Assembly: GCA_963762165.1 (NCBI GenBank) | Contig: CAVXJN010000001.1 | Coordinates: 570,900-634,899, forward strand | Source: an uncultured Gammaproteobacteria bacterium | GTDB taxonomy: Bacteria > Pseudomonadota > Gammaproteobacteria > JASBUN01 | DNA: 64,000 nucleotides | Direction: 5' to 3' | Shown here: positions 1 through 64,000 of the stretch, one piece after another | Layout of the letters: every line of letters begins with the position of its first letter | Position numbering within the stretch: position 1 is the stretch's first letter | The notes under the pieces: model-generated | Seen by the model: the letters and a program-made list of their open reading frames with translations, nothing else | What the model was told of the DNA's origin: nothing | The model's database searches: none | Position numbers and translations under genes: made by a program

Positions 1-986
1 CCAATCGCCGCGAGGGCACGGATCCAAAATGAACAGGTAGAAATTGCTTGTCGCACGGAAATGCCCTCCCTAGGCACGATTTATTGCACAGCACTTGGGA
101 CCGGACACGCCGGTAACGCTGCGGTTACCCGGCGCAACCTGAAAAAGTCGACCGCCAGTCATTGATCTGGAACCTTGTTTTGGTCTCCCCGACCGTTACT
201 GCCGCGCCCGGTTTCAGCGAGTCGCGGCTGCCGAATTTCCCGGATCTGATCCGAGACTTCGGTATTTGTCCGAATAATGTAGTACACACTTCAGTAGTGG
301 CTATCCCGCCGCTCTTTTTTCGTTACTTCGCCGAGCCAAATGTAACACATCCACTATGGATGAGTATCCACAAATGGGCACCAAAAAACGCGCATTTCTG
401 CTTACTTTCTATTACGTTAGTACTACCGACGAGGTGCTGCTGGCGCACTTCGCGGACCACAGCGATTAGGATACAGTCCAATCGGACCGGGCGCCCGCTC
501 AGTACGGGCTGTTCCGCGCGGTGCCAATCCGAAGTAATACGCTGGCAACCGTTTCGCGACTACTAGTTAGGATGAGCCCGCTGCGTGGAGTTCCTGCGCG
601 ACATTCGCACCGACAATCAGAGCGGATTTGATGGGAAATCATAGCGTTAGAATTGGTAGTGCGCCTCCGCCGGGGGGCGGGTCCGACGGCAGTCGCTTAT
701 ACGCCGGCGCTGGCATTGGAAACCGGCCAGTGGCGAGCAAGAAGGAAACGGTGGAGCCTTTGATCGGCCAAGTGGGCCGAGCCGGCGCCAGCCGCCGAAC
801 TCAAATGATTACTTAACAATCCATTAAGGCGTTATTGCGTAGACAAATCGATCCCAACTCGCATTACCTGCGTATTGGCACAGCGGTGACTGAAACAGAC
901 GAATTCAAAGCCCGGGCCATCCGAAATCGTCCCGGACAGGCAGCCGGTCGAGCGCTCTCGAGATCTCGGAACCGCGCCCGAACACC

Positions 987-1835
987 TCAGTTCGTAGCGG
1001 CACGAGTAGACGGGATCGCACGCTCGTTAAGCGGCCAAACTCGGCCTTGGTCGGTAACGATTTCCCACACGTCAGGCCGCTCGAGATAGATCCGAGTCAG
1101 AATGTCGTCTGCCACTCCTGCAGCCGGCTGACGCTGACCGTGGTACGAGACCGGAGTGCCGACCGGCGTGAAGTAAATTCCAAACCGCGTCAACAAACGC
1201 AATAGAGTCGGTTCCATGACTGCGTACCAGTGAGAAATGCCGTGTTCGGCGCTCATGCGCACCACCGCGGAAAACAGACCTAACGTAATCAACGGCAGCA
1301 GGCGCCGCATGTGTTCGCGCTTCTTTGTGTCCTCATAAACAGCCAGTTCACTCAATCCACTTGGGCTAGCTGCTTCGGCGATTCGGCGTTTAAAAGCCTT
1401 TGACACGGCGAACCGCGAAATTTCCGCAGTAGAGCCGCGCGGCATATTCCGCAGCATCGGGTGTTCCCAAGACAAATTGTCACCACAGTGCTCTTCGATG
1501 GGAAACGGAGCCGCGAGCCCGGAGGTCTTCGGTAGAACCAGTCGGGTTGTGCCTGCGAGGATATCGGTATCGCGATGGTAGATAAGGCTATGGGCGGAGC
1601 GTTGATCGTAATGATCGATCTCAAACTGCTCGGGGAACTGATCTGGCGCTTCGAATTGGTTTTCGATGCAATATACTTGGTATCTTAGTGCCTGTGCCTG
1701 CTTGATTTGCTGTTCGCTGACAGCGCATCGTACTTCGAAAGTTTCTTGGAATGTGCCGAATAGGCTTTGCATGCTTTTGACCCTCCGCGGGAGTGCGGAT
1801 TCCCGCGCGACCGGCTTTCGTGGGTAATGGTGCAT
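987..1835 (-). CDS. PEP-CTERM/exosortase system-associated acyltransferase (autoinducer-synthase/N-acyl amino acid synthase-like GNAT fold)
   Basis: 282-aa ORF with motifs LRYQVYCIE and EISRFAVSK; paralogous to the adjacent ORF; family assignment recalled from memory, not searched. Confidence 0.55.
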   Translation of the reverse strand: MHHYPRKPVARESALPRRVKSMQSLFGTFQETFEVRCAVSEQQIKQAQALRYQVYCIENQFEAPDQFPEQFEIDHYDQRSAHSLIYHRDTDILAGTTRLVLPKTSGLAAPFPIEEHCGDNLSWEHPMLRNMPRGSTAEISRFAVSKAFKRRIAEAASPSGLSELAVYEDTKKREHMRRLLPLITLGLFSAVVRMSAEHGISHWYAVMEPTLLRLLTRFGIYFTPVGTPVSYHGQRQPAAGVADDILTRIYLERPDVWEIVTDQGRVWPLNERAIPSTRAATN

Positions 1836-1941
1836 CTGCCGCAGAAGTAATATCCCATTAAAAGAAGATCGAAACGTGCAACCACGTCACAATTCTGGCC
1901 TCAGTCCTTCGGGAGAAGGCGAACAATCGAGCGTGCCGCGG

Positions 1942-2769
1942 TCAATTGAGGCGCGAGGCGCGCACGGAAACATCAGCTGCGGGCGCCGGCCATGTGCGGC
2001 CGTCGTCCGTTATTAGCTCCCAAATATTTCGCCGCTCGCACCATATGCGGGCGAGCACGTCATTGATTTCACCAAAACAAGGTTGGCGGAAACCGTGATA
2101 CTCGATGAGTCCCCCCACAGGGCGGAACCGGATGCCAAAGCGCACCAGCAGGCGCATCAAGGCTGGTTCCATGACCGCGAACCAGTGTCTAAGGCCTTGA
2201 TCCGCACTCATACGAACAATGGCCAGAAATAAACCCAATGTCAAATGCGGAATAAGACGAGCCTCTTGGGGGCGCCTGGAATAGGCCACGGACCCGCCAC
2301 AACTCGCGCCGGTAATCGAGTCGCCCTCTCCTGCTCGACGCCTGAATTGCTTGGACACACCGAAGCGTGAAATCTCGCCAATGTGCTCCCTGGCTATCCG
2401 ATCTGGTCCCAGTCCCGCTGCTGTCAACGTTTTGGAACAGAGCCGCTCCATAGGTAGCAAGACGCCACGATCGCACCTATCCGGAAGCACGAGTCGTACA
2501 GTTGCGGCGAGGGCCCCCGTGGGACGATGGCGTACCAAGCTGTGGACCGAGCGGCGATCCTCGTCGTCCACTTCCCGTTGGTCTGGAAAACGCCGCGCGT
2601 CCTCGAAGGGATGTTCGATGCAATACGTCTGGTACCGCAGCCGGTACACCTCGTCTTTCAAGGCTTCCGTATTTGCCTCGCAGACTTCGAAGTAACGATG
2701 AAAAACCTCTATAAGGTCTTGCGACATATAATCTTTCCTGTAACGCGTCCGTATGAGACTTCGCCTCAC
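1942..2769 (-). CDS. PEP-CTERM/exosortase system-associated acyltransferase, second paralog
   Basis: 275-aa ORF colinear with 987..1835 (LRYQTYCIEH, EISRFGVSK, LTLGLFLAIVRMSA conserved in both). Confidence 0.55.
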   Translation of the reverse strand: MRRSLIRTRYRKDYMSQDLIEVFHRYFEVCEANTEALKDEVYRLRYQTYCIEHPFEDARRFPDQREVDDEDRRSVHSLVRHRPTGALAATVRLVLPDRCDRGVLLPMERLCSKTLTAAGLGPDRIAREHIGEISRFGVSKQFRRRAGEGDSITGASCGGSVAYSRRPQEARLIPHLTLGLFLAIVRMSADQGLRHWFAVMEPALMRLLVRFGIRFRPVGGLIEYHGFRQPCFGEINDVLARIWCERRNIWELITDDGRTWPAPAADVSVRASRLN

Positions 2770-3148
2770 CCCCCTCTATATCGACCGATTTCGAAAACCT
2801 TTGCGTGAACTGACCTACATTTCTAAGCAAATCGGGTAGTCACAGCGGCGAAAGGCACGTTATTCCGTGCAAAAGGCGCGAACGAGGATATTTGCGCAGC
2901 CTGCCGTCCGAGACTGGGTGCGCGGAAATCATCCATAGGGTGAGCTGAGCGCCGGCGCGTCACGGCGCGTTCGCCGAACTCAAATCAAGCGAAACCTCAG
3001 AACGCGGTTCGAAGAATCCGATACGGTGTGCGCGGGCTCCGCCATGCCACCGCCTCTGGTAAGACGGGTACCTGTGACCGTACCCCCAAAATCCGGTCCA
3101 TTTTCAAGGAGGGATTTCCCGATACGCTAGACTCAGGGAGGTCCCGAG

Positions 3149-3451
3149 ATGAAGCGCAAACGGTTTACCGAAGAACAGATCATTGGGATTTTGAAAGAGC
3201 ACGAGGCGGGTGCGAGTGTGGCCGATCTCGCCCGGCGCCATGGGGTAGTCGAGCAGTCGATCTACCGTTGGAAGAACAAGTACGGCGGCATGGACGTGTC
3301 GGAGGCGAAGCGGCTGCGCGAGTTGGAAGCGGAGAACGCAAAGCTCAAAAAGCTGCTGGCCGAGTCGCTCCTGGACAATGCCGCGCTGCGGGAGATCGCC
3401 GGAAAAAAATGGTACCGCCCGCGGCGAAGCGGCAGGCCGTTCAACACGTAG
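3149..3451 (+). CDS. IS3-family transposase OrfA (HTH)
   Basis: MKRKRFTEEQIIGILKE... is the typical IS3/IS407 OrfA N-terminus, with a leucine-zipper-like C-terminal part. Confidence 0.85.
   Translation: MKRKRFTEEQIIGILKEHEAGASVADLARRHGVVEQSIYRWKNKYGGMDVSEAKRLRELEAENAKLKKLLAESLLDNAALREIAGKKWYRPRRSGRPFNT
3404..3410 (+). promoter_or_regulatory. Programmed -1 ribosomal frameshift slippery heptamer (AAAAAAA) joining orfA to orfB
   Basis: GGA AAA AAA TGG in the orfA frame; a -1 shift reads ...GKKMVPPAAKRQAVQ..., which continues into the orfB frame. Confidence 0.6.
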
Positions 3452-3954
3452 TAGCGATGAAGCTACTGAGCGAGCGGCAGGCGTGCCAGTTAGTTCGGTT
3501 GTCCCGGTCGATGTGTCGGTATCAGTCCCGGCGAGCCGATGACGCCCGTTTGCGGGTGCGTCTGCGGGAACTGGCGCAGCAGTACCCGCGCTACGGCTAT
3601 CCCACGTTGCATGGTTTACTCAAGGCCGAGCAACGGGTGATCAACCCTACGAGGACGTATCGGGTCTATGCCGAAGAAGGGCTCCAGGTCCGTACCCGGC
3701 GCCGCAAGCGCTTGCAGCGGCCCCGAACGCCGATCGCACTGCCCAATCGCGTAAACGAACGCTGGTCCATGGACTTTGTGAGCGATCAACTGGCTGACGG
3801 CAGACGATTCCGGGTGTTGAACATCATCGGCGACTACTCGCGCGAGTGCGTTGGACAGCTCGTCGAAACCTCCATCTCCGGCATCCGGGTCGCGCGCTAT
3901 TTAAGCGAACTGTGCCAGCAGCGCGCCAGACCCGCGACCATCGTCACCGATAAC
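3407..3954 (+). CDS. IS3-family transposase OrfB, N-terminal portion (DDE integrase core, interrupted after ...TIVTDN)
   Basis: The orfB frame (part of ORF 3028..4089) reads ...RFRVLNIIGDYSREC...ATIVTDN and then diverges; the matching continuation GPEFTSKA... resumes at 5551. Confidence 0.7.
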
Positions 3955-5550
3955 GTGCTAACTGTGAAGTCAAGCACTGAGGTACGGGCGAGTGTAAGCG
4001 AGGCCGTGCTGGACGTCCTTGATTCGCTGCGTTCGCGGCTATCGAAAGCTGGCCTGAGCTTCCACGCTCAACAAGATCCCCTGGTCTGACCATAGTGAAC
4101 ACTATGGTCCGGTAGTGAACGGCCTCGACCGTGCTTAAAACAGTATGGGGTCCCGTGGAAGGCCCGAACATTATCTACGGGATCCTAAGAGGTCCCAACG
4201 GCCCTACAGATAGGGATCGATCCACGGGGCAAACTGGTTTCGAAGTAGCAGCGATAGGTGGTTTGGTGCTTGACCAGGCTGTAGGCGACCCGTGCCATCT
4301 TGGCCGCTACAGCGGTGAGTGCCTTGCGCTTGCGGTCGGCGTCGAGGGGATCGGGCTGCATGTAACGCTCGTACTTTTGCCGAAAACTGCTCTCGCGCAT
4401 GCGCACGGCGATCGTGGCGGCGAACCAGAACGCGAAGCGCAGGCGCGCATTGCCGCGCTTGGACAGCTTCTCCTGACCCCGGCACTGGCCCGATTGTGAC
4501 TTGGCCAAGTCCAGCCCGCAGTACTTGAGGAACTGTCGGTGATGGGAAAAGCGCCGCAGATCGCCGCCCTCGGCCAAGATGGTGAGTGCCAGCACAGGCC
4601 CTATACCGGGCAAAGAACGCAGTGACTCGTAATCTGGGCGGCCCTGCAGCAAACGATGCGCAGTCTCGGCCAACGCGTCGCGTTGTTCGATCAATTGCTG
4701 ATAACGCCGCAGCTGGAGTCGAAACGTCTCGATGGCCACATCGTCGACGGAGACCGGCAGACCGATGCTGGTGCACGCCAAATGTACAACTCTCGAATCC
4801 AGGTCCGTTTGTTGACCTTACGGCCAACCAAATCCCATGCGTCACGCTCGAACGCTTCGAATGCCAATGCATGGATCGATGCCGCCGTCGGGAAACGGAT
4901 CAGGAACCGTGCGAACCAAGCCGCCTGCGTGGTGTGGAAGTAGCGCTCGCTCTCCGGAAAATACAGCGGCAAATAATGCGTCAGAAGACTGTGTTGGAGC
5001 CGCGTGCGCGCAAGACTGATCTGATAGTGGGTTTTGGACAGCTCCTGCAAACCGTGGTGGCCGGCGATCAGTGGATCGACGTAACGTTGGGTGATCCCTT
5101 GCTTGAGCAGGGCAAGGACGACCCTGGCGTCCTTCGGGTCGTTCTTGTCCCGCGAATTGAACATCGCCTCACGGTAGCGGGCTGCAGCGACCGAAGAGAC
5201 TAGACACACGTCAAAGCCTTCCTTGAGCAAGCGATAAGCTAGCGTGCGGTGACAATCGCCGGTCGGCTCCAATGCCACGCGAACTGGCACAGGACACGCA
5301 CGCAACAGATCAACCAATCGCTGGTGGTCGTCCTGCGTGCTGCTCATCCTGAAGCGCTTTGGCTTGCTGTCAGGGGTCTCGATTAGAACGGCATGGGACC
5401 GCTTGGCGATATCGATCGCCACCCAGGTGACCGCCGGTGTAGTCTCGTTGCGGGTAGTCAGCATCGTGAATCTCCTGTGGTGTGTGAGAACCCTCAGGAT
5501 GATCCTTTCGATGGTGGCTGCCCAACCGGTCATGCTTCGATATGTACTAC
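3955..5550 (-). mobile_element. IS110-family insertion sequence nested inside IS3 orfB (boundaries approximate)
   Basis: Splits the IS3 orfB codons ...GAT AAC | GGC CCG...; carries an IS110-type (DEDD) transposase on the minus strand; no terminal inverted repeats, as expected for IS110. Confidence 0.65.
4185..5533 (-). CDS. IS110-family transposase, in two overlapping frames (frameshift near 4781-4800)
   Basis: N-terminal ORF 4691..5533 (VAIDIAKRSHAVLIE...DPKDARVVLALL) and C-terminal ORF 4185..4781 (SLPGIGPVLALTILAEGGDLRRF), matching IS110 family signatures. Confidence 0.65.
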
Positions 5551-5823
5551 GGCCCGGAGTTCACCAGCAAGGCACTGTTCTTCTGGGCGAAGGATCACGG
5601 CGTGCAGTTGCACTTCATCCAGCCTTGCAAACCGACACAGAACGCATTCGTCGAAAGCTTCAACGGCAAGTTCCGGGATCAATGTCTCAACCAACATTGG
5701 TTCCGTGATCGGTTCGACGCCCGCAACACGATTGAACAATGGAGAACCCACTACAACCACGTCAGGCCGCACCGTTCCTTGCAGAACTTGCCACCCGCGG
5801 TTTTCGCCGGACAGGCCGCCTGA
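5551..5823 (+). CDS. IS3-family transposase OrfB, C-terminal portion
   Basis: GPEFTSKALFFWAKDHGVQLHFIQPCKPTQNAFVESFNGKFRDQCLNQHWF...HYNHVRPHRSL is the conserved C-terminus of IS3/IS407 OrfB. Confidence 0.8.
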   Translation, partial: GPEFTSKALFFWAKDHGVQLHFIQPCKPTQNAFVESFNGKFRDQCLNQHWFRDRFDARNTIEQWRTHYNHVRPHRSLQNLPPAVFAGQAA

Positions 5824-6010
5824 TATGCTGAGATCCTCTCCAACGAACTGGACCGAATTCAGGGGTACGGTCACCTGAGGCATATGCAGACGCAAATACC
5901 TCGACCTCCCGGGTGGGCTGGCTTGAGCCAATCGCCAAATGCTCCTACCGGGGAACGACGGCGCTGTGGGCCAAGGCACGCGAGCACCCTCCGCCGACCC
6001 AATTCGCCGG

Positions 6011-7207
6011 TCAAAATGCGTAACGAAGCTCGGTGTAGATCCGGTCTTGATTGTCGTACTGGCCGAATAACCCTGTCGAAGGGCCGTCGAAAATGTCGAT
6101 ACCGCCGCCCAATCGCCAGTTCCTCGCGAAGCCCCAGGTCACCTTGGTTTGCAGCAACCAATCAGGCCGATTAAGACTATGAATAAGAAGCATTTCGGGC
6201 ACCACATTCGCACCGAACTCCTTGCTCCAGAGCAAACTGATCCCGCTTTCGACACTATCGGGGATCATGTCAGGATCATGATCCGGAAACCAGCGCTGGA
6301 AAAACTGGATATTCAGCCTCGTACCGTCACGCAGACTCCAATTGAGGCCGACTATGTAATCCAGGAAATCCTGCTCGACCAAACCGTCGGCGTCTGACGG
6401 TCGCGTAACCGCGAAGCGCTTGTCTTTGGTATACACGGCCTCCGCCTTTAGCACAAAACGGCGGAAATCCTTCGCCACCGTACCGCCAAACTGATGTATT
6501 CGGTGGTGAGTGGGCATGAACACGTAGGTAGGCCGCGCGCCCGGAATGATGGTGCGCTCGAAGGCCGGCGCTGATTCCATTGTTGTGTAATAAAACGCCG
6601 AAGAGTCCCAACCGTTATGAAGATATGTCCACCGTGCACCATAGGCCATGGTGTCGCTGCCCCTCGGCTTATCCTCGGAACGCACCTCCACAGGGATGCC
6701 GGGAGGCGACGCGAGCCGCGGGAAAAAATCCGCGCCAGGCTTCCCAATGCGGTCGTAGGTCATGTACGGGACCCAGACGAGTTCGAGATGGGCGTTATCG
6801 CCGAAATATTCCGCTCTTGCCGCCCACTGAGGAATGCGCAGAAACTCAAAATCCGGTAACACAAATTCCCGCAAATCTTTGGCGGATACCACGTCGGCAA
6901 AAAATAACCCTACCATTTCGCCCCAAACGATGTTTTGGCGGCCGAAACGGAAATCCCACCCCGCCTGTGACATATCCACATACGTCTCGCGAAGCATAAA
7001 GTTGAAATCCTGGTCCTCGCGGACCGCGTGGGGATAGAAATCGTTACCAACGTATACGGGATCAAATTGTAATCGCGCGCTCGCCTTCCAATCGAAACGC
7101 TTCGCGTGTCCGTCTGAAGCGATGTCAAAGGTGTTGAGAAATTTAGAAAAATGCGCCGGTTCCGCGTAGGTGTACGCGAACCCGTTTTGGAAAAATCCGC
7201 TCACCAC
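6011..7207 (-). CDS. DUF1302-family outer-membrane beta-barrel protein; lacks its own signal peptide, so possibly N-terminally fused to or truncated relative to the upstream ORF
   Basis: 398 aa with alternating beta-strand pattern and C-terminal ...TELRYAF; GTG-initiated ORF with no signal peptide; family assignment from memory. Confidence 0.5.
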   Translation of the reverse strand: MVSGFFQNGFAYTYAEPAHFSKFLNTFDIASDGHAKRFDWKASARLQFDPVYVGNDFYPHAVREDQDFNFMLRETYVDMSQAGWDFRFGRQNIVWGEMVGLFFADVVSAKDLREFVLPDFEFLRIPQWAARAEYFGDNAHLELVWVPYMTYDRIGKPGADFFPRLASPPGIPVEVRSEDKPRGSDTMAYGARWTYLHNGWDSSAFYYTTMESAPAFERTIIPGARPTYVFMPTHHRIHQFGGTVAKDFRRFVLKAEAVYTKDKRFAVTRPSDADGLVEQDFLDYIVGLNWSLRDGTRLNIQFFQRWFPDHDPDMIPDSVESGISLLWSKEFGANVVPEMLLIHSLNRPDWLLQTKVTWGFARNWRLGGGIDIFDGPSTGLFGQYDNQDRIYTELRYAF

Positions 7208-7988
7208 AGGCGTCGACGGCGAAACCTGGGCTGTTTACAGTACCGAACAGTTCACCTACTGAATCTGGCTCAGGGCTGCGAGTGATGGGAGAATCTTTTT
7301 CGGAGGCCCCGTCCGCTTTCTCGGCCGGCCCAGGCGCAAACAGCTCGTCCATAGTGGCGGGCTCATCAGCAGCCACGATAGCTTCCGCCGAGGCGGCTTG
7401 ATCCGCGTCACCCACGCCCGCCGCCGACTCCTGGGCCTCGGGTAATTGCGCGGGCTCATCAGTTGCGAACAGATCATTCATGCTTGCCGGATCGGCTGCA
7501 GCGACCCCGCGCTCTGCGGTTTCTCCGCCCGGCAGAGGCTCCGGCACGAAAAGTTCGTTTATGCTCGACGGCTGGGCTGCAACCTCCCCCCGGGGCGACG
7601 TGCCGCTTTCCGCGTCGTGCTCCGGACCCGGCCGACCAACCACACGTATCAAAGTTGGCTCAGGCCATTGGTTGGCAATTAGGTCCTGTTGCGCTCTTTC
7701 GGCCTGGGAACGCGTCTCATATGGCCCCAACCACACGCGAGTTGTATTCGGATTCCGTGCAGAATCGATGCGCGCATGATTCACCGGCAAGCCCGAAGCC
7801 TTGATGCGAGACACCACATGAGCAGCATTCTCCGGGTTCGCAAATACTCCCACGGTAACCTCATAGGCAGCATGAGCGAAACTTGAAAACAGCATCCAAG
7901 CCAGGAGAACACCGATCTGCACAGCGGCTTTATTAGGTGGTGGTTTCACTGTCTTTTTCTCCTGAATGCTATTCGGAAATTTGGCCAT
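7143..7988 (-). CDS. Signal-peptide protein with N-terminal SPOR (peptidoglycan-binding) domain and an acidic linker carrying repeated E/D-L-F motifs
   Basis: Signal peptide AVQIGVLLAWMLFSSFAHA; SPOR-like block YEVTVGVFANPENAAHVVSRIKASGLPV...RVWLGPYETRSQAERAQ; four repeats INELF / MNDLF / MDELF / VGELF. Confidence 0.55.
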   Translation of the reverse strand: MAKFPNSIQEKKTVKPPPNKAAVQIGVLLAWMLFSSFAHAAYEVTVGVFANPENAAHVVSRIKASGLPVNHARIDSARNPNTTRVWLGPYETRSQAERAQQDLIANQWPEPTLIRVVGRPGPEHDAESGTSPRGEVAAQPSSINELFVPEPLPGGETAERGVAAADPASMNDLFATDEPAQLPEAQESAAGVGDADQAASAEAIVAADEPATMDELFAPGPAEKADGASEKDSPITRSPEPDSVGELFGTVNSPGFAVDACGERIFPKRVRVHLRGTGAFF

Positions 7989-9105
7989 CGCTGAGACCGA
8001 CTAGCCGATCAGCCATTTCCATCACCCGTGGATCATGGGTTGAGAACACGAATGTAGTGTCTTCCTCACGGTTGATCTCTCTCATCAACCGCAAAATGCC
8101 TTCTCCCGTAGCGTGATCAAGATTTGCGGTCGGCTCGTCCGCCAATACCACCGAGGGGCGCGTGGCCAGCGCCCGAGCAATCGCGACCCGCTGGCGCTGT
8201 CCTCCACTGAGCTCGTTGGGACGGTGTCGTTTGAATTTGGACAATCCTACGACGTCCAGGTAGCGCTCCACTCGCTGGCCCCGCTTTTCTCGAGATAGAT
8301 CCTTATTTTGCAAAAGAGGATACTCGATGTTTTCCCACGCAGTAAGCACCGGAAGCAAATTGAAGGTCTGAAATACGAAACCCAATGTCTGGGCCCGAAG
8401 GTCCGCCAGTTGATCGGGACTGCGCGAACTCACATTCTGATTTTCGATGTAAATATCGCCACGAGTAGGCGTATCGATACAACCGATCAAATTGAGCAGC
8501 GTGGATTTTCCGCTGCCGCTTGGACCGGCCAAAGCCAAAAACTCGCCTCGCCGGACTTCGAGGCTTACGTCGCGCAACGCCGAGACCGTCTGTTTGCCAA
8601 GCGCGTATTCCTTCCACACTTTGTCGACCCTGACCAGTGCATTGTCCGTATCCGAAGCGGGGTGGTCGACTCCTGAGACCGCAAAGGTTAGCCGGTAATC
8701 GCCGAGCACAACCAAGTCACCGTCCCGCAGGGCGCTGCGATGACACTTGGCGCCGTTGACGATGAGCCCGTTGGTGCTGTCCAGATCTTCGATGAGGAAG
8801 GTACCGCCTTGCGTGCGGGTGATCTTGGCGTGCTTTCGGCTGACCGAGCAGTCTTCCAAGAACAGGTCGGAACTGGGCAGTCGTCCAATGTAGAAGCGAG
8901 CCCGGCGAACTTCGACTGTCCGCCGTCGCTCGGAGCCTCGTTCCACTTGCAGCGTCGCAATCCGGTCTTCCATTTGCACAAACTCGGTTCCCGCCCCTCC
9001 CGTCCGGGGGGCCAATCGCTGACGCGCACCCGCCCTCTTCCCAACCATGAGGGAACACCCTCGGCTGTGGTAAGCTCTGCCAAATCGGGTGAACACGAGC
9101 GACAC
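7969..9105 (-). CDS. ABC transporter ATP-binding protein with N-terminal FHA domain (LolD/MacB-like ATPase)
   Basis: FHA core IGR...VSRKHAKI...FLIEDLDSTNGLIVNG...LRDGDLVVLGD; Walker A GPSGSGKST, ABC signature LSGGQRQRVAIARAL, Walker B VVLADEPT; true start may be the internal Met at about 8976. Confidence 0.8.
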   Translation of the reverse strand: MSLVFTRFGRAYHSRGCSLMVGKRAGARQRLAPRTGGAGTEFVQMEDRIATLQVERGSERRRTVEVRRARFYIGRLPSSDLFLEDCSVSRKHAKITRTQGGTFLIEDLDSTNGLIVNGAKCHRSALRDGDLVVLGDYRLTFAVSGVDHPASDTDNALVRVDKVWKEYALGKQTVSALRDVSLEVRRGEFLALAGPSGSGKSTLLNLIGCIDTPTRGDIYIENQNVSSRSPDQLADLRAQTLGFVFQTFNLLPVLTAWENIEYPLLQNKDLSREKRGQRVERYLDVVGLSKFKRHRPNELSGGQRQRVAIARALATRPSVVLADEPTANLDHATGEGILRLMREINREEDTTFVFSTHDPRVMEMADRLVGLSDGQISE

Positions 9106-9934
9106 GTTATCTATGAGCTTGAATACTAGCAGACTTTTTACCGTTTACGGATCCGCGAGGCCCGTCAAGCGCGCAGCGGCATGGCATGTCGGCCTGCTGA
9201 CCATGATCTTCCTGGCTACATCCTTGTGGGACTCGCCGCGGGCATCGGCGACTCAGACGCCTAAGGCTCAAGAGATCCTGCAGCGTGCGGACCGCATCCG
9301 CTTTCCCGGCGATCCGTTTCAGGTCGATGTTACCGTTACCAACGAAGAACAGGGTCGCAACGAGGAAGTGCGCAAATATCGCATACTGTCCAAAGGGCAC
9401 GACCGCACCCTCGTTCAGACGCTAGCCCCGGCAATCGACCGCGGCCAGATACTGCTGATGCGTGATCACGACCTATGGGCGTTTCTTCCCAACATCTCGC
9501 AACCGATACGGCTACCACTTTCGCAACGTTTAACCGGACAAGTAGCCAATGGAGACCTAGCAAGAGCCAATTTTGTCGGTGACTACTCGCCGAAGTTGCT
9601 CGGCCAAGAAAAACTCCGCGGCGACGATTACTATGTGCTCGAACTGAACGCGGTCGACCGATGGGTCACTTACCATCAGGTCAAATATTGGGTTCATACC
9701 AAGTCCTTTCGCCCCTACAAGGCTGAATACTACGCCCTGTCCGGACGCCTGCTAAAAACCGCGCGTTACCTGAATTTTCAACGACTCGGTGGCGACGAAC
9801 GCCCCAGCCGCCTTGTCATTGACGACGCTCTTCGCAACGGTCGTCGTTCAATCATGGACTACGCGCACATGCGACTTCGCAACCTTCCCGACAAGTACTT
9901 CAATAAGGATTACTTGAAAAAGCTGAGCCGCTAA
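9089..9934 (+). CDS. LolA-like outer-membrane lipoprotein-sorting family protein (periplasmic)
   Basis: 281 aa with a signal-peptide-like N-terminus (KRAAAWHVGLLTMIFLATSLW...ASA); family recalled as a frequent partner of FtsX-type ABC permeases; start codon uncertain. Confidence 0.5.
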   Translation: MNTSDTLSMSLNTSRLFTVYGSARPVKRAAAWHVGLLTMIFLATSLWDSPRASATQTPKAQEILQRADRIRFPGDPFQVDVTVTNEEQGRNEEVRKYRILSKGHDRTLVQTLAPAIDRGQILLMRDHDLWAFLPNISQPIRLPLSQRLTGQVANGDLARANFVGDYSPKLLGQEKLRGDDYYVLELNAVDRWVTYHQVKYWVHTKSFRPYKAEYYALSGRLLKTARYLNFQRLGGDERPSRLVIDDALRNGRRSIMDYAHMRLRNLPDKYFNKDYLKKLSR

Positions 9935-9975
9935 ACGGATATCCAACGGGACAAACTCGACTCGAGCGGTTTGCC

Positions 9976-11187
9976 TCATATATTTTGGCGCAGCGCATTG
10001 ACGATATGCAATTTCGAGGCTCTTCGTGCCGGAAATAACGACGCCAAGACTGCCGCGACTGCACCAACAACACTCGCCAATGCTAGCACTGACGGGACAA
10101 TGCGAATCGATGCGACATAGCCAGTATTGGAGCCCGGCGGAGGAGGCATCTGTATTCCGATTTGCGAAAGCACAAGCGAGAGCAATGCACCAATACCGAC
10201 GCCGAGTGCCGCGCCGGTCAAGCCCAGTATTATGTTCTCAACCAGCACCAGTCGAAAGATTTGGCCACGCCGGTTGCCGAGCGCCAGCAAAGTCCCGAAT
10301 TCGCCAGTTCGCTCGTAGATTGTCATGTTGACGGTGCTTGCGACACCGAGCAATACCATGATCAGGATAATCGCCTGAAGCGTAGCGAACTGACGCCGGT
10401 AAAGTGCGACCGTCTTATTGTAGAAATCTGCCAACTCGTACCAAGGCTTGATTTCATATCGCCCGCTGTCCAAGCGGTCGGTCAACGCCTGGACGACACG
10501 ATCCGTATTTTCCGTCCGGTCCAGGACCGCAATGATCGAATGCACTGCATTCGAAAACAACAACTCTTTGGCCGTGGACAACGGGACTCGAACCGCGCGA
10601 TCGTCGTAATCCTTGGAAAAACTTCGAAATACGCCTATCACATTGAATTCTAATGTATTTAACGCACCTTCTGGCGTGCTTACCGTGACTGTCACGTAGC
10701 TGCCTGGCTTGAGTTGCAGCGCTCCGGCGACACCCTCACCAATCAATGCGCCATATTGATCCGATCCTGTTAACTGTCTGCCCGCAACGATTGTCAATGC
10801 GGAGCCCAGCCGGGCTTCCGCATCCGGCTCGATCCCCTCCCCGCGGATTGGAATATCCCCTTTTCCATTGCTCGCCATTCCGGAAAAATAAGAGCGCGCC
10901 AGCACTTCTTTCACATGCGGCAGCGCCGTCAACCGCTCCACTAGCTTCGCCGGATCGCTGATCGAATACTTCACCGGATCACGACGACCGAATTTTGAGT
11001 ACCCTGCGTGGAACACTTGCAGGTGTCCCAAGCGAGAATGAATCGTGGCTTCGCGCAACTGCACGAACGAGTCTTCGATGAAGCCACCGCTGACGACGAT
11101 CGCGGCTACGCCTGATACGATCGCCGCCAATGTAATTGCCGTGCGAAGACGATGCCGAAACGTATTACGAAATGCGAGCTTCAACAT
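9976..11187 (-). CDS. ABC transporter permease, FtsX/MacB/LolE-like
   Basis: 403 aa; N-terminal TM, large periplasmic domain, three C-terminal TMs (FtsX fold); paralog of the next gene. Confidence 0.8.
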   Translation of the reverse strand: MLKLAFRNTFRHRLRTAITLAAIVSGVAAIVVSGGFIEDSFVQLREATIHSRLGHLQVFHAGYSKFGRRDPVKYSISDPAKLVERLTALPHVKEVLARSYFSGMASNGKGDIPIRGEGIEPDAEARLGSALTIVAGRQLTGSDQYGALIGEGVAGALQLKPGSYVTVTVSTPEGALNTLEFNVIGVFRSFSKDYDDRAVRVPLSTAKELLFSNAVHSIIAVLDRTENTDRVVQALTDRLDSGRYEIKPWYELADFYNKTVALYRRQFATLQAIILIMVLLGVASTVNMTIYERTGEFGTLLALGNRRGQIFRLVLVENIILGLTGAALGVGIGALLSLVLSQIGIQMPPPPGSNTGYVASIRIVPSVLALASVVGAVAAVLASLFPARRASKLHIVNALRQNI

Positions 11188-11211
11188 TTCTGAGCACCAG
11201 CGATGTTGAAC

Positions 11212-12441
11212 TTAGATAGAATGACGCAGCGCATCCACAATCTCTAAACGAGAAGCCTTCCACGCCGGATAGACTCCAGCGATACTCGTAGTCACCCATG
11301 CGAGCAAAAATGCATTAGCCACGATCCCCCACGTGAGAAGGATTTGACCAGTGTATCCTTTGTCCATTCCTGGCGGCGGCGGCATGGGGATACCGATTAT
11401 TGAAATCAGCCACGCGAGCACAGCGCCGATGCCAAGTCCTAAGATCGCTCCGATCAACCCCAAGAGTGAGCTTTCCCAAAGAAAGAGACGAAGAATCGTT
11501 TTTCTCTTTAAGCCGATCGCCATCAAAGTACCGATTTCTCCCGTACGCTCCAGTACATTCATCACCAGAACATTGGAAATACTCAACACCACGATAAGAG
11601 CGATGATGAGCTCAACGGCCCCCATTTGCTCAGACAGTAACTTCACCGTTTTTCTGTAGAAATCCGCACGGGCGTACCACGGAATGAATTTCACATTACG
11701 ACGCTCGGAATGGAACCGTGCTCGTAACGCTCGCAGCATATCACCAGTACTTTCCGTATCGGTTAGCAAAATCAGCCACGAATGAGATCCCGAAGTTCGC
11801 AACAGCGTGCGGGCTTGGCTGATAGGCAACCGCAGAGCGGCATCATCGTATGCTTTGCTTACACTCACGAACAGGCCGACCACGCGGAGCTCGATCGCGT
11901 TTATTCCTCCACTTTCCGAATTAGCCAAAAGCACCACCGAATCGCCGGGTTTAGCGTTTAGGTTTCTAGCCAGTCCGCGTCCAAGAACCACTTCACGTTC
12001 ATCGGGGGCCCCCGCGTGGGATAGGCCTCTACCTGACACTATCCTTAATGCACGACTGAGCTTCACTTCTTTTCCGGGCTCGACCCCCTCGCCGAGAAAT
12101 GAAACGGTCGTATCCCCCCGACTAATCATGCCGCTTAGGGAAAGGCGCTCGGCGATTAGGTCGACGCCGGGCATTTTTTCTATCTGTTTCTCCAACGGAG
12201 AATTTTCCGGCAACAGATAGGCAAAGGGATCCGCGACGCCCGCTTCCTCGTAGCCTGGCTGAACCACTTGAATGTGGCCGAATTGTGAATGAATCGTCGC
12301 TTCACGCATTGCCCAAAAAATCCACGCAACGAAGCCCTCGGCCAGCATCAGGGCCACTACCGCCGCTACGACCGTAGCCAGCGCTATTGACGCACGTCGG
12401 CGATTACGCAAAAGATTCCGGACTGGCAATGGTATTTGCAC
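11212..12441 (-). CDS. ABC transporter permease, FtsX/MacB/LolE-like (second copy)
   Basis: 409 aa with the same architecture; IPMPPPPG motif shared with 9976..11187. Confidence 0.8.
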   Translation of the reverse strand: MQIPLPVRNLLRNRRRASIALATVVAAVVALMLAEGFVAWIFWAMREATIHSQFGHIQVVQPGYEEAGVADPFAYLLPENSPLEKQIEKMPGVDLIAERLSLSGMISRGDTTVSFLGEGVEPGKEVKLSRALRIVSGRGLSHAGAPDEREVVLGRGLARNLNAKPGDSVVLLANSESGGINAIELRVVGLFVSVSKAYDDAALRLPISQARTLLRTSGSHSWLILLTDTESTGDMLRALRARFHSERRNVKFIPWYARADFYRKTVKLLSEQMGAVELIIALIVVLSISNVLVMNVLERTGEIGTLMAIGLKRKTILRLFLWESSLLGLIGAILGLGIGAVLAWLISIIGIPMPPPPGMDKGYTGQILLTWGIVANAFLLAWVTTSIAGVYPAWKASRLEIVDALRHSI

Positions 12442-13021
12442 GATACGCTGATGCCTAACGACGCTCTGTTAGCAGGCGCCAATCTTACCACGGCACGATT
12501 CCGCGCCGCCGAAAACCACGGTCTCGCAATCGACCAACGATGGAACACCACACATGGCAAAAATGACTATGCACAATCTTGCGGAGAAATCGCGATCATG
12601 GCGTCCGCTCGCCATTCTAAAGCGAATGCCCATGCCACTACTCGACTACCCCAGCCAATACTGTCAGCACACAGACGCCATTTCATCCAACGAGAAAAAT
12701 GCGGCGTAGGTCACAGATGCCTTCTAGACAAAGGCCGCTTTTTCAATTATATAACGGTATCTGACACACCGCGCGACAGGTTGAATTTCCCATCCCGGGA
12801 CGGGTTCACGACCCGTCTACCGTCGTCACGCTGAATAGCAACGATCGGCGCGCCTCGAGTTAATCGCCGATACCGGCCATAAAAAACAACGCTCGACAGA
12901 CAATAATTATGAAGCTTTGTGCTTTGCCTGCCCTTCTCCCCTCTCGATCGAGTTGCCCTAGCACGACCCGCACAAAGGATCGCGACAAGAGTATCGACCG
13001 AAACGATGTGCTTAAATAGAC

Positions 13022-14122
13022 ATGAATTCTTCAGGTAGCCAAAAGGTGGTCACCAATTACGGACTCATGACTGCGTTTTTACAACGCATGATTGCTGCAG
13101 GCATCCGCGCCCCATCTGGAGACAATTGCCAGCCGTGGTGGTTTGAGGCGAGCGCAGGGAATACACTTAGCATCCACGTCGATCTACCGCAGGCCGAAAG
13201 CTTTTTCGATTTCAAGCACCGCGGGTCCCTGCTATCAGTCGGAGCAGTAATCGAGAACATGCGCCTCCAGGCAGCCATGGAGGGTTTTGACTGCACGTTA
13301 TCGTACCCCGGGAACACCGGGGAAACCGGTCCCGCAGCTCAGGTAGCATTCCGACCCACATCCGCCAAAGGGTCTCAGGCTACGCTGCAAGCCGCAATGT
13401 GGCAACGTACCGTCAACCGACGGCCGTTCCTACCAGCACGGATCATGCGCAGTAAACTTCAGGCGTTGACTGAGAACCCTGTCGCAGGCGTGCGCGTCAG
13501 ATTTTTCCAGCGTCGCAGTGAAATCAAACAATGGGCGCGGCTGATCTATGCAGCGGATCGAATACGATATTCTCACCCAGTTATTCATGAGCAGGTATTT
13601 TCGAAAATTCTTTTGTCCAAGAATGAAGCACTAACCAAACGTGTCGGACTGGAAATCGATCGTCTCGGCGCAGGACCCATCGCCAAACCACTCATGCGCT
13701 TGATACGTCCTTGGGACCGAATGCATCGGCTCCGATATATTGCCGCGGACCGATTACTCGCCCGTCAAGCACAGATGCTGGCCCTGGCCAGCGGTGCGCT
13801 GTGCGTCGTTTCGATCGAGACCAATGACAACGACGCTTGGATTCGCGCGGGCGAACAAGTCGAACGCTTATGGATCAAAGCACAGTCATTAGGACTATGT
13901 GTACATCCTATAACCGTGGCTCTTTTCCTTGACATGCGCTACCGCGAAACCGGCACAGACGGATTTCGGGCCGATCACCAAAAGTTCTTGGAAGAGATCC
14001 GCGCGGGCATCGACCGCTTGATCCCAGACGGCCAATGCGCCATGTTGTTTCGGCTTGGAGTTGGCCCAATGATGGCACATCCGGCCGTTCGCAAATCCCC
14101 GGAAACGTTTCTTCGGCAATAA
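13022..14122 (+). CDS. Nitroreductase-superfamily flavoprotein, two-lobed/tandem type (366 aa)
   Basis: N-terminal nitroreductase motif RAPSGDNCQPWWFE; length consistent with tandem-lobed nitroreductase/SagB-like dehydrogenases. Confidence 0.55.
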   Translation: MNSSGSQKVVTNYGLMTAFLQRMIAAGIRAPSGDNCQPWWFEASAGNTLSIHVDLPQAESFFDFKHRGSLLSVGAVIENMRLQAAMEGFDCTLSYPGNTGETGPAAQVAFRPTSAKGSQATLQAAMWQRTVNRRPFLPARIMRSKLQALTENPVAGVRVRFFQRRSEIKQWARLIYAADRIRYSHPVIHEQVFSKILLSKNEALTKRVGLEIDRLGAGPIAKPLMRLIRPWDRMHRLRYIAADRLLARQAQMLALASGALCVVSIETNDNDAWIRAGEQVERLWIKAQSLGLCVHPITVALFLDMRYRETGTDGFRADHQKFLEEIRAGIDRLIPDGQCAMLFRLGVGPMMAHPAVRKSPETFLRQ

Positions 14123-14188
14123 AACGCAGCGTCTGCGCATAATAGCTGTCATATTCAAACGAAACGCGTGCCCCACGGAGAGTGTAAT

Positions 14189-15220
14189 ATGGACAAAGAA
14201 CTGAAATTCGACGACTTAGCCCTGATTGCCGCGGGCCATACCGCGTTCCAACTATTGTGGTCCGGTCTGCAACTCGGGTTGTTTGATTTCCTGTCCGCGA
14301 ATCCCGGTGCATCACGTGACCAGATCATGAAACACGCGGACCTCCAGGAGCAACCTGCCCGAATTCTCTTGATCGGTCTAACGACACTGAAGCTGATAAA
14401 AAAGGAAGGGGATGGTTATCGGAACGCCGACGTGGTAGCGCAAGTTCTGGTATCCAATAGCCCAGCGTACATGGGCGACGTGTTGGGATGGCAATACCAT
14501 ATTGTCTATCCGGGCGAGATGGACCTTCTTCGCGCGTTGCAGGAAAATACGAATGTGGGGCTGGGGCGATTCACCGGCACGGAAAACAACCTCTATGATC
14601 GCCTCTCGCACACCCCCGAACTGGAGAAGATTTTCCATGACGCGATGAGTTCGTTATCGAAGTCGGCCAATGTGCTTCTGGCCGAAGAGGTCCCCCTCAC
14701 GAGCATCTCTCATCTGGTCGACGCAGGCGGAGGCGATGGTACGAACGCTATCACCCTCGCTAAAGCCAACCCGCATCTCAAGGTCACCGTATTTGACTCG
14801 CCCACGGTCTGCGCCTTGGCTGAGCAGAACATACGCGAGGCAGGCATGGGGGACCGTGTAGACACCTTTCACGGCAACCTTTTTAACACCGACCTCCCCA
14901 CTGGTATCGACGCCATCTTGCTGGCGCACATGATGACCATCTGGTCTCCGGAGCACGACACGACTGTGCTGAAAAAGGCTTATGACGCGCTTCCCGCCGG
15001 AGGTCGGGTGATCGTGTTCAATATGATGGGGAACGACGATGAAGACGGGCCAATCACGGCAGCGTTGGGATCGCCCTATTTCCTGTCGATCGCCACCGGC
15101 GAAGGCATGCTATACACCTGGAAAGATTATGAATCATTTATGGACCGCGCCGGCTTTAAAAAGATCGAACGCATTTCACTGCCAAGAGATCACGGCGTGC
15201 TAATCGGCATCAAGCAATGA
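14189..15220 (+). CDS. Class I SAM-dependent O-methyltransferase (COMT-like, dimerisation domain plus Methyltransf_2)
   Basis: SAM motif LVDAGGGDGTNAITLAKANPHLKVTVFD; ATG at 14189 preceded by GGAGAG; the ORF tool's 14168 start is GTG. Confidence 0.7.
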   Translation: MDKELKFDDLALIAAGHTAFQLLWSGLQLGLFDFLSANPGASRDQIMKHADLQEQPARILLIGLTTLKLIKKEGDGYRNADVVAQVLVSNSPAYMGDVLGWQYHIVYPGEMDLLRALQENTNVGLGRFTGTENNLYDRLSHTPELEKIFHDAMSSLSKSANVLLAEEVPLTSISHLVDAGGGDGTNAITLAKANPHLKVTVFDSPTVCALAEQNIREAGMGDRVDTFHGNLFNTDLPTGIDAILLAHMMTIWSPEHDTTVLKKAYDALPAGGRVIVFNMMGNDDEDGPITAALGSPYFLSIATGEGMLYTWKDYESFMDRAGFKKIERISLPRDHGVLIGIKQ

Positions 15221-16152
15221 CGCAACCGGAAGCCGATAAGAAGCCGCGCAATCCACAAGGTCAAGTCGACGCGCAATTCGACTATCACGCTGCTTTCAGT
15301 CGCAACCTTGGGCTGGTGCAACCCGAAGAGCAGGACACGCTTCGCCGCAGCAAGATCGCGATCGCGGGCCTGGGAGGCGTTGGAGGGGTACATGTGCACA
15401 CCCTTGCACGGCTGGGCATCGGACGATTCCATCTCGCCGATTTCGACTCGTTCGAGTTGCCAAACTTCAATCGCCAAGCGGGCGCAACTGTGTCAAATCT
15501 GGGCAAGAGCAAATGCAGCGTGATGGCTGCTACTTTGACGGACATAAATCCAACGTCTGAAATTACGAGGTTCGAAGACGGGATCCATGCCGGCAACGTA
15601 GATCGGTTTCTTGAAGATGTCGATGTCGTTGTGGACGGCCTCGATTTTTTCGCCGTTGAGGCCCGCGATTTGCTCTATACCCGCGCTCGCGAGGCTGGCC
15701 TTCCCGTCGTCGGCGCAGGCCCCATCGGTTTCAGCGCGATTCTGCTTGTTTTCACACCCGATGGAATGGGCTGGCACGAATATTTCGCGATGGACCTCGC
15801 CAAAAATACGGTGGACAAGTACGTGCTGTTCGGCTTGGGTAATGCGCCGAAGGCTACCCATCTATCCTACATGGATAGGCGCTATGTCAGCCTGGATAAG
15901 AAAATCGGCCCTTCCTGCGCCGCCGCCGTGCAATTATGCGGCGGCTGGATCGGGGCCGAAGTGGTTAAACTGTTGTTGGGCAGGGGGCCTGTATTGGCTG
16001 CGCCCTATTACCACCAATTCGACGCATACAAATGCAAATATGTGCGCGGAAAGTTGAGATGGGGGAATAAAGGACCGTTACAGAGGCTGAAGTTCCTGAT
16101 CTTCAAAAAGATCTATCTCTCGAAATCGCAGAACGCCCGTCAACCGATCTAG
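15217..16152 (+). CDS. ThiF/MoeB/HesA-family E1-like adenylyltransferase (no C-terminal CxxC or rhodanese)
   Basis: Rossmann motif IAIAGLGGVGGVHVHTLARLGIGRFHLADFD...NFNRQ; start overlaps the stop of the methyltransferase (ATGA), suggesting translational coupling. Confidence 0.7.
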   Translation: MTQPEADKKPRNPQGQVDAQFDYHAAFSRNLGLVQPEEQDTLRRSKIAIAGLGGVGGVHVHTLARLGIGRFHLADFDSFELPNFNRQAGATVSNLGKSKCSVMAATLTDINPTSEITRFEDGIHAGNVDRFLEDVDVVVDGLDFFAVEARDLLYTRAREAGLPVVGAGPIGFSAILLVFTPDGMGWHEYFAMDLAKNTVDKYVLFGLGNAPKATHLSYMDRRYVSLDKKIGPSCAAAVQLCGGWIGAEVVKLLLGRGPVLAAPYYHQFDAYKCKYVRGKLRWGNKGPLQRLKFLIFKKIYLSKSQNARQPI

Positions 16153-16234
16153 CGACACCCGTAAGCCGCTTATTCGCTCACGCGCCGACCCGATCTCAGC
16201 AAAACCTGTTTGCCGCTGCATCGGCATAAAAAAA

Positions 16235-16263
16235 CCGCACAGCCAAATCGGCTGTGCGGTTTC
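16235..16263. terminator. Bidirectional rho-independent terminator between convergent genes
   Basis: A-run, then CCGCACAGCC-AAATC-GGCTGTGCGG hairpin (10-bp stem), then TTTC; lies between the ThiF gene and the PEP-CTERM gene. Confidence 0.7.
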
Positions 16264-16283
16264 AGGCAAAAGCCGCGCTGCGC

Positions 16284-17300
16284 TTAGCTACGCGAGGCTT
16301 TCTTCCGACGGCGGGCGGCGCCCGCAAAGCCGGACACAGCAAGCCCGGTTCCCAGCAGGGCCAGTACGCCAGGCTCCGGAACTGCAGTCACATTGACGCT
16401 GGTCAGTGCCGCCAAGGTTAACGTCCAGTTCCCCGCCGTCAGTCCGCTCACATTGAGGCCGAACGTGGAGGCGCCGGTACCAAGGCTGTGGCTCTGACTA
16501 CTGTTGTCGGGGCCGACACCCAGGGTAAGGTTCAAGTCTTCGCTATCTGCGGTCTCGGTACACGCAAGGCCGCCAGAGGCGTCACAATTGTTTGCTGCGG
16601 TACCTTGCGGCGACCAGCTCACTTCCCCGCTGCCACCGGATAGCTGCTGCAGACCGAACGACGCTGTCATGTTAGACTGGGCCAAACCGAGTCCCGTCAA
16701 CTGGTTCACCAGCGCCTGCATTTCCGGATTGGCGCTGAAGTCGAGAATCAAGGTCGCGGGTGAGACCAACCCATTAGCGAGGGTAAACGACAGCGTGAAG
16801 GTAGTGTTGGATTGAATGTTCGTCGATGCCTGCCCTTGGCCGGTGTTCGCAACCTCCGACTCCGCGACCTGCTTGGTCGAAGTCGGTGTTCCCGTCACCA
16901 ACTCGGAAGTGGAGATTTCCGCGTTGGAGTTCGAGTAGGTGCCGGAACCGGGCCCAAACAGGCTGTAGTTGCTGTCCGCACGAGTGATCGAGCTGCTCGG
17001 CGCATTCGCGGCAGGCACGGTCAACACCGGCGATGTAGCGCTACACGGGGTGCCAAAGCTACCACAACCCGCAGCATTCGCATCGGTAGCGCCATTCAGC
17101 GTCGCCGAATCTTCGACGTTGAAGGTGTACCGGGGGCTAACCCCAGTGATCGGGTCATTGTTGGCATCGAACAGTTGGATGCTCAGGCTATTGATATCGA
17201 GAGACGAACCCGCGTATACGTTCGCGCTGGCTTCGCCTACTGCTCCCATCCCGATCGCAGCCGAGACAGCAGCTACCAAAGTTGCTTTTTTCATGTTCAT
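16284..17300 (-). CDS. PEP-CTERM sorting-domain secreted protein (exosortase substrate)
   Basis: N-terminal signal peptide; Ser/Thr/Gly/Asn-rich body; C-terminus VPEPGVLALLGTGLAVSGFAGAARRRKKASRS (VPEP, TM helix, basic tail); RBS AAGGAG upstream. Confidence 0.9.
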   Translation of the reverse strand: MNMKKATLVAAVSAAIGMGAVGEASANVYAGSSLDINSLSIQLFDANNDPITGVSPRYTFNVEDSATLNGATDANAAGCGSFGTPCSATSPVLTVPAANAPSSSITRADSNYSLFGPGSGTYSNSNAEISTSELVTGTPTSTKQVAESEVANTGQGQASTNIQSNTTFTLSFTLANGLVSPATLILDFSANPEMQALVNQLTGLGLAQSNMTASFGLQQLSGGSGEVSWSPQGTAANNCDASGGLACTETADSEDLNLTLGVGPDNSSQSHSLGTGASTFGLNVSGLTAGNWTLTLAALTSVNVTAVPEPGVLALLGTGLAVSGFAGAARRRKKASRS

Positions 17301-17410
17301 CGCTCGTGTTCTCCTTATGTTCGAGCAGTTCCAAGATACTTAAACGTGTGTAAATTTTTTGGGGCTCTTCGTCCTTGCCCCGGCCGTATCGGCTCGCGTC
17401 GTCCTCATGA

Positions 17411-17428
17411 ATGCAAACAGCGGGCCAA
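17411..17428 (-). promoter_or_regulatory. Sigma-54 (RpoN) -24/-12 promoter for the PEP-CTERM gene
   Basis: Minus-strand TTGGCCCGCTGTTTGCAT matches TGGCACG-N4-TTGCW at GG, GC and spacing; about 110 nt upstream of the start codon; the sigma-54 activator PrsR is encoded in this window. Confidence 0.7.
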
Positions 17429-17443
17429 GATTTCGAATACACT

Positions 17444-17462
17444 GTAAATCAGTGGCTTACAA
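17444..17462 (-). promoter_or_regulatory. Inverted repeat TGTAA-N9-TTACA upstream of the sigma-54 promoter (candidate enhancer/PrsR site)
   Basis: Minus-strand TGTAAGCCACTGATTTACA, with further TTACA half-sites nearby (cattTTACAggcc, gatTTACAgtg), 20-60 nt upstream of the -24 element. Confidence 0.35.
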
Positions 17463-17867
17463 TCGCTCACCCGTGCCGGTCGGTGTCCGCGCGGCGCGGC
17501 CTGTAAAATGCGCTGACAGCGTGGCGCAGCGGCAGCGCGGCACTTTACGGAACGCGGCCGCGCCGCCGCCGCTAGTGGCTCGAAGCGGCGCTAGCGGGCT
17601 GTACCGTCGAGTCCTTTTACAGTGCCTACACGCCGCGATATCGGCCCAGGCCCCGCGCGCGACAGCGCATCGGGACTCGGCCACGTTCGCCGCTACCGAT
17701 TGGAGGCGGTTCGCGCCCCGGATTTGTCGAACTTATTGAAGAATTTAACGGAACCACGCCGCGTTGGGAGTATCTTTCTCTGCGAAAGTGCAGCAAAATC
17801 GAACCATTGCGCATCGGACGCCGCCCACACGAGCCCACGACACGGTTCCCTCGCACCTAGACAACCC

Positions 17868-19090
17868 ATGCGCGTTCTAGCACTCCCTTATACGCAGATG
17901 CTTTCCCATGTCAGCCGACCGCTGCTGGTCGCCCAGGAACTGAGAAACCGCGGCTGGGAGGTCATCTTTCGCGGGCGAAGGCCGGTACGCCGATTTCATT
18001 GCTCAAGCCGGATTCCCAGTTTTGCCGCTGGCGGAACCGGACCCCAGAAAACTCTTGGAAAACATCCGTAAGGGCAAAATGAGGTTCGTCACCGACGACG
18101 ATTTCCGGGACTGATAGAGGCGGATATGCTTTTATACCGGCAAGTGAAGCCAGATCTGGTACTCTCCGACTTCCGTTTTTCTGCGCCCATCTCAGCCCAG
18201 GTGGCAGGCATCCCGCACGCAGCCATCGTGAATGCTTCTTCGACGCAATATCGCGCCCTGCCCTATGTGCCGGTGTTCGGCAGGTTGCAGCGCGGCTGAC
18301 CGAACCCGCGCCAACGCTGAGCGCTGTGCTCAACCGCTTCAATGTCGGCCTAGAGATCCGCATTTTTAATCGAGCGATGAGCATTTTTACCCGGCTCAGT
18401 AGAAAATATGGTCTCCAAAAGACCGTTACTGCCACCAACTGCTTAGCCGGCGCCGATCTGACATTGATCGCCGACATTCCCGAATATTTTCCGACCCGAC
18501 GATTGCCCCCCGACTACCATTTCGTCGGTCCCCTGGCGCTTAAAAGCGACGCACCGGCTTCATCCTGGTGGCCGCCGAAAAGAACCGGGCGACCGCTGGT
18601 CTACTTCACGATGGGCACAACGGGATTGGGAGCGTTTTTCCAGTCAGCGCAGAAACTCTTGGCCGATTCTGACATCAGCGCCGTAATCACCACCGGCCAG
18701 CAGGCTGAGGGTATTCATTCTATCGATGACAGGATCTATGTCGAACCATTCATAAACGGCGACCTGGTGATGGAGGTATGTGATCTCGTCGTGTGCCACG
18801 GAGGCAACGGCACCGTTTACCAAGCCCTGCAGTACGGCAAACCGATTATCGGAATTCCCACGCTAGCGGATCAGCAATTCAACATGCGCATGGTGGAACG
18901 CTTGGGCGCCGGGCGGATGATGTCCTGGCACCGATTCCATCGTTACCCCAATTCACTAATGGATCTGATCCATGAGACTATGGAAGATTCATCGATACTG
19001 CACAATGCCGCTCGGCTGCGAGACTCTCTCGCCGAATATCATGCGGCCGATAACGCTGCAGACCTTATGACACAGCACTTTTCGCCACGC
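17868..19090 (+). pseudogene. GT1-family (UDP-glycosyltransferase/MGT-like) glycosyltransferase, disrupted by at least two frameshifts
   Basis: N-terminus MRVLALPYTQMLSHVSRPLLVAQELRNRGWEV in one frame, middle ...DLVLSDFRFSAPISAQVAGIPHAAIVNA in a second, C-terminal GT1 motif HGGNGTVYQALQYGKPIIGIPTLADQQFN in a third (ORF 18326..19171). Confidence 0.65.
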
Positions 19091-19122
19091 CGCGCGAGAT
19101 CGGCTGACGGCGCTACACCTGC

Positions 19123-20397
19123 GTGCCAAGCGCTGCTTCGGCGATCGGTGGACATAGCGAGGACGTGCTAGTGATTCATCCGCCCGAACAGCGAGCTTTC
19201 GTCAAAATCTGGAACGGCGCCGCGCGCCGCCTCGCCGTACCCGTACTACGCCCGTCACTCATGCTTGCCGACGTTGTCGATACGGCGCGGAAGAGGACCA
19301 GATATGACGGCTCCAACGGACTCAACATACTTGAGCCGCTGGAGATCCTCCTGACTTCTCTGCGTGATTCGGGCGATTTGCACGCGTTCGGACAATTCTA
19401 CGTTAGAGCCGTGATCACGAACTTGCTGGAAAACCGACTGAAATTATTTAACTTCTGGCAACAACGCCCTGATATTCTAAGGCAGCGGTTAGAACGGCCG
19501 GTGTTCATACTGGGACTTCCCCGTACCGGCACATCGCTTCTGTTCGACCTACTTTCGCGCGATCCCTGTCATCGATTTTTATCCAACTGGGAAACTACTG
19601 TTTCCCAAATAGACCCAATCGCGAGGCAGCCGGGAGGAAGATCCCGGCGCAGAATCGGTAAACGCCTCGTGCGTTTGCAGGACTATCTGGCGCCAGACTT
19701 AAAGAGCATTCACCGCTTTCACCTCGATGGTCCTGAGGAATGCACGCCTCTGCTGATGCAAAGCCTCAGTACCCAGGCACTTGCCGGAATGTTCAATGCC
19801 CCCGCTTATTCAGCGTGGCTCGACTCGGCACCCCATCTGGAGACATATCGCCATCACAGGCGGACACTTCAAACATTGCAGTGGACGTATCCTGCGCAGC
19901 GCTGGCTACTCAAGTCGCCTGACCATACGGCTGCAGTTAACGCCATTCTGGAAGTCTATCCAGACGCTTGCTTGATCCAATTGCACCGCGACCCGGCCAA
20001 ATCCGTTTCCTCCTGGGCCGATTTAAATGCCGTATTTCGCGAATCTATAGCCGTGTCGTGGACCGTCAATTGTTGGGACAGCAAGTACTGGAAAGGCTGA
20101 CACCGACATGGCCAGCTGTCTACGGCAGCGACAAACGTTCTCCCCGGCCAGATACTGGATTTGCAATACAATGACCTCATATCCGACCCCATCGGCACGG
20201 TGCGGCGGATTTACGTGCATTTTGACCTGCAATTATCCGCCGGTACTTTAACGGCTATCCAAACCTTGCTAGAGAGTCCTCGTCGTTCTAAAAGTGCGCA
20301 CCGTTATCGTCCCGAAGACTTTGGCTTGACCACTGGCGAGATCCACGAATACTTCGCAACTTATATGCAGCTTTTCTCTATTCCGACCGAAGACTAA
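19123..20397 (+). pseudogene. Sulfotransferase-family protein (PAPS-dependent), disrupted by two frameshifts near 20030 and 20140
   Basis: 5'-PSB motif ILGLPRTGTSLLFDLLSRDP; C-terminal conserved ...LDLQYNDLISDPIGTVRRIYVHF...HRYRPEDFGL only in other frames (ORFs 19968..20174 and 20161..20397). Confidence 0.6.
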
Positions 20398-20478
20398 TTA
20401 ATTCCGCAGCCGCGCCAATCATCGCGGACTCACTCATCGCAACGGTTCGCGGGCAAGAACAGTGCATACGCTCAAGGA

Positions 20479-21057
20479 ATGCAAAGGATGAGACTAAGCA
20501 CCATCACTGCTATCGGATCCAGCATATCAGTGGCGGCAACCAGTCTGGCTGCCCTTGGGCATGCCAGTAAGCTTTTGCTATTTTCCTTCGCGGGCATTGC
20601 TGCGGTATGTATTACGTCACTCTTGGCATGGAGTTACGTCTTTATCGCCAACGCCGAGTCCAAAATTCCCTCGAGGTGCCGGTATTGCCTCCGGCTTCAC
20701 ATCGCGTTGCATCTCGTACCCGCAGGCTTCTTGGCTATGAAACTGATTTACCGCGCCCCCGAGCGCTGGGACGCTTGGTACCTCCTTTTAGTGATAGCAT
20801 TTTTCTGGACCGGAAGGGAAACCTGGCGAACGATGTATCAGTACACCAGGTCCATACAATATTTGCTATTTTTTCGTGGCAATACGGGGCTGTTGATCAT
20901 GGCTCCTATAATGCTGACGCTAGGTCATCTATTTCCGCACACTTTTTTCGTCCACGCATTCGAGCGTTTGCTGCTGGTGTACTTCGCCATTCACCTGATA
21001 CTGACCGGTCCTGCCATAATTAAACTGGAGAAGGATATCGAGGTACGAACTTCGTAA
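20479..21057 (+). CDS. Hypothetical integral membrane protein (no recognised family)
   Basis: 192-aa ORF with 5-6 predicted TM segments, in a lower-GC patch; weak RBS; no homolog recalled. Confidence 0.35.
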   Translation: MQRMRLSTITAIGSSISVAATSLAALGHASKLLLFSFAGIAAVCITSLLAWSYVFIANAESKIPSRCRYCLRLHIALHLVPAGFLAMKLIYRAPERWDAWYLLLVIAFFWTGRETWRTMYQYTRSIQYLLFFRGNTGLLIMAPIMLTLGHLFPHTFFVHAFERLLLVYFAIHLILTGPAIIKLEKDIEVRTS

Positions 21058-21128
21058 CGTGCGACCGCGGCCGGATGACTAACGACGAGCATGCTAGCGG
21101 GGTACAAATATGTCAATTCTCGGCTGCG

Positions 21129-23911
21129 CTATCCATAGACCGCTTCAAGTCTTTCGCGGCCAATTCCACTCTGGATCGAGCGTCTCGTTAGTAACGGATC
21201 GACGATACGTCGTGCGTCGCGTTTCGCGTCGTCTTTCAGTAGCGCACGTGCCAAGTCAAGCTGAATTCGCGCATCGTTCGGTACAATTTTAGCAGCCTGT
21301 TGCAGTGTAGAAAGCGCCAGCTTGGTTTGACCGTTTCTTAGCAGCAACATGCCCATTGTGTCGAGCACCTGCGGGTCGTTAGGCGCCAGTTGTTGAGCGC
21401 GCTCAGCAACCGAAAGTGCGCGCGGGAGATTCTGATCCCGCAGTAGCCAGGCGACATTGTTCAACGCCCGAATATTGGATGGCGAGTGCTCCAAGACTTG
21501 CTCGTAAGTTTTCAAGGCATCGCTTGATTGATCGTTCGATAGGTACGCGCCGGCGAGTTGCATCGAAACCGGTGTATCGCGCGGGTGCTTGTCGACCCAA
21601 GTGCGCATGACCTGGACGGCACGATTGCGCTTATGCTGCGCCCAAAGTGCCCGCGACCAGAGCAATGTCAGCTCTGATCCGGCTTCTTTGCTGTCGCCTG
21701 CTCTAACTTCTGGGCAGCTGCGGCGTAATCACCAGTGAGTAACGCATACCATCCTTCTAGGCCCAACACCTCGACGCGGTCACCGAATTCCGCCCGTAGT
21801 TGCTTGATCTGGATATCCGCATCGTGGATGCGACGCTCCTGTACCATCAGCTTGATCTTACCGATTCGCGCCGGCAAATACTTGGGATCAAGCGAAGTCG
21901 CTTTATCGACCGCCTCGCGTGCGGCCTCCAATTCACCGTTACGTGCCAACGCCTCCCCATACATAAAATTGGCCTCTGGCGACTTGGGAGCAATTTCTTT
22001 CCATTTCTTAAACGATCCCTTGGCACCCAACACGTCGCCAGTCATCAGCTCCGTCCTACCCTTAATGTCGAGCAACCGGGGACACTGGTTAAGTTGACTG
22101 GGCCCAATGTCGCGCGTCAGCTTCATACGTCGTCGAACCGGTCTTGCTCGAACAACCGCTTGGCCAGTGCGAAGCGAATCTCCACCGATTGGGGATTTCT
22201 GCTCAGCGCATTAGAAAGGAGGTCAGTTGCTTTTTGTGGCTGCCCTTGGCCGTCAGTAATTTCGCCAGCAAGAGAGCCGCATCCTGATCTTGGACCTTCT
22301 TCTTGAGGTATCCCGTCAATAAAGATTCTGCTTTATCGAGGTGCCCCTGCTGACGCTCCGGCTTCGCGAGGTTTTTCACTGCAGTAGGGTCAGTCGAGTC
22401 CAACTCCAGGACTTCGTTTAGATATTTTCGCGCCTCGCTCCAATCCGCTGTAGCGAGATAACACCCGGCGAGCAGGTTCAAAGGATCTATCCGCTCCGGA
22501 AACTGCTCGTGTAGCTTTTTCGCCCTGGTCACGGCCAGCTCGAAGTTGCGCGCCTTAAACGCCTCGATCGCATACAATAACTTTCGCACGTATTCCTGCT
22601 GCGCGCTCGCATTACCCGTAGCACCCGCGTCCACTGCGTTGTCGAGCTGCTGATTATTCAGGAGCTTTGCCACCATCAAAGTATAGTTCTCACCGGGTGA
22701 ACCTGAATGCGGGTCCTCGATTTGCTTGGCATATTCCATAGCGCGCTTTGGGTCACCTTCGAGCCATGAAAGCGTTGCTGACAGCCGGAGTATCTCCGCG
22801 TCGTTTGCGTGCCGAGCACGCGCCTGCTGCAGAATCTGGTCCGCCTCTTCCAATTTTGATTGCCGCAGATACACGGCAGCGAGAATGCGTTGGGGGCCGA
22901 CCGCGTACGGCGCTTGTGATGAGGCTTTCTGCGCGAACTGGAGGGCTTGCTCTAAGTTACCCAAAATCAAGTTGGTCGCGGCCAAATACATGGTGGCTTG
23001 ATAAAAATCGGGCACGCGATTGATTGCTGACTGAAATTCCGCCTCGGCCTGGCGATACTTCCGCTGCTTGAAGTAATTGATGCCCGCCACGTAATTGACG
23101 TACGGATGTTTCCGCAGGCCGTATTTCTTTAATGTACGCAGATCTTCGTCCGCTTCGTCGTACTTTCCCTGCTGAGCACGCGCCAAGGCGCGCTTGGCTA
23201 CGTCCGTATTGACATAATGACGGAGGGCAATCGCTTTACTGAACGCCTTTTCCGCCTCATCGGCTTTACCTTCGCTCAGGGCCATCTCCCCAAGCAAGCT
23301 CCAGCTGGCTGCGACATCAGGGTGTTGCTTTTGAACATTCTTCAGTTGCTCTCGCGCCCCAGTCAAGTCACCTTGACGCCACGCTAGCTGCGCGATACCC
23401 ACCTGCGCCTCCGGATAGTCATTGACGACACCCAGCGCATGTCGGTACGATTCGTCGGCATCACGAACGCGGCCCGACCCTAAATAGGCGTGGCCGCGCA
23501 ATGTCCAGTACTCCGCCTGCACGGGCGCCGGCGAGTCTGCCGCGGGCGGCTTCTGGCGCAAATTTCGTCGATCTGAGCTTCCAAAAACTCCGCTCTCATC
23601 AGCGGTACCACGACGGCATCCTCGCTTACACCGAGATTCATGGCGCGCCGCAGTTCTTTTTCTGCGCTTGCGCCATCTCCCAACTCGATGTAGGTGCGAC
23701 CCAATAACCAGCGAGCTTCAGGATTATCTGGATTGACCTGGAGCGCGTTCTTAAGGTCGATGGCCGCGGCTTGGTAATTCCCGCCGTCCCGCGCGTCTTT
23801 TGCGCGCTGTCCGTGCTAGAAATAGGTAAAATTGGTGTCTGAACTGCACCCCGAAATCGCTGTCAGAATCGCGATCGAGAGGCCCGAAAAGATAACTTTC
23901 AACGTCTGCAT
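21129..23911 (-). pseudogene. Second PrsT-like PEP-CTERM system TPR-repeat lipoprotein, degraded (nonsense codon plus several frameshifts)
   Basis: Starts MQTLKVIFSGLSIAILTAISGCSSD (lipobox); in-frame TAG at 23816-23818 after 31 codons; continues colinear with PrsT through ORFs 23480..23704, 22203..23561, 21668..22126 and 21129..21665; total span about 858 codons. Confidence 0.7.
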
Positions 23912-23971
23912 ATTACCCGCATCCTACACAGTGGATTCAAATCACGCCATAAGCTGCACTGCCTGGGCCCG

Positions 23972-26836
23972 CTAACCCCTAGTCTTGAGTTCTCGCAGAA
24001 GCGCCTTCGCGTCCTCGGCTTCGGGAAAACCGGGGTTTGATTTCAACAGTCTCTGCAACTCTTTGCGCGCTTCGATGGCGTTTCCCGCCGCATTCAACGC
24101 CACCGCGTAATGGTATTGTATGCTGCCGATATGCGGAGCCCTCGCGACTGCCATGCGAAGCATTTTCAGACCTCCTTCGACATTTCCGGTCTGTAGCAGC
24201 ATCCAACCATAGGTGTCGATGATTTCCGGCTGATCCTGTTTGAGTTCATAGGCTTTTTTTGCGAGACTTAATGCGTTGCTTTGCTCATTCTGGTCAAGAT
24301 ACAGCCATGCCAGATTATTTAATATAATCGCGTTATTAGGCTGTAGTTTATTGGCCGCTGCGTATTGGTCGATCGCCTCCTCGCGGTGTCCGGTCGACTG
24401 TAGCTGAGAAGCCAACACCATACGTGCACGAACGTCCCTCGGATTCTGTTCAATCCAGGCGAGCAGTCCTTGTACGGCTTGAGTTCCGCGGCCCAAATTT
24501 TGCCTCATCTTAAAGAGCGCGATCGCTCTGTCACTCGTCGACTGGATCGCTTGCGCTTTCTCGAATGCGCGCTCTGCGGATTCATACTCGCGCTTCTGGA
24601 ATTCGGCCTTTCCCTCTAACTCAAACCCGACTCCTGACTTCGGATAATGTGTTTGGATCGTGCGCGCAGTCGCGATAACTTGCTCGTAATCGTCACGTGC
24701 AGCCTCGAGTTTGGCCCGCAACAACAGAGAGGGAAGATGATTCGGCGTTAAGTTCAATGCTTCCTGTAATTCCTTTTCGGCAGTGGCGCTGTCGCCGGAG
24801 ATCGCACGCGCATTTGCAAGCAGGTAGTGTGATTCACTTGACTTTGGCTCCACATTCACCAATCGCTCGAACGTCACCAAAGCGCTCGCTTTTTCACCGA
24901 CTGCAAGTTGTGCCCGCCCTAAGGTACGCAAAGCGCTAGGATGTCGAGGAAACTTATCGGCCAGTTGACGAGCGGTGCTCAACGCTTGCAGTGGGGTATT
25001 CTGGGACAGTTCCAAACGCGTCAACAATACCAGTGGCTCGAGAGCATCGGGATTTGCATCGCGCGCCTGCTGAAGGCGTTGTCGAACTACATCAGGCTTT
25101 CCCTCACCTTCAGCCAGGCGCGCGAGCTCCAACAGTATCTGCAAATTGCCGTGGTCGTAGTTCAATACCTCCGTGAGTCGTTTAATGGCGGAGTCACGGC
25201 GCCCTTCTCGCTCGTCCAATCGAGCTAGATTCAATCGCGCCGGTGTGAATTTGGGATCAATCTCCAGAGCCCTGTGCAAATACTTCCGTGCTTCCTTGGG
25301 CACTCCTTTGCTAAGATAGGCAGCCCCGATTACGTTATACGGCAGAGGGTTGTCCGGATGCCGCTTTGCCATGGCCTGTGCCGCTTTCAGCGCTTCTTCG
25401 TACTGCCCTTGGCGCAAGTGGACCATGACCAACAAAAGATCCGCCTGAATCAGATCAGGATCCAACTGTACAGCCGCCTCAAGCTCGGACACCGCACGCC
25501 CGGTATCTCCGCTACCCAGTTGACTGATGCCAAGCTGGGTCCTGATAGCAGCCTCATTGGGTGCCAGGTCCGCGGCGCGATTCAGGTACTCGCTTCCCTT
25601 TGTAAAGTCGCCGCTCTTCATGTACGCAGTACCCAGCAATGCAAAAAACTGGGGATCGTCCCCGACCGTCGGGATACGGGGCTCGAGCATCTGCAATGCG
25701 CCTTTAGGATCTCCCCGCTTGAGTCGCACGACCGCCAACAGTTTTACCGCACGCAGGTCGGAAGGTTGCATCGAGACGAATTTCTTCAAAAAACTTTCCG
25801 CTGTTTCCAGTTGCCCTTTCCGATAGTTCAGAACCCCGAGCAGCAGATTGGCTGGGGCGTAATCCGGGGCGCTACGCAGGATTTCGGTGAGCTGATTTTC
25901 AGCATCATCATTCTGATCCCGCCCCAACGCGATCAATGCGCGCATATACCGGGCAAGTACCAACCGGTTGGAGATCTGTCCGAGCGCATTGAGATCCTGT
26001 TCCGCCTCGTCGTACTTTCTCACCCCCAGATGCGCCGCCGCTTGCGCAATACGCAGACTGATGTGGTGCGGATTAAGTTGTACACCTTTGTCGTAAGCCG
26101 CCAAGGCATCCGTGAATTTGCCCTGATGCTGGAGCATGCGGCCTTTGAAAAGGTAGGCCTCAAGATAGTTTGGGTCGGCCGCAATCGCTTGCTCTGCGAG
26201 GGACGCGGCCCGCGCCTCATCGCCGTCCTGACGCGCGAATTGCGCCTCCAACAACAAGACTTTTGCGCTTTTGGGGGCCAGTTGACGCGCTAGTTCGAAT
26301 TCTTCGTGAGCCAGTTTTGGATTCCGATTAATCAATGCAGCATCGGCTCGCATGGCATGGATCTCGACTTGAAGCTCCTTGGAATCTCCTTTTTCCACCT
26401 GCAGGTCCTTGAGCACCTCGCCGGCTTTGTTTTGCCACAAGTCGCGCCTGGGCCAAGCGGAATCAGCCACTTGTCTCGAGGTGCACCCAGTGTCGCGGGC
26501 GCGCTGCAATTCCTTTTCAGCCGAAATCACATCACCGGCCCGCAAATAGGTGTTGCCCAGAAGAAGGCGCGCCTCCGCATCCTTCGGATCATTCTGAAGC
26601 GCGTTTTTGAGTTCGATCACAGCAGTGCGCAAGCGGTCGTTGCTGGAGCGCGTCCTTTGCGGACTGCAGATGGTCTCTGGGCTGCGAACGACGGCGCAGC
26701 CGCCGCACAGCGCAACCATCGCGGCTGCCATTAAGAGCGCCGCTTTCGGCAACATCGTGTGTTTGATCGGCTTTCCCATCGATTCCCTCCCGCAAGAACT
26801 TGCGTATCGCATACCTTTACGGCCCGCGATTGGCAT
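23972..26836 (-). CDS. prsT: PEP-CTERM system TPR-repeat lipoprotein PrsT
   Basis: 954-aa all-TPR protein with signal peptide (LLMAAAMVALCGGC) immediately downstream of prsK-prsR; start codon uncertain (possibly the internal Met at about 26755). Confidence 0.8.
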   Translation of the reverse strand: MPIAGRKGMRYASSCGRESMGKPIKHTMLPKAALLMAAAMVALCGGCAVVRSPETICSPQRTRSSNDRLRTAVIELKNALQNDPKDAEARLLLGNTYLRAGDVISAEKELQRARDTGCTSRQVADSAWPRRDLWQNKAGEVLKDLQVEKGDSKELQVEIHAMRADAALINRNPKLAHEEFELARQLAPKSAKVLLLEAQFARQDGDEARAASLAEQAIAADPNYLEAYLFKGRMLQHQGKFTDALAAYDKGVQLNPHHISLRIAQAAAHLGVRKYDEAEQDLNALGQISNRLVLARYMRALIALGRDQNDDAENQLTEILRSAPDYAPANLLLGVLNYRKGQLETAESFLKKFVSMQPSDLRAVKLLAVVRLKRGDPKGALQMLEPRIPTVGDDPQFFALLGTAYMKSGDFTKGSEYLNRAADLAPNEAAIRTQLGISQLGSGDTGRAVSELEAAVQLDPDLIQADLLLVMVHLRQGQYEEALKAAQAMAKRHPDNPLPYNVIGAAYLSKGVPKEARKYLHRALEIDPKFTPARLNLARLDEREGRRDSAIKRLTEVLNYDHGNLQILLELARLAEGEGKPDVVRQRLQQARDANPDALEPLVLLTRLELSQNTPLQALSTARQLADKFPRHPSALRTLGRAQLAVGEKASALVTFERLVNVEPKSSESHYLLANARAISGDSATAEKELQEALNLTPNHLPSLLLRAKLEAARDDYEQVIATARTIQTHYPKSGVGFELEGKAEFQKREYESAERAFEKAQAIQSTSDRAIALFKMRQNLGRGTQAVQGLLAWIEQNPRDVRARMVLASQLQSTGHREEAIDQYAAANKLQPNNAIILNNLAWLYLDQNEQSNALSLAKKAYELKQDQPEIIDTYGWMLLQTGNVEGGLKMLRMAVARAPHIGSIQYHYAVALNAAGNAIEARKELQRLLKSNPGFPEAEDAKALLRELKTRG

Positions 26837-26922
26837 GGTGACGCCTGATTAAGCCGCGAAGGATTCACGCCCAGGTCAGGACGGACCTGGCCGGATGCAA
26901 TCCGGCCGACTGCGGCTCGTAG

Positions 26923-28275
26923 TCAAGAGCGCATATTGAATTTATCCAGTAACGTATACAGCGTCGGACGCGTGATCCCCAACAATTCGGCCGCACGCGA
27001 CAGATTCCCATCCGCGACGGACAATGCACGCGAGAGTGCGTGCCGTTCGGCCTGCTCCCGTACCTGGCGAAGGTTGAACGGCATGCTTTCGTCCTGCGCC
27101 TCAGCCAGTTCCAGGTCTTCTGCCGTAACCTGTGTCCCCTCGGCCATGATCACCGAACGCTTCACCCGATTTTCCATCTCTCGGACATTGCCCGGCCACT
27201 GATAGTGCTCGATCGCGGCCAATGCTTCTTTGCTGAAGCTGCGCACGGAGCGGCTGTTCTTGTCGGCATAGCGCTTCAGAAAGGTACTCGCCAACACTAC
27301 CGCGTCGCCTTGACGGTCCCGCAGCGGAGGCACAATGAGCTTGATTTCGCTGATTCGGTAGTAGAGATCTTCTCGGAACGTGCCTTCCTGAATCAATTGC
27401 GTCAGGTCACGGTGCGTGGCGCAAACCACCCGTACATCCACGGCGATCTCGGCTCTGCCGCCCACTCGCTCGATCACGCGCTCCTGTAAAAAGCGCAACA
27501 ATTTGGCCTGCAGCGCCAACGGCAGATCGCCCACTTCGTCGAGAAACAGCGTGCCGCCGTCAGCGTATTCGATTTTACCTTTGGTCTGCTTGGCCGCGCC
27601 GGTGAAAGCGCCCTTCTCATAACCGAAAAGCTCGCTTTCCAGAAGGTTTTCAGGGATCGCGGCGCAATTGATGGCGACGAAACTGCCCTGGGCGCGGCTG
27701 CTCAGATTATGGATCGCTCTCGCCACCAGTTCTTTGCCGGTACCGCTCTCCCCCAAGATGATCGTCGTCGCGTCCGTGGGCGCCACTTTTTCCACGGTCC
27801 GACATACTTTGAGCATTTCCGGGCTGGTGGCGATGATCCCCTCCAGAGGCGAATCGCCTTTTGCGCTGGCGAGGCGGCGGTTCTCGTCTTCCAATTCATA
27901 CACGCGGTAGGCGCGCTCGATGATCAACCCCAGGATTTCCGGTTCGATGGGTTTCTGGTAGAAGTCGTACGCTCCAAGGGCGATGGAACGCACGGCGTTT
28001 TCCCGATCTTCATTGCCCGTCACGACAATGATCTTGGTGTGCGGCGCAAGTCGCAAAATCTCCTCCAGCGTCGCAAGTCCCTCGCTGGCATTTGCCGGAT
28101 CCGGAGGCAGCCCGAGATCCAAAGTCACCACGGCCGGCTCGTGCCGGCGCAGTTCGTTAATAGCCGTCTCCTTGTCCCCCGCGATCAGCACATCGTAGTG
28201 CTCAAACGACCAGCGGAGCTGGCTTTGCAATCCGGGATCGTCCTCAATTACCAGTAGTGTTTTATTGGCTGTCAA
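26923..28275 (-). CDS. prsR: PEP-CTERM-box response regulator PrsR (NtrC-family sigma-54 activator)
   Basis: Receiver domain (DDPGL...TLDLGLPP), AAA+ sigma-54 interaction domain (GESGTGKE, GAFTGA), C-terminal Fis-type HTH; start overlaps prsK stop (ATGA). Confidence 0.85.
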   Translation of the reverse strand: MTANKTLLVIEDDPGLQSQLRWSFEHYDVLIAGDKETAINELRRHEPAVVTLDLGLPPDPANASEGLATLEEILRLAPHTKIIVVTGNEDRENAVRSIALGAYDFYQKPIEPEILGLIIERAYRVYELEDENRRLASAKGDSPLEGIIATSPEMLKVCRTVEKVAPTDATTIILGESGTGKELVARAIHNLSSRAQGSFVAINCAAIPENLLESELFGYEKGAFTGAAKQTKGKIEYADGGTLFLDEVGDLPLALQAKLLRFLQERVIERVGGRAEIAVDVRVVCATHRDLTQLIQEGTFREDLYYRISEIKLIVPPLRDRQGDAVVLASTFLKRYADKNSRSVRSFSKEALAAIEHYQWPGNVREMENRVKRSVIMAEGTQVTAEDLELAEAQDESMPFNLRQVREQAERHALSRALSVADGNLSRAAELLGITRPTLYTLLDKFNMRS

Positions 28276-30390
28276 TTCGCAGTCTCTGCAGCGCGTTGAA
28301 CGTCGTGTCCGGGCGCGTCTCGGTACAGCGGCAACCGGACCTGAAATTTGCTTCCGTTCCCGGGCTCGCTGGTGACCAGCAGGTCGCCGCCCTGCGACCA
28401 GATGAATTCTCTGCTTTCGTAGACGCCGATCCCCATTCCCGCGTTGCCCTTGGTGGTTTCAAATGGCCGGAATAAGCGTTCGCGAATAAACTTTTCGTCC
28501 ATGCCGCAGCCATCGTCCGTAACCTCGATGAGAACGTCATCGTGATCGACCCCGGCCTTTACCAGCACCCGGCCCTGCCGAGACGTGGCTTCCTGCGCGT
28601 TTTGGATCAGATGCGACAATACGTTGGTCAGTTTTTCGGCGTCTATCACCAGTAGCAATTGACGGTCTTCGGATTCCAGCGACGGTACAGGATCCTGACC
28701 GGCACAAGTCGATACGGCATCGCGCAAGATTGGCTGCAAATCGACGATCGATTTAGCAGCCTCTACTGTACCACCCTTGCGCAACTGTGCCAGCATCCTG
28801 TTCATCTTCGCAGTCGCGTTTTCGACCGTACTGATTGCGTCCGCCACGAAAGCGGGGTTATCGAGATGACGCTTCGCATTTTTTACTACCAACGACAGCT
28901 GCGCGCTGACATTCTTCAAATCGTGCACCACATATGATGAAAGTCGATTGAACGCTTCGAATTGACGGGCGTTCATCAATGCTTCGCTGGTCTCCACCAA
29001 CGCGATGTAACTGGCAATCTGCAGTCCGACCGTCTTCAGCAAGTCACGATCTTCCCAGTTAATATTACGCAGTGCGCGTGGCCTTCCCAATACCACGAAA
29101 GCGATAAGTGTCTCGTCGCGCAGCAACGGGACCACGAGCCAAGCCCGCGGCAACTCTTCGAGCCAATCCGGTAGCATCAGATCTTCATATAACTCTGGAT
29201 TCTCCCTGAATTCGTCCAGATCGATGACCCACTTCCGGGTGCGCAGAAAACGAATCACAGGCGCGTCTTCCTTGATCACTGCATGCGCCGTCTCGTTCAT
29301 GTTCCAATGCTCAGCCCCCGCATAGTGCCCGGCGTCGGTCTGAGTCCAGAGCATGCCGCCGGTACTTTCGACGATATCCGCCAGCGATCGAATCGCCCGT
29401 TGCCGCGGGTTCAGTTCGCCGTCTCCGGCCAGCAGACTTCCCGACAACTTCAACCATTCTTCTCGGTAATCGTACTTGTAATTGAAAAAATGCTTACTGA
29501 GAAATACCTTGAGTTTGGCTCGCATCTGCCCGGAAAACAGCAACACACCCAACAGCAGCAGCGCGAATGCCAAGAACGTCGCCTGTGCAGCGGTGCCCCA
29601 ACTACCTCCGAATTGGCGTATGTAATAGCCGGCCGCGGCCATGACCAGCAGGTAAAGTCCCTGCCCCGGCGAGCGTGACGGTATGGAACACCACCCGTCT
29701 GGAGATGAATACATCCAGGGACCAGGCCGGGTTGCGTGCCGCCGAAACCGCCAGCATCGGAACAACCAAAGCGTTGACGAACCCACGCGCTGTCCACAAA
29801 TCGTAATCGATCTGCTTGAACAGCAACGCATCCGAATACAGAAAAAAATCGTAGGCGAAAATGGCGCCTACGCCCAAAAATAGATACTTCACCGACCAGC
29901 GCCCCGACGGGCGGGTATTGCGAAATAATTGCTCCACCAAGGCCATGCCGATCAAAGCCAACAGCAAGTGGCCGGTCATTGCCGCCTGTGTCGGCGATGC
30001 CGAGTGTATTACCTTCGTGACCAGTTGCGGCACCAAGTCGATCAGCAGGACCACCGCCGCGGTGACTAGCGCGACAGGCTCAGCAAACGTCAACAACCCC
30101 GTATGCTCGCGCTCCGAGACCTTCAATGGTCGCAGCAGTCGAAACAGGAACACGTACCAGGTGATGTCGCGCAGGATTTCCAGCGTGTGATAGGCGATCG
30201 GAGAAACCGGTGCCTGAATCTGTGGCCCGAGTGCTGCCACCACCCCCCACACCGTACTGGTGGTCACGGCGGCGACCAGCGCCGCGCCTTCAAGGCGGCC
30301 CCGCCAACTCGTCAGCAGCAACAAAGCAAGCAGTAGAAATGCGCCCGCTGCGACGAGGTAGCTCACCAGGCCGATGTCAACCGCTTGCAT
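28272..30390 (-). CDS. prsK: PEP-CTERM system histidine kinase PrsK, with a +/-1 frameshift at a C4/G4 run near 29665
   Basis: Polytopic N-terminal domain (ORF 29602..30390) and HisKA/HATPase C-terminal part (ORF 28272..29831; HDLKN, DDGCGMD, GMGIGV) overlap in different frames; joined they give about 706 aa, the expected PrsK size. Confidence 0.7.
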
Positions 30391-30460
30391 TCCCGTCCCC
30401 CGCCGCCCGTTCAGCAGGTCGTTGCCGCTGGTGCCTCGACATGCGTCGGGCGGTCAACCC

Positions 30461-31858
30461 TTAGCGTGCGCCCTTCCCCCAGACGACCGCGTGGGCTGTC
30501 TGGAAGAGGATCATGAAATCGAATAGTAAACTGTAATTCTTGATGTAATAAAGGTCGTATTGCAGTTTTTCCATAGCGTCCCGCACGGAGGCACCATACG
30601 GGTAGGAAATCTGCGCCCAACCGGTGATGCCGGGGGCAACCTTGTGGCGCAGATCGTAAAATGGGATTTCCTGCTTCAATTGCTCGACGAACTCCGGCCG
30701 CTCGGGCCTTGGACCGACGAAACTCATATCTCCGCGCAGCACATTGAGCAGCTGGGGAAGCTCATCAATTCGGAATTTACGGATCAAACCGCCTACCCGG
30801 GTGACGCGGCTATCGCCCTTCTGCGCCCACTGCGCCTTGCCGTCCTGCTCGGCGTCCGCCCGCATGCTGCGGAACTTCAGCACTTCGAATGGTATGCCGA
30901 AACGCCCGACACGAATTTGGCGATACAGTACAGAGCCGGGGGATTCGATGCGAATCGCCAGCGCGGTGATCAACATGAAGGGCCACGCGAACAACAACAA
31001 GAACAGACTGGCGCCGATATCGAACACCCGCTTGCTGTTCTTGCGCAGTACCGCCTGCGAGAATCCGTCGGCGAAAATCAGGCTACTGGGATGCAGCGTA
31101 TCGAGGCGGATTTTGCCGCTTTGACGCTCGAAAAACGTCATGAGATCGACAACTTGCACGCCTTTCATTTTGCACTCAAGAATTTCGTCGACCGGAAAGC
31201 TTTTGCGGCGATCATCGATCGCCACCACGATTTCGTCGATCTGATATTCCTCCACCAATTGATCCAGGGGGGTGTCGGATTGCAGAACTTTCGCGGGATC
31301 GACCGAATCGCGTTCGCCGCGAATATGAATGTAGCCGATCAGCTTGAAGCCATGCCAATCGACGCGGCGCCGCAGGCTTTCCAGCAAGCGCGCTTTGCGG
31401 CCGGCGCCGACCACCAAAACGCGCGCTTTCAATCCCTCCATGTCGGCGAAATGATAGTGCAGTGCCCGCGCGCCAAGCACGAACCCCAGCGCAATCAACA
31501 GCGAAATGGCAAGTGCGCCGCGGCCGATGAACAGATCGGGCAGCACGTAGAACATCAGCGCGAGCATCACCACAGTAAGCATGAACGCGCCCAGCAGCCG
31601 CAGCACGATATGCCATAGACTGTCCACGCGCAGGTGGCGCCAATAGAGCCCCATGGTGGTCATGGAGAGGGCGACGATGGCGGCGAACAGAATTCCTTTC
31701 CAAAACAGCCCCTCGACGGAAGGATCGTCGACCGGCAGGCCACCGTCGTAAAACCGGACATACACGCCCAGGTAAACCGACGCCACCAGCAAAACCGCTT
31801 CGCCCAGTCCGAGGAATATCATGGACTCCGGGATGTAGTGTCGAAAAAGGCGAATCAT
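30461..31858 (-). CDS. Polyprenyl-phosphate glycosylphosphotransferase, EpsB-type (PEP-CTERM system-associated priming sugar transferase)
   Basis: 465 aa; N-terminal TM block plus C-terminal bacterial sugar transferase domain (...KFRSMR...DELPQL...RPERPEF...GITGWAQ). Confidence 0.8.
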   Translation of the reverse strand: MIRLFRHYIPESMIFLGLGEAVLLVASVYLGVYVRFYDGGLPVDDPSVEGLFWKGILFAAIVALSMTTMGLYWRHLRVDSLWHIVLRLLGAFMLTVVMLALMFYVLPDLFIGRGALAISLLIALGFVLGARALHYHFADMEGLKARVLVVGAGRKARLLESLRRRVDWHGFKLIGYIHIRGERDSVDPAKVLQSDTPLDQLVEEYQIDEIVVAIDDRRKSFPVDEILECKMKGVQVVDLMTFFERQSGKIRLDTLHPSSLIFADGFSQAVLRKNSKRVFDIGASLFLLLFAWPFMLITALAIRIESPGSVLYRQIRVGRFGIPFEVLKFRSMRADAEQDGKAQWAQKGDSRVTRVGGLIRKFRIDELPQLLNVLRGDMSFVGPRPERPEFVEQLKQEIPFYDLRHKVAPGITGWAQISYPYGASVRDAMEKLQYDLYYIKNYSLLFDFMILFQTAHAVVWGKGAR

Positions 31859-32056
31859 TGACTGCGGCGGTCCCTTATATTTGCTTGTGCAATCCGTCGA
31901 GCGCGGATCCGGTCACTGCGCTGGCCGCGCGAAAACGTCCGTGCTGCGGATGCCGCTCGGATGGGTAGCGCGAACCGAATGTATCTCTGCATAGCGGCCT
32001 GCGGTGAAGAAAGCTGAACCACTTCACACATCGACCACTTAATCTATCTCTGGTCC

Positions 32057-32070
32057 GAATTGATCAATTC
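32057..32070. promoter_or_regulatory. Perfect 14-bp palindrome GAATTGATCAATTC in the intergenic region upstream of the sugar transferase gene
   Basis: Self-complementary 14-mer followed by GATCGATC in an AT-rich stretch between the cNMP-binding gene and the epsB-like gene. Confidence 0.3.
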
Positions 32071-32119
32071 ACCCGATCGATCTTGAAAATATTTTTTTAT
32101 CAATCACTTACAACAACCC

Positions 32120-32593
32120 CTACAAATGCTCATCGAATCCGCGGGCCTTGAGCCCCCATGCCATCAGAGAGAATAGTTTACGATTGGTTTTTCGCAGCCG
32201 CACGACCAGTGCGCCCACCAACTCCTGCAATACCTCGTATCCCAGTTCCCGGTGCTGATCGAGAAATGCCAGTAAACGTTCGCCGTCGATCACTGCCAAT
32301 TCGCAATCCGTGACCGCCACCACGGACGCCGAGCGGGGCCCACGGTCGAACAAGGCCAACTCACCGAAAACCTCGCCGGATCCAAAATCGAAGAACCCCG
32401 GACGGATGCGTCGGGCCTCATCCAATGCGACGTCTCCAAGCACGCGCACCTTGCCGTCAAGCAACAGATAGACCTGCGACCCGGTAGCCCCTTCCTCGAC
32501 AATCGACTGATGGGCCAGAAACCGTTCCCGCGACCAATGCTGACCCTCCACGAAATCGGGATGCTGCAGCAACGCCCGCAGGGACTTGTTCAC
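32120..32593 (-). CDS. Stand-alone cyclic-nucleotide-binding (cNMP/CAP effector) domain protein
   Basis: 157 aa; cNMP-binding signature GEVFGELALFDRGPRSASVVA; no DNA-binding domain. Confidence 0.65.
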   Translation of the reverse strand: MNKSLRALLQHPDFVEGQHWSRERFLAHQSIVEEGATGSQVYLLLDGKVRVLGDVALDEARRIRPGFFDFGSGEVFGELALFDRGPRSASVVAVTDCELAVIDGERLLAFLDQHRELGYEVLQELVGALVVRLRKTNRKLFSLMAWGLKARGFDEHL

Positions 32594-32807
32594 ACCGCCA
32601 CCTTCATCTCCAACATCCTTACAAGTATAGAAACAAGCAGACCGGGTGTTCTAGTGGCGGCCCCGAATTGTCATGGAGTCGCGTCGGTCCACGACCACAA
32701 ATATGCCTCTTGACCTATTCAAAAACGCGTCGACTACGGGGATAATCCGGTGTTCATTTGTCCGCTCGGTGCGGACTGCATTCGAGCCAGACGGGAGCGA
32801 AAAAGGG

Positions 32808-34085
32808 ATGTTGAGCATCGACAATATCAAAATCGGCGTCATCGGGTTGGGCTACGTGGGCCTGCCGCTGGCGGTGGAACTCGGCAAACACTTCGATACT
32901 GTCGGGTTCGACATCAATAGCCGCCGAATCGACGAGCTCAAACAAGGGGTCGACCACACCCTTGAAGTGGAACCGGAGATCCTGGCGGCTGCGACAAAAT
33001 TGCAGTATACCGATCAAGCCGCGCAAATCGAGTCATGCAACTTCTATGTCGTCACCGTCCCTACTCCCATCGATCGTCACAAACGACCGGACCTCACGCC
33101 ACTTGAATCCGCCAGCCGCACCGTCGGCCGCGTCCTGAAAGCGGGAGACGTGGTCGTCTACGAGTCGACCGTATATCCCGGTGCCACCGAAGAAGTCTGC
33201 GTACCCATTCTCGAGCGTGAATCCGGACTCCGCTTCAACGTCGACTTTTTCGCCGGGTATAGCCCGGAACGCATCAATCCTGGAGACAAGGAACATCGAG
33301 TTTCGACCATCCTGAAGGTGACATCCGGCTCGACCCCCGAGGTGGCCGAATATGTGGACTCGGTGTACCGCCGTGTCATCACCGCCGGCACCCACAAAGC
33401 CAGTAGCATCCGGGTCGCGGAAGCGGCGAAAGTCATCGAAAATACCCAGCGCGACGTCAATATCGCCCTGATCAACGAACTCGCAATGCTGTTCAACCGG
33501 CTTGGGATCGATACGCTCGAGGTCCTGGAAGCGGCCGGCACCAAGTGGAACTTCCTGCCGTTTCGCCCGGGCCTGGTGGGTGGCCACTGTATCGGTGTCG
33601 ACCCCTATTATCTGACGCACAAAGCGCAGGAAATCGGCTATCACCCGGAGATGATTCTCGCCGGCCGGCAGATCAACGACGGCATGGGTTCCTATGTCGC
33701 CGAACAAGTCATCAAACTCATGACCCGCAAACGCATCCACGTGGTCGGCGCCCGAATCCTGATTATGGGATTGACGTTCAAGGAGAACTGTCCAGACCTG
33801 CGCAACACACGGGTGACCGATCTGATCGATGAGTTCAAGCATTATCACGCCGAAGTCGACGTGTACGACCCGTGGGTGGACGCGAAGGAAGCGCAGCACG
33901 AGTACGGCATCGAACCAATTTCAGAACCGCAACAAGGAGCCTACGACGCGGTCATTCTCGCGGTCGGCCATCGCCAATTCCAGGCCCTCGGCGTCGATGG
34001 CATGCACGCGCTCGGGAAATCGAAGCACGTGCTGTATGACGTCAAATACGTCCTTCCGGCGAAGGCGGTCGACGGTCGACTGTAG
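32808..34085 (+). CDS. Nucleotide-sugar dehydrogenase, TviB/WbpA-like (UDP-N-acetyl-D-glucosamine or -mannosamine 6-dehydrogenase family)
   Basis: N-terminal Rossmann [16 protein letters not shown]; catalytic region [12 protein letters not shown]; ATG at 32808 with upstream GGGAGCG; the ORF tool's 32673 start adds an unlikely extension. Confidence 0.75.
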
Positions 34086-34110
34086 AGTTCCGTGCGCGGC
34101 GGGCGCGCCT

Positions 34111-34434
34111 TCAGTCGGTCAAGGTGTGATCGACACTGCGGATCAGCGCCAGCAGCCGCGAGGTATCGGTGTCGATATTCTCGAAGACCATTTCCGCCAG
34201 GGGCGCGATCTCGCAATTGCGCGGCAATGAGTCTCCCACCGCGATCAAGTCGGCGATTCTGGGTATGAACACCCATTGCAGCCACTGAGTGAAGTCCAAC
34301 GTATCGACGCTGAAGGGCTGCACGCTTTGCAGCGCCGTGGGCGGCGGTGCAACCGACTCCCACAGCCCCAATGCGCGCATTTCGCGCTCCAACTCCAGGA
34401 CCAAATCGGCCATTCGGTGTTCAACACTCTCCAT
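34111..34434 (-). CDS. yqcC: YqcC-family (DUF446) protein
   Basis: 107 aa; QPFSVDTLDFTQWLQWVFIPRIADL matches E. coli YqcC (QPFFMDTMEPLEWLQWVLIPRMHDL). Confidence 0.7.
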   Translation of the reverse strand: MESVEHRMADLVLELEREMRALGLWESVAPPPTALQSVQPFSVDTLDFTQWLQWVFIPRIADLIAVGDSLPRNCEIAPLAEMVFENIDTDTSRLLALIRSVDHTLTD

Positions 34435-34518
34435 CGGGGCCCTATATTGGCTGGTCGATCACGTGCAGCCGAGGCGCGGCAACCGCACGCGCGAGCGCGG
34501 TGTGCAAATCACATCGTA

Positions 34519-35919
34519 TCAGCTGCGTCTCGATTTCTTCACGTGCTTGACCAAGCGCTTTTTGCGGGCGATCTGACGCCCGCTGAGTTCATTGCGTCGT
34601 CCAGCGAACGGATTCGCTCCGGATTTGAACTCGACTCTCACCGGAGTTCCGCGCAGCCGCAATGCGGACCGGTACTGATTGACCAAAAAGCGTTTGTAAC
34701 TGTCAGGTACCGATTCGGTCTGGTTACCGTGAATGATAATGACCGGTGGATTTCGACCGCCCTGATGGGCGTAGCGCAGCTTGATTCGTCGACCGCGGAC
34801 CAACGGCGGCTGATGGGCGGCAACGGCGTCCTCGAGTATTCGCGTCAGTTCCGAGGTGGACAAGTCCCGCGTCGCTGAATCGTATGCACGATCCACGGCT
34901 TCGAACAGATGTCCGATGCCCGTCCCGTGTCGAGCCGAAATGAAATGAATTTCGGCGAAATCCACGAACGAAAGACGCCGATGAAGCTCGCTGCGCACCC
35001 GTTCTCGCTGATCGCCGCTCAAACCGTCCCATTTATTGACTGCGACGATCAACGCTCGGCCGCTGTCCAGCACCTGACCGAGTAAAGTTGCATCCTGCTC
35101 CGCGATACCCTGGTGGGCATCGAGCACCAGCACCACGACATGCGCCGCTTCGATCGCCTGCATGGCCTTGATGATGGAAAAGCGTTCGACAGTCTCCGAT
35201 ACCCGCGCCCGACGGCGGACACCAGCCGTATCGATCAAGACGTAACGATTGGCGTGATGTTCGAATGGTATGAACACGCTGTCACGGGTAGTTCCGGGCA
35301 TATCGAAGGCAAGCACCCGCTCTTCGCCAAGGAGCCGGTTGACCAGCGTGGATTTGCCGACATTCGGACGGCCGACAATGGCGACTCTGGTTTCCTGTGG
35401 CGCTTGCGGTTCAAGCGGCTCGTCCGCAGACACAAAGCCCGCAAGCGCGGTGTGCATCAAGCGGTCGATGCCACGACCATGGGCAGCCGCGATGGCGAGC
35501 GGATCTCCCAAGCCGAGAGAGAAGAAGTCACCGGCGACCACCGCCGCATCCAAGCCCTCGCTCTTGTTGACAACGATCAGGACCTGTTTGCCGGTACGGC
35601 GCAGGAACTGGCCGATCTCGGTATCGACCGGCGTCAATCCCTGACGGCCGTCGACCATCAGCATCACCAGATCGGACTCGGAAATGGCGAGCCTGGTCTG
35701 CTGCGCCATGAGTTCATCGATGCCTTCTTCGGCCCCGGACAATCCGCCCGTATCGACCACGATGTAGGGCATCGGCCCCACTTCGCCCCGACCGTACTTG
35801 CGGTCGCGGGTAAGTCCGGGCAGATCCGCCACAAGCGCATCGCGGGTTCGGGTGAGGAAATTGAACAGTGTGGATTTGCCCACGTTAGGGCGACCCACGA
35901 GGGCGATAACCGGCAACAT
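34519..35919 (-). CDS. der: Ribosome-biogenesis GTPase Der (EngA), tandem GTPase domains
   Basis: Two G-domains ([10 protein letters not shown] twice) and a basic C-terminal tail; conserved position after bamB. Confidence 0.9.
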
Positions 35920-36000
35920 GCGGCTGGGCTCCAGGCCCGGGTTCTCCGAAAGCTGGCTATGGTAGCAGAATCGGGCCCGAGCCTGGGGAGTACGCCATGA

Positions 36001-37170
36001 TTATTGGCGGGCGGCGCCGTTTACGTGCCACGCACTCAACTCCCCATTGTTGGTCAATACCAACAATTCACCGGCCACGGTCAATGGCGGCGCGGAAATG
36101 CCCGAATCCTCGGCGCGGGTGCGGGCCACGATGCGTCCGTCGTCCTGGGACAGCCAGTGCAGATAGCCCTCGAAGTCGCCGACCACGACGTAGTCACCGA
36201 TCACCGCTGGGCGGCTCACGCGCCGGTAGCGAAGCTTGTCCTGCTTCCAGAAGGTGGCGCCCGTGCGCCGGTCCAGCGCCCAGACCTGACCGGTATCATC
36301 GGTGACGAACACTTGTGTCGGACCCACGGCCAGGCCGGCGTAGGACGACATTTCCCGAGCCCATAGCAGCTGACCGGTGTTCAGCGTCAGTGCCGCGATC
36401 CGACCCTGATAGGTGGTGACATAGACCACACCGTCGGAAATCACCGGGTCGGCATCAATGTCGACCAGCCGCTCCAACTCCGAACGTCCGCTCGGAATGG
36501 CGACACTGCGTTCCCACAGCGGCCGCCCGTCGGATAAAGCCAGCGCGGCTATCTGGCCGCCGTCAAACCCGGCCACCGCCACGCCTTGTTGCAAGGCCGG
36601 CATGCTGGTCCCGCGCAAGGTGAGTACCGGCGCATTGCGATCATAGATCCACAATCGCTTGCCGTCGCTGGCGGATAATCCCGCAACGCGGCCGTCGATG
36701 GTGTGGACGACGGTCACGCCGGACTCCGATTGAGGCGGCGATAGAACTTCGCTGGAAACCTGCGCCTCCCATGCTTTTTCACCGGTATCGGCGCGCAGCG
36801 CCAGGACGCCGGCATCGGTGGTGCCGACGAAAACCAATCCGTCGCCGTACCCCGGGCCTGCGGAAATCGCAGCCTCGGTCTCGGTCCGCCATGCCTGCTT
36901 ACCGGTCTTCAGGTTGACCGCAGTCACGTCACCTTCCCGGCCTGCGGCAAAGACCAGGTCGCCCGCCACCGCTGGTCGCAATCCCAGGCGACGCTCCTCG
37001 CCGCCGTGACCGACGGAATGGCTCCACATTTGCTGCACGTCGATCTTGGGCGCAACCTCCGTGAGCGGAGTCGGAGGCTCGGAATTGTCCTTACCGGCAA
37101 ACCAATTGGTCAGCCACGTACAACCCCCCAGGGGCAGTGCCAGCAGCAGCACCAGATACTTCAACTTCAT
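36001..37170 (-). CDS. bamB: Outer-membrane protein assembly factor BamB (PQQ-repeat lipoprotein)
   Basis: Lipobox LALPLGGC; PQQ beta-propeller repeats; yfgM-bamB-der synteny. Confidence 0.85.
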   Translation of the reverse strand: MKLKYLVLLLALPLGGCTWLTNWFAGKDNSEPPTPLTEVAPKIDVQQMWSHSVGHGGEERRLGLRPAVAGDLVFAAGREGDVTAVNLKTGKQAWRTETEAAISAGPGYGDGLVFVGTTDAGVLALRADTGEKAWEAQVSSEVLSPPQSESGVTVVHTIDGRVAGLSASDGKRLWIYDRNAPVLTLRGTSMPALQQGVAVAGFDGGQIAALALSDGRPLWERSVAIPSGRSELERLVDIDADPVISDGVVYVTTYQGRIAALTLNTGQLLWAREMSSYAGLAVGPTQVFVTDDTGQVWALDRRTGATFWKQDKLRYRRVSRPAVIGDYVVVGDFEGYLHWLSQDDGRIVARTRAEDSGISAPPLTVAGELLVLTNNGELSAWHVNGAARQ

Positions 37171-37820
37171 CCGCCCTCTCCTTTTCCATTCGCGCCGCCG
37201 GCGTCGCTCAATTTCATGCGCAGCGTCGCTTGCAGGGGGCTACCCGGCACCGACTGCGCCAAGGCTCGAGTGTATGCGTCGCGGGCCTTGTCCAGATCGC
37301 CCTTGGCTGCGTAGGCGTCGCCCTGCAACTCCGCGAATGCGGCCCCATAGGCCCCGGAATCCTTTTCCACCAGTTTGAGGACGCCGTCGGTATCGTTTTC
37401 GGCCAATAACAAGCGCCCCAGCCGCAGCCGCGCAAGTCGCGCCAAAGCGGGATCGTCGGCATTTTCCATCGCCCAGCGCAGATTATCCCGGGCACCGGCG
37501 CCTTCTCCCGCATCGAGGCGCACCTTGGCCACCGCCAGGGCGCTCAGGGGGGCGTAGCTGGAGCCGCTGTATTGCGTCATGATGCGCTTGCCAAGTTCGA
37601 GCCCGGCGTCCCGGTTGTCGCCGCCCAGTGCCACCATCATCTGGCTATAGAGCGCAGATGCCTGCTCGGCCTGCTGGGTCTGATAGCGTTCCCAGGCTTG
37701 CCAACCGAATACCGCCGCCAGCCCAATGGCGAGGCCGACAATCAACGAGCGGCCGTTGGCTTTCCACCACTGCTTGAGTTGTTCGCCCTTTTCGTCGTCG
37801 CTGGCGTATATATCCACCAT
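37167..37820 (-). CDS. yfgM: YfgM-family (UPF0070) membrane-anchored TPR-like protein
   Basis: Single N-terminal TM (LIVGLAIGLAAVFGW), helical periplasmic domain; conserved position between hisS and bamB; start taken at the Met 13 codons into the ORF. Confidence 0.7.
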   Translation of the reverse strand: MVDIYASDDEKGEQLKQWWKANGRSLIVGLAIGLAAVFGWQAWERYQTQQAEQASALYSQMMVALGGDNRDAGLELGKRIMTQYSGSSYAPLSALAVAKVRLDAGEGAGARDNLRWAMENADDPALARLARLRLGRLLLAENDTDGVLKLVEKDSGAYGAAFAELQGDAYAAKGDLDKARDAYTRALAQSVPGSPLQATLRMKLSDAGGANGKGEGG

Positions 37821-37824
37821 GTCG

Positions 37825-39132
37825 TTACTCCCCGATCGCAGCGCCGGCAACATCAGCACCGGTCGTCAGTTCATTGTATAGGTAGGACACCAACTCGTCC
37901 TCGTTAAAACTTTGTTGTTCGCTTTTTGCACGTAACGATTTGACACCCACTCTGCCGTTGGCAATCTCATCGTCGCCAATGACCAGTGCCAACTGCGCAC
38001 CGCAGCGGTCTGCACGCTTCATCTGGGCCTTGAAACTGCCGCCGCCGCAATTCATCAGCAATCGAAGTCCCGGAAGTTGATCGCGCAAGCGCTCAGCCAG
38101 CAGCATCCCGTGACGCTCCGCGGCAGCGCCGGACATGGCGATGTATACGTGGGGTTCGGTTGCAGGCACCTGGGCATTGCCATCGTCCATGAGCGCGGTG
38201 AGGCGCTCGATGCCAAGCGCGAATCCAGCCGCAGGGGTGGGTTTACCCCCCAACTGCTCCACGAGTCCGTCATAGCGCCCACCCGCACAAACGGTGCCTT
38301 GCGCACCCAACCGATCGGTCACCCACTCGAATACGGTGTGGCAGTAATAATCCAGGCCGCGCACCAGACGCGGATTGACGGAGTACCTCACTCCGGCGCT
38401 ATCCAGCAGCGTTTTCAAGGTTTCAAAATGCGCCCGGGATTGATCTCCGAGATCGTCCATCAGCCGCGGCGCAGCAGCCAGCACGTCGACCATTTCGGGA
38501 TTCTTACTGTCGAGTATGCGCAGCGGATTCGATTGCAGGCGACGCTTGCTGTCCTCGTCGAGTCGCTGATGATGCTGCCTCAAATACGCCACCAGCCGGT
38601 CACGATATTCCGCGCGCTCCGGCGCCGTGCCGAGGGTATTCAATTCCAGCCGCAGGTCGTGCAGTCCCAATGCCCGCCAGAGACGCGCATTCAGCAGGAT
38701 CAGTTCGACGTCGATGTCGGGTCCTGGCATTCCAAAGGTTTCGACACCCACTTGATGGAATTGTCGATAGCGCCCTTTCTGGGGGCGCTCGTGACGAAAC
38801 ATCGGCCCCATGTACCACAGTCGCTGCTGTTGGTTGAACAACAAACCGTTTTCGATGCCGGCACGCACGCAACTCGCGGTACCCTCGGGACGCAACGTCA
38901 GACTGTCGCCATTGCGGTCATCGAATGTGTACATCTCCTTTTCGACGATGTCGGTGACTTCGCCAATAGAACGCTTGAAGAGCTCGGTTTTCTCCACCAC
39001 CGGCATGCGGATTTCGCGATAGCCGTAACCCTGCAACACGGACCGGACCTGCTTCTCCAGGTGTTGCCACAGCGGGCTCTGGTCCGGGAGCAGGTCGTGC
39101 ATTCCCCGGATGGCCTGAATGTTCTTCGACAC
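37825..39132 (-). CDS. hisS: Histidine--tRNA ligase
   Basis: 435 aa; class II aaRS motifs; N-terminus [16 protein letters not shown]. Confidence 0.9.
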
Positions 39133-39451
39133 TTGCGAACCTTACTTGTTACGGCGCCAGGACGCGCGCCGACTTGACCGCTTCGTCCGACATGCCTGGT
39201 GATTCCTCTGCCTTTGCGGCCGAGCGCGACGTCGGCGTCAAGGGGCCTGGCGACCGCGGCGCTGACGATATGCAGTCGATGGACGCGGTGCGGTACGGTG
39301 ACCGCGCAACGGTAACCGCTGACGATGCGGCGCCGCCGACCCGGACCTTCCCGACCATGAGCGGTGGGGATTCACGACGCGCAATCCGAATCTCATTTTG
39401 CATGATCGGTTCCACTTGGATGATCGGGGCGCAGCGGCCCCGTCGCGCCCG

Positions 39452-40446
39452 TCAGGGCGAGACCGAGAATCGTGCGGTACGGCCCCGGGTGTGGGATGCC
39501 ACGTCTACCGGCTTGCCGTTGAGTTCCAACCGTACCGCCGGTGCATTCCCCAGCACCAGTCGGAACGGCGGTTTGCCCTGAACCGTACGTGTTTCGCCCG
39601 CATTCGCCAGCCGATACAACAGCCGCTGCCCCGCAGCATCGCGCACTTCGACCCAGGAGCGGTCCGTAAACGCCAGCGTCAGCGTGTCGCCCGCGACAGC
39701 TTCCGACGATTGCGGCGCAGCCGAGGGCGGCGCGACGGTACTGGGCGACGTCGGTTCGACAGGAGCGGGCGCTGCCGGTGGCGCAGCATCTTCGCCGGGC
39801 GGCCCGACATCGTCCGGCGGCGGCACCACCGGCTGTGCCTGAGGCGGCAGGTCGCCATCGTCCCCGGGCGTTTCAGCCGAACCGCTTCCCGGCTGCACGG
39901 GCTGTCCCGGCTGTCCTGCGGGCGGGATACCGCCTTGGCTTGGCTCACCGGCATTGTTGGAAGCTGCAGGCGGTGCTTGCGTTTGGCCGACATTTTGAGC
40001 GGAGCCTGGCCGGTTACCGACGATCGTCCGGGCGGCGAAGCGGTACGTTGCTGAAACCACCAACCGGCGGCGACGGCAATCACCAGCACCAGCAGCCAGA
40101 CAAGATAATTTCGGCGTCGCGCGCCGACCAGTTGTTGCTGCATGGGTCCGGCGCGCAGACCCTGATTCTGGGCACCACCGACGGAAGCGTTGTAGGCCTC
40201 CACCAGTTCCTGCGCCGGCAATCCGAGCAGCGCCGCGTAATTGCGAACATAGCCGCGAACAAAGATCGGTGCCGGCAACTTTTCCGCAGCGTCGTGTTCT
40301 AGCGCGTCAATGGTGTCGACGCTCAGGCGCAACTCCAACGCCACATCCGCCAGCTTGAGGCCGGCGGCTTCCCGTCCTGCGCGCAACCGCGCGCCAGGCG
40401 GCTCCATGCCGCTGTCGGCGCTTTCCATTTCAGCTTCACTGGCCAT
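39452..40446 (-). CDS. rodZ: Cytoskeleton protein RodZ (HTH plus DUF4115), in two frames (frameshift near 40000-40063)
   Basis: N-terminal XRE-HTH and TM in ORF 39679..40446; Pro-rich linker and C-terminal DUF4115 (...LTLAFTDRSWVEVRDAAGQRLL...) in ORF 39452..40063; joined length about 331 aa. Confidence 0.65.
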
Positions 40447-41194
40447 GCTTGTCCGAATTCAGCAACAATCGGGTCTGCTCGGAGTCTGGAAATTTCGCCC
40501 GCAACCGCAAGGCGTAACTCGAAGCCGCGTCGCGATCATTGAGCTTACGCTCAGTCCGAACCCCCAGCCAGAGACTCTCAGCGGTGGTTTGCCCCACTTC
40601 GGCGTAACGCTGTAAGTAGGCTCGTGCCTGCAGGTAGTGCGCGCCCTGATAGCTGATTTCACCCATTTTCAAAAGCGCTACCGGGAATTTCGGATTCCTT
40701 CGCAATGCGGCGCGAAAATGCTTTTCCGCCGACCCGGTATCCGAGTGTCGCAACGCACAAAGGCCGGCATTGGTGTGCGCATGTTCCGGTGTTTCGTACA
40801 GCGGATTCTTCAGCGCGTCCATGAACTGCTCTTCGGCCTTGTCGTACTGCTCCTGTTCACAGAGGAACACGCCGTAATTATTGTGGAACTGGGGGTCGCC
40901 GGGGTCCAACCGAATGGCTTCACGAAACTCGCGTTCGGCCTTGTCCTTTTCACCCAGTCGCCAGTTCAAAATGGCCAGCGTGCCGTGCGCCTCGGGGTAA
41001 TTCGGCGCGTCGTCGATGGCCCGCTGCAGCTTGACCATAGCCTGCTTGAAGTCGCCTTCGTGAATATAGGCCTTGCCCAGTTCCACATTCAAACGCGCCG
41101 GACTGTTGATACTTTCCTCTCGCGCATTGTCGGGCGTACAGGCTGCCAACGGCATCAGCAACAAAGTGCAGCACAAAGTGCGCACGATACTCAT
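40436..41194 (-). CDS. pilW: Type IV pilus biogenesis/stability TPR lipoprotein PilW (PilF)
   Basis: Lipobox LMPLAAC; TPR repeats; conserved rlmN-pilW-rodZ synteny. Confidence 0.75.
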
Positions 41195-42315
41195 GCGCCT
41201 AGCTCCGGTCGGTCGAGTTCGACCTTGATGCGATGTTTGGCCTGCCGGCTGGTGCGATCCTGTACTTCGCCGACCAACTGACCGCAGGCGGCCGCAATAT
41301 CGTCTCCGCGTGTCTTACGCGTCACTGTCATAATGCCCGCCTCCATCAGTACGTCGCGGAACTTGTTGATGGCACGGTCGCTTGAACGCTGCCAGGGCGC
41401 GCCCGGAAAAGGGTTGAAGGGAATCAGATTGATTTTCGAGGGAACGTCCGCCAGTACGCGAGCCAACTGTTTCGCGTGCTCAACGCCATCGTTGACGCCG
41501 TCGAGCATGACGTATTCGAATGTGATGCGCCGATGGGCTTGACCGTCCACATAGCGTTTGCAGGCCGCCAACAGTTCCGCGATTGGATACTTCTTGTTCA
41601 GCGGCACCAGGCGATTTCGCAATTCGTCATTCGGCGCGTGCAGAGATACGGCCAAGCTCACGCCGCTCACCTCCCGCAATCGGTCGATCTGCGGCACGAC
41701 GCCGGCCGTGCTCAGCGTGACACGTCTGCGGGAAATACCAAACCCCAGATCTTCCATCATGACGTCCATGGCGGGGACGACGTTGTCGAAATTCATCAAC
41801 GGCTCGCCCATACCCATCATCACCACATTGGTGATGACGCGTTCGCCCCGATTTTTCGGGATGCCCAAGGCGCAGGCGGCGAACAGCACCTGGCCGACGA
41901 TTTCCGCGGCGCTGAGGTTACGATTGAATCCTTGGGTCGCGGTCGAACAGAAGGTGCAGTTCAGGGTACAACCGACTTGGCTCGAAACACACAGGGTGCC
42001 GCGATCCGACTCCGGGATGAATACCGTCTCGATGGCATTGTGATCGCCCATGCGCAACACCCATTTGCGGGTACCGTCCGAGGAAGGCTGATCCAGCACC
42101 AACTCCGGCATCCGCACCTCGGCGACGTCACCGAGCTTAGCGCGCAGCGCCTTGCTCAAATTGGTCATGTCGTCGAAATTGGTCACACCCTCATGGTAGA
42201 TCCAACGCATGACCTGTTGCGCCCGAAACGCTTTTTCGCCGCGCTCGGCGAAAAAGCGTTCCATCTGGCTTCGGGTCAAGCCAAGTAAATTGATCTTGTC
42301 CGGGTGTATCCGCAA
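41191..42315 (-). CDS. rlmN: 23S rRNA/tRNA (adenine-C2)-methyltransferase RlmN (radical SAM)
   Basis: Radical-SAM CxxxCxxC ([11 protein letters not shown]); 374 aa; ndk-rlmN synteny. Confidence 0.9.
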
Positions 42316-42321
42316 TTTCAG

Positions 42322-42753
42322 TTACCGGGTGCGCGCGCAAATCTCGTCGTCTTGAAAGAAAAACGCGATCTCCTGCTTGGCAGTCTCCGGCGCGTCCGAT
42401 CCGTGCACCGCATTTTCGTCAACGGTTTCGGCAAAATCAGCTCGAATGGTGCCGGGTTCGGCATCCTTCGGGTTGGTAGCGCCCATGATTTCACGGTTGC
42501 GTGCAATGGCGTTGTCGCCTTCGAGGACCTGTACCATCACCGGACCGGAAGTCATGAATGCAACCAGGTCCTTATAGAACGGACGCTCTTTGTGAACGGC
42601 GTAGAACTGCTGCGCCCGCGCTTCGCTCAAATGGACCATCTTCGCGGCGACAATGCGCAAGCCGCCCTTCTCGAAGCGGCTGTAGATTTCGCCGATGACA
42701 TTTTTCGCCACGCCGTCCGGCTTGATGATGGATAAGGTTCGTTCAATAGCCAT
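42322..42753 (-). CDS. ndk: Nucleoside diphosphate kinase
   Basis: [15 protein letters not shown]...; 143 aa; NDK active-site region ...NAVHGSD. Confidence 0.95.
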
Positions 42754-42899
42754 CCGATACTCCCAGTTGCACGCCTGTCAGAATTGGAACCCGTCGCAAA
42801 ACGGTGGATCGCAGACCACTACGAGGCTTGGTGGTCGCGCACTTTCCATAGCATAAACCCGCGTGATGCCGCGGGTTTGCCGTAGTTTACCGCCAGCCA

Positions 42900-43740
42900 C
42901 GGACGCAGGCAATCAGCCCCGCTCCGGGAACCCCGTCAATACCGCCCTTCGATCAGGCAATCTCGATCGCTTCCAGGACGCCGCAACGTTCGGGCGGCGT
43001 CGAAATGCCTCGCCCACGCCCACCATTTGATGAGCACCACCGGACCGCATGCCGAGCTGACGGCCGCCGCCGCGCATCTGGGCTTCACAGGGCACGCGTT
43101 CGCGCGTACGAGGCACCCACCCGTTCAGGGGTTGTAAGTTTCATGGGCGGCTAAAACATCAGTTCGACTTTGCTGCGCGAAAGATCGACCGCCAGCTTAG
43201 CTGGCGCTCTGGGTCGCATCGCGGTCGAAAATCACACTGCGCTGGCGACAAATCTCGTCCAGGGCGTGCGATGTCCTGAATAACGCCGATATCGTTGTTT
43301 GTCGTGCATGATAGAGGCGACTGACGGGTCGTCCCGCGGCGCTGCCTCGAATTGGCAGCGGGATCCTGCAGCCCGTTTGGCGTGCTCTCACAGCTGACGT
43401 CGTAAGCTTCGCAGCGCAACTGCCGGCAGGTATCAAGCCTTGCCTTGTGCTCGGTTTTGCAGCTGTGCTCGGTTTTGCAGCGGCCCCGGTACTGGCCTTT
43501 ACTTCTGATAGAAATGGAACGCCCTTGTCGCATTCCGCCCCCCGGACGTCCGGAGGATTTCCTTCGGGTGTCCGCGTTGATCAGCGGCGGCAGCTTCGTC
43601 GCGAGCCTGTGGCGCCGTCGTCTCCGCCTGCCAACCATTGGTATGCGACCGCGCTGCGTACTCGACGAAACCATCTTGTATGGTCAGGTGCGCGCACCGT
43701 TGTTCCGCGAATCGCGCGGCCACAGGGGTGCGTGTCAAAT
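42900..43740 (-). pseudogene. iscS: Cysteine desulfurase IscS remnant: multiple frameshifts, internal loss and 3' truncation
   Basis: Scattered over three minus-strand frames: ...ARSHTNGWQAE (IscS ASRSHRFGWQAE), KTEHKARLDTCRQL, NNDIGVIQDIA, DATQS, RVPCEAQMRGGGRQLGMRSG (IscS [20 protein letters not shown]); covers only about residues 1-290 and then abuts ndk. Confidence 0.7.
43446..43481. repeat. Perfect 18-bp tandem duplication (TGTGCTCGGTTTTGCAGC x2) inside the iscS remnant
   Basis: Direct visual identification; duplicates the KTEH-coding segment of iscS. Confidence 0.85.
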
Positions 43741-43803
43741 ATTCCAGACGAATCGGCGGTTTTCGGTCGCTTACGATGACTTCCGCGTTACTCGGATGCG
43801 CTC

Positions 43804-44301
43804 TCAGACCCGTGCGCCGCCGGCACTGGCCGTTCGCTCCAATTTCACGGGATGACTACCGGTGCTCTTCAAGTCCTGGCGGTCGGCCACTTCCCGAACG
43901 CCCTTGCGGTCCATCAGTTGCCGGAGGCTGATCGAACTCAAAAAAGTATAGATCTGATCGCTCAAATCGACCCAGAGTTCATGGGTGAGGCAACGTTCAT
44001 CGTCCTGGCAATTGCTCATTCCGCCACAACGAGTCGTGTCGACCTTTTCGTCGACAGCGGTGATGACATCGGCCACGGCGATCTCGCTGGCCGGACGGCT
44101 GAGCGCGTACCCACCACCCGGGCCGCGGGTGCTCTTGACCAGTCCGGTACGCCGCAGCTTGGTGAACAATTGCTCCAGATACGACAGCGAAATACCTTGG
44201 CGCTCGGAGATGTCGGCAAGGGAGATAGGGCCGTTTTCGTAGTGGATTGCCAAGTCCAACATGGCGGTCACCGCATATCTGCCTTTGGTCGTCAGTCTCA
44301 T
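43804..44301 (-). CDS. iscR: Fe-S cluster assembly transcriptional regulator IscR (Rrf2 family)
   Basis: [18 protein letters not shown]...[10 protein letters not shown]...[12 protein letters not shown], near-identical in pattern to E. coli IscR including the cluster-ligand cysteines. Confidence 0.9.
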
Positions 44302-44386
44302 TGATCTGTCCCGCGTTTCATAATAGGATAAACAAGCTTATGCATTTCTGACTAAATTGGTCAAGTATTATACCCCCCGCTCCCCA

Positions 44387-45223
44387 TTAGTCAACTTCGC
44401 GGTCATCGGGCTTGGCCGGCGGACCCTCCGGCACGTCATCCAAGCGAGCGTCCTGGGCCATTCGTTCGGTCGCGCTGCTGATTTCACACGGCTCCAGCTC
44501 CGGCAGCTGCAGATCCCCCACTTCCGCCCCCACGCTCTTGATCGCACTGCACATGTCTTCCAAACGCTTGTCCATTGTGTGGATATGATCGAGCATGCAG
44601 TTGATGGCATGGGCAACCGGGTCTGGAGTGGACTTGCTCATCCCGTAGGCGTCGAATCCCATTTTCTTGGCAATCGCTTCGCGGGTACGGTCCCGTTCGG
44701 TCTTTTCCGTCGTTGGCGTCACGATCCGCCCCGGAACGCCGACCACCGTCGCCCCGGGCGGCACGTCCCGTAACACGACTGCATTGGAACCGATGCGCGC
44801 GCCATCGCCCATGCGGATAGGCCCGAGAATCTTCGCCCCGGCGCCGATCACGACGTTGTTGCCCAATGTCGGATGGCGTTTGCCTTTCTGCCAACTGGTA
44901 CCACCCAGTGTGACGCCGTGGTAAAGCGTGCAATCGTTGCCGATTTCCGTGGTTTCTCCGATCACCACACCCATACCGTGATCGATGAAAAAACGCCGTC
45001 CGATCTGCGCTGCCGGGTGAATTTCGATTCCGGTCAACCACCGCGCGATACTCGACAGCCAACGCGCCAACCATTTCAGGCCGAGCTGCCACAAACCGTG
45101 GTTCATGCGATGCCACAGCACTGCGTGCACACCGGGATAAGTGGTCAAGACCTCCAAGCGATTGCGTGCCGCCGGATCGCGCTCGAATACGCAGTTAATA
45201 TCTTCCCGCAGACGTTCGAACAT
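44387..45223 (-). CDS. cysE: Serine O-acetyltransferase
   Basis: Left-handed beta-helix hexapeptide repeats; [29 protein letters not shown]; start at MFERLREDI. Confidence 0.85.
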
Positions 45224-45310
45224 GATTCTCTTTCGCCGTAGTGTGGCAGACGGACTCCAGTCCATCTTCAGAGTGATCTAAGCCACCATTATAGGGGCAG
45301 ACCTCCAACA

Positions 45311-46078
45311 TCATACTGCATCGTCGGGCCGAGGCGGGCTGCCGCCGGACTGGCGCTGCACGGCGCTCAACACACCGCGGAGGATGTTGATTTCGCGCAA
45401 ATCCGGATGGGCGCGATTGAACAAGCGCTTGAGTCGACGCATGAGGTGTTTGGGTTGCGCCGGATCGAGAAAATCGACCGCCACCAGCACCCGTTCCAGG
45501 TGCTCATAGAATCGCAACAGGTCCTCGGTGCCCGCCGGCCGGTCCAACGGATCGACGGTCTCGGCGATCTCCGTGGCGTTCAATGGCTGCTGGCCTGCAG
45601 CCATCATGAGTTCGTAGCTCAGGACTTGCACCGCCGCCGCGACATTGAGGGAGCTGAATTCAGGATTGCAGGGAATGTGTACCAGGTAGTGACAGCGCTC
45701 CAGTTCCTCATTGCTCAAGCCGCTGCGTTCGCGCCCAAACACCAGCGCGACGGCGCCGCGGGATGCCTCGCGTGCGACCAATTCTGCGCATTCACGCGGG
45801 TCCAACTGGGGCCAGCGCAGTTTGCGCAACCGGGCGCTTGCACCGATGACCAGATGACAATCGGAGACCGCTGCCTCGAGAGAGTCGTGGACACCCGCCC
45901 GGGCGAGCACGTCATCGGCGCCTGAGGCGCGCGCAGTTGCGTCTGCATGGGGAAACTGCGCGGGACGCACCAGGGATAAGCGCGACAAGCCCATGTTCTT
46001 GAGCGCGCGCGCGGCGGCGCCGATATTACCCGGATGGGTCGTTTCCACCAGCACCGTTCGGATGTTGTCCCTTTGCAT
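45311..46078 (-). CDS. trmJ: tRNA (cytidine/uridine-2'-O)-methyltransferase TrmJ (SpoU family)
   Basis: IRTVLVETTHPGNIGAAARALKNMGL...ALVFGRERSGLSNEEL...PEFSSLNVAAAVQV, colinear with E. coli TrmJ. Confidence 0.85.
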   Translation of the reverse strand: MQRDNIRTVLVETTHPGNIGAAARALKNMGLSRLSLVRPAQFPHADATARASGADDVLARAGVHDSLEAAVSDCHLVIGASARLRKLRWPQLDPRECAELVAREASRGAVALVFGRERSGLSNEELERCHYLVHIPCNPEFSSLNVAAAVQVLSYELMMAAGQQPLNATEIAETVDPLDRPAGTEDLLRFYEHLERVLVAVDFLDPAQPKHLMRRLKRLFNRAHPDLREINILRGVLSAVQRQSGGSPPRPDDAV

Positions 46079-46189
46079 CGCGGCACCATACCGACTTCAC
46101 GCCCGGCGAGGCAAGCGGTCCCGGTTATCCGACGGTCGGATCTCTGGTATCCTTGCCTGCTCGCCGACACGCTACACCGGAACCACCTC

Positions 46190-46990
46190 ATGCACCCCAT
46201 GCTCAACATTGCTGTGCGCGCCGCCCGCAGCGCCGGCAACGTCATTACGCGCTACGTTAGCCGGCTGGATACCCTTTCCATTACCAGCAAGCAACGCAAC
46301 GATTTCGTCAGCGAAGTCGATCATCTGGCCGAACAGGAAATCATCGCGGTATTGCACAAAGCCTTCCCCAGCCATGGAATTCTCGCTGAAGAGAGCGGCG
46401 AGCAAGGCCGCGACGATGAATATCAATGGGTGATCGACCCCCTCGACGGCACCACCAATTTCCTGCACGGTTTTCCGCAGTTCGCAGTATCCATCGCGCT
46501 CAAACACCGGGGCCGTCTGGATCAGGGCGTAATCTACGACCCGATCCGCCAAGAACTGTTCACCGCCAGCAAGGGTGCCGGCGCGCAACTCAACAACAAG
46601 CGCATCCGCGTCACCGGCCGCAAGACGCTCGAGGGCGCGCTGCTGGGGACGGGATTCCCGTTTCGCCAGCAACAGCACCTGGACGCCTATCTGGAAATGT
46701 TCCGGGCGTTGTTCACAGATACCGCCGGCATCCGGCGTGCAGGTGCGGCATCTCTCGACCTCGCGTATGTAGCCGCCGGGCGCCTTGATGGCTTCTGGGA
46801 AATCGGCCTTTCAGAATGGGATATGGCGGCCGGGGCTTTGATGATTCGCGAAGCGGGCGGCCTGATCACCGACTTCGGGGGCGGCGAAGATTATCTCGAA
46901 ACCGGAAATGTCGTTGCCGCCACGCCAAAACTGCATCATATTTTGCTGCAGTCGATCGCGCCTCATCGGGGAAAAGCGTTGGCACAGTGA
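46190..46990 (+). CDS. suhB: Inositol monophosphatase/Nus factor SuhB
   Basis: Starts MHPMLNIAVRAARSAG as E. coli SuhB does; IMPase motifs WVIDPLDGTTNF and DLAYVAAGRLDGFWE. Confidence 0.9.
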   Translation: MHPMLNIAVRAARSAGNVITRYVSRLDTLSITSKQRNDFVSEVDHLAEQEIIAVLHKAFPSHGILAEESGEQGRDDEYQWVIDPLDGTTNFLHGFPQFAVSIALKHRGRLDQGVIYDPIRQELFTASKGAGAQLNNKRIRVTGRKTLEGALLGTGFPFRQQQHLDAYLEMFRALFTDTAGIRRAGAASLDLAYVAAGRLDGFWEIGLSEWDMAAGALMIREAGGLITDFGGGEDYLETGNVVAATPKLHHILLQSIAPHRGKALAQ

Positions 46991-47460
46991 GTGATCGGCT
47001 GTAGTTTTCCTCAAGTTTTAGCTCGTAATTCCGAAACAGTTGCTAAGCGCGCCGGCTGTGCGCGCACGGCCCAGCAGCTTGGAAGCAACCATGTCGGATT
47101 CACGCACTCCCCGGGTACTCGGTCCAAAAGCTTTGGAAATGATCATGCGAGACGTGCTCGGCGGCATGGAAGAACTGGCGCTGATGAAAGGCTATCAGCC
47201 GGGCGCCGATGTGGTCGAAATCATCGCCATCGAACCCGCGAACAAAGCCAGCCATCCGCCCGCCGACGGCGAGTCGCGCGTCGTCTCCTTCGCATCCTGC
47301 CGGCGGCGCAAGGCCGGCTGACAAGCCTCGCGTTCACATTCCGCACCGCGGCCCCAGGGACGCTTCACTGTTTCACCCCGCTATCGCCTGTGGTATACAA
47401 GAGCCAACCAGAGTTGTTCTATTCTGGATTGGTCGCAAGACGAGTTGCGGAGAGACTTTC

Positions 47461-47794
47461 GATGACGCGTTCCGCCCTTTGCTTTATCGTGCCACCTTAC
47501 GCAGTATGCCGCTACGGCTGCGCCAGTTGCTGCGCAGCACCGATTGCCGTTTTCTGGATCGCCGGGATCACGGGACTGGTCTATGGCCTGTTTTTTGGCG
47601 GCCCGTTGCACCTCGACACAGTGAGCTGGAATACGGTGGGATTGGGCGCGCTGCTATGGGCCATCGCCAGCGTCTGGTCCCTGGTCACGGTACATACTGT
47701 CGACGACGATCGCTGTCAGCGCCGCAACGCACCGATCTGCAACAAGGTCAAACCCCGCACCGACGAGCAGGATCCCCTTCGAGGAATTGCGTAA
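47461..47794 (+). CDS. Hypothetical small Cys-rich membrane protein (very tentative)
   Basis: In-frame Met within ORF 46991..47794; two predicted TM helices (IAVFWIAGITGLVYGLFF, VGLGALLWAIASVWSLV); occupies the slot between suhB and secF; no family recognised. Confidence 0.25.
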
Positions 47795-47816
47795 AGCGCG
47801 TTAGCGGGCAAAGTGA

Positions 47817-48755
47817 TTAAGGACGACCGTCGACCTCGGCGCCTTCTTTTTTGACCTGCGCAAGATCGGCTTTGCTCAATCCGAGCGCCAACGCCAGCGC
47901 GCTGGCAACGTAGATCGAAGAATAGGTTCCGAACACGATTCCGACGATCAACGCCAAGGAAAATCCGTGGATGGCTTCTCCGCCTAGAAAATAAAGCGCA
48001 AACAACACCAGCAAGGTCGTACCTGAAGTCATCAACGTGCGCGACAGGGTTTGATTGATCGACGCGTTGATGATCGAAACCGGCGTACCCTTGCGCATTC
48101 TGCGGAAATTTTCCCGAATTCGATCGAACACCACGATGGTGTCGTTCAGCGAATAACCGATTACCGCCAAGACCGCCGCCATCACCGACAGGTCGAACGG
48201 AATCCAGAGCACAGAGAATACACCCAGGGTCATGATGGTATCGTGGGCCAGCGCGATCACCGAGCCCAGTGAAAGCCGCCACTCGAATCGCAGGGTGACG
48301 TAAATCAGAATACCGAACAGGGTCGTGAGCATTGCCAAGCCGCCCTGCTCGGTCAATTCCTGTCCGACTTGCGGACCGACGAATTCCACGCGACGCAAAG
48401 TAATTTCCGACTTGCTGCCGCTGCGCAGGCGGTCCATCACCCGGTTGCTCAGCTCGCTCTGCGTGACCCCCTCCTTGGGAGCAATGCGAATCAGCACATC
48501 TGTGGAAGTGCCGAAATACTGCACCACCGCGTCGCCGAAATCATCACCGCGCAGCGCTGTGCGCACGTCGTCGAGTTGGACGTCGCCGCTGTAGTTGACT
48601 TCGATCAGCGTGCCGCCGGTAAAGTCGATACCGAAGTTCAAACCGCGAACCGCGAGGGATACGATCGAACCAAGCACGAGTATCAGAGAAAGGATCATGG
48701 CGGCTTTGCGCACGCCCAGGAAATCGAACTCTGTTTGCTTCTTGAAAAATCGCAT
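47817..48755 (-). CDS. secF: Protein translocase subunit SecF
   Basis: 312 aa, six-TM SecF topology, directly downstream of secD. Confidence 0.9.
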   Translation of the reverse strand: MRFFKKQTEFDFLGVRKAAMILSLILVLGSIVSLAVRGLNFGIDFTGGTLIEVNYSGDVQLDDVRTALRGDDFGDAVVQYFGTSTDVLIRIAPKEGVTQSELSNRVMDRLRSGSKSEITLRRVEFVGPQVGQELTEQGGLAMLTTLFGILIYVTLRFEWRLSLGSVIALAHDTIMTLGVFSVLWIPFDLSVMAAVLAVIGYSLNDTIVVFDRIRENFRRMRKGTPVSIINASINQTLSRTLMTSGTTLLVLFALYFLGGEAIHGFSLALIVGIVFGTYSSIYVASALALALGLSKADLAQVKKEGAEVDGRP

Positions 48756-48773
48756 TTTGAAGCGTCCCGATAC

Positions 48774-50639
48774 TCAGATTGACAGCTTCTGCAGGCGCTT
48801 GCCGCCGTACAAAAGATTGATTACCGCGCGGGTGCCCATGATGGCGCTGAACATCGAAGTCAGAATACCGAGCGACAAGGTTACCGCGAAGCCTTTGATC
48901 GGGCCGGTGCCGATGCCGTACAGCACAACGGCAGCGATCAGCGTCGTGACATTGGCGTCGGCGATGGTCGAAAATGCCTTTTCATAACCGGCGTGAATAC
49001 TGGCCTGCGGCGTATTGCCGTTGCGCAATTCCTCGCGGATGCGCTCGAAGATCAGAACGTTGGCGTCCACGGCCATGCCCACAGTCAGGACTATGCCGGC
49101 AATGCCGGGCAGCGTCAGCGTCGCCTGCAAGAGCGACAACACCGCGACCAGGAGCACCATGTTGAAGCCCAGCGCCAAATCGGCCACCAGACCGAAAACG
49201 CGGTAATAGAAGGCCATGAACAACAACACCAAAGCAAAACCGACGACGACGGACTCAAAGCCCTGCTCGACATTGTCGCGCCCGAGGCTGGGCCCGATGG
49301 TGCGTTCTTCAACAATCTCAATTGGTGCAGCCAAAGCACCGGCACGCAGCAGCAAGGCCAGATTGTGTGCCTCATCGGGACTTTCCAGACCTTCGATCTG
49401 GAACCGTTGTCCGAGGCGATCGCGAATCACAGGCGCACTGATCACGTTGCGTTCGACCTTCTTCTCGCGCACCCGCTTGCCGTCTTTGAGCTTGGTTTCC
49501 ACCTTGGTCTCGATGTAGACCACGGCGAGCCGTTCGCCGATATGGTCCTTGGTGAAATCGCTGAACCGACGTCCGCCCTGGTTGTCGAGATTGATGGTGA
49601 CCACAGGCCCGCTGCGCTGATCGAAGGTCGAAGCCGCGTGGGTAATCGAATCGCCGGTCAGTATCACGCGACGACTGAGCAGGATCGGCGTGCCGTCACG
49701 CTCATGGAACAACTCCGTGCCCGGCGGTACATGGCCGCTGGCAGCGATACTGCCGACATTCTGGTTGCGTTCGTCCACCAGCCGAAATTCCAAGGTGGCG
49801 GTCGCACCGAGAATGTCTTTCGCCTGCGCAGGATCCTGCACACCCGGCAGTTCGACCACGATGCGCTTGTCACCCTGACGCTGGATCAGCGGCTCGGCGA
49901 CGCCAAGTTCGTTGACGCGATTGCGCAGCGTGGTGATGTTTTGTTCGAGCGCGAACTCCTGGGTCTCGCGCTTGTGCTTCTCGGTCAAGGTCGCAAACAA
50001 ATATGGATTGCCGTTCTGCTCCTTGTCGACGAGTATCAAACCGACGAATTGCCGTTGCAGCAGATCGCGCGCTTTCTGCCGTTCATCGCTATCGCGAAAG
50101 CGGATTTCCAGGGTCTCGCCGTCGCGGCGAACACCGAGATGGCGGATGGTTTTATCCCGCAACTGTGATTTGATCTCTCCCGCGTAGCGCTCCAGCTCTT
50201 TGTCCAGGGCCGCCTGCATGTCCACTTCCATCTGAAAGTGGATGCCGCCCTGCAGATCGAGGCCCAGGTACATCGGTTTGGCGTTGAGTAGTCGCAACCA
50301 TGCCGGGGTCGCCGGCGCCAGGTCCTGGGCGACGGTGAAATGGCCCTGCAATTGCGGCGAATCGGACAACAGCCGGGTCGCGCGCAGCTGCGAGTCGGTA
50401 TCGGCGAAACGCAGTTCCAGTTTGCCGTTTTCGAAACGCATGGAGCGGACATTGACGTTGGCGTCCTGAAGCAATTTGGCGACCGTGTCGCGCGCAGTCG
50501 CATCCAACTTTTCGTTGTGCACGGGACTTACGACGATCGCTGGATCCTTACCGAACAGATTGGGAAGCGCATACAGCACGCCTACCAACATGACGACCAA
50601 AATCAGGACGTACTTCCAAAGCGGATAGCGGTTGATCAT
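48774..50639 (-). CDS. secD: Protein translocase subunit SecD
   Basis: 621 aa, large periplasmic P1 domain, C-terminal TM bundle; yajC-secD-secF order. Confidence 0.9.
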   Translation of the reverse strand: MINRYPLWKYVLILVVMLVGVLYALPNLFGKDPAIVVSPVHNEKLDATARDTVAKLLQDANVNVRSMRFENGKLELRFADTDSQLRATRLLSDSPQLQGHFTVAQDLAPATPAWLRLLNAKPMYLGLDLQGGIHFQMEVDMQAALDKELERYAGEIKSQLRDKTIRHLGVRRDGETLEIRFRDSDERQKARDLLQRQFVGLILVDKEQNGNPYLFATLTEKHKRETQEFALEQNITTLRNRVNELGVAEPLIQRQGDKRIVVELPGVQDPAQAKDILGATATLEFRLVDERNQNVGSIAASGHVPPGTELFHERDGTPILLSRRVILTGDSITHAASTFDQRSGPVVTINLDNQGGRRFSDFTKDHIGERLAVVYIETKVETKLKDGKRVREKKVERNVISAPVIRDRLGQRFQIEGLESPDEAHNLALLLRAGALAAPIEIVEERTIGPSLGRDNVEQGFESVVVGFALVLLFMAFYYRVFGLVADLALGFNMVLLVAVLSLLQATLTLPGIAGIVLTVGMAVDANVLIFERIREELRNGNTPQASIHAGYEKAFSTIADANVTTLIAAVVLYGIGTGPIKGFAVTLSLGILTSMFSAIMGTRAVINLLYGGKRLQKLSI

Positions 50640-50658
50640 GCGGGAATTCTGCTCGGTG

Positions 50659-50994
50659 CTATTTCAGCGTGCCTTTGGGCATCAACGACCCTACGGCATT
50701 GCGCTGCACACGCACCCGCACATTGTCGGCAATCTCCAAAGTGACGAAATTCTCATCCAGTTCCTCGATCCGACCCAGCAGACCTCCGTTGGTGACCACT
50801 TCGTCGCCCGTGGAAAGGCTGGAAACCATATTGCGATGCTCTTTGGCGCGCTTGCTCTGAGGCCGGATGAGCAGGAAATAAAAGATGATGAAAATGATGA
50901 TCAGCGGTAGGAAACCCAGGATTCCGGGCTGTTGTGACGCCGCCGCACCGTTCTCAGCCAATGCGTCGGAAATGAAAAAACTAAGCAAGCTCAT
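50659..50994 (-). CDS. yajC: Preprotein translocase accessory subunit YajC
   Basis: Single TM (LPLIIIFIIFYFLLIRPQSKR) plus ...GDEVVTNGGLLGRI...; start at the internal Met (MSLLSFF); the longer ORF is a frame read-through. Confidence 0.85.
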   Translation of the reverse strand: MSLLSFFISDALAENGAAASQQPGILGFLPLIIIFIIFYFLLIRPQSKRAKEHRNMVSSLSTGDEVVTNGGLLGRIEELDENFVTLEIADNVRVRVQRNAVGSLMPKGTLK

Positions 50995-51221
50995 GACGTA
51001 TCCTTCAGATGTCCGAGTTCCAGGCCGGCAAATGTTAACACACTCATATTGCTGATAATAATGCCGCAAAGCCCGGCACAAACGGGATGTGTGACGCTGG
51101 CATCTTCCCGCCAATCATGGTGTAGAAGACAGGCTTGGCCGGCAACCGCCACAGTGGCTGTGGCCAGTCGGCGCCGTATTATTGCACAGAACCGGGGCCG
51201 CGCGCATAGGCCGGATGCGGT

Positions 51222-53381
<2,160 letters not shown>

Positions 53382-53524
53382 GGCGATGCGGATGGTAGCA
53401 GCTTCAAGCGCAAGGGACGAGTTGTGGCGGCGGACGCAGTTGGTGGTTGCCCTCTGCCAGGAAAACCTTATACTTTGGCGCCTGGTCGACGGAGCCGAGT
53501 TCAAACCGGTACCGCGGGCCGTAT

Positions 53525-53611
53525 GCCGGGGTGGCGGAATTGGTAGACGCGGCGGACTCAAAATCCGCTGGGGGTGACCCCTTGAGAGTTCGAGTCTCTC
53601 CCTCGGCACCA
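53525..53611 (+). tRNA. tRNA-Leu (anticodon CAA), type II with long variable arm, encoded CCA
   Basis: 7-bp acceptor stem GCCGGGG/CTCGGC, D-loop GGAATTGGTAGA, anticodon loop CT-CAA-AA, long variable arm, T-loop GGTTCGAGTCT motif, terminal CCA. Confidence 0.85.
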
Positions 53612-53735
53612 CCTTTGCACGGCAGCCTCGCGCCCAAGTCCGGGTAGCGGCCTGTCCGTGAAGCAACCACACTAATCAGAACCACGGCCGCGGCTCGAAT
53701 TTTCCCGCGCATCACACCGAACCCAGAAGCGAACC

Positions 53736-56294
53736 ATGTCGGGCACCTGTTATTCACTGGAAGTCCAGTCCAATATTCCTGACCGATTGACGCGCCTCAC
53801 TGAGCTCGCCAACGACCTGCTCTACAGTTGGGACCGGCAGGTACGCGGATTGTTCTTCCGCCTCGATCCGATCCTGTGGGAACGGTGTGGCCACAATCCC
53901 AAAGTTTTCTTGCGCCGCGTATCCCAGGAACGTCTTGAAGAGGCTGCGCAAGATCGTATCTTCCTGGAGGACTACCACCGCGCTCTGTCGGTATACGACA
54001 CCTATCACCAGGACCATATGCCAAGCACTGTGCACGAGCATTTGGACCCTGAAAAAGACCTGGTGGCTTACTTCTGCGCCGAATTCGGCTTCCACGAAAG
54101 CCTGCCCATTTATTCCGGCGGCCTTGGCATTCTCGCCGGCGATCACTGCAAGGCGGCGAGCGACCTGTATCTGCCGTTCGTTGCCGTGGGACTGCTGTAT
54201 CGCCAGGGATACTTCACCCAGACCATCGACGGTCACGGCAACCAGATTGCCCATTACACGCCGACCAATTTCGATGATCTGGTGATTTCTCCTGCGCGAG
54301 ATACAAACGGTGAAGAGATCCATGTCGCGGTTTCGATCGATAGCCGCACGGTAACTTTGAAAGTCTGGCAGGCCAAGGCCGGCCATATCACCTTGTATCT
54401 TCTCGACAGCGATCTGCCCCTGAACAGCGAGCGCGATCGCTCCATCACCTACCAATTATACGGCGGCGACAGCACCACCCGCATTCAGCAGGAAATCGTG
54501 CTTGGTATCGGCGGCGTGCGCGCCTTGCGCGCCCTCGGCCTGACCCCGAACGCCTGGCACATCAACGAAGGCCACGCCGCGTTCCTGATCCTGGAACGTT
54601 GTCGCGAGTTGGTCAGATCAGGCATGGATTTCGACAGCGCCCTGGAACTGGTGGCCGCCGGAACCGTGTTCACCACGCATACGCCGGTGGCTGCGGGTCA
54701 CGACATCTTTGAATACGATCTAGTCACCAACAATTTTCGCGAGTTCATCAAGGAACTCGGTATCGGTGAAGAACGGTTTCTGCGCCTGGGTAATGGCGCC
54801 GATCACCACGCCGGTTTCAACATGACGACGCTGGCGTTGCGCGGCTCCCGCTTCCACAACGGGGTCAGCCGCATTCACGGTGGCGTCGCCTCGCGTATGG
54901 AAAGCTACGTCTGGCCGCAGATTCCGCCTCAGGAAAATCCAATCGGTTACGTAACCAACGGCATCCACGTCCCGACATTCCTCGCCCGCGAGTGGTCCAG
55001 CATGTTCGACATGCGTTTCGGCGGCGAATGGCGCAACGAACTTCTGAACGAGGAATACTGGGAACGCATCGAAGATATTCCCGCCCACAGCTTCTGGAGT
55101 TTGCGCCAGTCGTTGAAGTCCGAACTGATGAAAGACGTACGTCAACGGGTGACTTGGCAGCATCGTCGCAACGCTTCGAGCGATGCGCAGATCGAGCGCA
55201 TCAGCAAATTGCTCGACCCCGATCTCACGGATGTATTGATCCTCGGTTTCGCGCGCCGTTTTGCCACCTACAAGCGGGCAACGCTGCTGTTCTCGGATCC
55301 CGAGCGCCTAGCGCGTATGCTCGGCAATCCCAAACGGCCCGTGCTGTTGATATTCGCCGGCAAGGCGCATCCCAACGACATGCCCGGCCAGCACCTGATC
55401 CAGGTCATTCACGAGTTCTCACGCAAACCCGAATTCGAAGGCAAGATTATTTTGCTGGAAGGCTTCGATCTGGCCCTGGCGCGCAAGCTTGTTACCGGCG
55501 TCGACGTCTGGCTCAACAATCCGGAATATCCGCTCGAAGCAAGCGGCACTTCAGGACAAAAGGCCGGCATCAACGGGGTGATCAATCTCAGCGTGTTGGA
55601 CGGATGGTGGGATGAAGGCTACAACGGCGCAAACGGCTGGGCCATCACGCCCCACGGTCCGCAGCACGATGCCGCGTTCCGGAACCGGGAAGAGTCACGC
55701 GAACTTCTGGACATCCTCGAGCACCAGGTGATTCCCTTGTATTTCCGGCGCGAAGGTCACGGCTATTCGGAACCCTGGGTGAAAATGTCGAAGCAATCGA
55801 TGAAAACGTTGCTGCCGCGCTTCAATGCCCAACGCATGGCCATGGACTATGTTCGCGGCTACTACGGTTCGGCGGTGCGCCAAACCAGGCGCCTGAGCTC
55901 CGACAACGCCGCTCCCGCCCGTGAGCTAGCGGAGTGGAAGCAGAAAATCCGCGCCCATTGGGACAAAGTGCAACTCCAACGTACTGACGAAACCCGCCCG
56001 GCAATCCGCGCCGGAGAGTTGCTTCCCATCCGCGTGCAGGCGCTGCTCAACGAACTCAGCCCCAATGACGTGCGCATGGAATGCCTGGTAGGGACCGAGA
56101 CCACGGACGGTGAATTTGTGCTGCACGATACCTTTCAGCTGACAGCGGGCGCAGCCGACAGCAGCGGGCAGACCGAGTTCGCGTTGGATCTACGCCCGCC
56201 TCTGCCCGGTTTGCAGCGCTACAAGTTGCGCATGTACCCGCACCATCCGTTGCTCAGTCATGCCCTGGAAACCGGCTGCATGCTGTGGCTTTGA
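53736..56294 (+). CDS. glgP: Alpha-glucan (glycogen/maltodextrin) phosphorylase, GT35, about 850-aa type
   Basis: 852 aa; GT35 features (EGHAAFLILERCRE, PLP-lysine region ...FAGKAHPND...); embedded in a glycogen gene cluster. Confidence 0.8.
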   Translation: MSGTCYSLEVQSNIPDRLTRLTELANDLLYSWDRQVRGLFFRLDPILWERCGHNPKVFLRRVSQERLEEAAQDRIFLEDYHRALSVYDTYHQDHMPSTVHEHLDPEKDLVAYFCAEFGFHESLPIYSGGLGILAGDHCKAASDLYLPFVAVGLLYRQGYFTQTIDGHGNQIAHYTPTNFDDLVISPARDTNGEEIHVAVSIDSRTVTLKVWQAKAGHITLYLLDSDLPLNSERDRSITYQLYGGDSTTRIQQEIVLGIGGVRALRALGLTPNAWHINEGHAAFLILERCRELVRSGMDFDSALELVAAGTVFTTHTPVAAGHDIFEYDLVTNNFREFIKELGIGEERFLRLGNGADHHAGFNMTTLALRGSRFHNGVSRIHGGVASRMESYVWPQIPPQENPIGYVTNGIHVPTFLAREWSSMFDMRFGGEWRNELLNEEYWERIEDIPAHSFWSLRQSLKSELMKDVRQRVTWQHRRNASSDAQIERISKLLDPDLTDVLILGFARRFATYKRATLLFSDPERLARMLGNPKRPVLLIFAGKAHPNDMPGQHLIQVIHEFSRKPEFEGKIILLEGFDLALARKLVTGVDVWLNNPEYPLEASGTSGQKAGINGVINLSVLDGWWDEGYNGANGWAITPHGPQHDAAFRNREESRELLDILEHQVIPLYFRREGHGYSEPWVKMSKQSMKTLLPRFNAQRMAMDYVRGYYGSAVRQTRRLSSDNAAPARELAEWKQKIRAHWDKVQLQRTDETRPAIRAGELLPIRVQALLNELSPNDVRMECLVGTETTDGEFVLHDTFQLTAGAADSSGQTEFALDLRPPLPGLQRYKLRMYPHHPLLSHALETGCMLWL

Positions 56295-56301
56295 GTCGGA
56301 C

Positions 56302-57811
56302 TCAGGCTGCGGGTTCTTCCAGACGACCGTAGGCCGCCAGCATGTCGCGCAACCGCTGCGCCAGTTGTTCGTCGACCATGCTCCACTCAAAACGCCATCC
56401 CCAGTTGCCTTCGGTGACTCCGGGCACATTCATTCGATGGCGATCGTCTAGCGCCAGAAGATCCTGCATCGGCAACACGCACATCTCGGAGACCGAAGCG
56501 AGCGCTGCGCGAATCAGCGGCCACGGCTGGGGCTCCTGCGGGTAGCCCAGGTATTCGCGCACCCGTTCCTGCTGGTCGTCGCTGAGCGAGTCGAACCAGC
56601 CCACGGTGGTATTATTGTCGTGGGTGCCGGTGTAGACGACATAATCGCGTTCGTGGTTATGGGGCAGATACGGATTTTCCGGGCCGCCATCGAACGCGAA
56701 CTGCAGAATCTTCATTCCGGGCAGGCCGAAGCGATGGCGTAAGGCATCGACCTCCGGCGTAATCAGGCCCAGATCCTCCGCCACCAGCGGTAACGGATCG
56801 AAGCGGCTGCGAAAGTGTTCGAACAACTCCTCGCCGGGGGCCTCCACCCAGCGGCCGTCCACAGCGGTTTCCGCCTCTGCAGGAATTTCCCAGAAAGCCT
56901 GGAATCCGCGGAAATGATCGATGCGTACCAGATCGAACAAATCGAATTGATGTCCGACTCGACGCAGCCACCAATCGTAGCCGCTTTCACGCATGTGGTC
57001 CCAGCGATAGAGCGGATTGCCCCAGCGCTGGCCGGTCGCTGAAAAATAATCCGGCGGCACCCCCGCCACGGTCAGGGCGCGGCCCTGGTCGTCCAAGGTG
57101 AAATACTCGCGCCGTGCCCAAACCTCCGCGCTATCGTGGGCGACGAATATGGGCAGGTCGCCGAACAGCAATACGCCTCGTTGATTGGCGTAGGACTTGA
57201 GCGCCCGCCATTGACGATCGAACACGAACTGCTCGAAGCACACGCGCTCGCGTTCCTCGGCCAGTTCCGCTTTGGCATTCTCGAGCGCTTCCGGCACCCG
57301 ATCGCGTACCGGCGCAGGCCAATCAAGCCAGGAACGGCCGCTGTGCTTGCGGCGCAGTGCCTGATACAGACAATAGTCGTCCAGCCAGTATTGCTGGCGC
57401 TCACGAAACGACCGGTAGTCCGCCTTCTGTGCCTGGTCGGCATGTTCCGCGAAACCTTGCACGGGCGCGCTGCAACAACTGCTCCCGCCAGGCGGCGGCG
57501 TCGGCACCCGGTTCACCCAGGTCACCGAGCCAGCCTTCAGCCTGCAACTGTTCGGCGCTCAATCAGGCGGGACTGCCGGCGAATACCGACAAACACGGCA
57601 TAAGGTGAACCGTCGGAATGGGTCGGACCAAGGGGCAACATCTGCCAGACGGTCGCACCCGTGGAGACCAAAAAGATCGACGAAATTGCGACCTTCCTCG
57701 CCTAGCGCCCCACCGGACGCATCGCACGGCAGCGACGTCGGATGCAACAGGACGCCGGCGCGGCGCCTGCTGAATGGCGACTCTTCGGCGATTGCTTTCC
57801 GGTCGCTCATG
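56302..57811 (-). pseudogene. malQ: 4-alpha-glucanotransferase MalQ (GH77), with several frame disruptions in the N-terminal 120 codons
   Basis: Intact C-terminal 407 aa (ORF 56302..57525) with GH77 motifs; N-terminus MSDRKAIAEESPFSRRRAGVLLHPTSLP... (ORF 57559..57849); the intervening conserved segments (GSPY..., FAGSPA-stop-LSAEQLQAEGWL) appear in all three frames, including an in-frame TGA. Confidence 0.65.
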
Positions 57812-57895
57812 ACCGCTCCAATACCCGGCCGCGCAGAACCGGCAGCCAAATGTGGGTACCGGCGGCCGCGGCGAGCGGCACTTTCCCGAGCGCGT

Positions 57896-59616
57896 TCATG
57901 TTACGAAACCACAGGAAGCGCAGGACGCATTACACCGCCGACCGCGGGTTGGCCGCCGCCGTGGGTGAACGCATGCTGCAGATAGTCGCGGCGGCTCCCG
58001 CTGCAGTATCTGGTACAGGCGGGTCAGATGCTCGCGGTACAGCCAGTCGAAATCGCGTACCGACTCGGCAGGATTGTCGTCGCCAAACCACCAGAACCAA
58101 TCCGAGCCTTCGCAGATCGCGAGCTGACGTGCGGCCTGAGTCGCGGATTTCAGCGGACAAGCCGCCGCGGGCCGTCGCTGCGTCGAATGCACGCTTGGCG
58201 TCGGCAAGCATGTCCCAGCCGCGGTTCTTGTCGGCGTGGCCGACCCAGGTGGTCAAGGTGCCATACACCCAGCTGCCGGCCACGACGTGGTCGAGAGTCC
58301 GGTTTTTGGCCGCGACCTGCAGGCAATCGCCGAAGGTGGACAATTTCAGTTGCCCGTGCTGGGCCAGGCGTCGGTAGAGTTCGTCGAGAAAGTGATACCC
58401 GTTTTCCGGAAAGTGCTCCCAGGCGTTCTCACCATCGAGAATGATTGCCACGACGGCATCGTCGCGGTCCTTGCAGGCGAGTCTGATGTTTTCCAGGTGA
58501 TGCACCAGATTGGCGACGGCATCTTCCGCATGCCAGTTCGAATAACTGAAACCGATCAGATCGGACAAGCCGTCGTCGCGAAAAAAACACGCCAGTGGAT
58601 GGCCACCGAACCGGTAGACGCGGTGCTCGCAGTCATGGGACGCCCCGGCTTTGTGGCCAGCCGTGCTGAGACTGTTGCGCAACACCTGGCCGCCGGAGGC
58701 GGTCCATTGAAACCCGGCTTCGTCCAGCAAGTGCAGGGTGGCATCACTTACCGCACCCTCCCCCGGCCAGCAGCCGCGCGGACGGAATCCGAAATGGGCT
58801 CTCGAAAACGTCCATGCCTTCTTTGATATGCCAGCGGGCGCGGTCCGCGCCGCCCGGGTACAATTTGCTCGCAGGCAGCGCCAGGCCCGGCACCGCTTCC
58901 TGCGCGCTGGCCGCGTCCAACAACAGCGGTACGATGGGATGAGCATAGGGTGTGACCGACAACTCCACGCGTCCGGTTTCCGCAAGCCGGCGATAACGGG
59001 GGACGATGCCGCTCACCAGTTCGGAAATAATCGCAACCAGCGTGCGGCGGTCGCGGCTGTCGTAGTCGGCGGACTTGTCCATGAGTTCCCGCACGCGCGT
59101 GTCGCTGCGGCGTACCGTTTCGCCAATCCAGGCCAAGTGATACCAAGTGAGCAGATCGAACAGGAACTGGTCGTTGACATAGCACGCGAGTTCGGGGTCT
59201 TTGTCGATTTCACCTGCCAGCTGTACCAGGCGCCGGAACGGTTCGAACCGATCGATCATGCGCGACTGGTTAGCGCGCATGCAGGCGCGTATCAGGCTCA
59301 GGCGCCGATTCGGGTCAGCGGGCAATTTCTGTGCTGCCAGTCCCCGCAGCAATGGGTCGGGCAGCGGTTGCCCATGGCTTACGAATAGCTGCAAGGCGGT
59401 GCTGTAATGATCCAACTGTTCCAGTAACGTCGGTGTAAAATTCACCACCGCCCTGGCGCCGTCGACACGCTCCAAGTGGGCGGCCATATCGACGTAGTCC
59501 TTGATGGCGTGCAGATAGGTCCAAGGAAGTCGGTACCGGCCGCTGATCGGGTCGAGGTATTGCGGTTGGTGCATGTGCCAGCACAGCACCACCCGCAACG
59601 GAACATCACCCCGCAT
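57896..59616 (-). CDS. Glycoside hydrolase family 57 (alpha-amylase/4-alpha-glucanotransferase-type) enzyme, in three frames
   Basis: N-terminus [14 protein letters not shown] (ORF 58744..59616), middle ...[22 protein letters not shown]... (ORF 57930..58985), C-terminal [13 protein letters not shown] (ORF 57896..58207); implies frameshifts near 58800 and 58200. Confidence 0.6.
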
Positions 59617-60877
59617 GTGAATGCTCCTGACCCAGCATTTCCGGGGTCACCAACACGATACCCGCCGCCGTGCGATGATACCGACGTGCGTCCTCCTCGG
59701 GATTAACGCCGATGGCGGTGCCGTCAGGTATGCGGCAACCCTTGTCGATCACAGCGCGATGAATCTGACAGTGCTGCCCGATATTGACTTCGGGCAGGAC
59801 CACCGAATCGGTGACCACGCTGAACGACTCCACTCGCACATTGGAAAATAACAACGAATGACGCACGGTCGATCCGGATATTACACATCCGCCGGACACC
59901 ATTGAATCCATCGCCATACCGCGACGGGATTCCTCATCGAACACGAACTTGGCTGGAGGCGCCTGCTCCTGGTAGGTCCAGATGGGCCATTCCTTGTCAT
60001 ACAAATTCAGCTCCGGCGTAACGCCGATGAGTTCGAGATTCGCTTCCCAGAAGGCGTCCACCGTGCCCACGTCGCGCCAATAGGCGTCGCCGCCACTAAT
60101 CGGATCCCGGAATGCGTAGGCATTGACCCGGCAATTTTCGATGGCGCGCGGGATAATGTCGCGACCGAAATCATGGCTCGACGACAGTGCCTCGGCATCA
60201 GCGATCAACTGATCATACAGAAATTCGGTATTGAAAACGTATATGCCCATGGACGCCAGCGCGCGGGTCTCATCGCCCGGCATCGGTTGCGGCTGATCGG
60301 GCTTTTCGTCGAAGCGCATCACGCGGTCATCGTCGTCGATACTCATAACGCCGAAACTGCGCGCCCGATCAAGGGGCACGCCGATGCATCCGACGGTCAT
60401 ATCCGCCTCTGTTTCCACGTGCCGAGCGATCATGGCGCCATAATCCATCTTGTAGATATGATCGCCGGCGAGGACCAGAACGTAATCGGGATTGTGATCG
60501 CGGATGATGTCGAGATTCTGGAATACCGCGTCTGCGGTACCGCTGTACCAGGATTCCTTATCCAAGCGTTGCTGGGCAGGCAGCAGTTCCACGAATTCCC
60601 CGAACTCGCCGCGCAGGAAACCCCAGCCCCGTTGAATATGAAGAATCAGCGAATGGGCTTTGTACTGGGTCAGCACACCGACCCGGCGAATACCCGAATT
60701 GATGCAGTTGGACAACGGGAAATCGATGATCCGGAACTTGCCGCCGAAAGGGACCGCCGGCTTGACCCTCCAGCTGGTCAATTCCTGCAACCGCGTACCA
60801 CGTCCGCCGGCGAGAATGAGCGCCAACGTATTGCGAGTGAGCAGACTAACGAACCGAGGCGCTTGATAAACCGTCAT
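59606..60877 (-). CDS. glgC: Glucose-1-phosphate adenylyltransferase
   Basis: [15 protein letters not shown]...KPAVPFGG nucleotide-binding motif; C-terminal LbH domain; 423 aa. Confidence 0.9.
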
Positions 60878-61086
60878 GACGCTGACATATCTCCTTTATG
60901 CTTTTCCAAATGCCGGGGTTGCGCGGCATTGCGAGCGGGGCGATCGCATGCGATCAGTACAGTCCGGCACTTCGCACCAACATAGTACGCATGGAGCGAT
61001 TCGCGCGAGCGAAGGATTCGTCTATTTGGGTATGCTATGCTGAAATCCAACCCACGTGTTCGTTCTGAAATAGTAGCCCGCTCACC

Positions 61087-63294
61087 ATGACAGCGCAGTT
61101 ACACGGAACACCCTCGCACCTCCATCCGAATCTACGCGACGCCGTGACTCGGCTCCAGGAAGCACGCCACCACGATCCGTTCGCCGTACTCGGGAAACAC
61201 CAGCAAGGTAGCGACTGCGCGGTGCGGGCGTTCCTGCCCGATGCCACCGAAGCCAGTATGCTGGAAGGCGCCCTGCCGATGCAACGGCTCGCGGACAGCG
61301 ACGTGTTCGAGTGGCGCGGTGCCACCGACGACTTGCCGCAGCACTACCGGATCGCATGGCAGGACAGCAGCGGACGCTTGCACCAACATTACGATCCCTA
61401 CAGTTTTGGTCCGGTTCTATCGGACTTCGATTTGCATCTGTTTGGCGAAGGCCGGCATTGGCACGCGTATCGCTTTCTGGGCGCCCACGCGCGCGAAATA
61501 GACGGCATCGACGGATCGGTGTTCGCGGTCTGGGCGCCGAACGCCGAACGCGTGAGCGTGGTCGGCGACTTCAATCATTGGGACGGACGCCGCAACCCGA
61601 TGCGCGTGCGCGGCGGCACCGGGGTTTGGGAACTGTTCCTGCCCGAGTTGCCGCCGGGCACGCTGTACAAATTCGAAGTCCGTAATCGCCAACACGGCGA
61701 TATTCATTTAAAAGCGGATCCTTATGGTCGCCAGTTCGAACGCCGGCCAGCGACTGCCGCCGTGGTGCCCGATGATTCCCGTGCTCATCAATGGCACGAC
61801 GAGGAATGGTTGCAGCGGCGCGCGGGGCAGGACTGGTTGCGGGCACCCGTGTCCATTTACGAAGTACATCTGGGCTCCTGGCAGCGCGACACCGACGGCA
61901 ATTTCCTCAACTACCGCGAACTCGCCGACCGACTGGTCGCCTATGTGCGCGAACTCGGCTACACCCACGTCGAGTTGCTGCCGATCACGGAACACCCCCT
62001 GGATGCGTCATGGGGCTACCAGACCGTTGGTTACTTCGCCCCCACCAGCCGCTTCGGGACGCCGGACGAATTCCGTTATTTCGTCGATCTGTGCCACCGC
62101 AACGACATCGGCGTATTGCTCGACTGGGCGCCCGGGCATTTCCCGAAGGACGCCCATGGCCTGGCTCAGTTCGACGGCAGTCCTCTATATGAGCATGGCG
62201 ATCCCCGGCGCGGCGAGCACCGTGAGTGGGGTACCTTGGTCTTCAATTACGGTCGCAACGAAGTACGCAATTTCCTGGTATCCAGTGCCGTGTACTGGAT
62301 GCAGGAATTTCACCTCGACGGGCTGCGGGTCGATGCCGTGGCTTCCATGCTCTATCTGGACTATTCCCGTGAAGCCGGGGATTGGCTTCCCAATATCTAC
62401 GGCGGCCGTGAAAATCTGGAAGCCATCGAATTCCTGCGCCAACTCAACGAAGTCACTCACAGCCAATTCCCCGGCACGTTCATTATCGCCGAGGAGTCCA
62501 CATCCTGGCCGCAGGTCACCCGCCCGGTGTACGTGGGCGGTCTCGGCTTCTCCATGAAATGGAACATGGGCTGGATGCACGACACCCTGGTGTACATGTC
62601 CAAAGATCCGGTGCACCGCCATTTTCATCACGATCAGCTCACTTTCGGGCTGCTGTATGCGTTCACGGAAAACTTTGTGTTGCCGTTTTCCCACGATGAA
62701 ATGGTGCACGGCAAAGGATCGATGCTCTACAAGATGCCTGGCGACGACTGGCAGCGGTTTGCCAATCTGCGCACTCTGTACACCTACATGTACACCTATC
62801 CGGGCAAAAAACTGTTGTTCATGGGCGGCGAATTCGGTCAGGGCGAGGAGTGGAACTACGATGCTGCTCTGCCGTGGTACCTGCTGCAGTTCGAGCACCA
62901 TCGCGGCATGCAGAAGCTGGTGGCGGACCTGAACCGCCTATATCGGGAAGTTCCGTGCCTGCACCGTCACGATTTCGAATCTGAAGGCTTTGAATGGATC
63001 GACTGTCACGATGCCGACCAATCCATTATCAGCTACCTGCGCCGCGCCGGCGAGAACTTCGTGGTCGTAATACTCAACTTCACGCCCGTGCCGCGCAGCC
63101 GGTATCGAATCGGCGTTCCTACCGAGGGCGTTTACCGCGATTTGTTGAACTCCGATTCCGTGCACTACGGCGGTAGCAATCTCGGCAACGGTGAACCTCT
63201 GGTCGCCGAACCGGTGCCGTGGATGGGACGACCGTATTCAATCGAAATCACGGTGCCGCCGCTGGCGGGTCTGGTGATGAGCGTGAGCGAATGA
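61087..63294 (+). CDS. glgB: 1,4-alpha-glucan branching enzyme
   Basis: 735 aa; GH13 catalytic regions ([36 protein letters not shown]) and N-terminal CBM48-like region. Confidence 0.9.
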
Positions 63295-63392
63295 AGCGAC
63301 AGCAGAATCGCGCGCCGTTTCAGCACCATGACAGGTGAGGGTCACCGGGTTTGCCAGCGACGCTCCGCGCGCTTTTCCCGACTGCGCGCAGC

Positions 63393-64000
63393 TCACGCGT
63401 AGCGTTTGAGCTGCACCGGCATACGCTTGGCGCCCCAGCGCCCGGGCGCCGCCTCGAAATGCCCGGCACAGGAGGTGCCGCATTCGCGGCAACGCCCCGC
63501 CTCGTCGAGGCCCCAGTCGTGAATCACATACCAATCGCGGCCGATGATGCGGCTGCCGCAGTGATGGCAGTAGGTGCTGCCGCCGTCGCTATCGTGGACG
63601 TTGCCGGTGTAGACGTATCGCAATCCCTTGGCCATGGCGATTTGACGAGCGCGGGTCAGCGTCGCGGCCGGAGTCGGCGGACGGTCCATCATTTTCCAAT
63701 CGGGATGAAAAGCGCTGAAATGCCACGGTACATCGGTTCCCAGATGTTCGGCGAACCAGTCGCTCATGCGCTGCAACTCGTCCTCGGAATCGTTCAATCC
63801 GGGAATCAACAGGGTCGTGACTTCGAGCCACACCTCGGTTTCATGCTTCAGGTATTGCAGCGTATCCAGCACCGGCTGCAATTTTGCGCCGGTCACCTTG
63901 CGGTAAAAATCTTCGCTGAAGGCTTTCAGATCGATATTGGCCGCATCCATGTATTGGAAAAACTCATTGCGCGGCTGCGCCGACATGTAACCCGCGGTGA
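63393..64000 (-). CDS. amrS: AmmeMemoRadiSam-system radical SAM enzyme (AmrS), C-terminal part; gene runs past the window end
   Basis: C-terminal region ...LLIPGLNDSEDEL...HCGSRIIGRDWYVIHDW...CRECGTSCAGHFE matches the PFL-activase-like AmrS family; the N-terminus lies beyond position 64000. Confidence 0.6.
   Translation of the reverse strand, partial: TAGYMSAQPRNEFFQYMDAANIDLKAFSEDFYRKVTGAKLQPVLDTLQYLKHETEVWLEVTTLLIPGLNDSEDELQRMSDWFAEHLGTDVPWHFSAFHPDWKMMDRPPTPAATLTRARQIAMAKGLRYVYTGNVHDSDGGSTYCHHCGSRIIGRDWYVIHDWGLDEAGRCRECGTSCAGHFEAAPGRWGAKRMPVQLKRYA

Follow-up and report, generated by a model that had tools for sequence, protein, structure and literature searches.

Introduction

DUF1302 outer-membrane barrels are partnered by DUF1329 proteins of the LolA superfamily and by a transporter in the inner membrane (PMC6394551; bioRxiv 10.1101/2020.07.04.188060), and an AlphaFold-Multimer ipTM of 0.84 is on record for the DUF1302/DUF1329 pairing (PMC13499233). 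The clusters concerned, which include PP_0765-0766 with PP_2018-2019 in Pseudomonas and AmeABCD in Castellaniella, have been implicated in hydrophobic-molecule traffic by a mechanism that is uncharacterised. In Borrelia, the BBJ23-BBJ29 genes combine a type VII ABC transporter with a LolA-like protein and an outer-membrane barrel, and their products have been proposed from structure prediction to export non-polar ligands (PMC13078400).

Here we describe a five-gene machine, made up of a membrane pump, a periplasmic carrier, and an outer-membrane barrel, that is widespread but unstudied and whose probable role is to carry a lipid-like molecule to the cell surface. It lies in a 64-kb window, by which we mean the whole stretch of DNA that was analysed, and adjoins genes for N-acyl amino acid synthesis and for PEP-CTERM/exopolysaccharide (EPS) biofilm protein control.

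Results

The six ORFs listed in an earlier note on this DNA were found at exactly the coordinates given there, and its family assignments (two FtsX/MacB_PCD permeases, LolA_like, FHA with ABC_tran, SPOR, and DUF1302) all exceed the Pfam gathering scores. The six ORFs do not amount to six genes, however; the locus has five, because the SPOR and DUF1302 ORFs form a single frame-shifted gene. Two gene starts also required revision. The homologues of the ATPase are about 327 aa long and its start at 9105 is over-extended, as is the LolA-like start at 9089, for which an independent gene call begins at 9113. With starts at 8973 and 9113, the two genes are divergent, separated by a 139-bp spacer, and do not overlap.

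Permease A (11212-12441, reverse strand) matches the Pfam families FtsX (77 bits) and MacB_PCD (51 bits), and permease B (9976-11187, reverse strand) matches MacB_PCD (73.7 bits) and FtsX (63.9 bits). The two are 41% identical over their full length and score 111.4 and 95.4 bits, respectively, against the NCBIfam lolCE model, under its cut-off of 362, while the NCBIfam FtsX models score just 16-22 bits at the locus. The closest solved relatives of the permease are LolE, LolF, and LolC, and the best for permease A is LolE (7mdx_B, E=2.6e-19). Permease A is a type VII ABC subunit of the LolC/E kind, with a MacB-type periplasmic domain and a C-terminal FtsX membrane domain, and permease B is its paralogue and presumed heterodimer partner.

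The ATPase gene (7969-8973, reverse strand, 334 aa; ORF extendable to 9105, with homologues beginning at the Met at 8973) encodes an FHA domain (approximately 8701-8892; 63 bits, E=3.5e-17) followed by ABC_tran (approximately 8125-8577; 122 bits). Its product misses the cut-off of the LolD equivalog (221 bits against 308) and that of its second-best NCBIfam match, the DevA model (211.5 bits against 295.8), and its nearest solved nucleotide-binding domain (NBD) relatives are MJ0796, LolD, and MacB. The FHA domain is nearest to those of GarA, OdhI, and Rv1747, and the GR and SxxH residues of FHA are kept in 95%-99% of 120 homologues. A likeness to Rv1747 had been pointed out earlier, and it holds for the FHA domain itself (Rv1747 FHA structure 6CAH, E=4.5e-11) but not for the rest of the protein. 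The gating by Ser/Thr-kinase signalling suggested in the same place finds no local support: a search of the 64-kb window and of the sequence up to 10 kb from every FHA-bearing locus found no Hanks-kinase catalytic motif, and the FHA-NBD linker holds no conserved Thr. Only 13 of 72 orthologous ATPases have an FHA domain, which is a lineage-specific addition and does not define the system.

Transcribed divergently from the ATPase, the carrier gene (9113-9934, forward strand; 273 aa in the independent gene call) belongs to Pfam LolA_like PF17131, the TP_0789-like family (158.9 bits, E=1.4e-46 for ORF 9089-9934). Its product carries a type I signal peptide (…SPRASA|TQ), lacks a lipobox Cys, and is predicted to be a soluble periplasmic member of the LolA superfamily. 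It is an orthologue of PDB 3BUU, deposited as 'LolA superfamily protein NE2245' (E=3.7e-85).

The SPOR protein that was previously taken for a separate gene is instead the N-terminal domain of the barrel, whose gene (6011-7988, reverse strand) runs across two frames. ORF 7143-7988 (reverse strand) carries the SPOR domain (35.9 bits), and ORF 6011-7207 (reverse strand), which has no signal peptide of its own, matches DUF1302 with 47 bits (E=2.6e-12) over profile positions 98-446 of 541 only, which places the barrel in a divergent DUF1302 subfamily. The closest homologue, P0001 (574 aa), is a SPOR-DUF1302 fusion, and P0007 and P0111 are among the other fused homologues. By tblastn, residues 3-175 of P0001 fall in frame -3 (7919-7419) and residues 174-574 in frame -1 (7216-6014, 66% identity), with the frame shift located at approximately 7217-7237. 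The single gene encodes, in order, a signal peptide, SPOR (7680-7874), a disordered linker, and a DUF1302 outer-membrane beta-barrel (6011-7216). Since the housekeeping genes Tgt and MalQ elsewhere in the window are frameshifted too, the split is most likely an assembly indel and not the mark of a pseudogene. In an AlphaFold2 model of P0001, a confidently predicted SPOR domain is followed by a disordered linker and by a barrel of approximately 18-20 strands, for which Foldseek returned porin matches (E of about 1e-12). Weak matches to FtsN and RlpA were also recorded, and a SPOR domain occurs in 8 of 81 related loci; it, too, is a lineage-specific addition. With SPOR and FHA this infrequent, neither defines the system.

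The linker (7245-7565, reverse strand) holds four copies of S/T-x-x-[DE]-L-F, namely SINELF (7548-7565), SMNDLF (7467-7484), TMDELF (7338-7355), and SVGELF (7245-7262), all on the reverse strand and with coordinates verified by translation. Of 116 barrel homologues, 109 contain the consensus S-[IMV]-D-[DE]-L-F-G-x-P, and N-terminal arms average 1.12 copies of the motif where shuffling predicts 0.011, an enrichment of about 100-fold. S-x-D-[DE]-L-F is conserved and marks the periplasmic arm of the barrel.

A search of a species-representative genome collection for stretches encoding a barrel relative returned at least 543, mostly from Thiobacillaceae, Nitrotoga, Sulfuricella, and Accumulibacter relatives. 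Among 68 related loci, the genes for the carrier and the ATPase stand head-to-head in 67, and the barrel gene immediately follows that of the ATPase in 65; this arrangement bears out the earlier view of a coherent envelope-export module. The core consists of the LolA-like gene, the ABC ATPase, and the barrel, and the paralogous permease pair is usually near. Of the 36 loci with at least 8 kb on both sides, 97% have the ATPase, 94% have the carrier, and 23 (64%) have the permeases as a tandem pair; in several lineages, such as Accumulibacter, the permeases are missing from the 10 kb around the core. A metagenome contig and the complete genome of Thiobacillus sedimenti share the gene order. The locus is part of an accessory island with IS elements and is restricted to certain lineages. 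The module had been called undescribed, which stands insofar as no functional description was found in the searchable literature; the module itself is common, the structure of its carrier orthologue is solved, and a published table of a PEP-CTERM EPS cluster (PMC3684757) includes, with no remark on it, what is probably an equivalent.

Downstream of the barrel and on the same strand are two tandem N-acyl amino acid synthase (NAS) genes (987-1835 and 1942-2769, together 987-2769, reverse strand), which score 270 and 266 bits (cut-off 112) with TIGR03694, the NCBIfam 'PEP-CTERM/exosortase system-associated acyltransferase'. Their products may synthesise the cargo or its lipid part. The intervening IS3 and IS110 transposase remnants (3028-5979; NCBIfam transpos_IS3 and transpos_IS110) are not part of the system; in the related locus L001 the NAS genes directly follow the barrel, and the gap matching the IS region measures 207 bp. 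On the other side of the module, a divergent operon (13022-16152, forward strand; NCBIfam and Pfam) encodes an Acg-type nitroreductase-like protein (13022-14122), an O-methyltransferase (14168-15220), and a ThiF-type E1-like adenylyltransferase (15217-16152), all likely tailoring enzymes. ThiF matches one half of the Rv1355c-family and PRK14851 models and Acg the other, and a FeeM-like protein matches the N-terminus of the PRK14852 model; PRK14852 joins FeeM-like, ThiF, and Acg segments within a single polypeptide and so links these enzymes to one pathway.

An EDSAP-1 PEP-CTERM protein (16284-17300, reverse strand; NCBIfam NF041538, 253 bits, cut-off 100) is a candidate exosortase substrate, and a sigma-54-type box with one mismatch, TGGCCCGCTGTTTGCA, lies at 17412-17427. 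Besides this protein and the two TIGR03694 acyltransferases, the window holds PrsT, PrsR, PrsK, and a TIGR03013 glycosyltransferase, while xrtA itself is absent from it. Within 10 kb of the 36 fully flanked loci, a NAS of some kind and an XrtA/PEP-CTERM marker each occur in 21 (58%), ThiF in 53%, and Acg in 42%, and at least one of NAS, ThiF/Acg, or XrtA/PEP-CTERM in 31. The XrtA-system markers include TIGR03007, TIGR03018, TIGR03027, and TIGR03016, and a PEP-CTERM protein gene adjoins the module in the window, L001, and T. sedimenti. The link to a PEP-CTERM/EPS island drawn in the earlier note is thus confirmed in the window and recurs elsewhere.

Discussion

Taken together, the domain families, the gene fusion, the synteny and neighbouring genes, the modelled barrel and SPOR folds, and the solved LolA-fold orthologue point to a Lol-like export route across the envelope that is dedicated to a lipidic or lipid-anchored cargo and is functionally part of the neighbouring NAS, ThiF-Acg, and XrtA-PEP-CTERM set, a reading that we regard as somewhat more probable than its negation. 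The two paralogous four-helix permeases would form a LolC/LolE-like heterodimer powered by a LolD-type ATPase dimer, as in type VII 'mechanotransmission' ABC transporters, and ATP-driven movement of their periplasmic domains may pull an amphiphile from the outer leaflet of the inner membrane. The direction of transport would be outward. The soluble LolA-superfamily protein would then ferry the amphiphile over the periplasm to the DUF1302 barrel, which would take it to the outer membrane or the cell surface. It is possible that the disordered arm with S-x-D-[DE]-L-F provides a docking site for the carrier or the pump and that, in the window lineage, the arm adds a peptidoglycan-binding SPOR domain and the ATPase adds FHA as a regulatory input.

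Several observations speak against this reading. Each of the NAS, ThiF/Acg, and XrtA markers is missing within 10 kb in approximately 40%-60% of loci, 5 of the 36 fully flanked loci have none of them, and the window barrel gene is frameshifted, though probably by assembly error. Type VII ABC systems load substrates from the periplasmic side, so an N-acyl amino acid made in the cytoplasm would need a prior flip across the membrane, and no flippase for it is evident. Not every type VII system is a transporter, FtsEX being one that moves no substrate. Finally, a non-saturating Tn5 screen for loss of aggregation in Rubrivivax gelatinosus hit the surrounding EPS cluster 25 times but left the probable equivalents of the module without an insertion (PMC3684757).

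If the cargo were protein, the module could be a second, specialised Lol pathway that takes exosortase-processed PEP-CTERM proteins, possibly lipid-linked, from the inner membrane to the outer membrane or surface. This is unlikely in our judgement, but it accords with the adjoining PrsT, PrsR, PrsK, TIGR03013 glycosyltransferase, and EDSAP-1 genes, with the PEP-CTERM genes beside the module in three genomic settings, and with permeases nearest to the lipoprotein extractors LolE, LolF, and LolC. Archaeosortase substrates, moreover, end up C-terminally lipid-anchored. What exosortase joins its substrates to is not known, however, and xrtA lies outside the window; XrtA-system markers are found within 10 kb of 21 of 36 loci, but the other 42% have none, and no lipoprotein cargo has been demonstrated for PF17131 carriers.

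The NBD and permeases share a superfamily with MacB, BceAB, and YbbAP, and the module might accordingly serve in MacAB-like efflux or self-protection against antimicrobial peptides or bacteriocins, or in untargeted expulsion of the cell's own N-acyl amino acids, which are described as antibacterial surfactants (PMC7293339). YbbAP-TesA is described as an extractor of hydrophobic compounds from the inner membrane (PMC12646458). We consider efflux quite improbable: neither the ORFs of the locus nor its recurrent neighbours include a membrane-fusion (HlyD/MacA) adaptor or TolC, and a soluble carrier and dedicated barrel are conserved instead, which implies a targeted periplasmic hand-off. Should the expelled molecule be the NAS product, efflux would merge into the export route favoured above.

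No importers are known among type VII ABC transporters (MacB, LolCDE, FtsEX), which counts against the uptake or handling of exogenous hydrophobic compounds, as suggested for DUF1302/DUF1329 pairs. Pseudomonas putida DUF1302/DUF1329 mutants have fitness defects on Tween 20 and butyl stearate (bioRxiv 10.1101/2020.07.04.188060) and the DUF1329 protein AmeB is required for growth of Castellaniella defragrans on monoterpenes (PMC6394551). The present module, however, has a barrel of a divergent subfamily, another LolA-superfamily partner, and no recurring catabolic neighbours, the conserved ones being biosynthetic, EPS, or PEP-CTERM genes, and we give uptake little credence.

SPOR domains target septal peptidoglycan. 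Together with FtsX-family membership, the weak FtsN and RlpA matches of SPOR, and the signalling suggested by FHA, this raises the prospect of a non-transporting mechanotransducer like FtsEX-EnvC that activates a periplasmic or outer-membrane partner, perhaps at the septum. Its chances seem slight, as SPOR and FHA are confined to 8 of 81 and 13 of 72 loci, the FtsX models reach only 16-22 bits, and the partners that are conserved, a carrier of the lipid-binding LolA fold and a barrel, include no coiled-coil hydrolase activator. It is most improbable that the module is the organism's housekeeping LolCDE-LolA lipoprotein-sorting machinery, despite best named matches to LolD, LolC, and LolE and homologues annotated in places as 'ABC-type lipoprotein export system ATPase' or 'outer membrane lipoprotein-sorting protein', because the equivalog cut-offs are missed widely (221 against 308; 95 and 111 against 362), the carrier is of PF17131 and not LolA, LolB is missing, and the locus sits in a lineage-restricted accessory island with IS elements.

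Comparison with known systems

Membership of LolCDE, MacAB-TolC, or DevBCA was tested and rejected. Rv1747 of Mycobacterium tuberculosis, an FHA-regulated ABC exporter, likewise has FHA fused N-terminally to an ABC NBD. It has two FHA domains, a phosphorylated linker, a fused ABC-2/ABCG-type membrane domain, and a partner kinase, PknF, whereas the window protein has one FHA, a LolD-type NBD, and no membrane domain, conserved linker Thr, or kinase nearby. The DevBCA-HgdD heterocyst glycolipid exporter and YbbAP-TesA are type VII ABC systems that handle lipids or hydrophobic compounds and not proteins, as is proposed for the module; in place of a DevB/MFP adaptor, a TolC-type duct, or a TesA-like hydrolase, the window has a carrier and a barrel.

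The Borrelia BBJ23-BBJ29 cluster also groups a MacB-like type VII ABC permease and ATPase with a LolA-like protein and an outer-membrane beta-barrel, and has TPR proteins nearby, as the window has PrsT proteins. Its barrel is of the Omp85 family and not DUF1302, its permease is homodimeric, and it is plasmid-borne in spirochaetes, without a NAS/PEP-CTERM link, FHA, or SPOR. The DUF1302/DUF1329/BNR-Ycf48-like/RND (HAE3) clusters share the combination of barrel, LolA-superfamily protein, and inner-membrane transporter. In the window, however, a type VII ABC supplies the energy in place of an RND pump, PF17131 replaces DUF1329 as the LolA-superfamily partner, and the BNR protein is missing; the barrel is divergent, with an N-terminal arm carrying SxD[DE]LF with or without SPOR, and the neighbours are biosynthetic or EPS genes, in contrast to LuxR or catabolic genes there.

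LolCDE-LolA(-LolB) shares with the module a heterodimer (presumed here) of two paralogous four-helix FtsX/MacB-type permeases, a LolD-type ATPase, and a soluble LolA-fold periplasmic protein. Unlike it, the window module scores far under every Lol equivalog cut-off, uses a PF17131 carrier where Lol uses the LolA family and a large DUF1302 barrel as outer-membrane acceptor where Lol uses the lipoprotein LolB, carries FHA on its ATPase in this lineage, and resides in an accessory locus linked to NAS and PEP-CTERM genes.

Results

Gene models at the locus

The locus at 6011-12441 is a real, conserved and uncharacterised module in which a Lol-like, type VII ABC system is combined with a DUF1302 barrel. 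The earlier note had read six genes here, and all six open reading frames (ORFs) are indeed present where it placed them, with every family and domain call scoring above the Pfam gathering score. The gene count must be revised, as the SPOR and DUF1302 ORFs are one gene and the locus consists of five: permease A (11212-12441, minus strand), permease B (9976-11187, minus), a LolA-like carrier (9113-9934, plus), an ATPase (7969-8973, minus) and the barrel gene (6011-7988, minus).

The barrel ORF (6011-7207) has no signal peptide. P0001, the closest barrel homologue (574 aa, 66% identical to the barrel ORF), aligns to the window by tblastn in two frames, residues 3-175 in frame -3 (7919-7419) and residues 174-574 in frame -1 (7216-6014), so SPOR and DUF1302 form a single gene that is broken at approximately 7217-7237 and takes its signal peptide from the SPOR-frame part. 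The same fusion occurs in several further database homologues, and no record matched the 398-aa barrel ORF exactly. An independent assembly (Logan contig L082) is 100% identical to the window over 7241-10833 and stops a few bases short of the frameshift; its end at that exact point may be a coverage or variant break.

Other genes are broken as well, namely prsK (split, 28272-30390), a second prsT-like gene (three pieces, 21129-23561) and the gene of an MGT-like glycosyltransferase (truncated or split, 17622-19171). Together with IS elements, these could be read as decay of the island by pseudogenisation, a reading we rejected because the housekeeping genes tgt (51222-52330, N-terminus in a different frame) and malQ (56302-57800, N-terminus over three frames with several shifts within 300 nt) are frameshifted too. 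For the same reason, indel errors in the assembly are the likeliest cause of the split genes, and such widespread frameshifts are a warning against pseudogene calls within the window.

Homologues of the ATPase are approximately 327 aa long and start at the methionine at 8973; the window ATPase has 334 aa and contains one FHA domain and one ABC domain (NBD). The carrier gene is called from 9113 and is divergent from the ATPase gene across a spacer of 139 bp.

Transporter, carrier and barrel

Both permeases match MacB_PCD and FtsX above the Pfam thresholds, and in the ATPase ORF an FHA domain (63 bits) is followed by ABC_tran (122 bits). In type VII ABC systems, the permease has a periplasmic core of the MacB type between an N-terminal helix and the three helices of a C-terminal FtsX domain, and the NBD, fused or separate, resembles MJ0796, LolD and MacB; by these features, the module belongs to this MacB/FtsX superfamily. 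Among solved structures, the NBD is closest to MJ0796, 5XU1, LolD and MacB, and the permease to LolE, LolF and LolC, then YtrF and MacB. Permeases A and B are 41% identical end to end, as expected of a heterodimer.

Within NCBIfam, the nearest models are LolD and then DevA for the ATPase and LolC/E for the permeases, all matched far below the curated cut-offs. More specifically, the ATPase reaches 221.2 bits against the LolD equivalog TIGR02211 (cut-off 307.75), 209 bits against NF008639 (cut-off 360) and 211.5 bits against DevA (cut-off 295.8). The permeases score 95.4 and 111.4 bits against TIGR02212 (LolC/LolE; cut-off 362.45) and 56-79 bits against the LolE/LolC exception models (cut-offs 439-540), and the DevC model yields 15.6 bits (cut-off 290). 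No DevB adaptor gene is present at the locus, and neither a membrane-fusion (HlyD/MacA) adaptor nor a TolC-family duct was matched among the ORFs of 6011-12441 or the recurrent neighbours in 82 loci, though the module may use a TolC encoded at a distance. Likewise, no DUF1329, BNR/Ycf48-like or HAE3 RND ORF occurs in the locus or among the recurrent neighbours.

The carrier covers the whole PF17131 (LolA_like) model at 158.9 bits (cut-off 30), which is its sole Pfam family at E ≤ 0.01 and is now labelled TP_0789-like in precomputed annotations. In the PDB, its orthologue is 3BUU (E = 3.7e-85), which comes from Nitrosomonas europaea and was deposited through structural genomics as 'LolA superfamily protein NE2245'; the carrier can be placed in the LolA_like/TP_0789-like family and the LolA fold. 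A literature search returned nothing on the function of NE2245/3BUU. The carrier is without an NCBIfam match, and NCBIfam holds no dedicated model for either carrier or barrel. The pair is not one of LolA proper and LolB; the carrier is a PF17131 protein, and the acceptor candidate is the DUF1302 barrel.

The barrel ORF matches DUF1302 (PF06980) at 47 bits (cut-off 23.2) over profile positions 98-446 of 541, that is, only the middle of the model. Score, signal peptide and a large beta-barrel, the last modelled on the homologue P0001, together assign the protein to the DUF1302 family. The AlphaFold2 model of P0001, built with 40 homologues (mean pLDDT 76.6), predicts the SPOR fold with confidence, along with a large barrel; the barrel blocks lie mostly at pLDDT 80-96, while loops dip to approximately 48-55. 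A Foldseek search of this model against the PDB retrieved generic porins only (E ~1e-12) and no specific relative, in line with a recent statement that DUF1302 proteins lack a solved structure (PMC13499233). The barrel subfamily comprises 281 representatives (50%-identity clusters) at E ≤ 1e-30 among the 1.84 billion searched.

The SPOR domain (PF05036) is recognised in ORF 7143-7988 at 35.9 bits (cut-off 21), and its P0001 counterpart is modelled as a beta-alpha-beta-beta-alpha-beta fold (pLDDT ~80-94). Between SPOR and barrel lies an N-terminal periplasmic arm, which is disordered in the P0001 model apart from tiny helices at its motifs. The motif, S-[IMV]-D-[DE]-L-F-G-x-P, is short and almost universal, occurring in 109 of 116 barrel homologues at approximately 100 times the composition/shuffled expectation, and the window arm (7245-7565, minus strand) carries four copies.

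Genomic neighbourhood

Two genes of the N-acyl amino acid synthase (NAS) family, both matching TIGR03694 ('PEP-CTERM/exosortase system-associated acyltransferase'; 270 and 266 bits), lie downstream of the barrel gene on the same strand. Remnants of IS3- and IS110-family transposases and an orphan ORF (3028-5979) intervene in the window; in the metagenome contig L001, the closest related contig, the gap between barrel and NAS genes is only 207 bp. Upstream of the module and divergent from it are the genes of an Acg-type nitroreductase-like protein (13022-14122), a ThiF-type E1-like protein (15217-16152) and an O-methyltransferase. In the Rv1355c-family and PRK14851 models, one half is matched by the Acg-type protein and the other by the ThiF protein.

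Further on lies the gene of a PEP-CTERM protein of the EDSAP-1 family. It is followed by genes for the MGT-like glycosyltransferase, a sulfotransferase, two TPR proteins of the PrsT type, PrsR, PrsK and the priming glycosyltransferase TIGR03013, with curated matches above the cut-offs for PrsT (781 bits), PrsR (751), PrsK (586, split), TIGR03013 (562) and EDSAP-1 (253). Including the two TIGR03694 copies, this is an XrtA/PEP-CTERM neighbourhood, with xrtA itself absent from the window; past ~34.5 kb, housekeeping genes take over. The sulfotransferase-family gene (PF13469, E = 8e-26; 19123-20100, plus strand), located between the glycosyltransferase and PrsT genes, might act on an exopolysaccharide or lipid product.

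A scan of the window for sigma-54 promoters (TGGCAC-N5-TTGCW, up to two mismatches) gave 34 matches against 34.6 expected, with none at the module promoters. One -24/-12 type box, TGGCCCGCTGTTTGCA (17412-17427, minus strand, one mismatch), lies ~110 nt upstream of the EDSAP-1 gene and fits control by the sigma-54 activator PrsR (26923-28275), the window-wide number of matches being no higher than chance. Sigma-70 and terminator matches over 5900-13100 were at or below the shuffled expectation and are therefore uninformative on operon structure.

Conservation in related genomes

An alignment of barrel homologues found relatives in at least 543 stretches of a species-representative genome collection. 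We analysed 81 loci, the best 80 of these and the metagenome contig L001, and the set is thereby biased to the nearest relatives of the query. The best 80 come from Thiobacillaceae, Nitrotoga, Sulfuricella, Sulfuriferula, Methyloversatilis, Methylocaldum, Accumulibacter, Propionivibrio, Azonexus, Chromatiaceae, Competibacteraceae and others. The gene-neighbourhood check suggested in the earlier note bore out a conserved module, the core arrangement being kept in 65-67 of 68 loci: in tblastn searches with the proteins of the window, carrier and ATPase genes lie head-to-head in 67/68, and the barrel gene is directly downstream of the ATPase gene in 65/68.

Component frequencies were taken from the 36 loci with at least 8 kb on each side, with neighbours defined by unbiased ORF clustering and NCBIfam and detected by tblastn and BLAST clustering at fixed thresholds in 10-kb flanks. 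The ATPase was present in 97% of these loci, the carrier in 94%, the permease pair in 64%, a NAS of some kind and a curated XrtA/PEP-CTERM marker in 58% each, ThiF in 53% and the Acg-type protein in 42%. Markers in other loci include TIGR03007, TIGR03018, TIGR03027 and TIGR03016. At least one neighbour type (NAS, XrtA marker, ThiF or Acg) accompanies the module in 31/36 loci, and a NAS or XrtA marker does so in 28/36. In the complete genome of Thiobacillus sedimenti, for example, the order is FeeM-like, ThiF and nitroreductase-like genes, then the module (barrel, FHA-ATPase, carrier, permease, permease), then glycosyltransferase, acetyltransferase, methyltransferase, PEP-CTERM protein, PrsT and PrsT.

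The divergent FeeM-like acyltransferase, which is common in related loci (for instance at 13270-14094 of L008), matches the N-terminus of PRK14852 (989 aa), and the ThiF and Acg proteins account for the later parts of this model. That a single model spans all three is fusion-type evidence for one shared pathway and, at the level of sequence models, implies that natural three-domain fusions of FeeM-like, ThiF and Acg enzymes exist.

In nine loci from Accumulibacter and relatives (L027, L038, L042, L050, L057, L058, L076, L079 and L081), the permease pair was not found within 10 kb, and genes for an HDOD-type histidine kinase and a PAS-GGDEF-EAL-like response regulator adjoin the NAS gene and the carrier. 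This hints at c-di-GMP-linked control in the Accumulibacter lineage, where the family check covered the kinase only.

The FHA domain

The FHA domain (PF00498, 63 bits, cut-off 20.7) has GarA, OdhI, Rv1747 and FhaA as its closest structures. G30, R31, S45 and H48 are kept in 95-99% of 120 homologues and the 'NG'-turn Asn in 62% only; given the domain match and the conserved Arg, Ser and His, it is predicted to be of the phosphothreonine-binding type and, where present, looks functional. It evolves faster than the NBD (36% versus 72% identity). The earlier note had further proposed gating by Ser/Thr-kinase signalling, which is not supported. A regular expression for the Hanks catalytic loop and DFG, applied to the window and related loci, detected no Ser/Thr kinase in the window or around the FHA-bearing loci, its single match being in L078, a locus without FHA, and the linker between FHA and NBD has no conserved phospho-acceptor Thr. 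No FHA-kinase signalling pair is apparent in these loci, though a kinase may be encoded elsewhere in the genome.

The weight that had been placed on FHA and SPOR as defining parts must also be reduced. FHA occurs on the ATPase in 13/72 loci, all near relatives of the window (Thiobacillaceae, Nitrotoga, Sulfuricella and Hydrogenophilales), and most FHA-less loci have no space for it. SPOR occurs on the barrel in 8/81 loci and in 6/120 database homologues.

Discussion

The general model of envelope export proposed earlier is upheld, as the parts of the module are those of a Lol-type pathway. From these families, folds and their synteny, we infer a direction of transport and an order of hand-off: the type VII ABC would draw an amphiphile out of the inner membrane on its periplasmic side, the soluble LolA-fold carrier would ferry it through the periplasm, and an outer-membrane protein would take it over.

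The neighbouring genes point to either an N-acyl amino acid, perhaps tailored by the ThiF, Acg and methyltransferase enzymes, or exosortase-processed PEP-CTERM proteins as the cargo. We favour a lipid cargo over a protein cargo, because the synthase genes are co-directional with the barrel gene and directly follow it in the closest loci. This reading is weakened by the inability of type VII systems to flip their substrates, so that the lipid must reach the outer leaflet otherwise. The main rival is that the module carries PEP-CTERM proteins after exosortase processing, a reading with which the XrtA markers are consistent.

A more elaborate possibility would join the two. The synthases and the ThiF, Acg and methyltransferase enzymes would make a lipid; the exosortase would remove the PEP-CTERM anchor with that lipid as acceptor; the LolCE-like pump would then extract these proteins, now lipidated at the C-terminus, and the LolA-like protein would bear them onwards; and they would be released at the surface via the DUF1302 barrel, with the carrier docking on its SxD[DE]LF arm. 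That all four steps hold together, such that exosortase-lipidated PEP-CTERM proteins are exported by the module, strikes us as improbable. If true, it would mean a second, cargo-specific Lol pathway across hundreds of environmental Proteobacteria. If the module proves to be no more than a product-specific exporter belonging to a small biosynthetic cluster, this would still be a useful annotation in hundreds of genomes.

These results bear on how PEP-CTERM proteins and associated products pass the inner membrane, a question since the system was defined in 2006. A conserved Lol-like pump, carrier and barrel between those gene sets are a concrete, testable candidate for the transport step, and interaction experiments could readily start from the conserved SxD[DE]LF motif of the arm. 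The hosts, among them relatives of Accumulibacter, Thiobacillus, Nitrotoga and Nitrosomonas, are relevant to wastewater flocs and to sulfur and nitrogen cycling. Moreover, the module provides a second genomic context for DUF1302 barrels and PF17131 carriers, including 3BUU, a structure without an assigned function.

That NAS genes are linked to the PEP-CTERM system is already known, as reported by Craig et al. 2011. In our literature search, no paper was found that brings exosortase or PEP-CTERM together with DUF1302, LolA or FtsX. In a gene table of the psc1 EPS cluster of Rubrivivax gelatinosus, the stretch between the PrsT/PEP-CTERM genes and the XrtA eps genes holds two ThiF genes along with genes for an ABC ATPase, an ABC permease and two exported unknowns, with zero transposon insertions in a non-saturating aggregation screen (PMC3684757). 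Matched by their table descriptions, these genes are probably the same module.

When compared with known systems, the module would work in the same mode as LolCDE-LolA, while scoring below its curated thresholds, using another carrier family and having a barrel in the place of LolB. MacAB and DevBCA rely on an adaptor and TolC, for which the module has no gene. In Rv1747, FHA domains in tandem and their phospho-linker are joined to an NBD and to a membrane domain of the ABC-2 type. The module is not of this type and resembles it in the FHA domain only. The pairing of DUF1302 with a LolA-superfamily protein is shared with the DUF1302/DUF1329/BNR/RND clusters of Pseudomonas and Castellaniella; in contrast to these, the module is ABC-powered and its partner is PF17131, so the power source of a barrel and LolA-fold pair can be a type VII ABC besides an RND pump. 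Finally, the proposed exporter BBJ23-29 of Borrelia, which combines a type VII ABC, a LolA-like protein and an Omp85 barrel, parallels the module (PMC13078400).

Follow-up and report, generated by a model that had tools for sequence, protein, structure and literature searches.

Two overlapping open reading frames (ORFs) on the minus strand of this 64,000-nucleotide stretch of DNA, hereafter the window, raise a simple question: are they two genes, or the separated halves of one? The upstream ORF matches the Pfam SPOR domain (PF05036; 35.9 bits, cut-off 21, residues 39-103) and has weak similarity to the SPOR regions of FtsN and RlpA. The downstream ORF matches Pfam DUF1302 (PF06980; 47 bits, cut-off 23.2, E 2.6e-12) in a partial alignment of barrel residues 40-315 to profile positions 98-446 of 541; NCBIfam has no model for this barrel. 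Close homologues score 47-65 bits against DUF1302, some across profile positions 75-541. An earlier note on this DNA proposed that a single indel separates the two ORFs from one fused gene. Its reading of the ORFs was confirmed on the minus strand. The acidic repeat region of the SPOR ORF shares DNA with the barrel ORF in another frame and ends 65 nt inside it (overlap 7207..7143), and the barrel ORF starts with GTG, lacks a signal peptide and is open back to the TAA at 7235-7237. The features of the locus are collected in Table 1.

Table 1. Features of the SPOR-barrel locus, its neighbours and the frame breaks elsewhere in the window
Feature	Position	Strand	Detail
SPOR ORF	7988..7143	minus	281 aa from ATG
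DUF1302-type barrel ORF	7207..6011	minus	398 aa from GTG, ends ...LRYAF
Beta-barrel domain, complete, of a DUF1302-related outer-membrane protein	6011..7207	minus	C-terminus ...YTELRYAF, stop 6013..6011
Interval holding the frame break	7204..7237	minus	one surplus nucleotide or two missing; includes TAA 7237..7235
Start signal, likelier the true one	7947..7963	minus	AGGAG 7963..7959, 9-nt spacer, GTG 7949..7947
Out-of-frame SPOR ORF tail, ...NSPGFAVDACGERIFPKRVRVHLRGTGAFF and stop	7143..7234	minus	read across the first barrel strands
Sec-type signal peptide VKPPPNKAAVQIGVLLAWMLFSSFAHA	7869..7949	minus	cleavage expected after AHA; inspected translation
SPOR domain, residues ~41-116 of the 281-aa ORF	7641..7868	minus	Pfam PF05036, model, 34% identity to P0001
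Acidic disordered linker with four (D/E)xLF motifs	7238..7640	minus	pLDDT <50 for residues 119-254
Linker motif INELF143	7562..7548	minus	(D/E)xLF
Linker motif MNDLF170	7481..7467	minus	(D/E)xLF
Linker motif MDELF213	7352..7338	minus	(D/E)xLF
Linker motif VGELF244	7259..7245	minus	(D/E)xLF
FHA-domain LolD-like ABC ATPase	7969..9105	minus	same operon, directly upstream; Pfam FHA and ABC_tran
Periplasmic LolA-like protein, PF17131 (TP_0789-like)	9089..9934	plus	divergent; Pfam 158.9 bits
MacB_PCD and FtsX permease, LolC/LolE-like	11187..9976	minus	Pfam
MacB_PCD and FtsX permease, LolC/LolE-like	12441..11212	minus	Pfam
Insertion-sequence remnant cluster	3028..5823	no single strand	between the barrel gene and two acyltransferase genes; Pfam
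IS3-type rve ORF	3028..4089		within the remnant cluster
IS110 transposase, two frames	5533..4691 and 4781..4185		within the remnant cluster
rve_3 fragment	5542..5823		within the remnant cluster
prsK indel	29657		intact in sister genome
rodZ-like gene indel	40003		intact in sister genome
tgt indel	52033		intact in sister genome
malQ indels	57463, 57597, 57675		plus in-frame stop; intact in sister genome
GH57 gene indels	57985, 58130-58140, 58799		intact in sister genome
TIGR02917 PrsT			781 bits, cut-off 312
TIGR02915 PrsR			751 bits, cut-off 503
TIGR03013 (EpsB_2)			562 bits, cut-off 393
TIGR03694 acyltransferase, two copies			270 and 266 bits, cut-off 112
NF041538 EDSAP-1 PEP-CTERM protein			253 bits, cut-off 100

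A DUF1302 outer-membrane barrel should have a signal peptide, which the barrel ORF as written lacks and only a repaired gene supplies, through the signal peptide of the SPOR ORF. The TAA closes the frame 10 codons before GTG 7207 and leaves no room for an in-frame signal peptide upstream of it, and no Shine-Dalgarno-like sequence was found within 15 nt before that GTG. The barrel ORF had also been described as about 200 aa short and possibly truncated. The shortfall amounts to 70-150 aa against most close homologues and reaches ~180-230 aa only against SPOR-fused ones. The barrel is not internally truncated: all of its conserved part is present, first strand included, and what is missing is the signal peptide, the optional domain and the linker.

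Homologues place these missing parts upstream. The closest, P0001, is a single 574-aa SPOR and DUF1302 protein whose barrel is 66% identical to that of the window. Among the top 120 barrel matches, five more proteins are fused in this way (P0007, P0086, P0097, P0118 and P0111, the last annotated as 'DUF1302 family protein'), so the fusion that the earlier note wished to see checked in related genomes does occur. A colinear alignment pairs the SPOR ORF with the N-terminal part of P0001, with 138 aa aligned at 34% identity (E 5e-14). A stand-alone SPOR protein with this C-terminus was not found in 5.8 billion clusters, where the only match was the source's own copy. No intact homologue begins at the GTG, and full-length homologues have a linker and a signal peptide ahead of the 'GF[FY]QN' motif at which the barrel starts. 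When genome and metagenome contigs were scanned with the repaired protein, only relatives at ≤55% identity and no near-identical strain were recovered. The barrel family as a whole has more than 2700 homologues, with SPOR, FimV_N or no domain at the N-terminus.

These data bear directly on the possibility of two separate genes, one for a secreted SPOR protein and one for a barrel translated from GTG 7207. Both ORFs are of respectable length and gene callers list the SPOR ORF. The barrel ORF, however, has neither signal peptide nor Shine-Dalgarno sequence, and the SPOR ORF has no stand-alone homologue. The one homologue of similar length, P0047 (399 aa), has a non-Met first residue and looks cut, while the other inspected homologues and the longer related loci extend into the linker and signal-peptide region. 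The closed barrel frame, the fused homologues and the lack of a stand-alone SPOR homologue effectively refute the two-gene reading, to which we assign almost no probability.

We next consider the gene as repaired. Each single-nucleotide deletion tested from 7237 to 7204 gave one 658-aa ORF, which becomes 645 aa if translation starts at GTG 7949. An indel of either sign had been predicted; deletion of one nucleotide (or addition of two) joins the frames, but insertion of one does not. The expected product of about 660 aa, with signal peptide, SPOR domain, acidic linker and a barrel ending in 'F', was otherwise obtained. GTG 7949 is likelier to be the true start than ATG 7988. It lies 19 nt past the stop of the ABC ATPase gene, which ATG 7988 overlaps, and the source's own annotated product (P0134, 268 aa) corresponds to a start at 7949. 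The out-of-frame tail of the SPOR ORF had no homologue anywhere in the cluster search, and its DNA read in the other frame gives the family's conserved barrel start, 'GFFQNGFAYTY...HFSKF'. The tail is evidently no native peptide.

The AF2 model of the repaired protein is consistent with a single polypeptide. The signal-peptide region forms a helix at residues 20-34 and aligns with the signal peptides of the fused homologues. The SPOR domain has the beta-alpha-beta-beta-alpha-beta (RNP-like) fold, modelled at pLDDT 72-90 (E42-49, H52-64, E73-75, E83-90, H93-105, E113-116). After a linker of ~140 aa, residue 261 opens the first barrel strand, exactly where the two ORFs meet. The C-terminal domain is modelled as an 18-strand-class outer-membrane beta-barrel whose last residue is aromatic, and the predicted fold shows the Occ/AlgE type. 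DUF1302 has been reported as an 18-strand Occ/AlgE-like barrel (PMC13499233). The most conserved barrel segment is GRQxIVWGEMVGLFFADVVSAKDLR.

The linker also ties the two halves together. Of 114 homologues, 105 have the (D/E)xLF motif in their N-terminal tails, with 130 occurrences where shuffled sequences give 1.4. Among 45 more distant loci, 34 have it (50 occurrences, 1.7 in shuffles), and more distant members include a K/R-D-D-L-F-G variant. The motif is a hallmark of the N-terminal tails of this barrel family. The comparisons show the SPOR and barrel ORFs to be halves of one gene for a predicted outer-membrane protein, because P0001 and five other proteins are fused and the locus of P0001 (L034) has one gene there; because the SPOR ORF is colinear with the P0001 N-terminus and has no stand-alone homologue; because the linker motif is a family hallmark and the first modelled strand falls at the junction; and because GTG 7207 lacks a ribosome-binding site and a signal peptide.

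If the ORFs are one gene, is the break present in the organism? The assembly had been described as carrying many single-nucleotide frame breaks, and comparison with a sister genome bears this out. Two sister stretches (945- and 924-kb contigs) at 89-91% DNA identity cover 34 kb of the window. We count at least 14 frame-changing indels in the window, about one per 4-5 kb (~1 per 4 kb where the sister aligns). In addition to the genes in Table 1, a second PrsT-like TPR gene lies in four frame segments and the IS110 transposase is split. Protein segments flanking the breaks are 92-97% identical to the sister. An artefact is likely because so many indels fall in genes that are intact in the sister and have such conserved flanks. 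Insertions of +1 account for 8 of 9 polarisable events, the same polarity as the SPOR-barrel break. Spontaneous bacterial indels lean towards deletions. Therefore, a technical error mode fits this bias better than spontaneous indels.

A true frameshift, in which a recent 1-nt insertion (or 2-nt deletion) inactivated the gene, has to be weighed against this. The cell would then make no more than a SPOR-linker protein in the periplasm that ends in 26 nonsense residues, and the barrel half would be a dead remnant. Such a loss would suit the setting. Insertion-sequence remnants lie directly downstream, with the IS110 copy broken as well, and the alignment of the 945-kb sister contig ends below ~25200, which makes the cluster accessory and places the gene where loss is common. 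Breaks also cluster, three each in malQ, the GH57 gene and the TPR paralogue. At the amino-acid level, MalQ and GH57 are 81-86% identical to the sister, more diverged than their neighbours and as expected of decaying genes, and real pseudogenes may thus exist in this genome. The source annotation has the SPOR half as a protein and the barrel half without a product in the protein collection. Against a true frameshift, the 1.95 kb of the gene hold no other lesion and constrained columns are normally conserved. Of 172 highly conserved columns, the barrel deviates from the consensus in 18 (12-22 in intact SPOR-fused relatives), and it shows no relaxed constraint. Breaks at ~1 per 4 kb also strike the housekeeping-type tgt and rodZ-like genes between 92-97% identical flanks, and the strong +1 bias (8 of 9) is a better fit to technical error. 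We consider a true, very recent frameshift unlikely, although more probable than the other alternatives.

Local sequence context was less informative. The break interval holds homopolymer runs of three at most, and that neither it nor the other breaks are clearly homopolymeric could be taken to favour a true frameshift; the precisely placeable breaks, mostly outside long homopolymers, argue neither for nor against error. CCWGG sites are known to cause errors in some long-read basecallers. They are not supported as a common cause here, as only 2 of 7 break intervals have CCWGG nearby (SPOR-barrel, 7225; rodZ, 40005).

Programmed +1 ribosomal frameshifting could in principle fuse the frames during translation, as the shift needed is +1 and the frames overlap over 7234..7143. 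However, all homologues examined, including the syntenic orthologue, are single-frame, and similar breaks are scattered over unrelated genes of the window. No recognisable shift-prone site, such as a slippery codon followed by a rare codon or a stop, was seen in 7237..7204, so the break is neither conserved in orthologues nor placed at such a site. Programmed frameshifting is extremely improbable here. The surplus base in 7237..7204 is most probably a sequencing or assembly consensus insertion error, judging from the pattern of breaks, and the gene would therefore be intact in the organism.

Genes that adjoin the barrel suggest what it may work with. The ATPase coordinates in Table 1 are those of the maximal ORF, and its real start is probably further in. 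Of 82 related loci, 69 have a copy of the ATPase beside the barrel gene, and 53 keep the LolA-like gene next to both. Culturable bacteria that carry the module include Plasticicumulans lactativorans DSM 25287 and Zeimonas arvi. In L034, the order shared with the window is PEP-CTERM protein, ThiF, O-methyltransferase, nitroreductase-like protein, FtsX, FtsX, LolA-like protein, FHA-ABC ATPase, SPOR-barrel and two acyltransferases, with one 574-aa gene in place of the two ORFs and the insertion-sequence stretch missing at the corresponding place. Fused P0111 has the same neighbour families (ABC, LolA-like, barrel). These comparisons show an operon of ABC, LolA-like and barrel genes that is, by gene order, conserved. 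The ATPase reaches 221 bits against LolD, below the equivalog cut-off of 307.75, and the permeases reach 95.4 and 111.4 bits against NCBIfam lolCE, below 362.45. By these scores, the predicted transporter is related to LolCDE and is not LolCDE itself. PrsT, PrsR, an EpsB-type transferase, acyltransferases and a PEP-CTERM protein are all present, which identifies the surroundings as an XrtA/PEP-CTERM locus.

How does the repaired protein compare with known systems? The fusions in public metagenomes and metagenome-assembled genomes (MAGs) share its signal peptide, SPOR domain, low-complexity xxLF linker and barrel, and also its context, with P0001 in the same operon and neighbourhood and P0111 among the same neighbour families. 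They differ in being intact single ORFs, with barrels 54-66% and SPOR domains ~34% identical to those of the window, and their linkers hold one to three motif copies where the window protein has a longer linker with four. The DUF1302-DUF1329 barrels of Pseudomonas and Shewanella share the Pfam match, the 18-strand Occ/AlgE-like fold and an adjoining LolA-fold gene. In the window, by contrast, the partner is PF17131 (TP_0789-like) rather than DUF1329, the profile match is partial, and the barrel has a SPOR domain, a (D/E)xLF linker and an XrtA/PEP-CTERM setting. At the inner membrane it is served by an ABC transporter of the MacB/LolCDE type, whereas the Shewanella and Pseudomonas clusters have an RND-type exporter and a BNR protein (bioRxiv 10.1101/072470). 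Occ/OprD channels and AlgE, also 18-stranded, are only 7-12% identical and belong to no common sequence family with it, and no counterpart of the most conserved barrel segment has been established in them.

Attachment of an outer-membrane anchor to a wall-binding domain has precedents. OmpM1 of Veillonella (PDB 8bym) has the same order, with an N-terminal wall-binding SLH domain and a C-terminal barrel, and OmpA/OprF (barrel and OmpA_C domain) and Pal likewise combine wall binding and an outer-membrane anchor in one polypeptide. The resemblance to OmpA and Pal proposed earlier holds for this functional logic only, as neither ORF has an OmpA-family Pfam match at E ≤ 0.01. FtsN, DamX, DedD and RlpA also have SPOR domains, but they are inner-membrane-anchored or lipoproteins and none is fused to an outer-membrane barrel. 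The repaired protein is a well-supported further example of an outer-membrane barrel with an N-terminal SPOR domain. This architecture is present in databases and absent from the literature we searched, where no paper combines 'SPOR domain' and 'DUF1302' and no experimental study of this barrel subfamily was found.

We propose that the barrel may be the outer-membrane end of a Lol-like route. DUF1302 barrels have been reported to pair with LolA-like DUF1329 proteins (PMC13499233; bioRxiv 10.1101/072470). Like the LolCDE-LolA-LolB pathway, the locus encodes two FtsX-type permeases, a LolD-like ATPase and a periplasmic LolA-fold protein; it differs in its sub-equivalog scores, in the FHA domain on the ATPase and in having a barrel instead of LolB as outer-membrane partner. 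The LolCDE-like transporter (two FtsX/MacB permeases and the FHA LolD-like ATPase) would pull hydrophobic cargo from the inner membrane, the LolA-like carrier would take it across the periplasm, and the barrel would receive or release it. Characterised SPOR domains are known to bind denuded (peptide-stripped) peptidoglycan glycan strands (PMC6895207), and the SPOR domain here may pin the barrel to the cell wall. The (D/E)xLF motifs could be docking sites for a periplasmic partner. Candidate cargoes are a lipid from the two PEP-CTERM/exosortase-associated acyltransferases or an exosortase-processed PEP-CTERM protein. Taken jointly, one gene for a ~645-aa outer-membrane protein, a break that is a consensus insertion error and a putative Lol-like route form the best explanation of the locus and one that is probably correct.

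A more specific version would have the barrel family end a previously undescribed Lol-like route dedicated to XrtA/PEP-CTERM systems. Here, the FHA domain would regulate the ABC transporter, the LolA-like carrier would hand cargo to the barrel, and the conserved (D/E)xLF(G) motifs in the periplasmic tail of the barrel would dock the carrier. The cargo would be a TIGR03694 N-acyl lipid or an exosortase-processed, possibly lipid-linked PEP-CTERM protein (such as the adjacent EDSAP-1), and the SPOR domain would place the exit port at denuded (septal) peptidoglycan. The dedicated route is a speculative and quite improbable proposal.

Annotation should treat the two ORFs as one merged gene, flagged for a probable sequence error. 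The window is error-rich, and its other 'split' or 'truncated' genes are equally suspect. For the family, these data point to a large, unstudied group of barrels with a strikingly conserved short motif in the periplasmic tail, whose genes in exosortase/PEP-CTERM loci are closely tied to those of a LolCDE-like ABC transporter and of a LolA-like protein. If the module does export a lipid or lipoprotein, it would bear on which molecules exosortase systems join their substrates to and on how those substrates may be delivered to the cell surface.

As written, the SPOR ORF and the DUF1302-type barrel ORF that follows it are separated by a frame break. Residues 39-103 of the SPOR ORF match the Pfam SPOR family (35.9 bits, cut-off 21). 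The barrel ORF matches Pfam DUF1302 at 47 bits (cut-off 23.2), over profile positions 98-446 of 541 only, and an NCBIfam search of it returned no model. A TAA at 7237..7235 closes the barrel frame ten codons above the GTG at 7207, and the SPOR frame enters the barrel ORF for 65 nt. On inspection of the sequence, no Shine-Dalgarno-like sequence was seen before this GTG. An AGGAG does lie nine bases upstream of GTG 7949, which is 19 nt past the stop of the preceding ABC gene and is where the source's own SPOR product (P0134, 268 aa) begins.

The earlier note observed that the two ORFs are one indel apart, and this is correct: when frames were computed, removal of any one nucleotide from 7237 to 7204 produced a single ORF of 658 aa. 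It allowed a change of one nucleotide in either direction, of which only the deletion stands; insertion of one nucleotide does not join the frames and insertion of two does. Therefore, the DNA either carries one surplus base or lacks two. Starting at GTG 7949, the repaired protein, with both ORFs in one frame, would be 645 aa.

Sequence comparisons show that the two ORFs are one gene, as the earlier note proposed. With the barrel ORF as query, we found 2769 homologues. The best, P0001 (574 aa), shares 66% identity over full coverage and unites SPOR with DUF1302, a combination also found in P0007, P0086, P0097, P0111 and P0118. The N-terminus of P0001 is colinear with the SPOR ORF (34% over 138 aa, E 5e-14). 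When ten full-length homologues were aligned, conservation started exactly at GF[FY]QN.LAYTY, the first residues past the window junction, and each of the ten has its own linker and signal peptide upstream of it. On the P0001 contig (L034), gene order is identical to the window on both sides, and one 574-aa gene replaces the two ORFs. Stand-alone SPOR homologues would have spoken against a fusion; the collection contains none, the SPOR ORF query having matched only itself.

Features of the locus, frame-broken genes in the window and segments of the AlphaFold2 model
Feature	Position	Strand	Description
SPOR ORF	7988..7143	minus	281 aa, upstream ORF
Barrel ORF	7207..6011	minus	398 aa, GTG start, downstream ORF
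IS nest	3028-5823		IS3-type rve ORF, frame-split IS110 transposase, 93-aa rve_3 fragment
Second PrsT-like TPR gene	21189-23881		Colinear in four frame segments; outside sister-aligned part
PrsK-like PEP-CTERM histidine kinase	28278-30390		Split, +1 at 29657 vs intact sister (705 aa)
rodZ-like gene	39455-40446		Split, -1 at 40003 vs intact sister
tgt	51225-52335		Split, +1 at 52033 vs intact sister
malQ	56305-57810		Three +1 insertions (57463, 57597, 57675) and in-frame stop vs intact sister
GH57 gene	57904-59616		Four frames, 3 breaks (57985, 58130-58140, 58799) vs intact sister
Signal-peptide helix	Residues 20-34 of repaired protein		AlphaFold2
SPOR fold	Residues 42-116		AlphaFold2, beta-alpha-beta-beta-alpha-beta, pLDDT 72-90
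Disordered stretch	Residues 119-254		AlphaFold2
Barrel	Residues 261 to 657		AlphaFold2, mostly above pLDDT 90

In the window linker (7245-7562), a short motif recurs four times, as INELF, MNDLF, MDELF and VGELF. Of 114 close homologues, 105 have this motif, typically as IDDLF, in their N-terminal tail (130 occurrences vs 1.4 expected from shuffled tails), indicating that the linker of the SPOR ORF is typical of the barrel family's own N-terminal tail. Distant members have the variant [KR]-D-[DEA]-L-F-G, and 34 of 45 distant loci show a core pattern (50 occurrences vs 1.7). Across the family, the otherwise low-complexity periplasmic tail thus keeps one conserved short linear motif, (I/M/L/V/K)-D-(D/E/A)-L-F-(G). 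At the position of SPOR in the window gene, four related loci (L037, L039, L043, L050) encode a FimV_N Ig-like domain (PF25800, 98 bits), so the family's N-terminal periplasmic module is interchangeable.

Clustering at 90% identity or more groups window proteins with those of 945- and 924-kb contigs of a sister genome. The 945-kb contig matches window 25211-41859 and 46310-63998 in two stretches of 89-91% DNA identity; from its name, contig_12325, we guess a long-read assembly. Look-ups and contig scans found no near-identical strain. The 64-kb window has at least 14 frame-changing indels, at least 12 of them in the six genes tabulated from the second PrsT-like TPR gene to GH57, in line with the many single-nucleotide breaks that the earlier note reported. 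Outside the sister-aligned part, the DEDD and Transposase_20 domains of the IS110 transposase also lie in different frames. Eight of nine polarisable events add a single base to the window, and the SPOR-barrel break has this polarity too. Protein segments beside breaks remain 92-97% identical to the sister, and of 172 strongly conserved columns the barrel departs from consensus at 18, against 12-22 in intact SPOR-fused relatives. Together, indel density, insertion bias and well-kept flanks and barrel columns are far better explained by a noisy consensus than by fresh breaks in a quarter of genes, and the split is probably a sequence artefact. That it is instead a recent, real pseudogene is unlikely given these same data, although the window breaks have no clear homopolymer context and cluster in some genes, malQ and GH57 diverge more from the sister than neighbouring genes do, and the split has IS remnants next to it and falls in a stretch of the locus that the sister does not share. 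Any other explanation is very improbable.

Sister DNA similarity ends at ~25211, inside prsT, and the ABC/barrel/acyltransferase part has no 90%-identical counterpart on sister contigs, indicating that the exosortase locus varies between strains or species over this half. For a glycosyltransferase ORF (18326..19171), the match to GT28/EryCIII-type enzymes is confined to their C-terminal domain, and two same-strand ORFs upstream of it had no family match; this region (17359-19171) may be another frame-broken gene.

The window is an XrtA/PEP-CTERM locus encoding PrsT, PrsR, a broken PrsK-like histidine kinase, EpsB_2, two TIGR03694 acyltransferases and an EDSAP-1 PEP-CTERM protein. Among 82 related loci, the barrel gene adjoins an FHA-ABC ATPase gene in 69 and a LolA-like gene (PF17131) in 53, and two MacB_PCD/FtsX permease genes are nearby in 38. 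ThiF-like and nitroreductase-like genes often occur nearby, in some genomes as a fusion, and TIGR03694-type acyltransferase genes do so occasionally. A set of genes accompanies the ABC/LolA-like/barrel module in distant genomes (window 987-2769 and 13022-17300; L034; L085, the locus near P0111): two TIGR03694 exosortase-associated acyltransferases, a ThiF-like E1, an Rv1355c/Acg-type nitroreductase-like protein, an O-methyltransferase and an EDSAP-1 PEP-CTERM protein. At L085, the E1 and nitroreductase-like protein are one fused 658-aa gene. The IS remnant nest separates the barrel gene from the two acyltransferase genes, which adjoin the barrel gene in syntenic L034. The LolD-like ABC ATPase (7969-9105) has an N-terminal FHA domain (63 bits), which suggests control by Ser/Thr phosphorylation; the domain is kept at L034 and absent at L085.

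DUF1302 barrels have been linked with LolA/LolB-like DUF1329 proteins and an inner-membrane exporter, with envelope-component export proposed (bioRxiv 10.1101/072470), and a predicted DUF1302-DUF1329 complex has been reported (PMC13499233). By analogy, we infer a Lol-like route for the ABC/LolA-like/barrel module. The ABC transporter would extract a hydrophobic cargo, the LolA-like protein would ferry it, and the barrel would be its outer-membrane acceptor or exit, pinned to peptidoglycan by SPOR, with the (D/E)xLF motifs as putative docking sites. We modeled the repaired protein with AlphaFold2 using 75 homologues (mean pLDDT 72, pTM 0.62). The family's most conserved segment, GRQxIVWGEMVGLFFADVVSAKDLR, is nearly invariant in 76 sequences (window ~6860-6950, residues 349-383). 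Residues 358-383 are the sole barrel part of low model confidence (pLDDT below 50), and the segment could form a mobile plug or a gating loop.

With a sequence error as the likeliest cause of the split, the result serves chiefly to correct the annotation. The repaired protein adds a new member to a known, unstudied family, and its gene neighbourhood is of moderate interest.

Follow-up and report, generated by a model that had tools for sequence, protein, structure and literature searches.

Three closely packed genes are found on the plus strand of the 64,000-nucleotide stretch analysed here (the window), encoding a tandem-lobed nitroreductase (13022–14122, 366 aa), a PF00891 methyltransferase (14168 or 14189–15220) and a short ThiF-like adenylating enzyme (15217–16152, 311 aa), and the families of all three proteins were confirmed by Pfam and NCBIfam profile searches. 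The methyltransferase most likely starts at the ATG at 14189, with a GGAG 8 nt upstream, and its stop overlaps the start of the ThiF gene in an ATGA; the nitroreductase has an alternative start at 13067 which may be the true one. A promoter for the trio was looked for and none was identified. The 17-codon ORF mentioned in the preliminary description, a candidate precursor, exists, at 12909–12962 and not at 12948–13001 as given there; it lacks a ribosomal binding site and has no counterpart in the closest relative, locus L083, where the ThiF protein is 78% identical to that of the window.

The trio converges on a minus-strand gene (16284–17300) for a secreted, all-beta PEP-CTERM protein of the EDSAP-1 family (253 bits, cutoff 100), ending in a VPEP-TM-RRRKK sorting signal. 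A hairpin terminator at 16232–16262 is common to this gene and the ThiF gene (-28/-30 kcal/mol, z -6.5/-7.9, U7 on the minus strand). A sigma-54 -24/-12 element, TGGCCCGCTGTTTGC (17413–17427, minus strand), is located 113 nt upstream of the PEP-CTERM ATG with the canonical TGGC-N7-TTGC spacing, and it is kept in L083 although the surrounding spacer has diverged. The arrangement as a whole, a trio convergent through a hairpin on a PEP-CTERM gene with a sigma-54 promoter, is thus confirmed. The TGTAA-N9-TTACA repeat noted earlier is present at 17443–17461 but is not conserved in L083. A more distal site, CTGTCA-N3-CATTTTACA (TGT-N11-ACA; 17501–17519, minus strand), some 85 nt further upstream than the -24 element, is shared with L083 and might be an activator site, perhaps for PrsR, which is encoded downstream of the cassette at 26923–28275.

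The ThiF-like protein matches NF006077 (383 bits, cutoff 266) and the N-terminal half of the fused protein PRK14851 (344 bits, model residues 19–306), and aligns to residues 91–225 of the Rv1355c-family model. The adenylation motifs GLGGVGG and NRQ and the Asp of VVDGLD are invariant. It contains PF00899 only, with four scattered Cys and no CxxC pairs, and therefore lacks the Cys-rich or rhodanese C-terminus, as previously described. Its best solved structural match is TcdA, which cyclises the carboxylate of an N-carbamoyl amino acid (PMC12596934), and a 70%-identical ortholog carries the NCBI name moeW. By profiles, one transferred name and context, the protein appears to be an adenylating cyclase like TyzB ("MoeW") or like the N-terminal domain of OxzB.

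The nitroreductase matches the other half of the same fusions, with 205 bits to residues 326–675 of the 679-aa PRK14851 model and 191 bits to residues 372–717 of the Rv1355c-family model NF005901, so that the two enzymes correspond to the two halves of fused ThiF-nitroreductase proteins. It also matches the Acg family, the closest solved relative of the oxidase subgroup to which it belongs. The tandem-lobed architecture is borne out by the AF2 model (pLDDT 92), which aligns over its full length with the monomeric M. smegmatis Acg (2ymv, TM 0.70/0.78), while ordinary nitroreductases cover only about half of it. Profile, structure model and gene context point to a flavin-dependent oxidase that resembles TyzC or the C-terminal domain of OxzB and would act as a C-alpha/C-beta desaturase, but the protein is only 22–32% identical to most nitroreductase partners of the ThiF relatives. 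The relation to the characterised proteins OxzB, TyzB, TyzC and Mal15_37250/60/310 was judged by NCBIfam profiles, by a single transferred gene name and by the gene context.

The methyltransferase shows a PF00891 match at 6.5e-31 together with a dimerisation domain, and its best PDB match is SibL (4qvg, E 1e-69, 37.5% identity over 333 aligned positions). It had been called a COMT-type O-methyltransferase; the family is right, but "O-methyltransferase" is only the Pfam family label. The equivalents of SibL Tyr134 and Tyr295 are present in all 13 orthologs, and in all of them the His/Asp pair of O-methyltransferases is replaced by Thr-Ile, indicating that a C-methyltransferase is more likely, probably one acting on an aromatic ring. 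In agreement with this, the S. maiorica cluster that gives C-methylated stieleriacines has an SfmM2-like C-methyltransferase beside ThiF, and since the methyltransferase is closest to SibL, with the Tyr pair kept and no His/Asp, the likely product resembles these compounds. However, SibL acts on 3-hydroxykynurenine and not on tyrosine, and 12 of the 13 orthologs have Asn at the position of its Asp132.

At one end of the window the minus strand encodes two N-acyl amino acid synthases. [quoted passage not shown] The second (1942–2769; Acetyltransf_5 and FeeM) scores 340 bits with a synthase profile built for this analysis and is 56% identical to the L083 synthase. They are followed by IS3-family (3028–4089, plus strand) and IS110-family (4691–5533, minus strand) transposase genes, which break up a cluster that is contiguous in L083. 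A SPOR-DUF1302 outer-membrane protein (6011–7988, minus strand) stands directly after the synthases in L083, with no IS, as one 574-aa gene; in the window it is split into two reading frames, and tblastn places the change of frame in the interval from about 7225 to 7449. Next are a LolD/MacB-type ABC ATPase (7969–9105, minus strand) with an N-terminal extension, which in the ortholog of L083 is an FHA domain, a LolA-like periplasmic carrier (PF17131; 9089–9934, plus strand) and two LolC/E-like FtsX permeases (9976–11187 and 11212–12441, minus strand), which together with the SPOR-DUF1302 protein would form a lipid exporter. The carrier recurs beside ThiF in eight loci (L005, L006, L026, L039, L040, L046, L082 and L083). 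On the other side of the cassette, 17868–21057 (plus strand) encodes an EryCIII/MGT-like GT1 glycosyltransferase with a frame change near 18290–18314, a sulfotransferase with an in-frame TGA at 20098–20100, and a 192-aa protein without a family match. The same three genes flank EDSAP-1 in L083, L086 and L087, and GT1 genes do so in L088; they are conserved companions of EDSAP-1.

The gene context was compared over the 80 genome loci that carry the nearest relatives of ThiF. Thirty of them have ThiF fused to a nitroreductase; when nitroreductase genes within 300 bp are counted as well the number is 41, and 54 have one within 5 kb. A nitroreductase or a synthase is present in 68, and of the 12 loci with neither, half are contigs below 9 kb. 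In some relatives (e.g. L005, L024, L074, L077 and L079) a synthase is found without a nitroreductase, so ThiF alone does not dictate the full chemistry. Ten of the 80 loci, and the further related loci L001, L002, L083 and L085, have a methyltransferase gene directly 5' of ThiF, with a gap of -14 to +20 nt in 11 of these 14 and of 47–194 nt in L004, L017 and L085. The synthases adjoin ThiF and the nitroreductase across genomes, the acyltransferase being the conserved neighbour. L083 has a single unbroken cluster in the order synthase-synthase, Lol-like exporter, nitroreductase-methyltransferase-ThiF, EDSAP-1, and Oleiphilus has synthase-synthase-methyltransferase-ThiF-nitroreductase. Against this, the synthase genes of the window are 10 kb from the trio, on the opposite strand, with the two IS elements between. 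In 31 of the 80 loci a PEP-CTERM gene is no more than 3 kb away from the ThiF/nitroreductase core, and mostly within 1 kb; as detected by a regular expression on raw ORFs, which gives some false positives (e.g. L005), 22 PEP-CTERM-motif genes lie within 1 kb (0.15 per kb) versus about 0.01–0.02 per kb over 3–10 kb. The link between the trio and exosortase substrates, not recognised as a known one in the preliminary description, is thus real. [quoted passage not shown] 2011, as cited in PMC7293339).

Taken together, the cluster probably (at about 0.8) makes N-acyl aromatic amino acid lipids that belong to the oxazolone or N-acyl dehydrotyrosine class, and the cassette would be its tailoring half, with the trio most likely tailoring fatty-acyl-tyrosine-type lipids from the two nearby synthases. 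The trio should represent an "oxazolone synthetase", a known kind of enzyme of recent discovery, here split into a ThiF-like cyclase and a flavin desaturase, to which a ring methyltransferase has been added. ThiF-nitroreductase pairs of this kind have been characterised as oxazolone synthetases for N-acyl amino acids (bioRxiv 10.1101/2020.06.11.147165; PMC10404671; PMC12856293), and OxzB, TyzB/TyzC and TrzS convert N-acyl aromatic amino acids to oxazolones or N-acyl dehydro-amino acids. Family assignments, fusion and co-occurrence pattern, synteny and motif conservation come from the present analysis and the enzymology of OxzAB (bioRxiv 10.1101/2020.06.11.147165), TyzABC (with TyzB = MoeW; PMC10404671) and TrzAS from the literature; we infer from them the substrate amino acid, methylation position, order of steps, export route and any role in the exosortase system. 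The synthases (987–2769) would attach a fatty acyl chain to an amino acid with an aromatic side chain, tyrosine being the most likely one, whereupon the ThiF-like enzyme would use ATP to adenylate the free carboxylate and attack by the amide oxygen would close a 5(4H)-oxazolone (azlactone) ring. The flavoprotein would then introduce the C-alpha/C-beta double bond with O2, and the SibL-like enzyme would place a methyl group on the aromatic ring beside the phenol, where either free tyrosine or the acylated form may serve as substrate. The product would be a C-methylated tyrazolone, or the hydrolysed N-acyl dehydrotyrosine, exported by the LolCDE-like ABC transporter encoded alongside, together with the LolA-like carrier and the DUF1302 barrel. 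Oxazolones were not detected in the producers of thalassotalic acid, kyonggic acid and stieleriacine (PMC12479983), which leaves the part of ThiF there unsettled.

The resemblance to RiPP/TOMM machinery raised earlier, in which ThiF and the nitroreductase would be a docking/cyclodehydratase protein and a dehydrogenase acting on a ribosomal peptide or the PEP-CTERM protein, holds at the domain level for the C (E1-like) and B (SagB-type nitroreductase) components, and RiPP pathways commonly contain ThiF-like enzymes (PMC12596934). The analogy also holds for the chemistry, an E1-like enzyme and a nitroreductase-type dehydrogenase giving a five-membered heterocycle and an unsaturation, but the RiPP framing is largely refuted, and such a role is very improbable: TIGR03605 (SagB-type), TIGR03603 and TIGR03693 (ocin-ThiF-like) give no match at E<=0.01, no YcaO is found among the scanned window ORFs, the short upstream ORF is not conserved, ThiF lacks an N-terminal peptide-binding domain (Pfam spans residues 28–274 of 311), the nitroreductase is of the monomeric Acg-like and not the SagB type, and the conserved neighbour is an acyltransferase. 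As the pair is characterised on N-acyl amino acids and adjoins their synthases, the small molecule was the right one of the targets proposed at first (small molecule, peptide or PEP-CTERM protein). Database names such as "MoeW" and "molybdopterin/thiamine biosynthesis adenylyltransferase", and partial matches of the Rossmann core to the MoeB and ThiF models, would suggest a sulfur-carrier or cofactor pathway, but this is barely conceivable when ThiF scores far under all MoeB, ThiF and TcdA cutoffs (e.g. 86 vs 449, 79 vs 275 and 70 vs 304), the Cys-rich or rhodanese region is missing and the cluster has no MoaD/ThiS-like gene. For M. tuberculosis MoeW itself a cofactor role is refuted by its experimental re-assignment as the tyrazolone cyclase TyzB (PMC10404671).

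Another product of the same enzyme class is possible, if somewhat doubtful: the pathway might start from Phe or Trp, or end in an open N-acyl dehydro-amino acid, a derivative glycosylated or sulfated by the GT1 and sulfotransferase nearby, or an O-methyl compound. The characterised relatives accept Tyr, Phe or Trp, at pH 8 oxazolones are lost to hydrolysis within hours, related natural products are isolated as open acids, and SibL Asp132 is not conserved, but the SibL-type Tyr clamp suggests a phenolic substrate. GT1 enzymes of the macrolide/EryCIII type take small, lipophilic molecules as acceptors. Glycosyltransferases adjoin some oxzB genes (de Rond et al.), and the GT1 and sulfotransferase genes are conserved in the cluster, but their frames are interrupted in the window, which may be an assembly error. 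It is unlikely that the oxazolone is a means and not the end product, the azlactone transferring its N-acyl-dehydroaminoacyl group onto an amine of the PEP-CTERM protein or an exopolysaccharide. Azlactones react readily with amines, and the PEP-CTERM-motif genes concentrated beside the core belong to several unrelated PEP-CTERM families; a planctomycete cluster shows the same adjacency. The adjacency may equally reflect co-regulation in a biofilm/matrix programme, however, and its counts include the false positives of the regular expression; OxzAB and TyzABC yield small molecules that accumulate in free form, and many oxazolone loci, including those of Mycobacterium, lack a PEP-CTERM system.

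Under the preferred reading, tailoring of N-acyl aromatic amino acid lipids, the close pairing of oxazolone-type enzymes with exosortase-sorted proteins has hardly been studied and is the unexplained remainder of interest; if azlactone transfer did take place, a lipid pathway would be chemically coupled to exosortase sorting.

The three plus-strand genes encode a nitroreductase-superfamily flavoprotein (NR, 13022–14122), a methyltransferase (MT, 14168/14189–15220, with the ATG at 14189 as the probable start) and a ThiF-like protein (15217–16152). The limits are those of the ORF calls, and all sequence features of the cassette reported in the preliminary description are present in the window, including the ATGA by which MT and ThiF overlap and which suggested that the two are coupled. 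The NR and ThiF genes are on the same strand, 1.1 kb apart, with MT as the sole gene between them, and the region upstream of the NR gene gave neither a sigma-54 nor a convincing sigma-70 promoter. Judged by sequence, the trio is explained by a known and recently characterised enzyme system, the oxazolone synthetase, in which a ThiF-like cyclase is paired with a flavin-dependent oxidase or desaturase, and we assign this reading a probability of about 80%. What is new within that system is the split form with a methyltransferase, found in proteobacteria.

The decisive result for the identity of the NR and ThiF proteins is a Rosetta-stone match among the NCBIfam profiles. ThiF aligns to residues 19–306 (344 bits) and NR to residues 326–675 (205 bits) of the fused model PRK14851 (679 aa), and in the Rv1355c-family model NF005901 (722 positions) NR covers 372–717 with 191 bits and ThiF 91–225 with 90 bits; these matches are strong but under the whole-protein cutoffs, as expected for half-proteins. 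To the stand-alone model NF006077 the ThiF protein scores 383 bits (cutoff 266), and its ortholog in Oleiphilus messinensis, 70% identical, carries the NCBI name 'moeW'. In Pfam it matches PF00899 only (5e-46, residues 28–274 of 311), and the adenylation site, consisting of GLGGVGG at 51–57, N85-R86-Q87 and D140 in VVDGLD, is invariant among 22 orthologs. The protein was described as lacking a Cys-rich or rhodanese C-terminus, which is right: its four cysteines (100, 234, 241 and 273) are scattered without a CxxC pair, and there is no rhodanese domain. Among solved structures its closest relative is TcdA, an enzyme that cyclises the carboxylate of N-carbamoyl-threonine (PMC12596934).

The NR protein has a weak Pfam nitroreductase match and also matches the NCBIfam Acg-family model, and in a search of PDB sequences Acg (2ymv) was the only match below E 0.01. 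An AlphaFold2 model (mean pLDDT 92, pTM 0.91) aligns over its whole length with the monomeric, two-lobed Acg of M. smegmatis (2ymv; TM 0.70/0.78, E 1e-14) while dimeric nitroreductases cover about one lobe, and the term "tandem-lobed" was thus well chosen. There is also a weak fold match to the cyclodipeptide C-alpha/C-beta oxidase 9exv, which fits the desaturation chemistry proposed for NR. The protein is very divergent, with only 22–32% identity to the partners of most ThiF relatives.

[quoted passage not shown] The invariant ThiF motifs, the relationship to TcdA and the Acg-like oxidase fold support the same cyclase and oxidase mechanism for the window proteins. We infer tyrosine as the amino acid substrate, and likewise the site and timing of the methylation, a possible glycosylation or sulfation of the product by the neighbouring GT1 glycosyltransferase and sulfotransferase, and the export of the product.

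Among the closest systems by description is that of M. tuberculosis, where TyzA, TyzC and TyzB make C12:0-tyrazolone (Grigg et al., PMC10404671); TyzA (Rv2336) is a NAS, TyzC (Rv2337c) a nitroreductase-superfamily flavin-dependent oxidase and TyzB (Rv2338c, formerly MoeW) a ThiF homolog (PMC10404671). As in TyzB/TyzC, one operon contains a stand-alone ThiF-like cyclase (about 310 aa) together with a stand-alone, monomeric flavin oxidase (about 370 aa), with a separately transcribed NAS and a lipid transporter nearby (MmpL9 in Tyz, a Lol-like ABC system here). Unlike the Tyz system, the window has the methyltransferase between the two genes in the order NR-MT-ThiF and two NAS of the exosortase-associated TIGR03694 type, and it belongs to a proteobacterium that has an XrtA/PEP-CTERM system. 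The first oxazolone synthetase to be described was OxzA/OxzB of Pseudoalteromonas rubra and other proteobacteria (de Rond, Asay, Moore; bioRxiv 10.1101/2020.06.11.147165), which by profile match and description agrees with the window in both catalytic domains and in the acyltransferase partner. In OxzB the two domains form one protein, oxzA is directly upstream and there is no methyltransferase, whereas the window domains are separate genes with the NAS 10 kb off; 30 of the 80 nearest ThiF relatives are OxzB-like fusions beside a NAS. A further fused cyclase-oxidase, TrzS (Rv1355c, 'MoeY'), makes tryptazolones together with TrzA, encoded by Rv1356c (Kleetz et al., PMC12856293). The likeness is seen in the Rv1355c-family scores (191 bits for NR, 90 bits for ThiF), and going by the motif, the Asp mutated in TrzS D217A should correspond to the invariant VVDGLD Asp of the window ThiF. 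TrzS differs from the window proteins in being fused, in using tryptophan and in an obligate order with cyclisation first, and in a ThiF similarity network it falls in another subcluster than TyzB and OxzB (PMC12856293).

The stieleriacine cluster of Stieleria maiorica Mal15 (Mal15_37240–37430) is also alike by description, with several NAS, a nitroreductase-family gene and a PEP-CTERM gene inside the cluster. A methyltransferase is located immediately 5' of ThiF there (PMC12479983, PMC7293339), and the products contain a ring C-methyl group and 2,3-dehydrotyrosine (PMC7293339, PMC12479983). Stieleria is however a planctomycete, with its nitroreductase several genes from ThiF, and the stieleriacine pathway is mostly postulated from genomics, with knock-outs only of NAS genes, in S. 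neptunia (PMC7293339, PMC12479983).

The MT protein was described as an O-methyltransferase, which holds for the family but perhaps not for the chemistry. It matches PF00891 with 107.8 bits and the dimerisation domain PF08100 with 25.5 bits, just under the cutoff of 25.6, and among solved structures SibL (4qvg) is by a wide margin the closest, aligning at full length (E 1e-69, 37.5% identity, 333 aligned positions). This enzyme is an aromatic C-methyltransferase that methylates the ring carbon beside a phenolic hydroxyl by means of Tyr134 and Tyr295, without the His/Asp pair of the O-methyltransferases of the same fold (PMC4426599). The two tyrosines correspond to Tyr136 and Tyr297 of MT (counted from the ATG at 14189) and are kept in all 13 sequences compared, the window protein and 12 orthologs; the non-catalytic residues Thr250-Ile251 are found in place of the His/Asp pair, also in 13 of 13. 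With the tyrosine pair kept and the His/Asp pair absent, 'O-methyltransferase' is a Pfam family label only. Asp132 of SibL, which assists Tyr134 and is stated to be strictly conserved across SibL-class enzymes (PMC4426599), is an Asn in 12 of the 13 sequences, the window MT among them, and the protein is therefore filed as SibL-like and not as a SibL ortholog; SibL Tyr99 is replaced by Trp in all 13. SibL is a 3-hydroxykynurenine C-methyltransferase acting on free kynurenine in an actinomycete pyrrolobenzodiazepine (sibiromycin) pathway, a setting different from that of MT. On these residues we slightly favour C-methylation of a tyrosine-type ring over O-methylation.

Two other readings of the trio have to be weighed against the oxazolone synthetase. 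TOMM or azoline RiPP machinery consists of an E1-like C protein, a YcaO D protein and a SagB-type B dehydrogenase, and the preliminary description was reminded of it by the pairing of an E1-like protein with a nitroreductase. That outline is correct, as in both cases an E1-superfamily protein and a nitroreductase-fold flavoprotein make and oxidise an amide-derived five-membered heterocycle, but the substrate class was wrong: unlike in the TOMM systems, the window ThiF is itself predicted to be the ATP-using catalyst, acting on a small N-acyl amino acid. The RiPP reading fails every specific test. A scan of about 54 window ORFs with Pfam or NCBIfam profiles detected no YcaO, and the suggested SagB-type and ocin-ThiF signatures (TIGR03605 and TIGR03603/03693) are absent among the NCBIfam matches of NR and ThiF at E<=0.01. 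No conserved precursor peptide gene was found either, the sole candidate being the 17-codon ORF, which is located at 12909–12962 and not where it had been placed, has no ribosomal binding site, and lies in a stretch missing from the closest relative, L083. A role in cofactor or sulfur-carrier biosynthesis would agree with names of the MoeB/ThiF kind but fails on scores, motifs and context. The window ThiF is far below the cutoffs of all the NCBIfam models for MoeB, ThiF, MoeZ and TcdA, there is no gene for a small beta-grasp partner in the cluster, and the molybdopterin role of MoeW itself has been overturned experimentally (PMC10404671).

The oxazolone synthetase has its predicted acyltransferases at the left end of the window, where two NAS genes (987–1835 and 1942–2769) were identified by TIGR03694 and Pfam Acetyltransf_5/FeeM, 10 kb away from the trio. 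How the cluster is laid out is accounted for by L083, a metagenome scaffold with 78% identity in ThiF, 73% in MT, 55% in NR and 62% in the PEP-CTERM protein EDSAP-1. In L083 the order is unbroken: two NAS, SPOR-DUF1302, an FHA-ABC ATPase, a LolA-like protein, two FtsX permeases, NR-MT-ThiF, the convergent EDSAP-1, the GT1 glycosyltransferase, a sulfotransferase, a 192-aa protein and a TPR protein. The window keeps this gene order except for two IS elements between NAS 2 and DUF1302, an IS3-family transposase (3028–4089, plus strand) and an IS110-family transposase (4691–5533, minus strand), which look like insertions splitting the cluster. At least eight more loci have the Lol-like module, comprising the DUF1302 protein, ABC ATPase, LolA-like carrier and FtsX permeases, beside a ThiF relative; the module parallels MmpL9, which adjoins the tyz genes in M. 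tuberculosis (PMC10404671), and an MMPL gene at the Oleiphilus locus, and by this analogy may export the lipid. The LolD/MacB-type ABC ATPase (7969–9105) has an N-terminal extension of about 150 aa, and that of its L083 ortholog (3281–4270) is annotated as an FHA / Yop-YscD_cpl domain; Lol-like ATPases do not usually carry an extension of this FHA type, and its presence suggests that phosphothreonine signalling controls the ATPase.

Several window genes have interrupted reading frames in comparison with orthologs or family models. There is a frame change near 7225–7449 in SPOR-DUF1302 (6011–7988) and another near 18290–18314 in the GT1 glycosyltransferase (17868–19171), the sulfotransferase (19123–20397) has an in-frame TGA at 20098–20100, and the TPR protein (21177–21964) is also interrupted. 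PrsK (28272–30390) matches model positions 238–679 only and Tgt (51222–52037) positions 92–356 only, and with housekeeping genes such as tgt interrupted too, indel errors in the assembly are no less likely than pseudogenes.

For comparison the 80 best loci with ThiF relatives (44–68% identity, one genome per species) were taken, and their six-frame ORFs were searched with purpose-built profiles. ThiF and NR are fused in 30 of the 80 (650–730 aa), NR is fused or at most 300 bp from ThiF in 41, and it is within 5 kb in 54. A NAS is located within 10 kb of ThiF in 59 loci, a count from an iterated profile search that includes FeeM-type synthases and may have drifted inside the GNAT fold. NR or NAS is present in 68 of the 80, and six of the remaining 12 are contigs shorter than 9 kb. 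MT was found only in the clade nearest the window, with ThiF at least 56% identical, which consists of 10 of the 80 genome loci together with L001, L002, L083 and L085, where L002 is the window's own sequence in another assembly. In these 14 loci MT is always immediately 5' of ThiF, with a gap of -14 to +20 nt in 11 and of 47–194 nt in the other three (L004, L017 and L085), and judging from these arrangements the split NR-MT-ThiF form makes up a clade that recurs in proteobacteria.

Other arrangements were also seen. In one locus (L032, 9971–12784) a single ORF of 937 aa joins the ThiF, nitroreductase and NAS domains, and in another (L052, 8171–11992) an ORF of 1273 aa contains ThiF, nitroreductase and a further N-terminal part. 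In seven loci (L005, L006, L024, L074, L077, L079 and L082, at about 10000 in each) the ThiF relative is located beside a NAS, often also beside a Lol-like exporter, with no nitroreductase within reach; such systems may make saturated oxazolones, or their ThiF may have a different chemistry. An Elusimicrobia MAG has three ThiF paralogs (L014, L016 and L019) that are 57–62% identical to the window ThiF, with no nitroreductase, NAS or MT within 10 kb, and among the neighbouring genes are those for a GT4-methyltransferase fusion, for a histidine kinase and for FG-GAP/OmpA proteins.

The gene convergent with the trio (16284–17300) encodes an EDSAP-1 PEP-CTERM protein, with 253.4 bits to NF041538 (cutoff 100) and 23.4 bits to the PEP-CTERM sorting domain TIGR02595 (cutoff 16); its homologs are named EDSAP-1 by NCBI, and a literature search on EDSAP gave nothing relevant. 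The terminator proposed to be shared with the cassette is well supported, as the hairpin at 16232–16262 has folding energies of -28 kcal/mol (z -6.5) on one strand and -30 kcal/mol (z -7.9) on the other, with a U7 tract after it on the minus strand. A consensus terminator scan of 12300–17800 missed this hairpin, the strongest of the region, and the negatives of that scan therefore call for caution. The sigma-54 promoter noted earlier is found on the minus strand at 17413–17427, TGGCCCGCTGTTTGC, with the canonical TGGC-N7-TTGC spacing. This pattern has 7 matches against 4.2 expected, which is not significant by itself, and the weight of the element comes from its intergenic position and its conservation in L083 amid a non-conserved spacer; a search with GG-N10-GC was uninformative. 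The TGTAA-N9-TTACA repeat upstream is present (17443–17461) but not conserved in L083. A more distal site on the minus strand, CTGTCA-N3-CATTTTACA, here CTGTCAGCGCATTTTACAG (TGT-N11-ACA, 17501–17519), is conserved there; it precedes the -24 element of the sigma-54 promoter by about 85 nt and is a candidate binding site for PrsR, the PEP-CTERM-box regulator. In four of four EDSAP-1 loci compared the gene is flanked by a GT1 glycosyltransferase of the EryCIII/MGT-like type (L083 11098–15973, L086 8500–12907, L087 10001–12968 and L088 7694–12426), and in three of them the flanking genes also encode a sulfotransferase and a membrane-like protein (about 192–202 aa), after which comes a gene for a PrsT-like TPR protein. 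This conserved EDSAP-1/GT1/sulfotransferase module could modify the lipid or the protein.

The window belongs to an XrtA/PEP-CTERM locus, with PrsT, PrsR, PrsK and the TIGR03013 glycosyltransferase above their cutoffs, and the suspected association of the trio with exosortase substrates is borne out across genomes, where ORFs with a PEP-CTERM motif are concentrated beside the ThiF/NR/MT core. There are 22 such ORFs within 1 kb of the core, or 0.15 per kb, against 0.04 per kb at 1–3 kb and an average of about 0.01–0.02 per kb at 3–10 kb, and 31 of the 80 loci have one at most 3 kb from the core, counts that are approximate as they come from a regular expression over raw ORFs. The neighbours belong to several unrelated families. 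In a reverse look-up from EDSAP-1 homologs a NAS was found in three of three genomes and ThiF-NR in one of three. N-acyl amino acid synthases were observed to track the exosortase system by Craig, Cherry and Brady in 2011, as relayed in two later papers (PMC7293339, PMC11072679). No paper connecting an oxazolone synthetase with exosortase was found in the literature searched, and PEP-CTERM is unmentioned in the oxazolone papers.

The simplest explanation of the pairing is co-regulation in a matrix or biofilm programme. A more direct link, which we regard as improbable, is that the azlactone serves as an activated donor that lipidates the PEP-CTERM protein or an exopolysaccharide with an N-acyl-dehydrotyrosyl group. 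If true, this would explain why many genomes have genes of several unrelated PEP-CTERM families at most 1 kb from the core, and also why NAS genes track exosortase systems at all.

With the oxazolone synthetase as the preferred reading, three misleading labels ('nitroreductase', 'O-methyltransferase' and 'molybdopterin/thiamine adenylyltransferase') give way to a concrete and testable pathway, and the compound class predicted for this uncultured gammaproteobacterium is that of C-methylated N-acyl dehydrotyrosine or tyrazolone lipids. To the known picture are added the recurrent split NR-MT-ThiF clade of proteobacteria, the LolCDE/LolA-like/DUF1302 exporter as a repeated companion, and the positional enrichment of PEP-CTERM genes right beside the oxazolone-synthetase core. 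This type of locus is well suited for asking whether the role of the oxazolone lipids and the tie between NAS and exosortase share one answer.

Follow-up and report, generated by a model that had tools for sequence, protein, structure and literature searches.

We analyzed a window of 64,000 nucleotides (G+C = 58%; Ectothiorhodospiraceae-like as judged from its relatives) that contains a single PEP-CTERM gene, located on the minus strand at 16284..17300. The encoded 338-residue protein scores 253 bits against the NCBIfam model NF041538 ("EDSAP-1 family PEP-CTERM protein"; cutoff 100), carries the TIGR02595 PEP-CTERM domain at residues 307-333, and ends in VPEPGVLALLGTGLAVSGFAGAARRRKK. It has 67 homologs, and the position of its start codon agrees with that of the orthologs; our search of the literature for "EDSAP-1" found nothing. 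On the same strand, a predicted intrinsic terminator at 16225..16263, consisting of a 14-bp G+C-rich hairpin followed by T7 (MFE -26.4 kcal/mol), closes what is, as read from the sequence, a single-gene transcription unit. A 570-nt intergenic region lies upstream of the gene, and repeat analysis of this region returned only G+C-rich low-complexity pairs.

The window also encodes a PrsR/PrsK/PrsT system, with all three genes on the minus strand and 7-13 kb away. The product of prsR (26923..28275) is an NtrC-family sigma-54 activator that matches TIGR02915 ("PEP-CTERM-box response regulator") at 751 bits (cutoff 503) over its full length (1-445/445), sigma-54 interaction domain included. The prsT gene (23972..26836) encodes the TPR lipoprotein of the XrtA/PEP-CTERM system and likewise matches its model, TIGR02917, over the full length (781 bits). 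The histidine kinase gene prsK (28272..30390) is split into two overlapping ORFs: positions 2-239 of TIGR02916 fall in ORF 29602..30390 and positions 238-679 in ORF 28272..29831, which places a frameshift near 29660, close to CCGGGGCAGGG. A previous sequence-only reading of this DNA had recognized both PrsR and PrsK in the window, and the TIGR02915 and TIGR02916 matches agree with that assignment, with prsK in frameshifted form. An exosortase gene was not found in the 64-kb window, rpoN was not found among its annotated genes, and neither ihfA nor ihfB was seen in it.

In the non-coding DNA of the 570-nt intergenic region, and oriented toward the PEP-CTERM gene, lies the sigma-54 (-24/-12) element TGGCCCGCTGTTTGCA (17427..17412, minus strand). 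Its GG occupies 17426-17425 and its GC 17414-17413, separated by the canonical 10 nt. The sequence-only reading had pointed to this element in the form of an 18-mer, TTGGCCCGCTGTTTGCAT, that matches the RpoN consensus at GG, GC and spacing and was said to lie about 110 nt upstream of the ORF start. Both statements hold: the 18-mer is found on the minus strand at 17428..17411 with the 10-nt separation, and its 3' end is 110 nt 5' of the ATG at 17300. Compared with TGGCACG-N4-TTGCW, TGGCCCGCTGTTTGCA agrees at 11 of 12 positions, which is the top score in the 64 kb and is equalled only by one coding-region site with TCGC at -12. The latter (61459, plus strand) lies inside glgB and was rejected as a chance match, as were the sigma-54-like sites at 37019 (plus strand), 3473, 3913, 15659 and 53255, all of which are in coding DNA. 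A further sigma-54-like match occurs at 53604 (plus strand). When the consensus is relaxed to TGGCMYG-N4-TTGCW, TGGCCCGCTGTTTGCA is the sole match in the window, where 0.10 matches are expected per shuffled window.

All 18 non-redundant orthologous loci have a -24/-12 element, located between -97 and -127 relative to the ATG. The sequence comparisons support the view that TGGCCCGCTGTTTGCA belongs to a real sigma-54-type promoter that serves the PEP-CTERM gene and has been conserved in evolution. Given the -12 geometry usual for such promoters, transcription is predicted to start at approximately 17401 (+/-2), which would yield a 5'UTR of about 100 nt (17301..17401, minus strand) with a ribosome binding site, AAGGAG, read at 17316..17311. 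We considered a conserved RNA element in this 5'UTR and rejected it: there is no Rfam match, and outside the Thauera subgroup the orthologs show no conservation beyond the promoter and the ribosome binding site.

The ortholog set comprises 18 non-redundant promoters from beta- and gammaproteobacteria (41-63% protein identity), drawn from Ectothiorhodospira, Sediminicurvatus, Thauera, Azoarcus, Casimicrobiaceae and metagenomes; the related loci were found from a 12-sequence alignment. Three blocks are conserved in these promoters: the -24/-12 element, a 17-nt motif with the consensus [T/C]GTC[G/A][G/A]-N5-TTTACA that corresponds to motif 1 of the PEP-CTERM box, and a YAA-N4-TTGAW block in the spacer between them. 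The position of motif 1 is nearly fixed. In 15 of the 18 promoters, its TTTACA begins exactly 80 nt before the TGG; in one it appears as TTTACG at -80/-81, and in the remaining two it is found at -68 and -67. We also performed a composite scan of 181 kb, in which motif 1 paired with a sigma-54 element was recovered upstream of every EDSAP-1 gene with enough flanking sequence, and elsewhere gave only one weak hit, in a coding region. At one locus (L015), an unrelated PEP-CTERM gene is preceded by the same pair with a 63-nt spacer.

In our window, motif 1 corresponds to TGTCAGCGCATTTTACA (17518..17502, minus strand), a partial dyad of the form TGT-N11-ACA and the sole exact match to TGTCRR-N5-TTTACA. 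As the predicted PrsR site, it would be centered at about -109 from the predicted start. Its TTTACA (17507..17502) begins exactly 80 nt 5' of the TGG, and the spacer between motif 1 and the sigma-54 element measures 74 nt. With a matrix built from the orthologs only, it scores 13.5 bits, above the 99th percentile of random N11+TTTACA sequences. Taken alone and scored with the G+C background of the window, it is a moderate match (11.5 bits, inside the shuffle range), and the support for this site comes mainly from its exact position.

A second copy of motif 1, CGTCGAGTCCTTTTACA, lies in inverted orientation at 17605..17621 (plus strand; TTTACA at 17616..17621), 103 bp upstream of the first copy from center to center. 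This copy scores 17.4 bits with the ortholog-only matrix and, with a matrix that leaves the window out, is the best hit of the window on both strands (20.2 bits vs a maximum of 16.9 in 20 shuffles). An inverted second copy also occurs in the closest ortholog (L014), and a direct one in L006. We consider CGTCGAGTCCTTTTACA a probable second PrsR site. Several other candidates were discarded. Matrix hits at 35173 and 57038 (minus strand) and 51900 (plus strand) are in coding regions and score inside the shuffle range, and a TTTACA in the 5'UTR (17354..17349, minus strand) scores 1.8 bits and is not conserved. A divergent sigma-54 promoter that would use the inverted copy to serve the glycosyltransferase gene was rejected as well, with no plus-strand GG-N10-GC above 7/12 in 17520-17880 or in L014. 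The additional TTACA half-sites that had been noted upstream of the promoter do have counterparts in the TTTACA hexamers of the two motif-1 copies, but both copies lie outside the 17300-17470 interval to which that observation was confined.

The box that emerges from these elements is already known. Haft et al. (2006; BMC Biol 4:29, PMC1569441) described proteobacterial PEP-CTERM genes preceded by a motif 1, a spacer and a sigma-54 motif 2, and this motif pair led to the discovery of PrsR, PrsK and PrsT, with PrsR as the predicted binder. In their description, motif 1 is 17 nt long, ends in TTTACA and is sometimes repeated; the spacer is 62.8 +/- 10.6 nt (range 32-92), the sigma-54 motif lies 71 +/- 38 nt from the start codon (range 23-221), and the box occurs at 99 of 167 proteobacterial PEP-CTERM genes. 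Our locus resembles this box in its 17-nt TTTACA-ending motif with a repeat, its 74-nt spacer, its GG/GC element and the 110 nt to the start codon; it, too, consists of one gene preceded by a long non-coding region. It differs in three respects: the spacer is at the long end and near-invariant at 74 nt in EDSAP-1 orthologs, whereas it varies in the pooled set of 2006; the second motif-1 copy is inverted; and the spacer holds a conserved IHF-like block that PMC1569441 does not mention. The sequence-only reading had proposed the promoter region as a candidate for the target of PrsR and its binding motif, the PEP-CTERM box. In this it was right about the sigma-54 promoter, which belongs to a PrsR-controlled box, but it assigned the binding motif to the wrong sequence.

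Genetic evidence for this type of promoter comes from two other bacteria. The pepA gene of Aquincola tertiaricarbonis RN12 depends on RpoN1 and has a mapped start site (Xia et al. 2023, PMC9850573), and that of Zoogloea resiniphila MMB depends on PrsK, PrsR and RpoN (Gao et al. 2018, as summarized in PMC9012009). Both systems share with our locus a PEP-CTERM gene, a -24/-12 promoter and a predicted enhancer upstream, and the PEP-CTERM gene is located next to prsT. They belong to Betaproteobacteria and to a different PEP-CTERM family, and they come with mutants and a floc phenotype, whereas the locus described here is known from its sequence alone. Direct binding of PrsR to motif 1 is not reported in the PEP-CTERM-box literature cited here.

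We conclude, with a probability of roughly 0.8, that the locus carries a canonical PEP-CTERM box promoter, from which the EDSAP-1 PEP-CTERM gene is transcribed as a unit of its own, and that a palindrome located between motif 1 and the -24/-12 element is not its enhancer. The elements, their rarity and their positional conservation are results of this analysis, and the motif pair, the link to the Prs proteins and the genetic dependence are taken from the literature. In the proposed mechanism, sigma-54 RNA polymerase would bind TGGCCCG-N4-TTGCA (17427..17412) and form a closed complex. PrsR, an NtrC-type activator that would be phosphorylated by PrsK, would occupy TGTCAGCGCATTTTACA at about -109 and probably also the inverted copy at about -212 (17605..17621). 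Bending of the DNA at the IHF-like sequence TAAGCCACTGATT (about -52) would allow the activator to meet the polymerase, and ATP hydrolysis would then open the promoter. The resulting transcript would start near 17401, carry a 5'UTR of about 100 nt, and end at the hairpin 16263..16225.

The locus can be annotated with confidence as a PrsR/sigma-54-controlled PEP-CTERM gene, which has little importance beyond annotation, and the promoter, its activator sites and the probable bend site can now be placed at exact coordinates. What the ortholog comparison adds to the 2006 description is small: a sharper motif-1 consensus with its TGT-N11-ACA partial dyad, and a positionally fixed IHF-like block that was previously unremarked. 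These elements offer clean targets for probing PrsR-DNA binding, a matter of relevance to the way in which wastewater bacteria such as Thauera and Zoogloea form flocs and biofilms.

The conserved YAA-N4-TTGAW block lies 32 nt 5' of the TGG and is represented in the window by TAAGCCACTGATT (17459..17447, minus strand), centered at about -52 from the predicted start and contained within the palindrome at 17443..17461. This sequence agrees with the IHF consensus WATCAANNNNTTR (complement strand, YAANNNNTTGATW) at 8 of 9 positions. Over 15 promoters, the match to the consensus averages 6.93/9 at offset -32 from the TGG, compared with 3.02 +/- 0.75 at other offsets and orientations, and the block is the top IHF match of the whole spacer in 11 of the 15 sequences. 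Loci L023 and L024 likewise fit an IHF-like block at -32. In classical NtrC/NifA-type sigma-54 promoters such as nifH, Pu and glnHp2, an activator dyad at about -100 to -200 is followed by an IHF site around -50 and then by the -24/-12 element, and the place of the block described here, between activator site and promoter and centered at about -52, is one at which many sigma-54 promoters have an IHF site. The promoter described here has the same three-part layout, and its TGT-N11-ACA can be set beside the TGT-N10-ACA of the NifA site. Unlike those promoters, it would respond to PrsR through a different site sequence, and IHF is deduced here from the sequence. We propose IHF as the protein that may bind the -52 block.

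A broader interpretation, to which we give somewhat less than an even chance, holds that the EDSAP-1 box, instead of being the two-motif element of 2006, is a rigid three-part enhancer made up of a PrsR site, a fixed 74-nt spacer with an IHF-type site at exactly -32 from the TGG, and the sigma-54 element, in a geometry that is constant across beta- and gammaproteobacteria. The TTTACA half-site in the palindrome would then have been acquired here (as also in L018), perhaps in connection with competition or cooperation between PrsR and the bending protein.

The -32 block, including the palindrome, may instead have nothing to do with IHF. It would then be recognized by a different protein (a second regulator, or the polymerase through an upstream contact) or simply amount to spacer DNA that is conserved, A+T-rich and bendable. 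The IHF assignment relies on a short, degenerate 9-position consensus applied to a stretch that is generally A+T-rich in the orthologs, and strong conservation in the block is limited to YAA and TTGA. We nevertheless regard this alternative as rather unlikely, since the match to YAANNNNTTGATW peaks sharply at one offset and in one orientation, and since a block centered near -52, between activator site and promoter, occupies a place where IHF sites are common in sigma-54 promoters.

The promoter could also be a relic in this genome. Should the frameshift in prsK be genuine, the system may have lost its activity here: PrsR would never be phosphorylated and the PEP-CTERM gene would be silent. 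Besides the break in prsK, the divergent glycosyltransferase gene (17869..19171) is spread over three frames and a second prsT paralog lies in three pieces, as would suit such decay. Against this, the PEP-CTERM gene, prsR, prsT, the promoter elements and the 80-nt phasing are all intact, and frameshifts also affect housekeeping genes such as tgt and malQ, which suggests indel errors in the assembly and not specific decay. A relic promoter is thus an unlikely explanation.

The sequence-only reading had put forward the palindrome TGTAAGCCACTGATTTACA as the candidate PrsR enhancer. This would make it the PEP-CTERM box proper, with PrsR acting at a distance of about 15 nt from the -24 element, on its upstream side. 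The inverted repeat does exist (17461..17443, minus strand, with 5-bp inverted arms), it includes the terminal TTTACA hexamer of motif 1, and one ortholog, L018, likewise has TTTACA at -21; repeats of motif 1 are moreover possible according to Haft et al. (PMC1569441). The window contains a single TGTAA-N9-TTACA, where 0.01 would be expected, although this pattern was picked post hoc, and a 5-bp-arm inverted repeat somewhere within 60 nt is not unusual. However, the motif-1 matrix built from orthologs gives the palindrome -8.6 bits, under the mean of random N11+TTTACA sequences (-3.1), and its dyad is TGT-N13-ACA instead of TGT-N11-ACA. Only 15 nt separate the end of its TTTACA from the TGG, which is less than the shortest spacer reported for the box (32 nt) and a poor geometry for DNA looping. 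Of the 18 orthologs, 16 lack the palindrome, in contrast to the conserved -80 motif. We consider an enhancer function of the palindrome very improbable; it more likely represents the IHF-like block joined by a fortuitous TTTACA.

Transcription of the PEP-CTERM gene from a sigma-70 promoter, with a merely fortuitous -24/-12 match, is hardly credible, as we found zero sigma-70-like promoter sites in 16200-17900 and all orthologs have the -24/-12 element, at a constant spacing to motif 1.

The window holds a single PEP-CTERM gene, which encodes a 338-aa EDSAP-1 family protein with a PEP-CTERM tail (16284..17300, minus strand; NCBIfam NF041538, 253 bits). The sequence-only reading placed a near-consensus sigma-54 promoter about 110 nt before this gene, and our analysis bears this out: the sigma-54-type 18-mer TTGGCCCGCTGTTTGCAT (17428..17411, minus strand) ends 110 nt from the ATG at 17300, and its -24/-12 core TGGCCCGCTGTTTGCA (17427..17412), with GG and GC at the canonical 10 nt, agrees with TGGCACG-N4-TTGCW at 11 of 12 positions. 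On both strands of the 64 kb, only one other site ties this score, inside glgB and with TCGC at -12. Under a slightly relaxed pattern the site is the sole match in the window, where dinucleotide shuffles give 0.10. Transcription starting elsewhere from a sigma-70 promoter had been named as one sign against this call; a simple scan of 16200-17900 found no sigma-70-type promoter. Initiation is predicted near 17401. The resulting leader, about 100 nt long, carries a ribosome-binding site, AAGGAG (17316..17311, minus strand), with no conserved element among the orthologs compared and no Rfam match. Directly 3' of the gene lies a strong intrinsic terminator (16263..16225, minus strand; 14-bp stem plus T7 tail, -26.4 kcal/mol), and the gene is therefore a single-gene unit. 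Sub-threshold Rfam matches to the sRNAs sraL, sX6 and P17 at 16225-16263 are due to this hairpin.

To compare upstream regions, we collected orthologous loci through a species-representative genome scan, a metagenome scan and exact look-ups of homologs. The resulting 18 non-redundant regions (41-63% protein identity) come from Ectothiorhodospira, Sediminicurvatus, Thauera, Azoarcus, a Casimicrobiaceae MAG and uncultured sources, and each was anchored on its own best -24/-12 match. Three conserved blocks emerge within otherwise unalignable DNA. The first is the promoter itself, present in 18/18 regions at 97-127 nt before the ATG. The second, also in 18/18, is a 17-nt [T/C]GTC[G/A][G/A]-N5-TTTACA motif whose TTTACA starts exactly 80 nt 5' of the promoter's TGG in 15 regions; the exceptions are one TTTACG at -80/-81 and two copies at -68 and -67. 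The third is YAA-N4-TTGAW, 32 nt 5' of the TGG. In the window, the second block is TGTCAGCGCATTTTACA (17518..17502, minus strand), 74 nt from the TGG and outside the interval 17300-17470 originally considered. A matrix built on the orthologs only, with the window excluded, finds its top window match in a second, inverted copy, CGTCGAGTCCTTTTACA (17605..17621, plus strand), which scores 20.2 bits; the highest score in 20 shuffles is 16.9. The two copies lie 103 bp apart centre to centre, about ten helical turns. We found no plus-strand sigma-54 site through which the second copy could serve the divergent glycosyltransferase gene, so it is most simply read as a second predicted activator site of the PEP-CTERM promoter. 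Second copies also occur in the closest ortholog, L014 (inverted), and in ortholog L006 (direct), at distances that differ from the window's.

The upstream region of 17300 is, by its sequence, a PEP-CTERM box. As described by Haft et al. 2006 (PMC1569441), the box has a 17-nt motif 1 with TTTACA as its last six bases, repeated at times; the spacer measures 62.8 +/- 10.6 nt (range 32-92), and the sigma-54 motif 2, of 17 nt, lies 71 +/- 38 nt from the start codon. The pair precedes 99 of 167 proteobacterial PEP-CTERM genes, and PrsR, PrsK and PrsT were discovered through its phylogenetic profile. The motif 1 copy with the 74-nt spacer agrees with this description in every feature testable here. 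We scanned 181 kb, the window plus loci, for motif 1 followed after 40-100 nt by a sigma-54 site. The pair stands before every EDSAP-1 gene with enough flank; elsewhere there is only one weak match, in a coding region. In Sediminicurvatus halobius (CP086615.1, locus L015), an unrelated PEP-CTERM gene (543-1334) carries its own box at 365-460, made up of AGTCTGTCAGCTTTACA, a 63-nt spacer and TGGCATTGGTTTTGCG, the last of these 98 nt from the gene's ATG. Shortly before that box, at ~233-305, is a tRNA-like sequence.

The activator site had instead been assigned to a palindrome, TGTAAGCCACTGATTTACA (17461..17443, minus strand), which is present as described. Several observations speak against its being the enhancer. 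Its 17-mer ending in TTTACA scores -8.6 bits with the ortholog-only matrix, below the mean of random N11+TTTACA sequences (-3.1; 99th percentile 13.2), whereas 17518..17502 and 17605..17621 score 13.5 and 17.4 bits in this comparison; its dyad is TGT-N13-ACA, against TGT-N11-ACA in motif 1; its end lies 15 nt from the TGG, short of the published spacer range; and 16/18 orthologs have no palindrome there, the third block being kept instead. The promoter call stands, with its predicted enhancer moved to motif 1.

The third block resembles an IHF site. At offset -32 the consensus YAANNNNTTGATW is matched at a mean of 6.93 of 9 positions, against 3.02 +/- 0.75 at all other spacer offsets and orientations, and in 11 of 15 sequences the spacer has its best match here. 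The window has TAAGCCACTGATT (17459..17447, minus strand; 8/9), L014 has TAACTAATTGATA (9/9), and ortholog L023 has TAAGTCCTTGATT, shifted by one base. The block is centred at about -52 from the predicted start, and IHF sites occur near that position in many sigma-54 promoters, such as nifH, Pu and glnHp2. Because of this conservation and position, we read the palindrome as a putative IHF-type architectural site whose flanks by chance complete a 5-bp inverted repeat. IHF as the bound protein is our inference from the motif; possibly another protein, or bendability alone, explains the conserved block. Beside the IHF-like block, at 21 nt 5' of the TGG, a TTTACA is seen only in the window (17443-17448) and in L018 (~1880-1900). 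L018 is also the sole ortholog with TTTACG at the end of its -80 motif. The shared hexamer could be due to chance or could be an additional, lineage-specific half-site.

We propose that sigma-54 holoenzyme would form a closed complex at 17427..17412, and that PrsR, phosphorylated by PrsK, would oligomerise at motif 1 (about -109), with the inverted copy (about -212) as a probable further site. A bend near -52 would carry PrsR to the polymerase, with the promoter opening through ATP hydrolysis. Elsewhere, Aquincola pepA is reported to depend on RpoN1 and has had its start site mapped (PMC9850573), and dependence on PrsK, PrsR and RpoN is reported for Zoogloea, as summarised in PMC9012009. In the literature on the box we found no report of direct PrsR binding to motif 1. 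The regulatory region is real and well supported, and is a further, unremarkable example of a module known for two decades: the idea of a PrsR-controlled box is not new, as Haft et al. had already described the motif pair and found PrsR through it. Our additions are modest, namely a sharper motif 1 consensus, strict 74-nt phasing in EDSAP-1 orthologs and the conserved IHF-like block, IHF going unmentioned in PMC1569441.

As previously noted, the window encodes PrsR (26923..28275) and PrsK (28272..30390, split by a frameshift near 29660), and also PrsT (23972..26836), all on the minus strand; rpoN, IHF genes and an exosortase gene were not found within the 64 kb. The divergent EryCIII-like glycosyltransferase gene (17869-19171, plus strand) is divided among three frames, another prsT paralog (21129-23561, minus strand) falls into three ORFs, and tgt and malQ (51222-52037 and 56302-57525, minus strand) look truncated, with partial profile coverage. 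Widespread pseudogenes are a possible explanation, but the pattern across these genes tentatively suggests long-read assembly indel errors rather than specific decay.

The EDSAP-1 gene neighbourhood is recurrent (window 13022-21057; orthologous loci L014-L024). It includes a nitroreductase-like protein (13022-14122), an O-methyltransferase (14168-15220), a ThiF-like E1 enzyme (15217-16152), a sulfotransferase-like protein (19123-20100) and a small membrane protein of ~190 aa (20479-21057), together with the glycosyltransferase and PrsT. In distant genomes these partners are found again in varying order, a pattern that suggests a dedicated modification pathway for the EDSAP-1 family. Separately, CGGCACCACCTTTGCA (53604-53619, plus strand) agrees with 10 of 12 positions of the sigma-54 consensus, its GG and GC being correctly spaced. 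Lying ~117 nt upstream of an alpha-glucan phosphorylase gene on the same strand (53736-56294), it is possibly a second sigma-54 promoter or a chance match.
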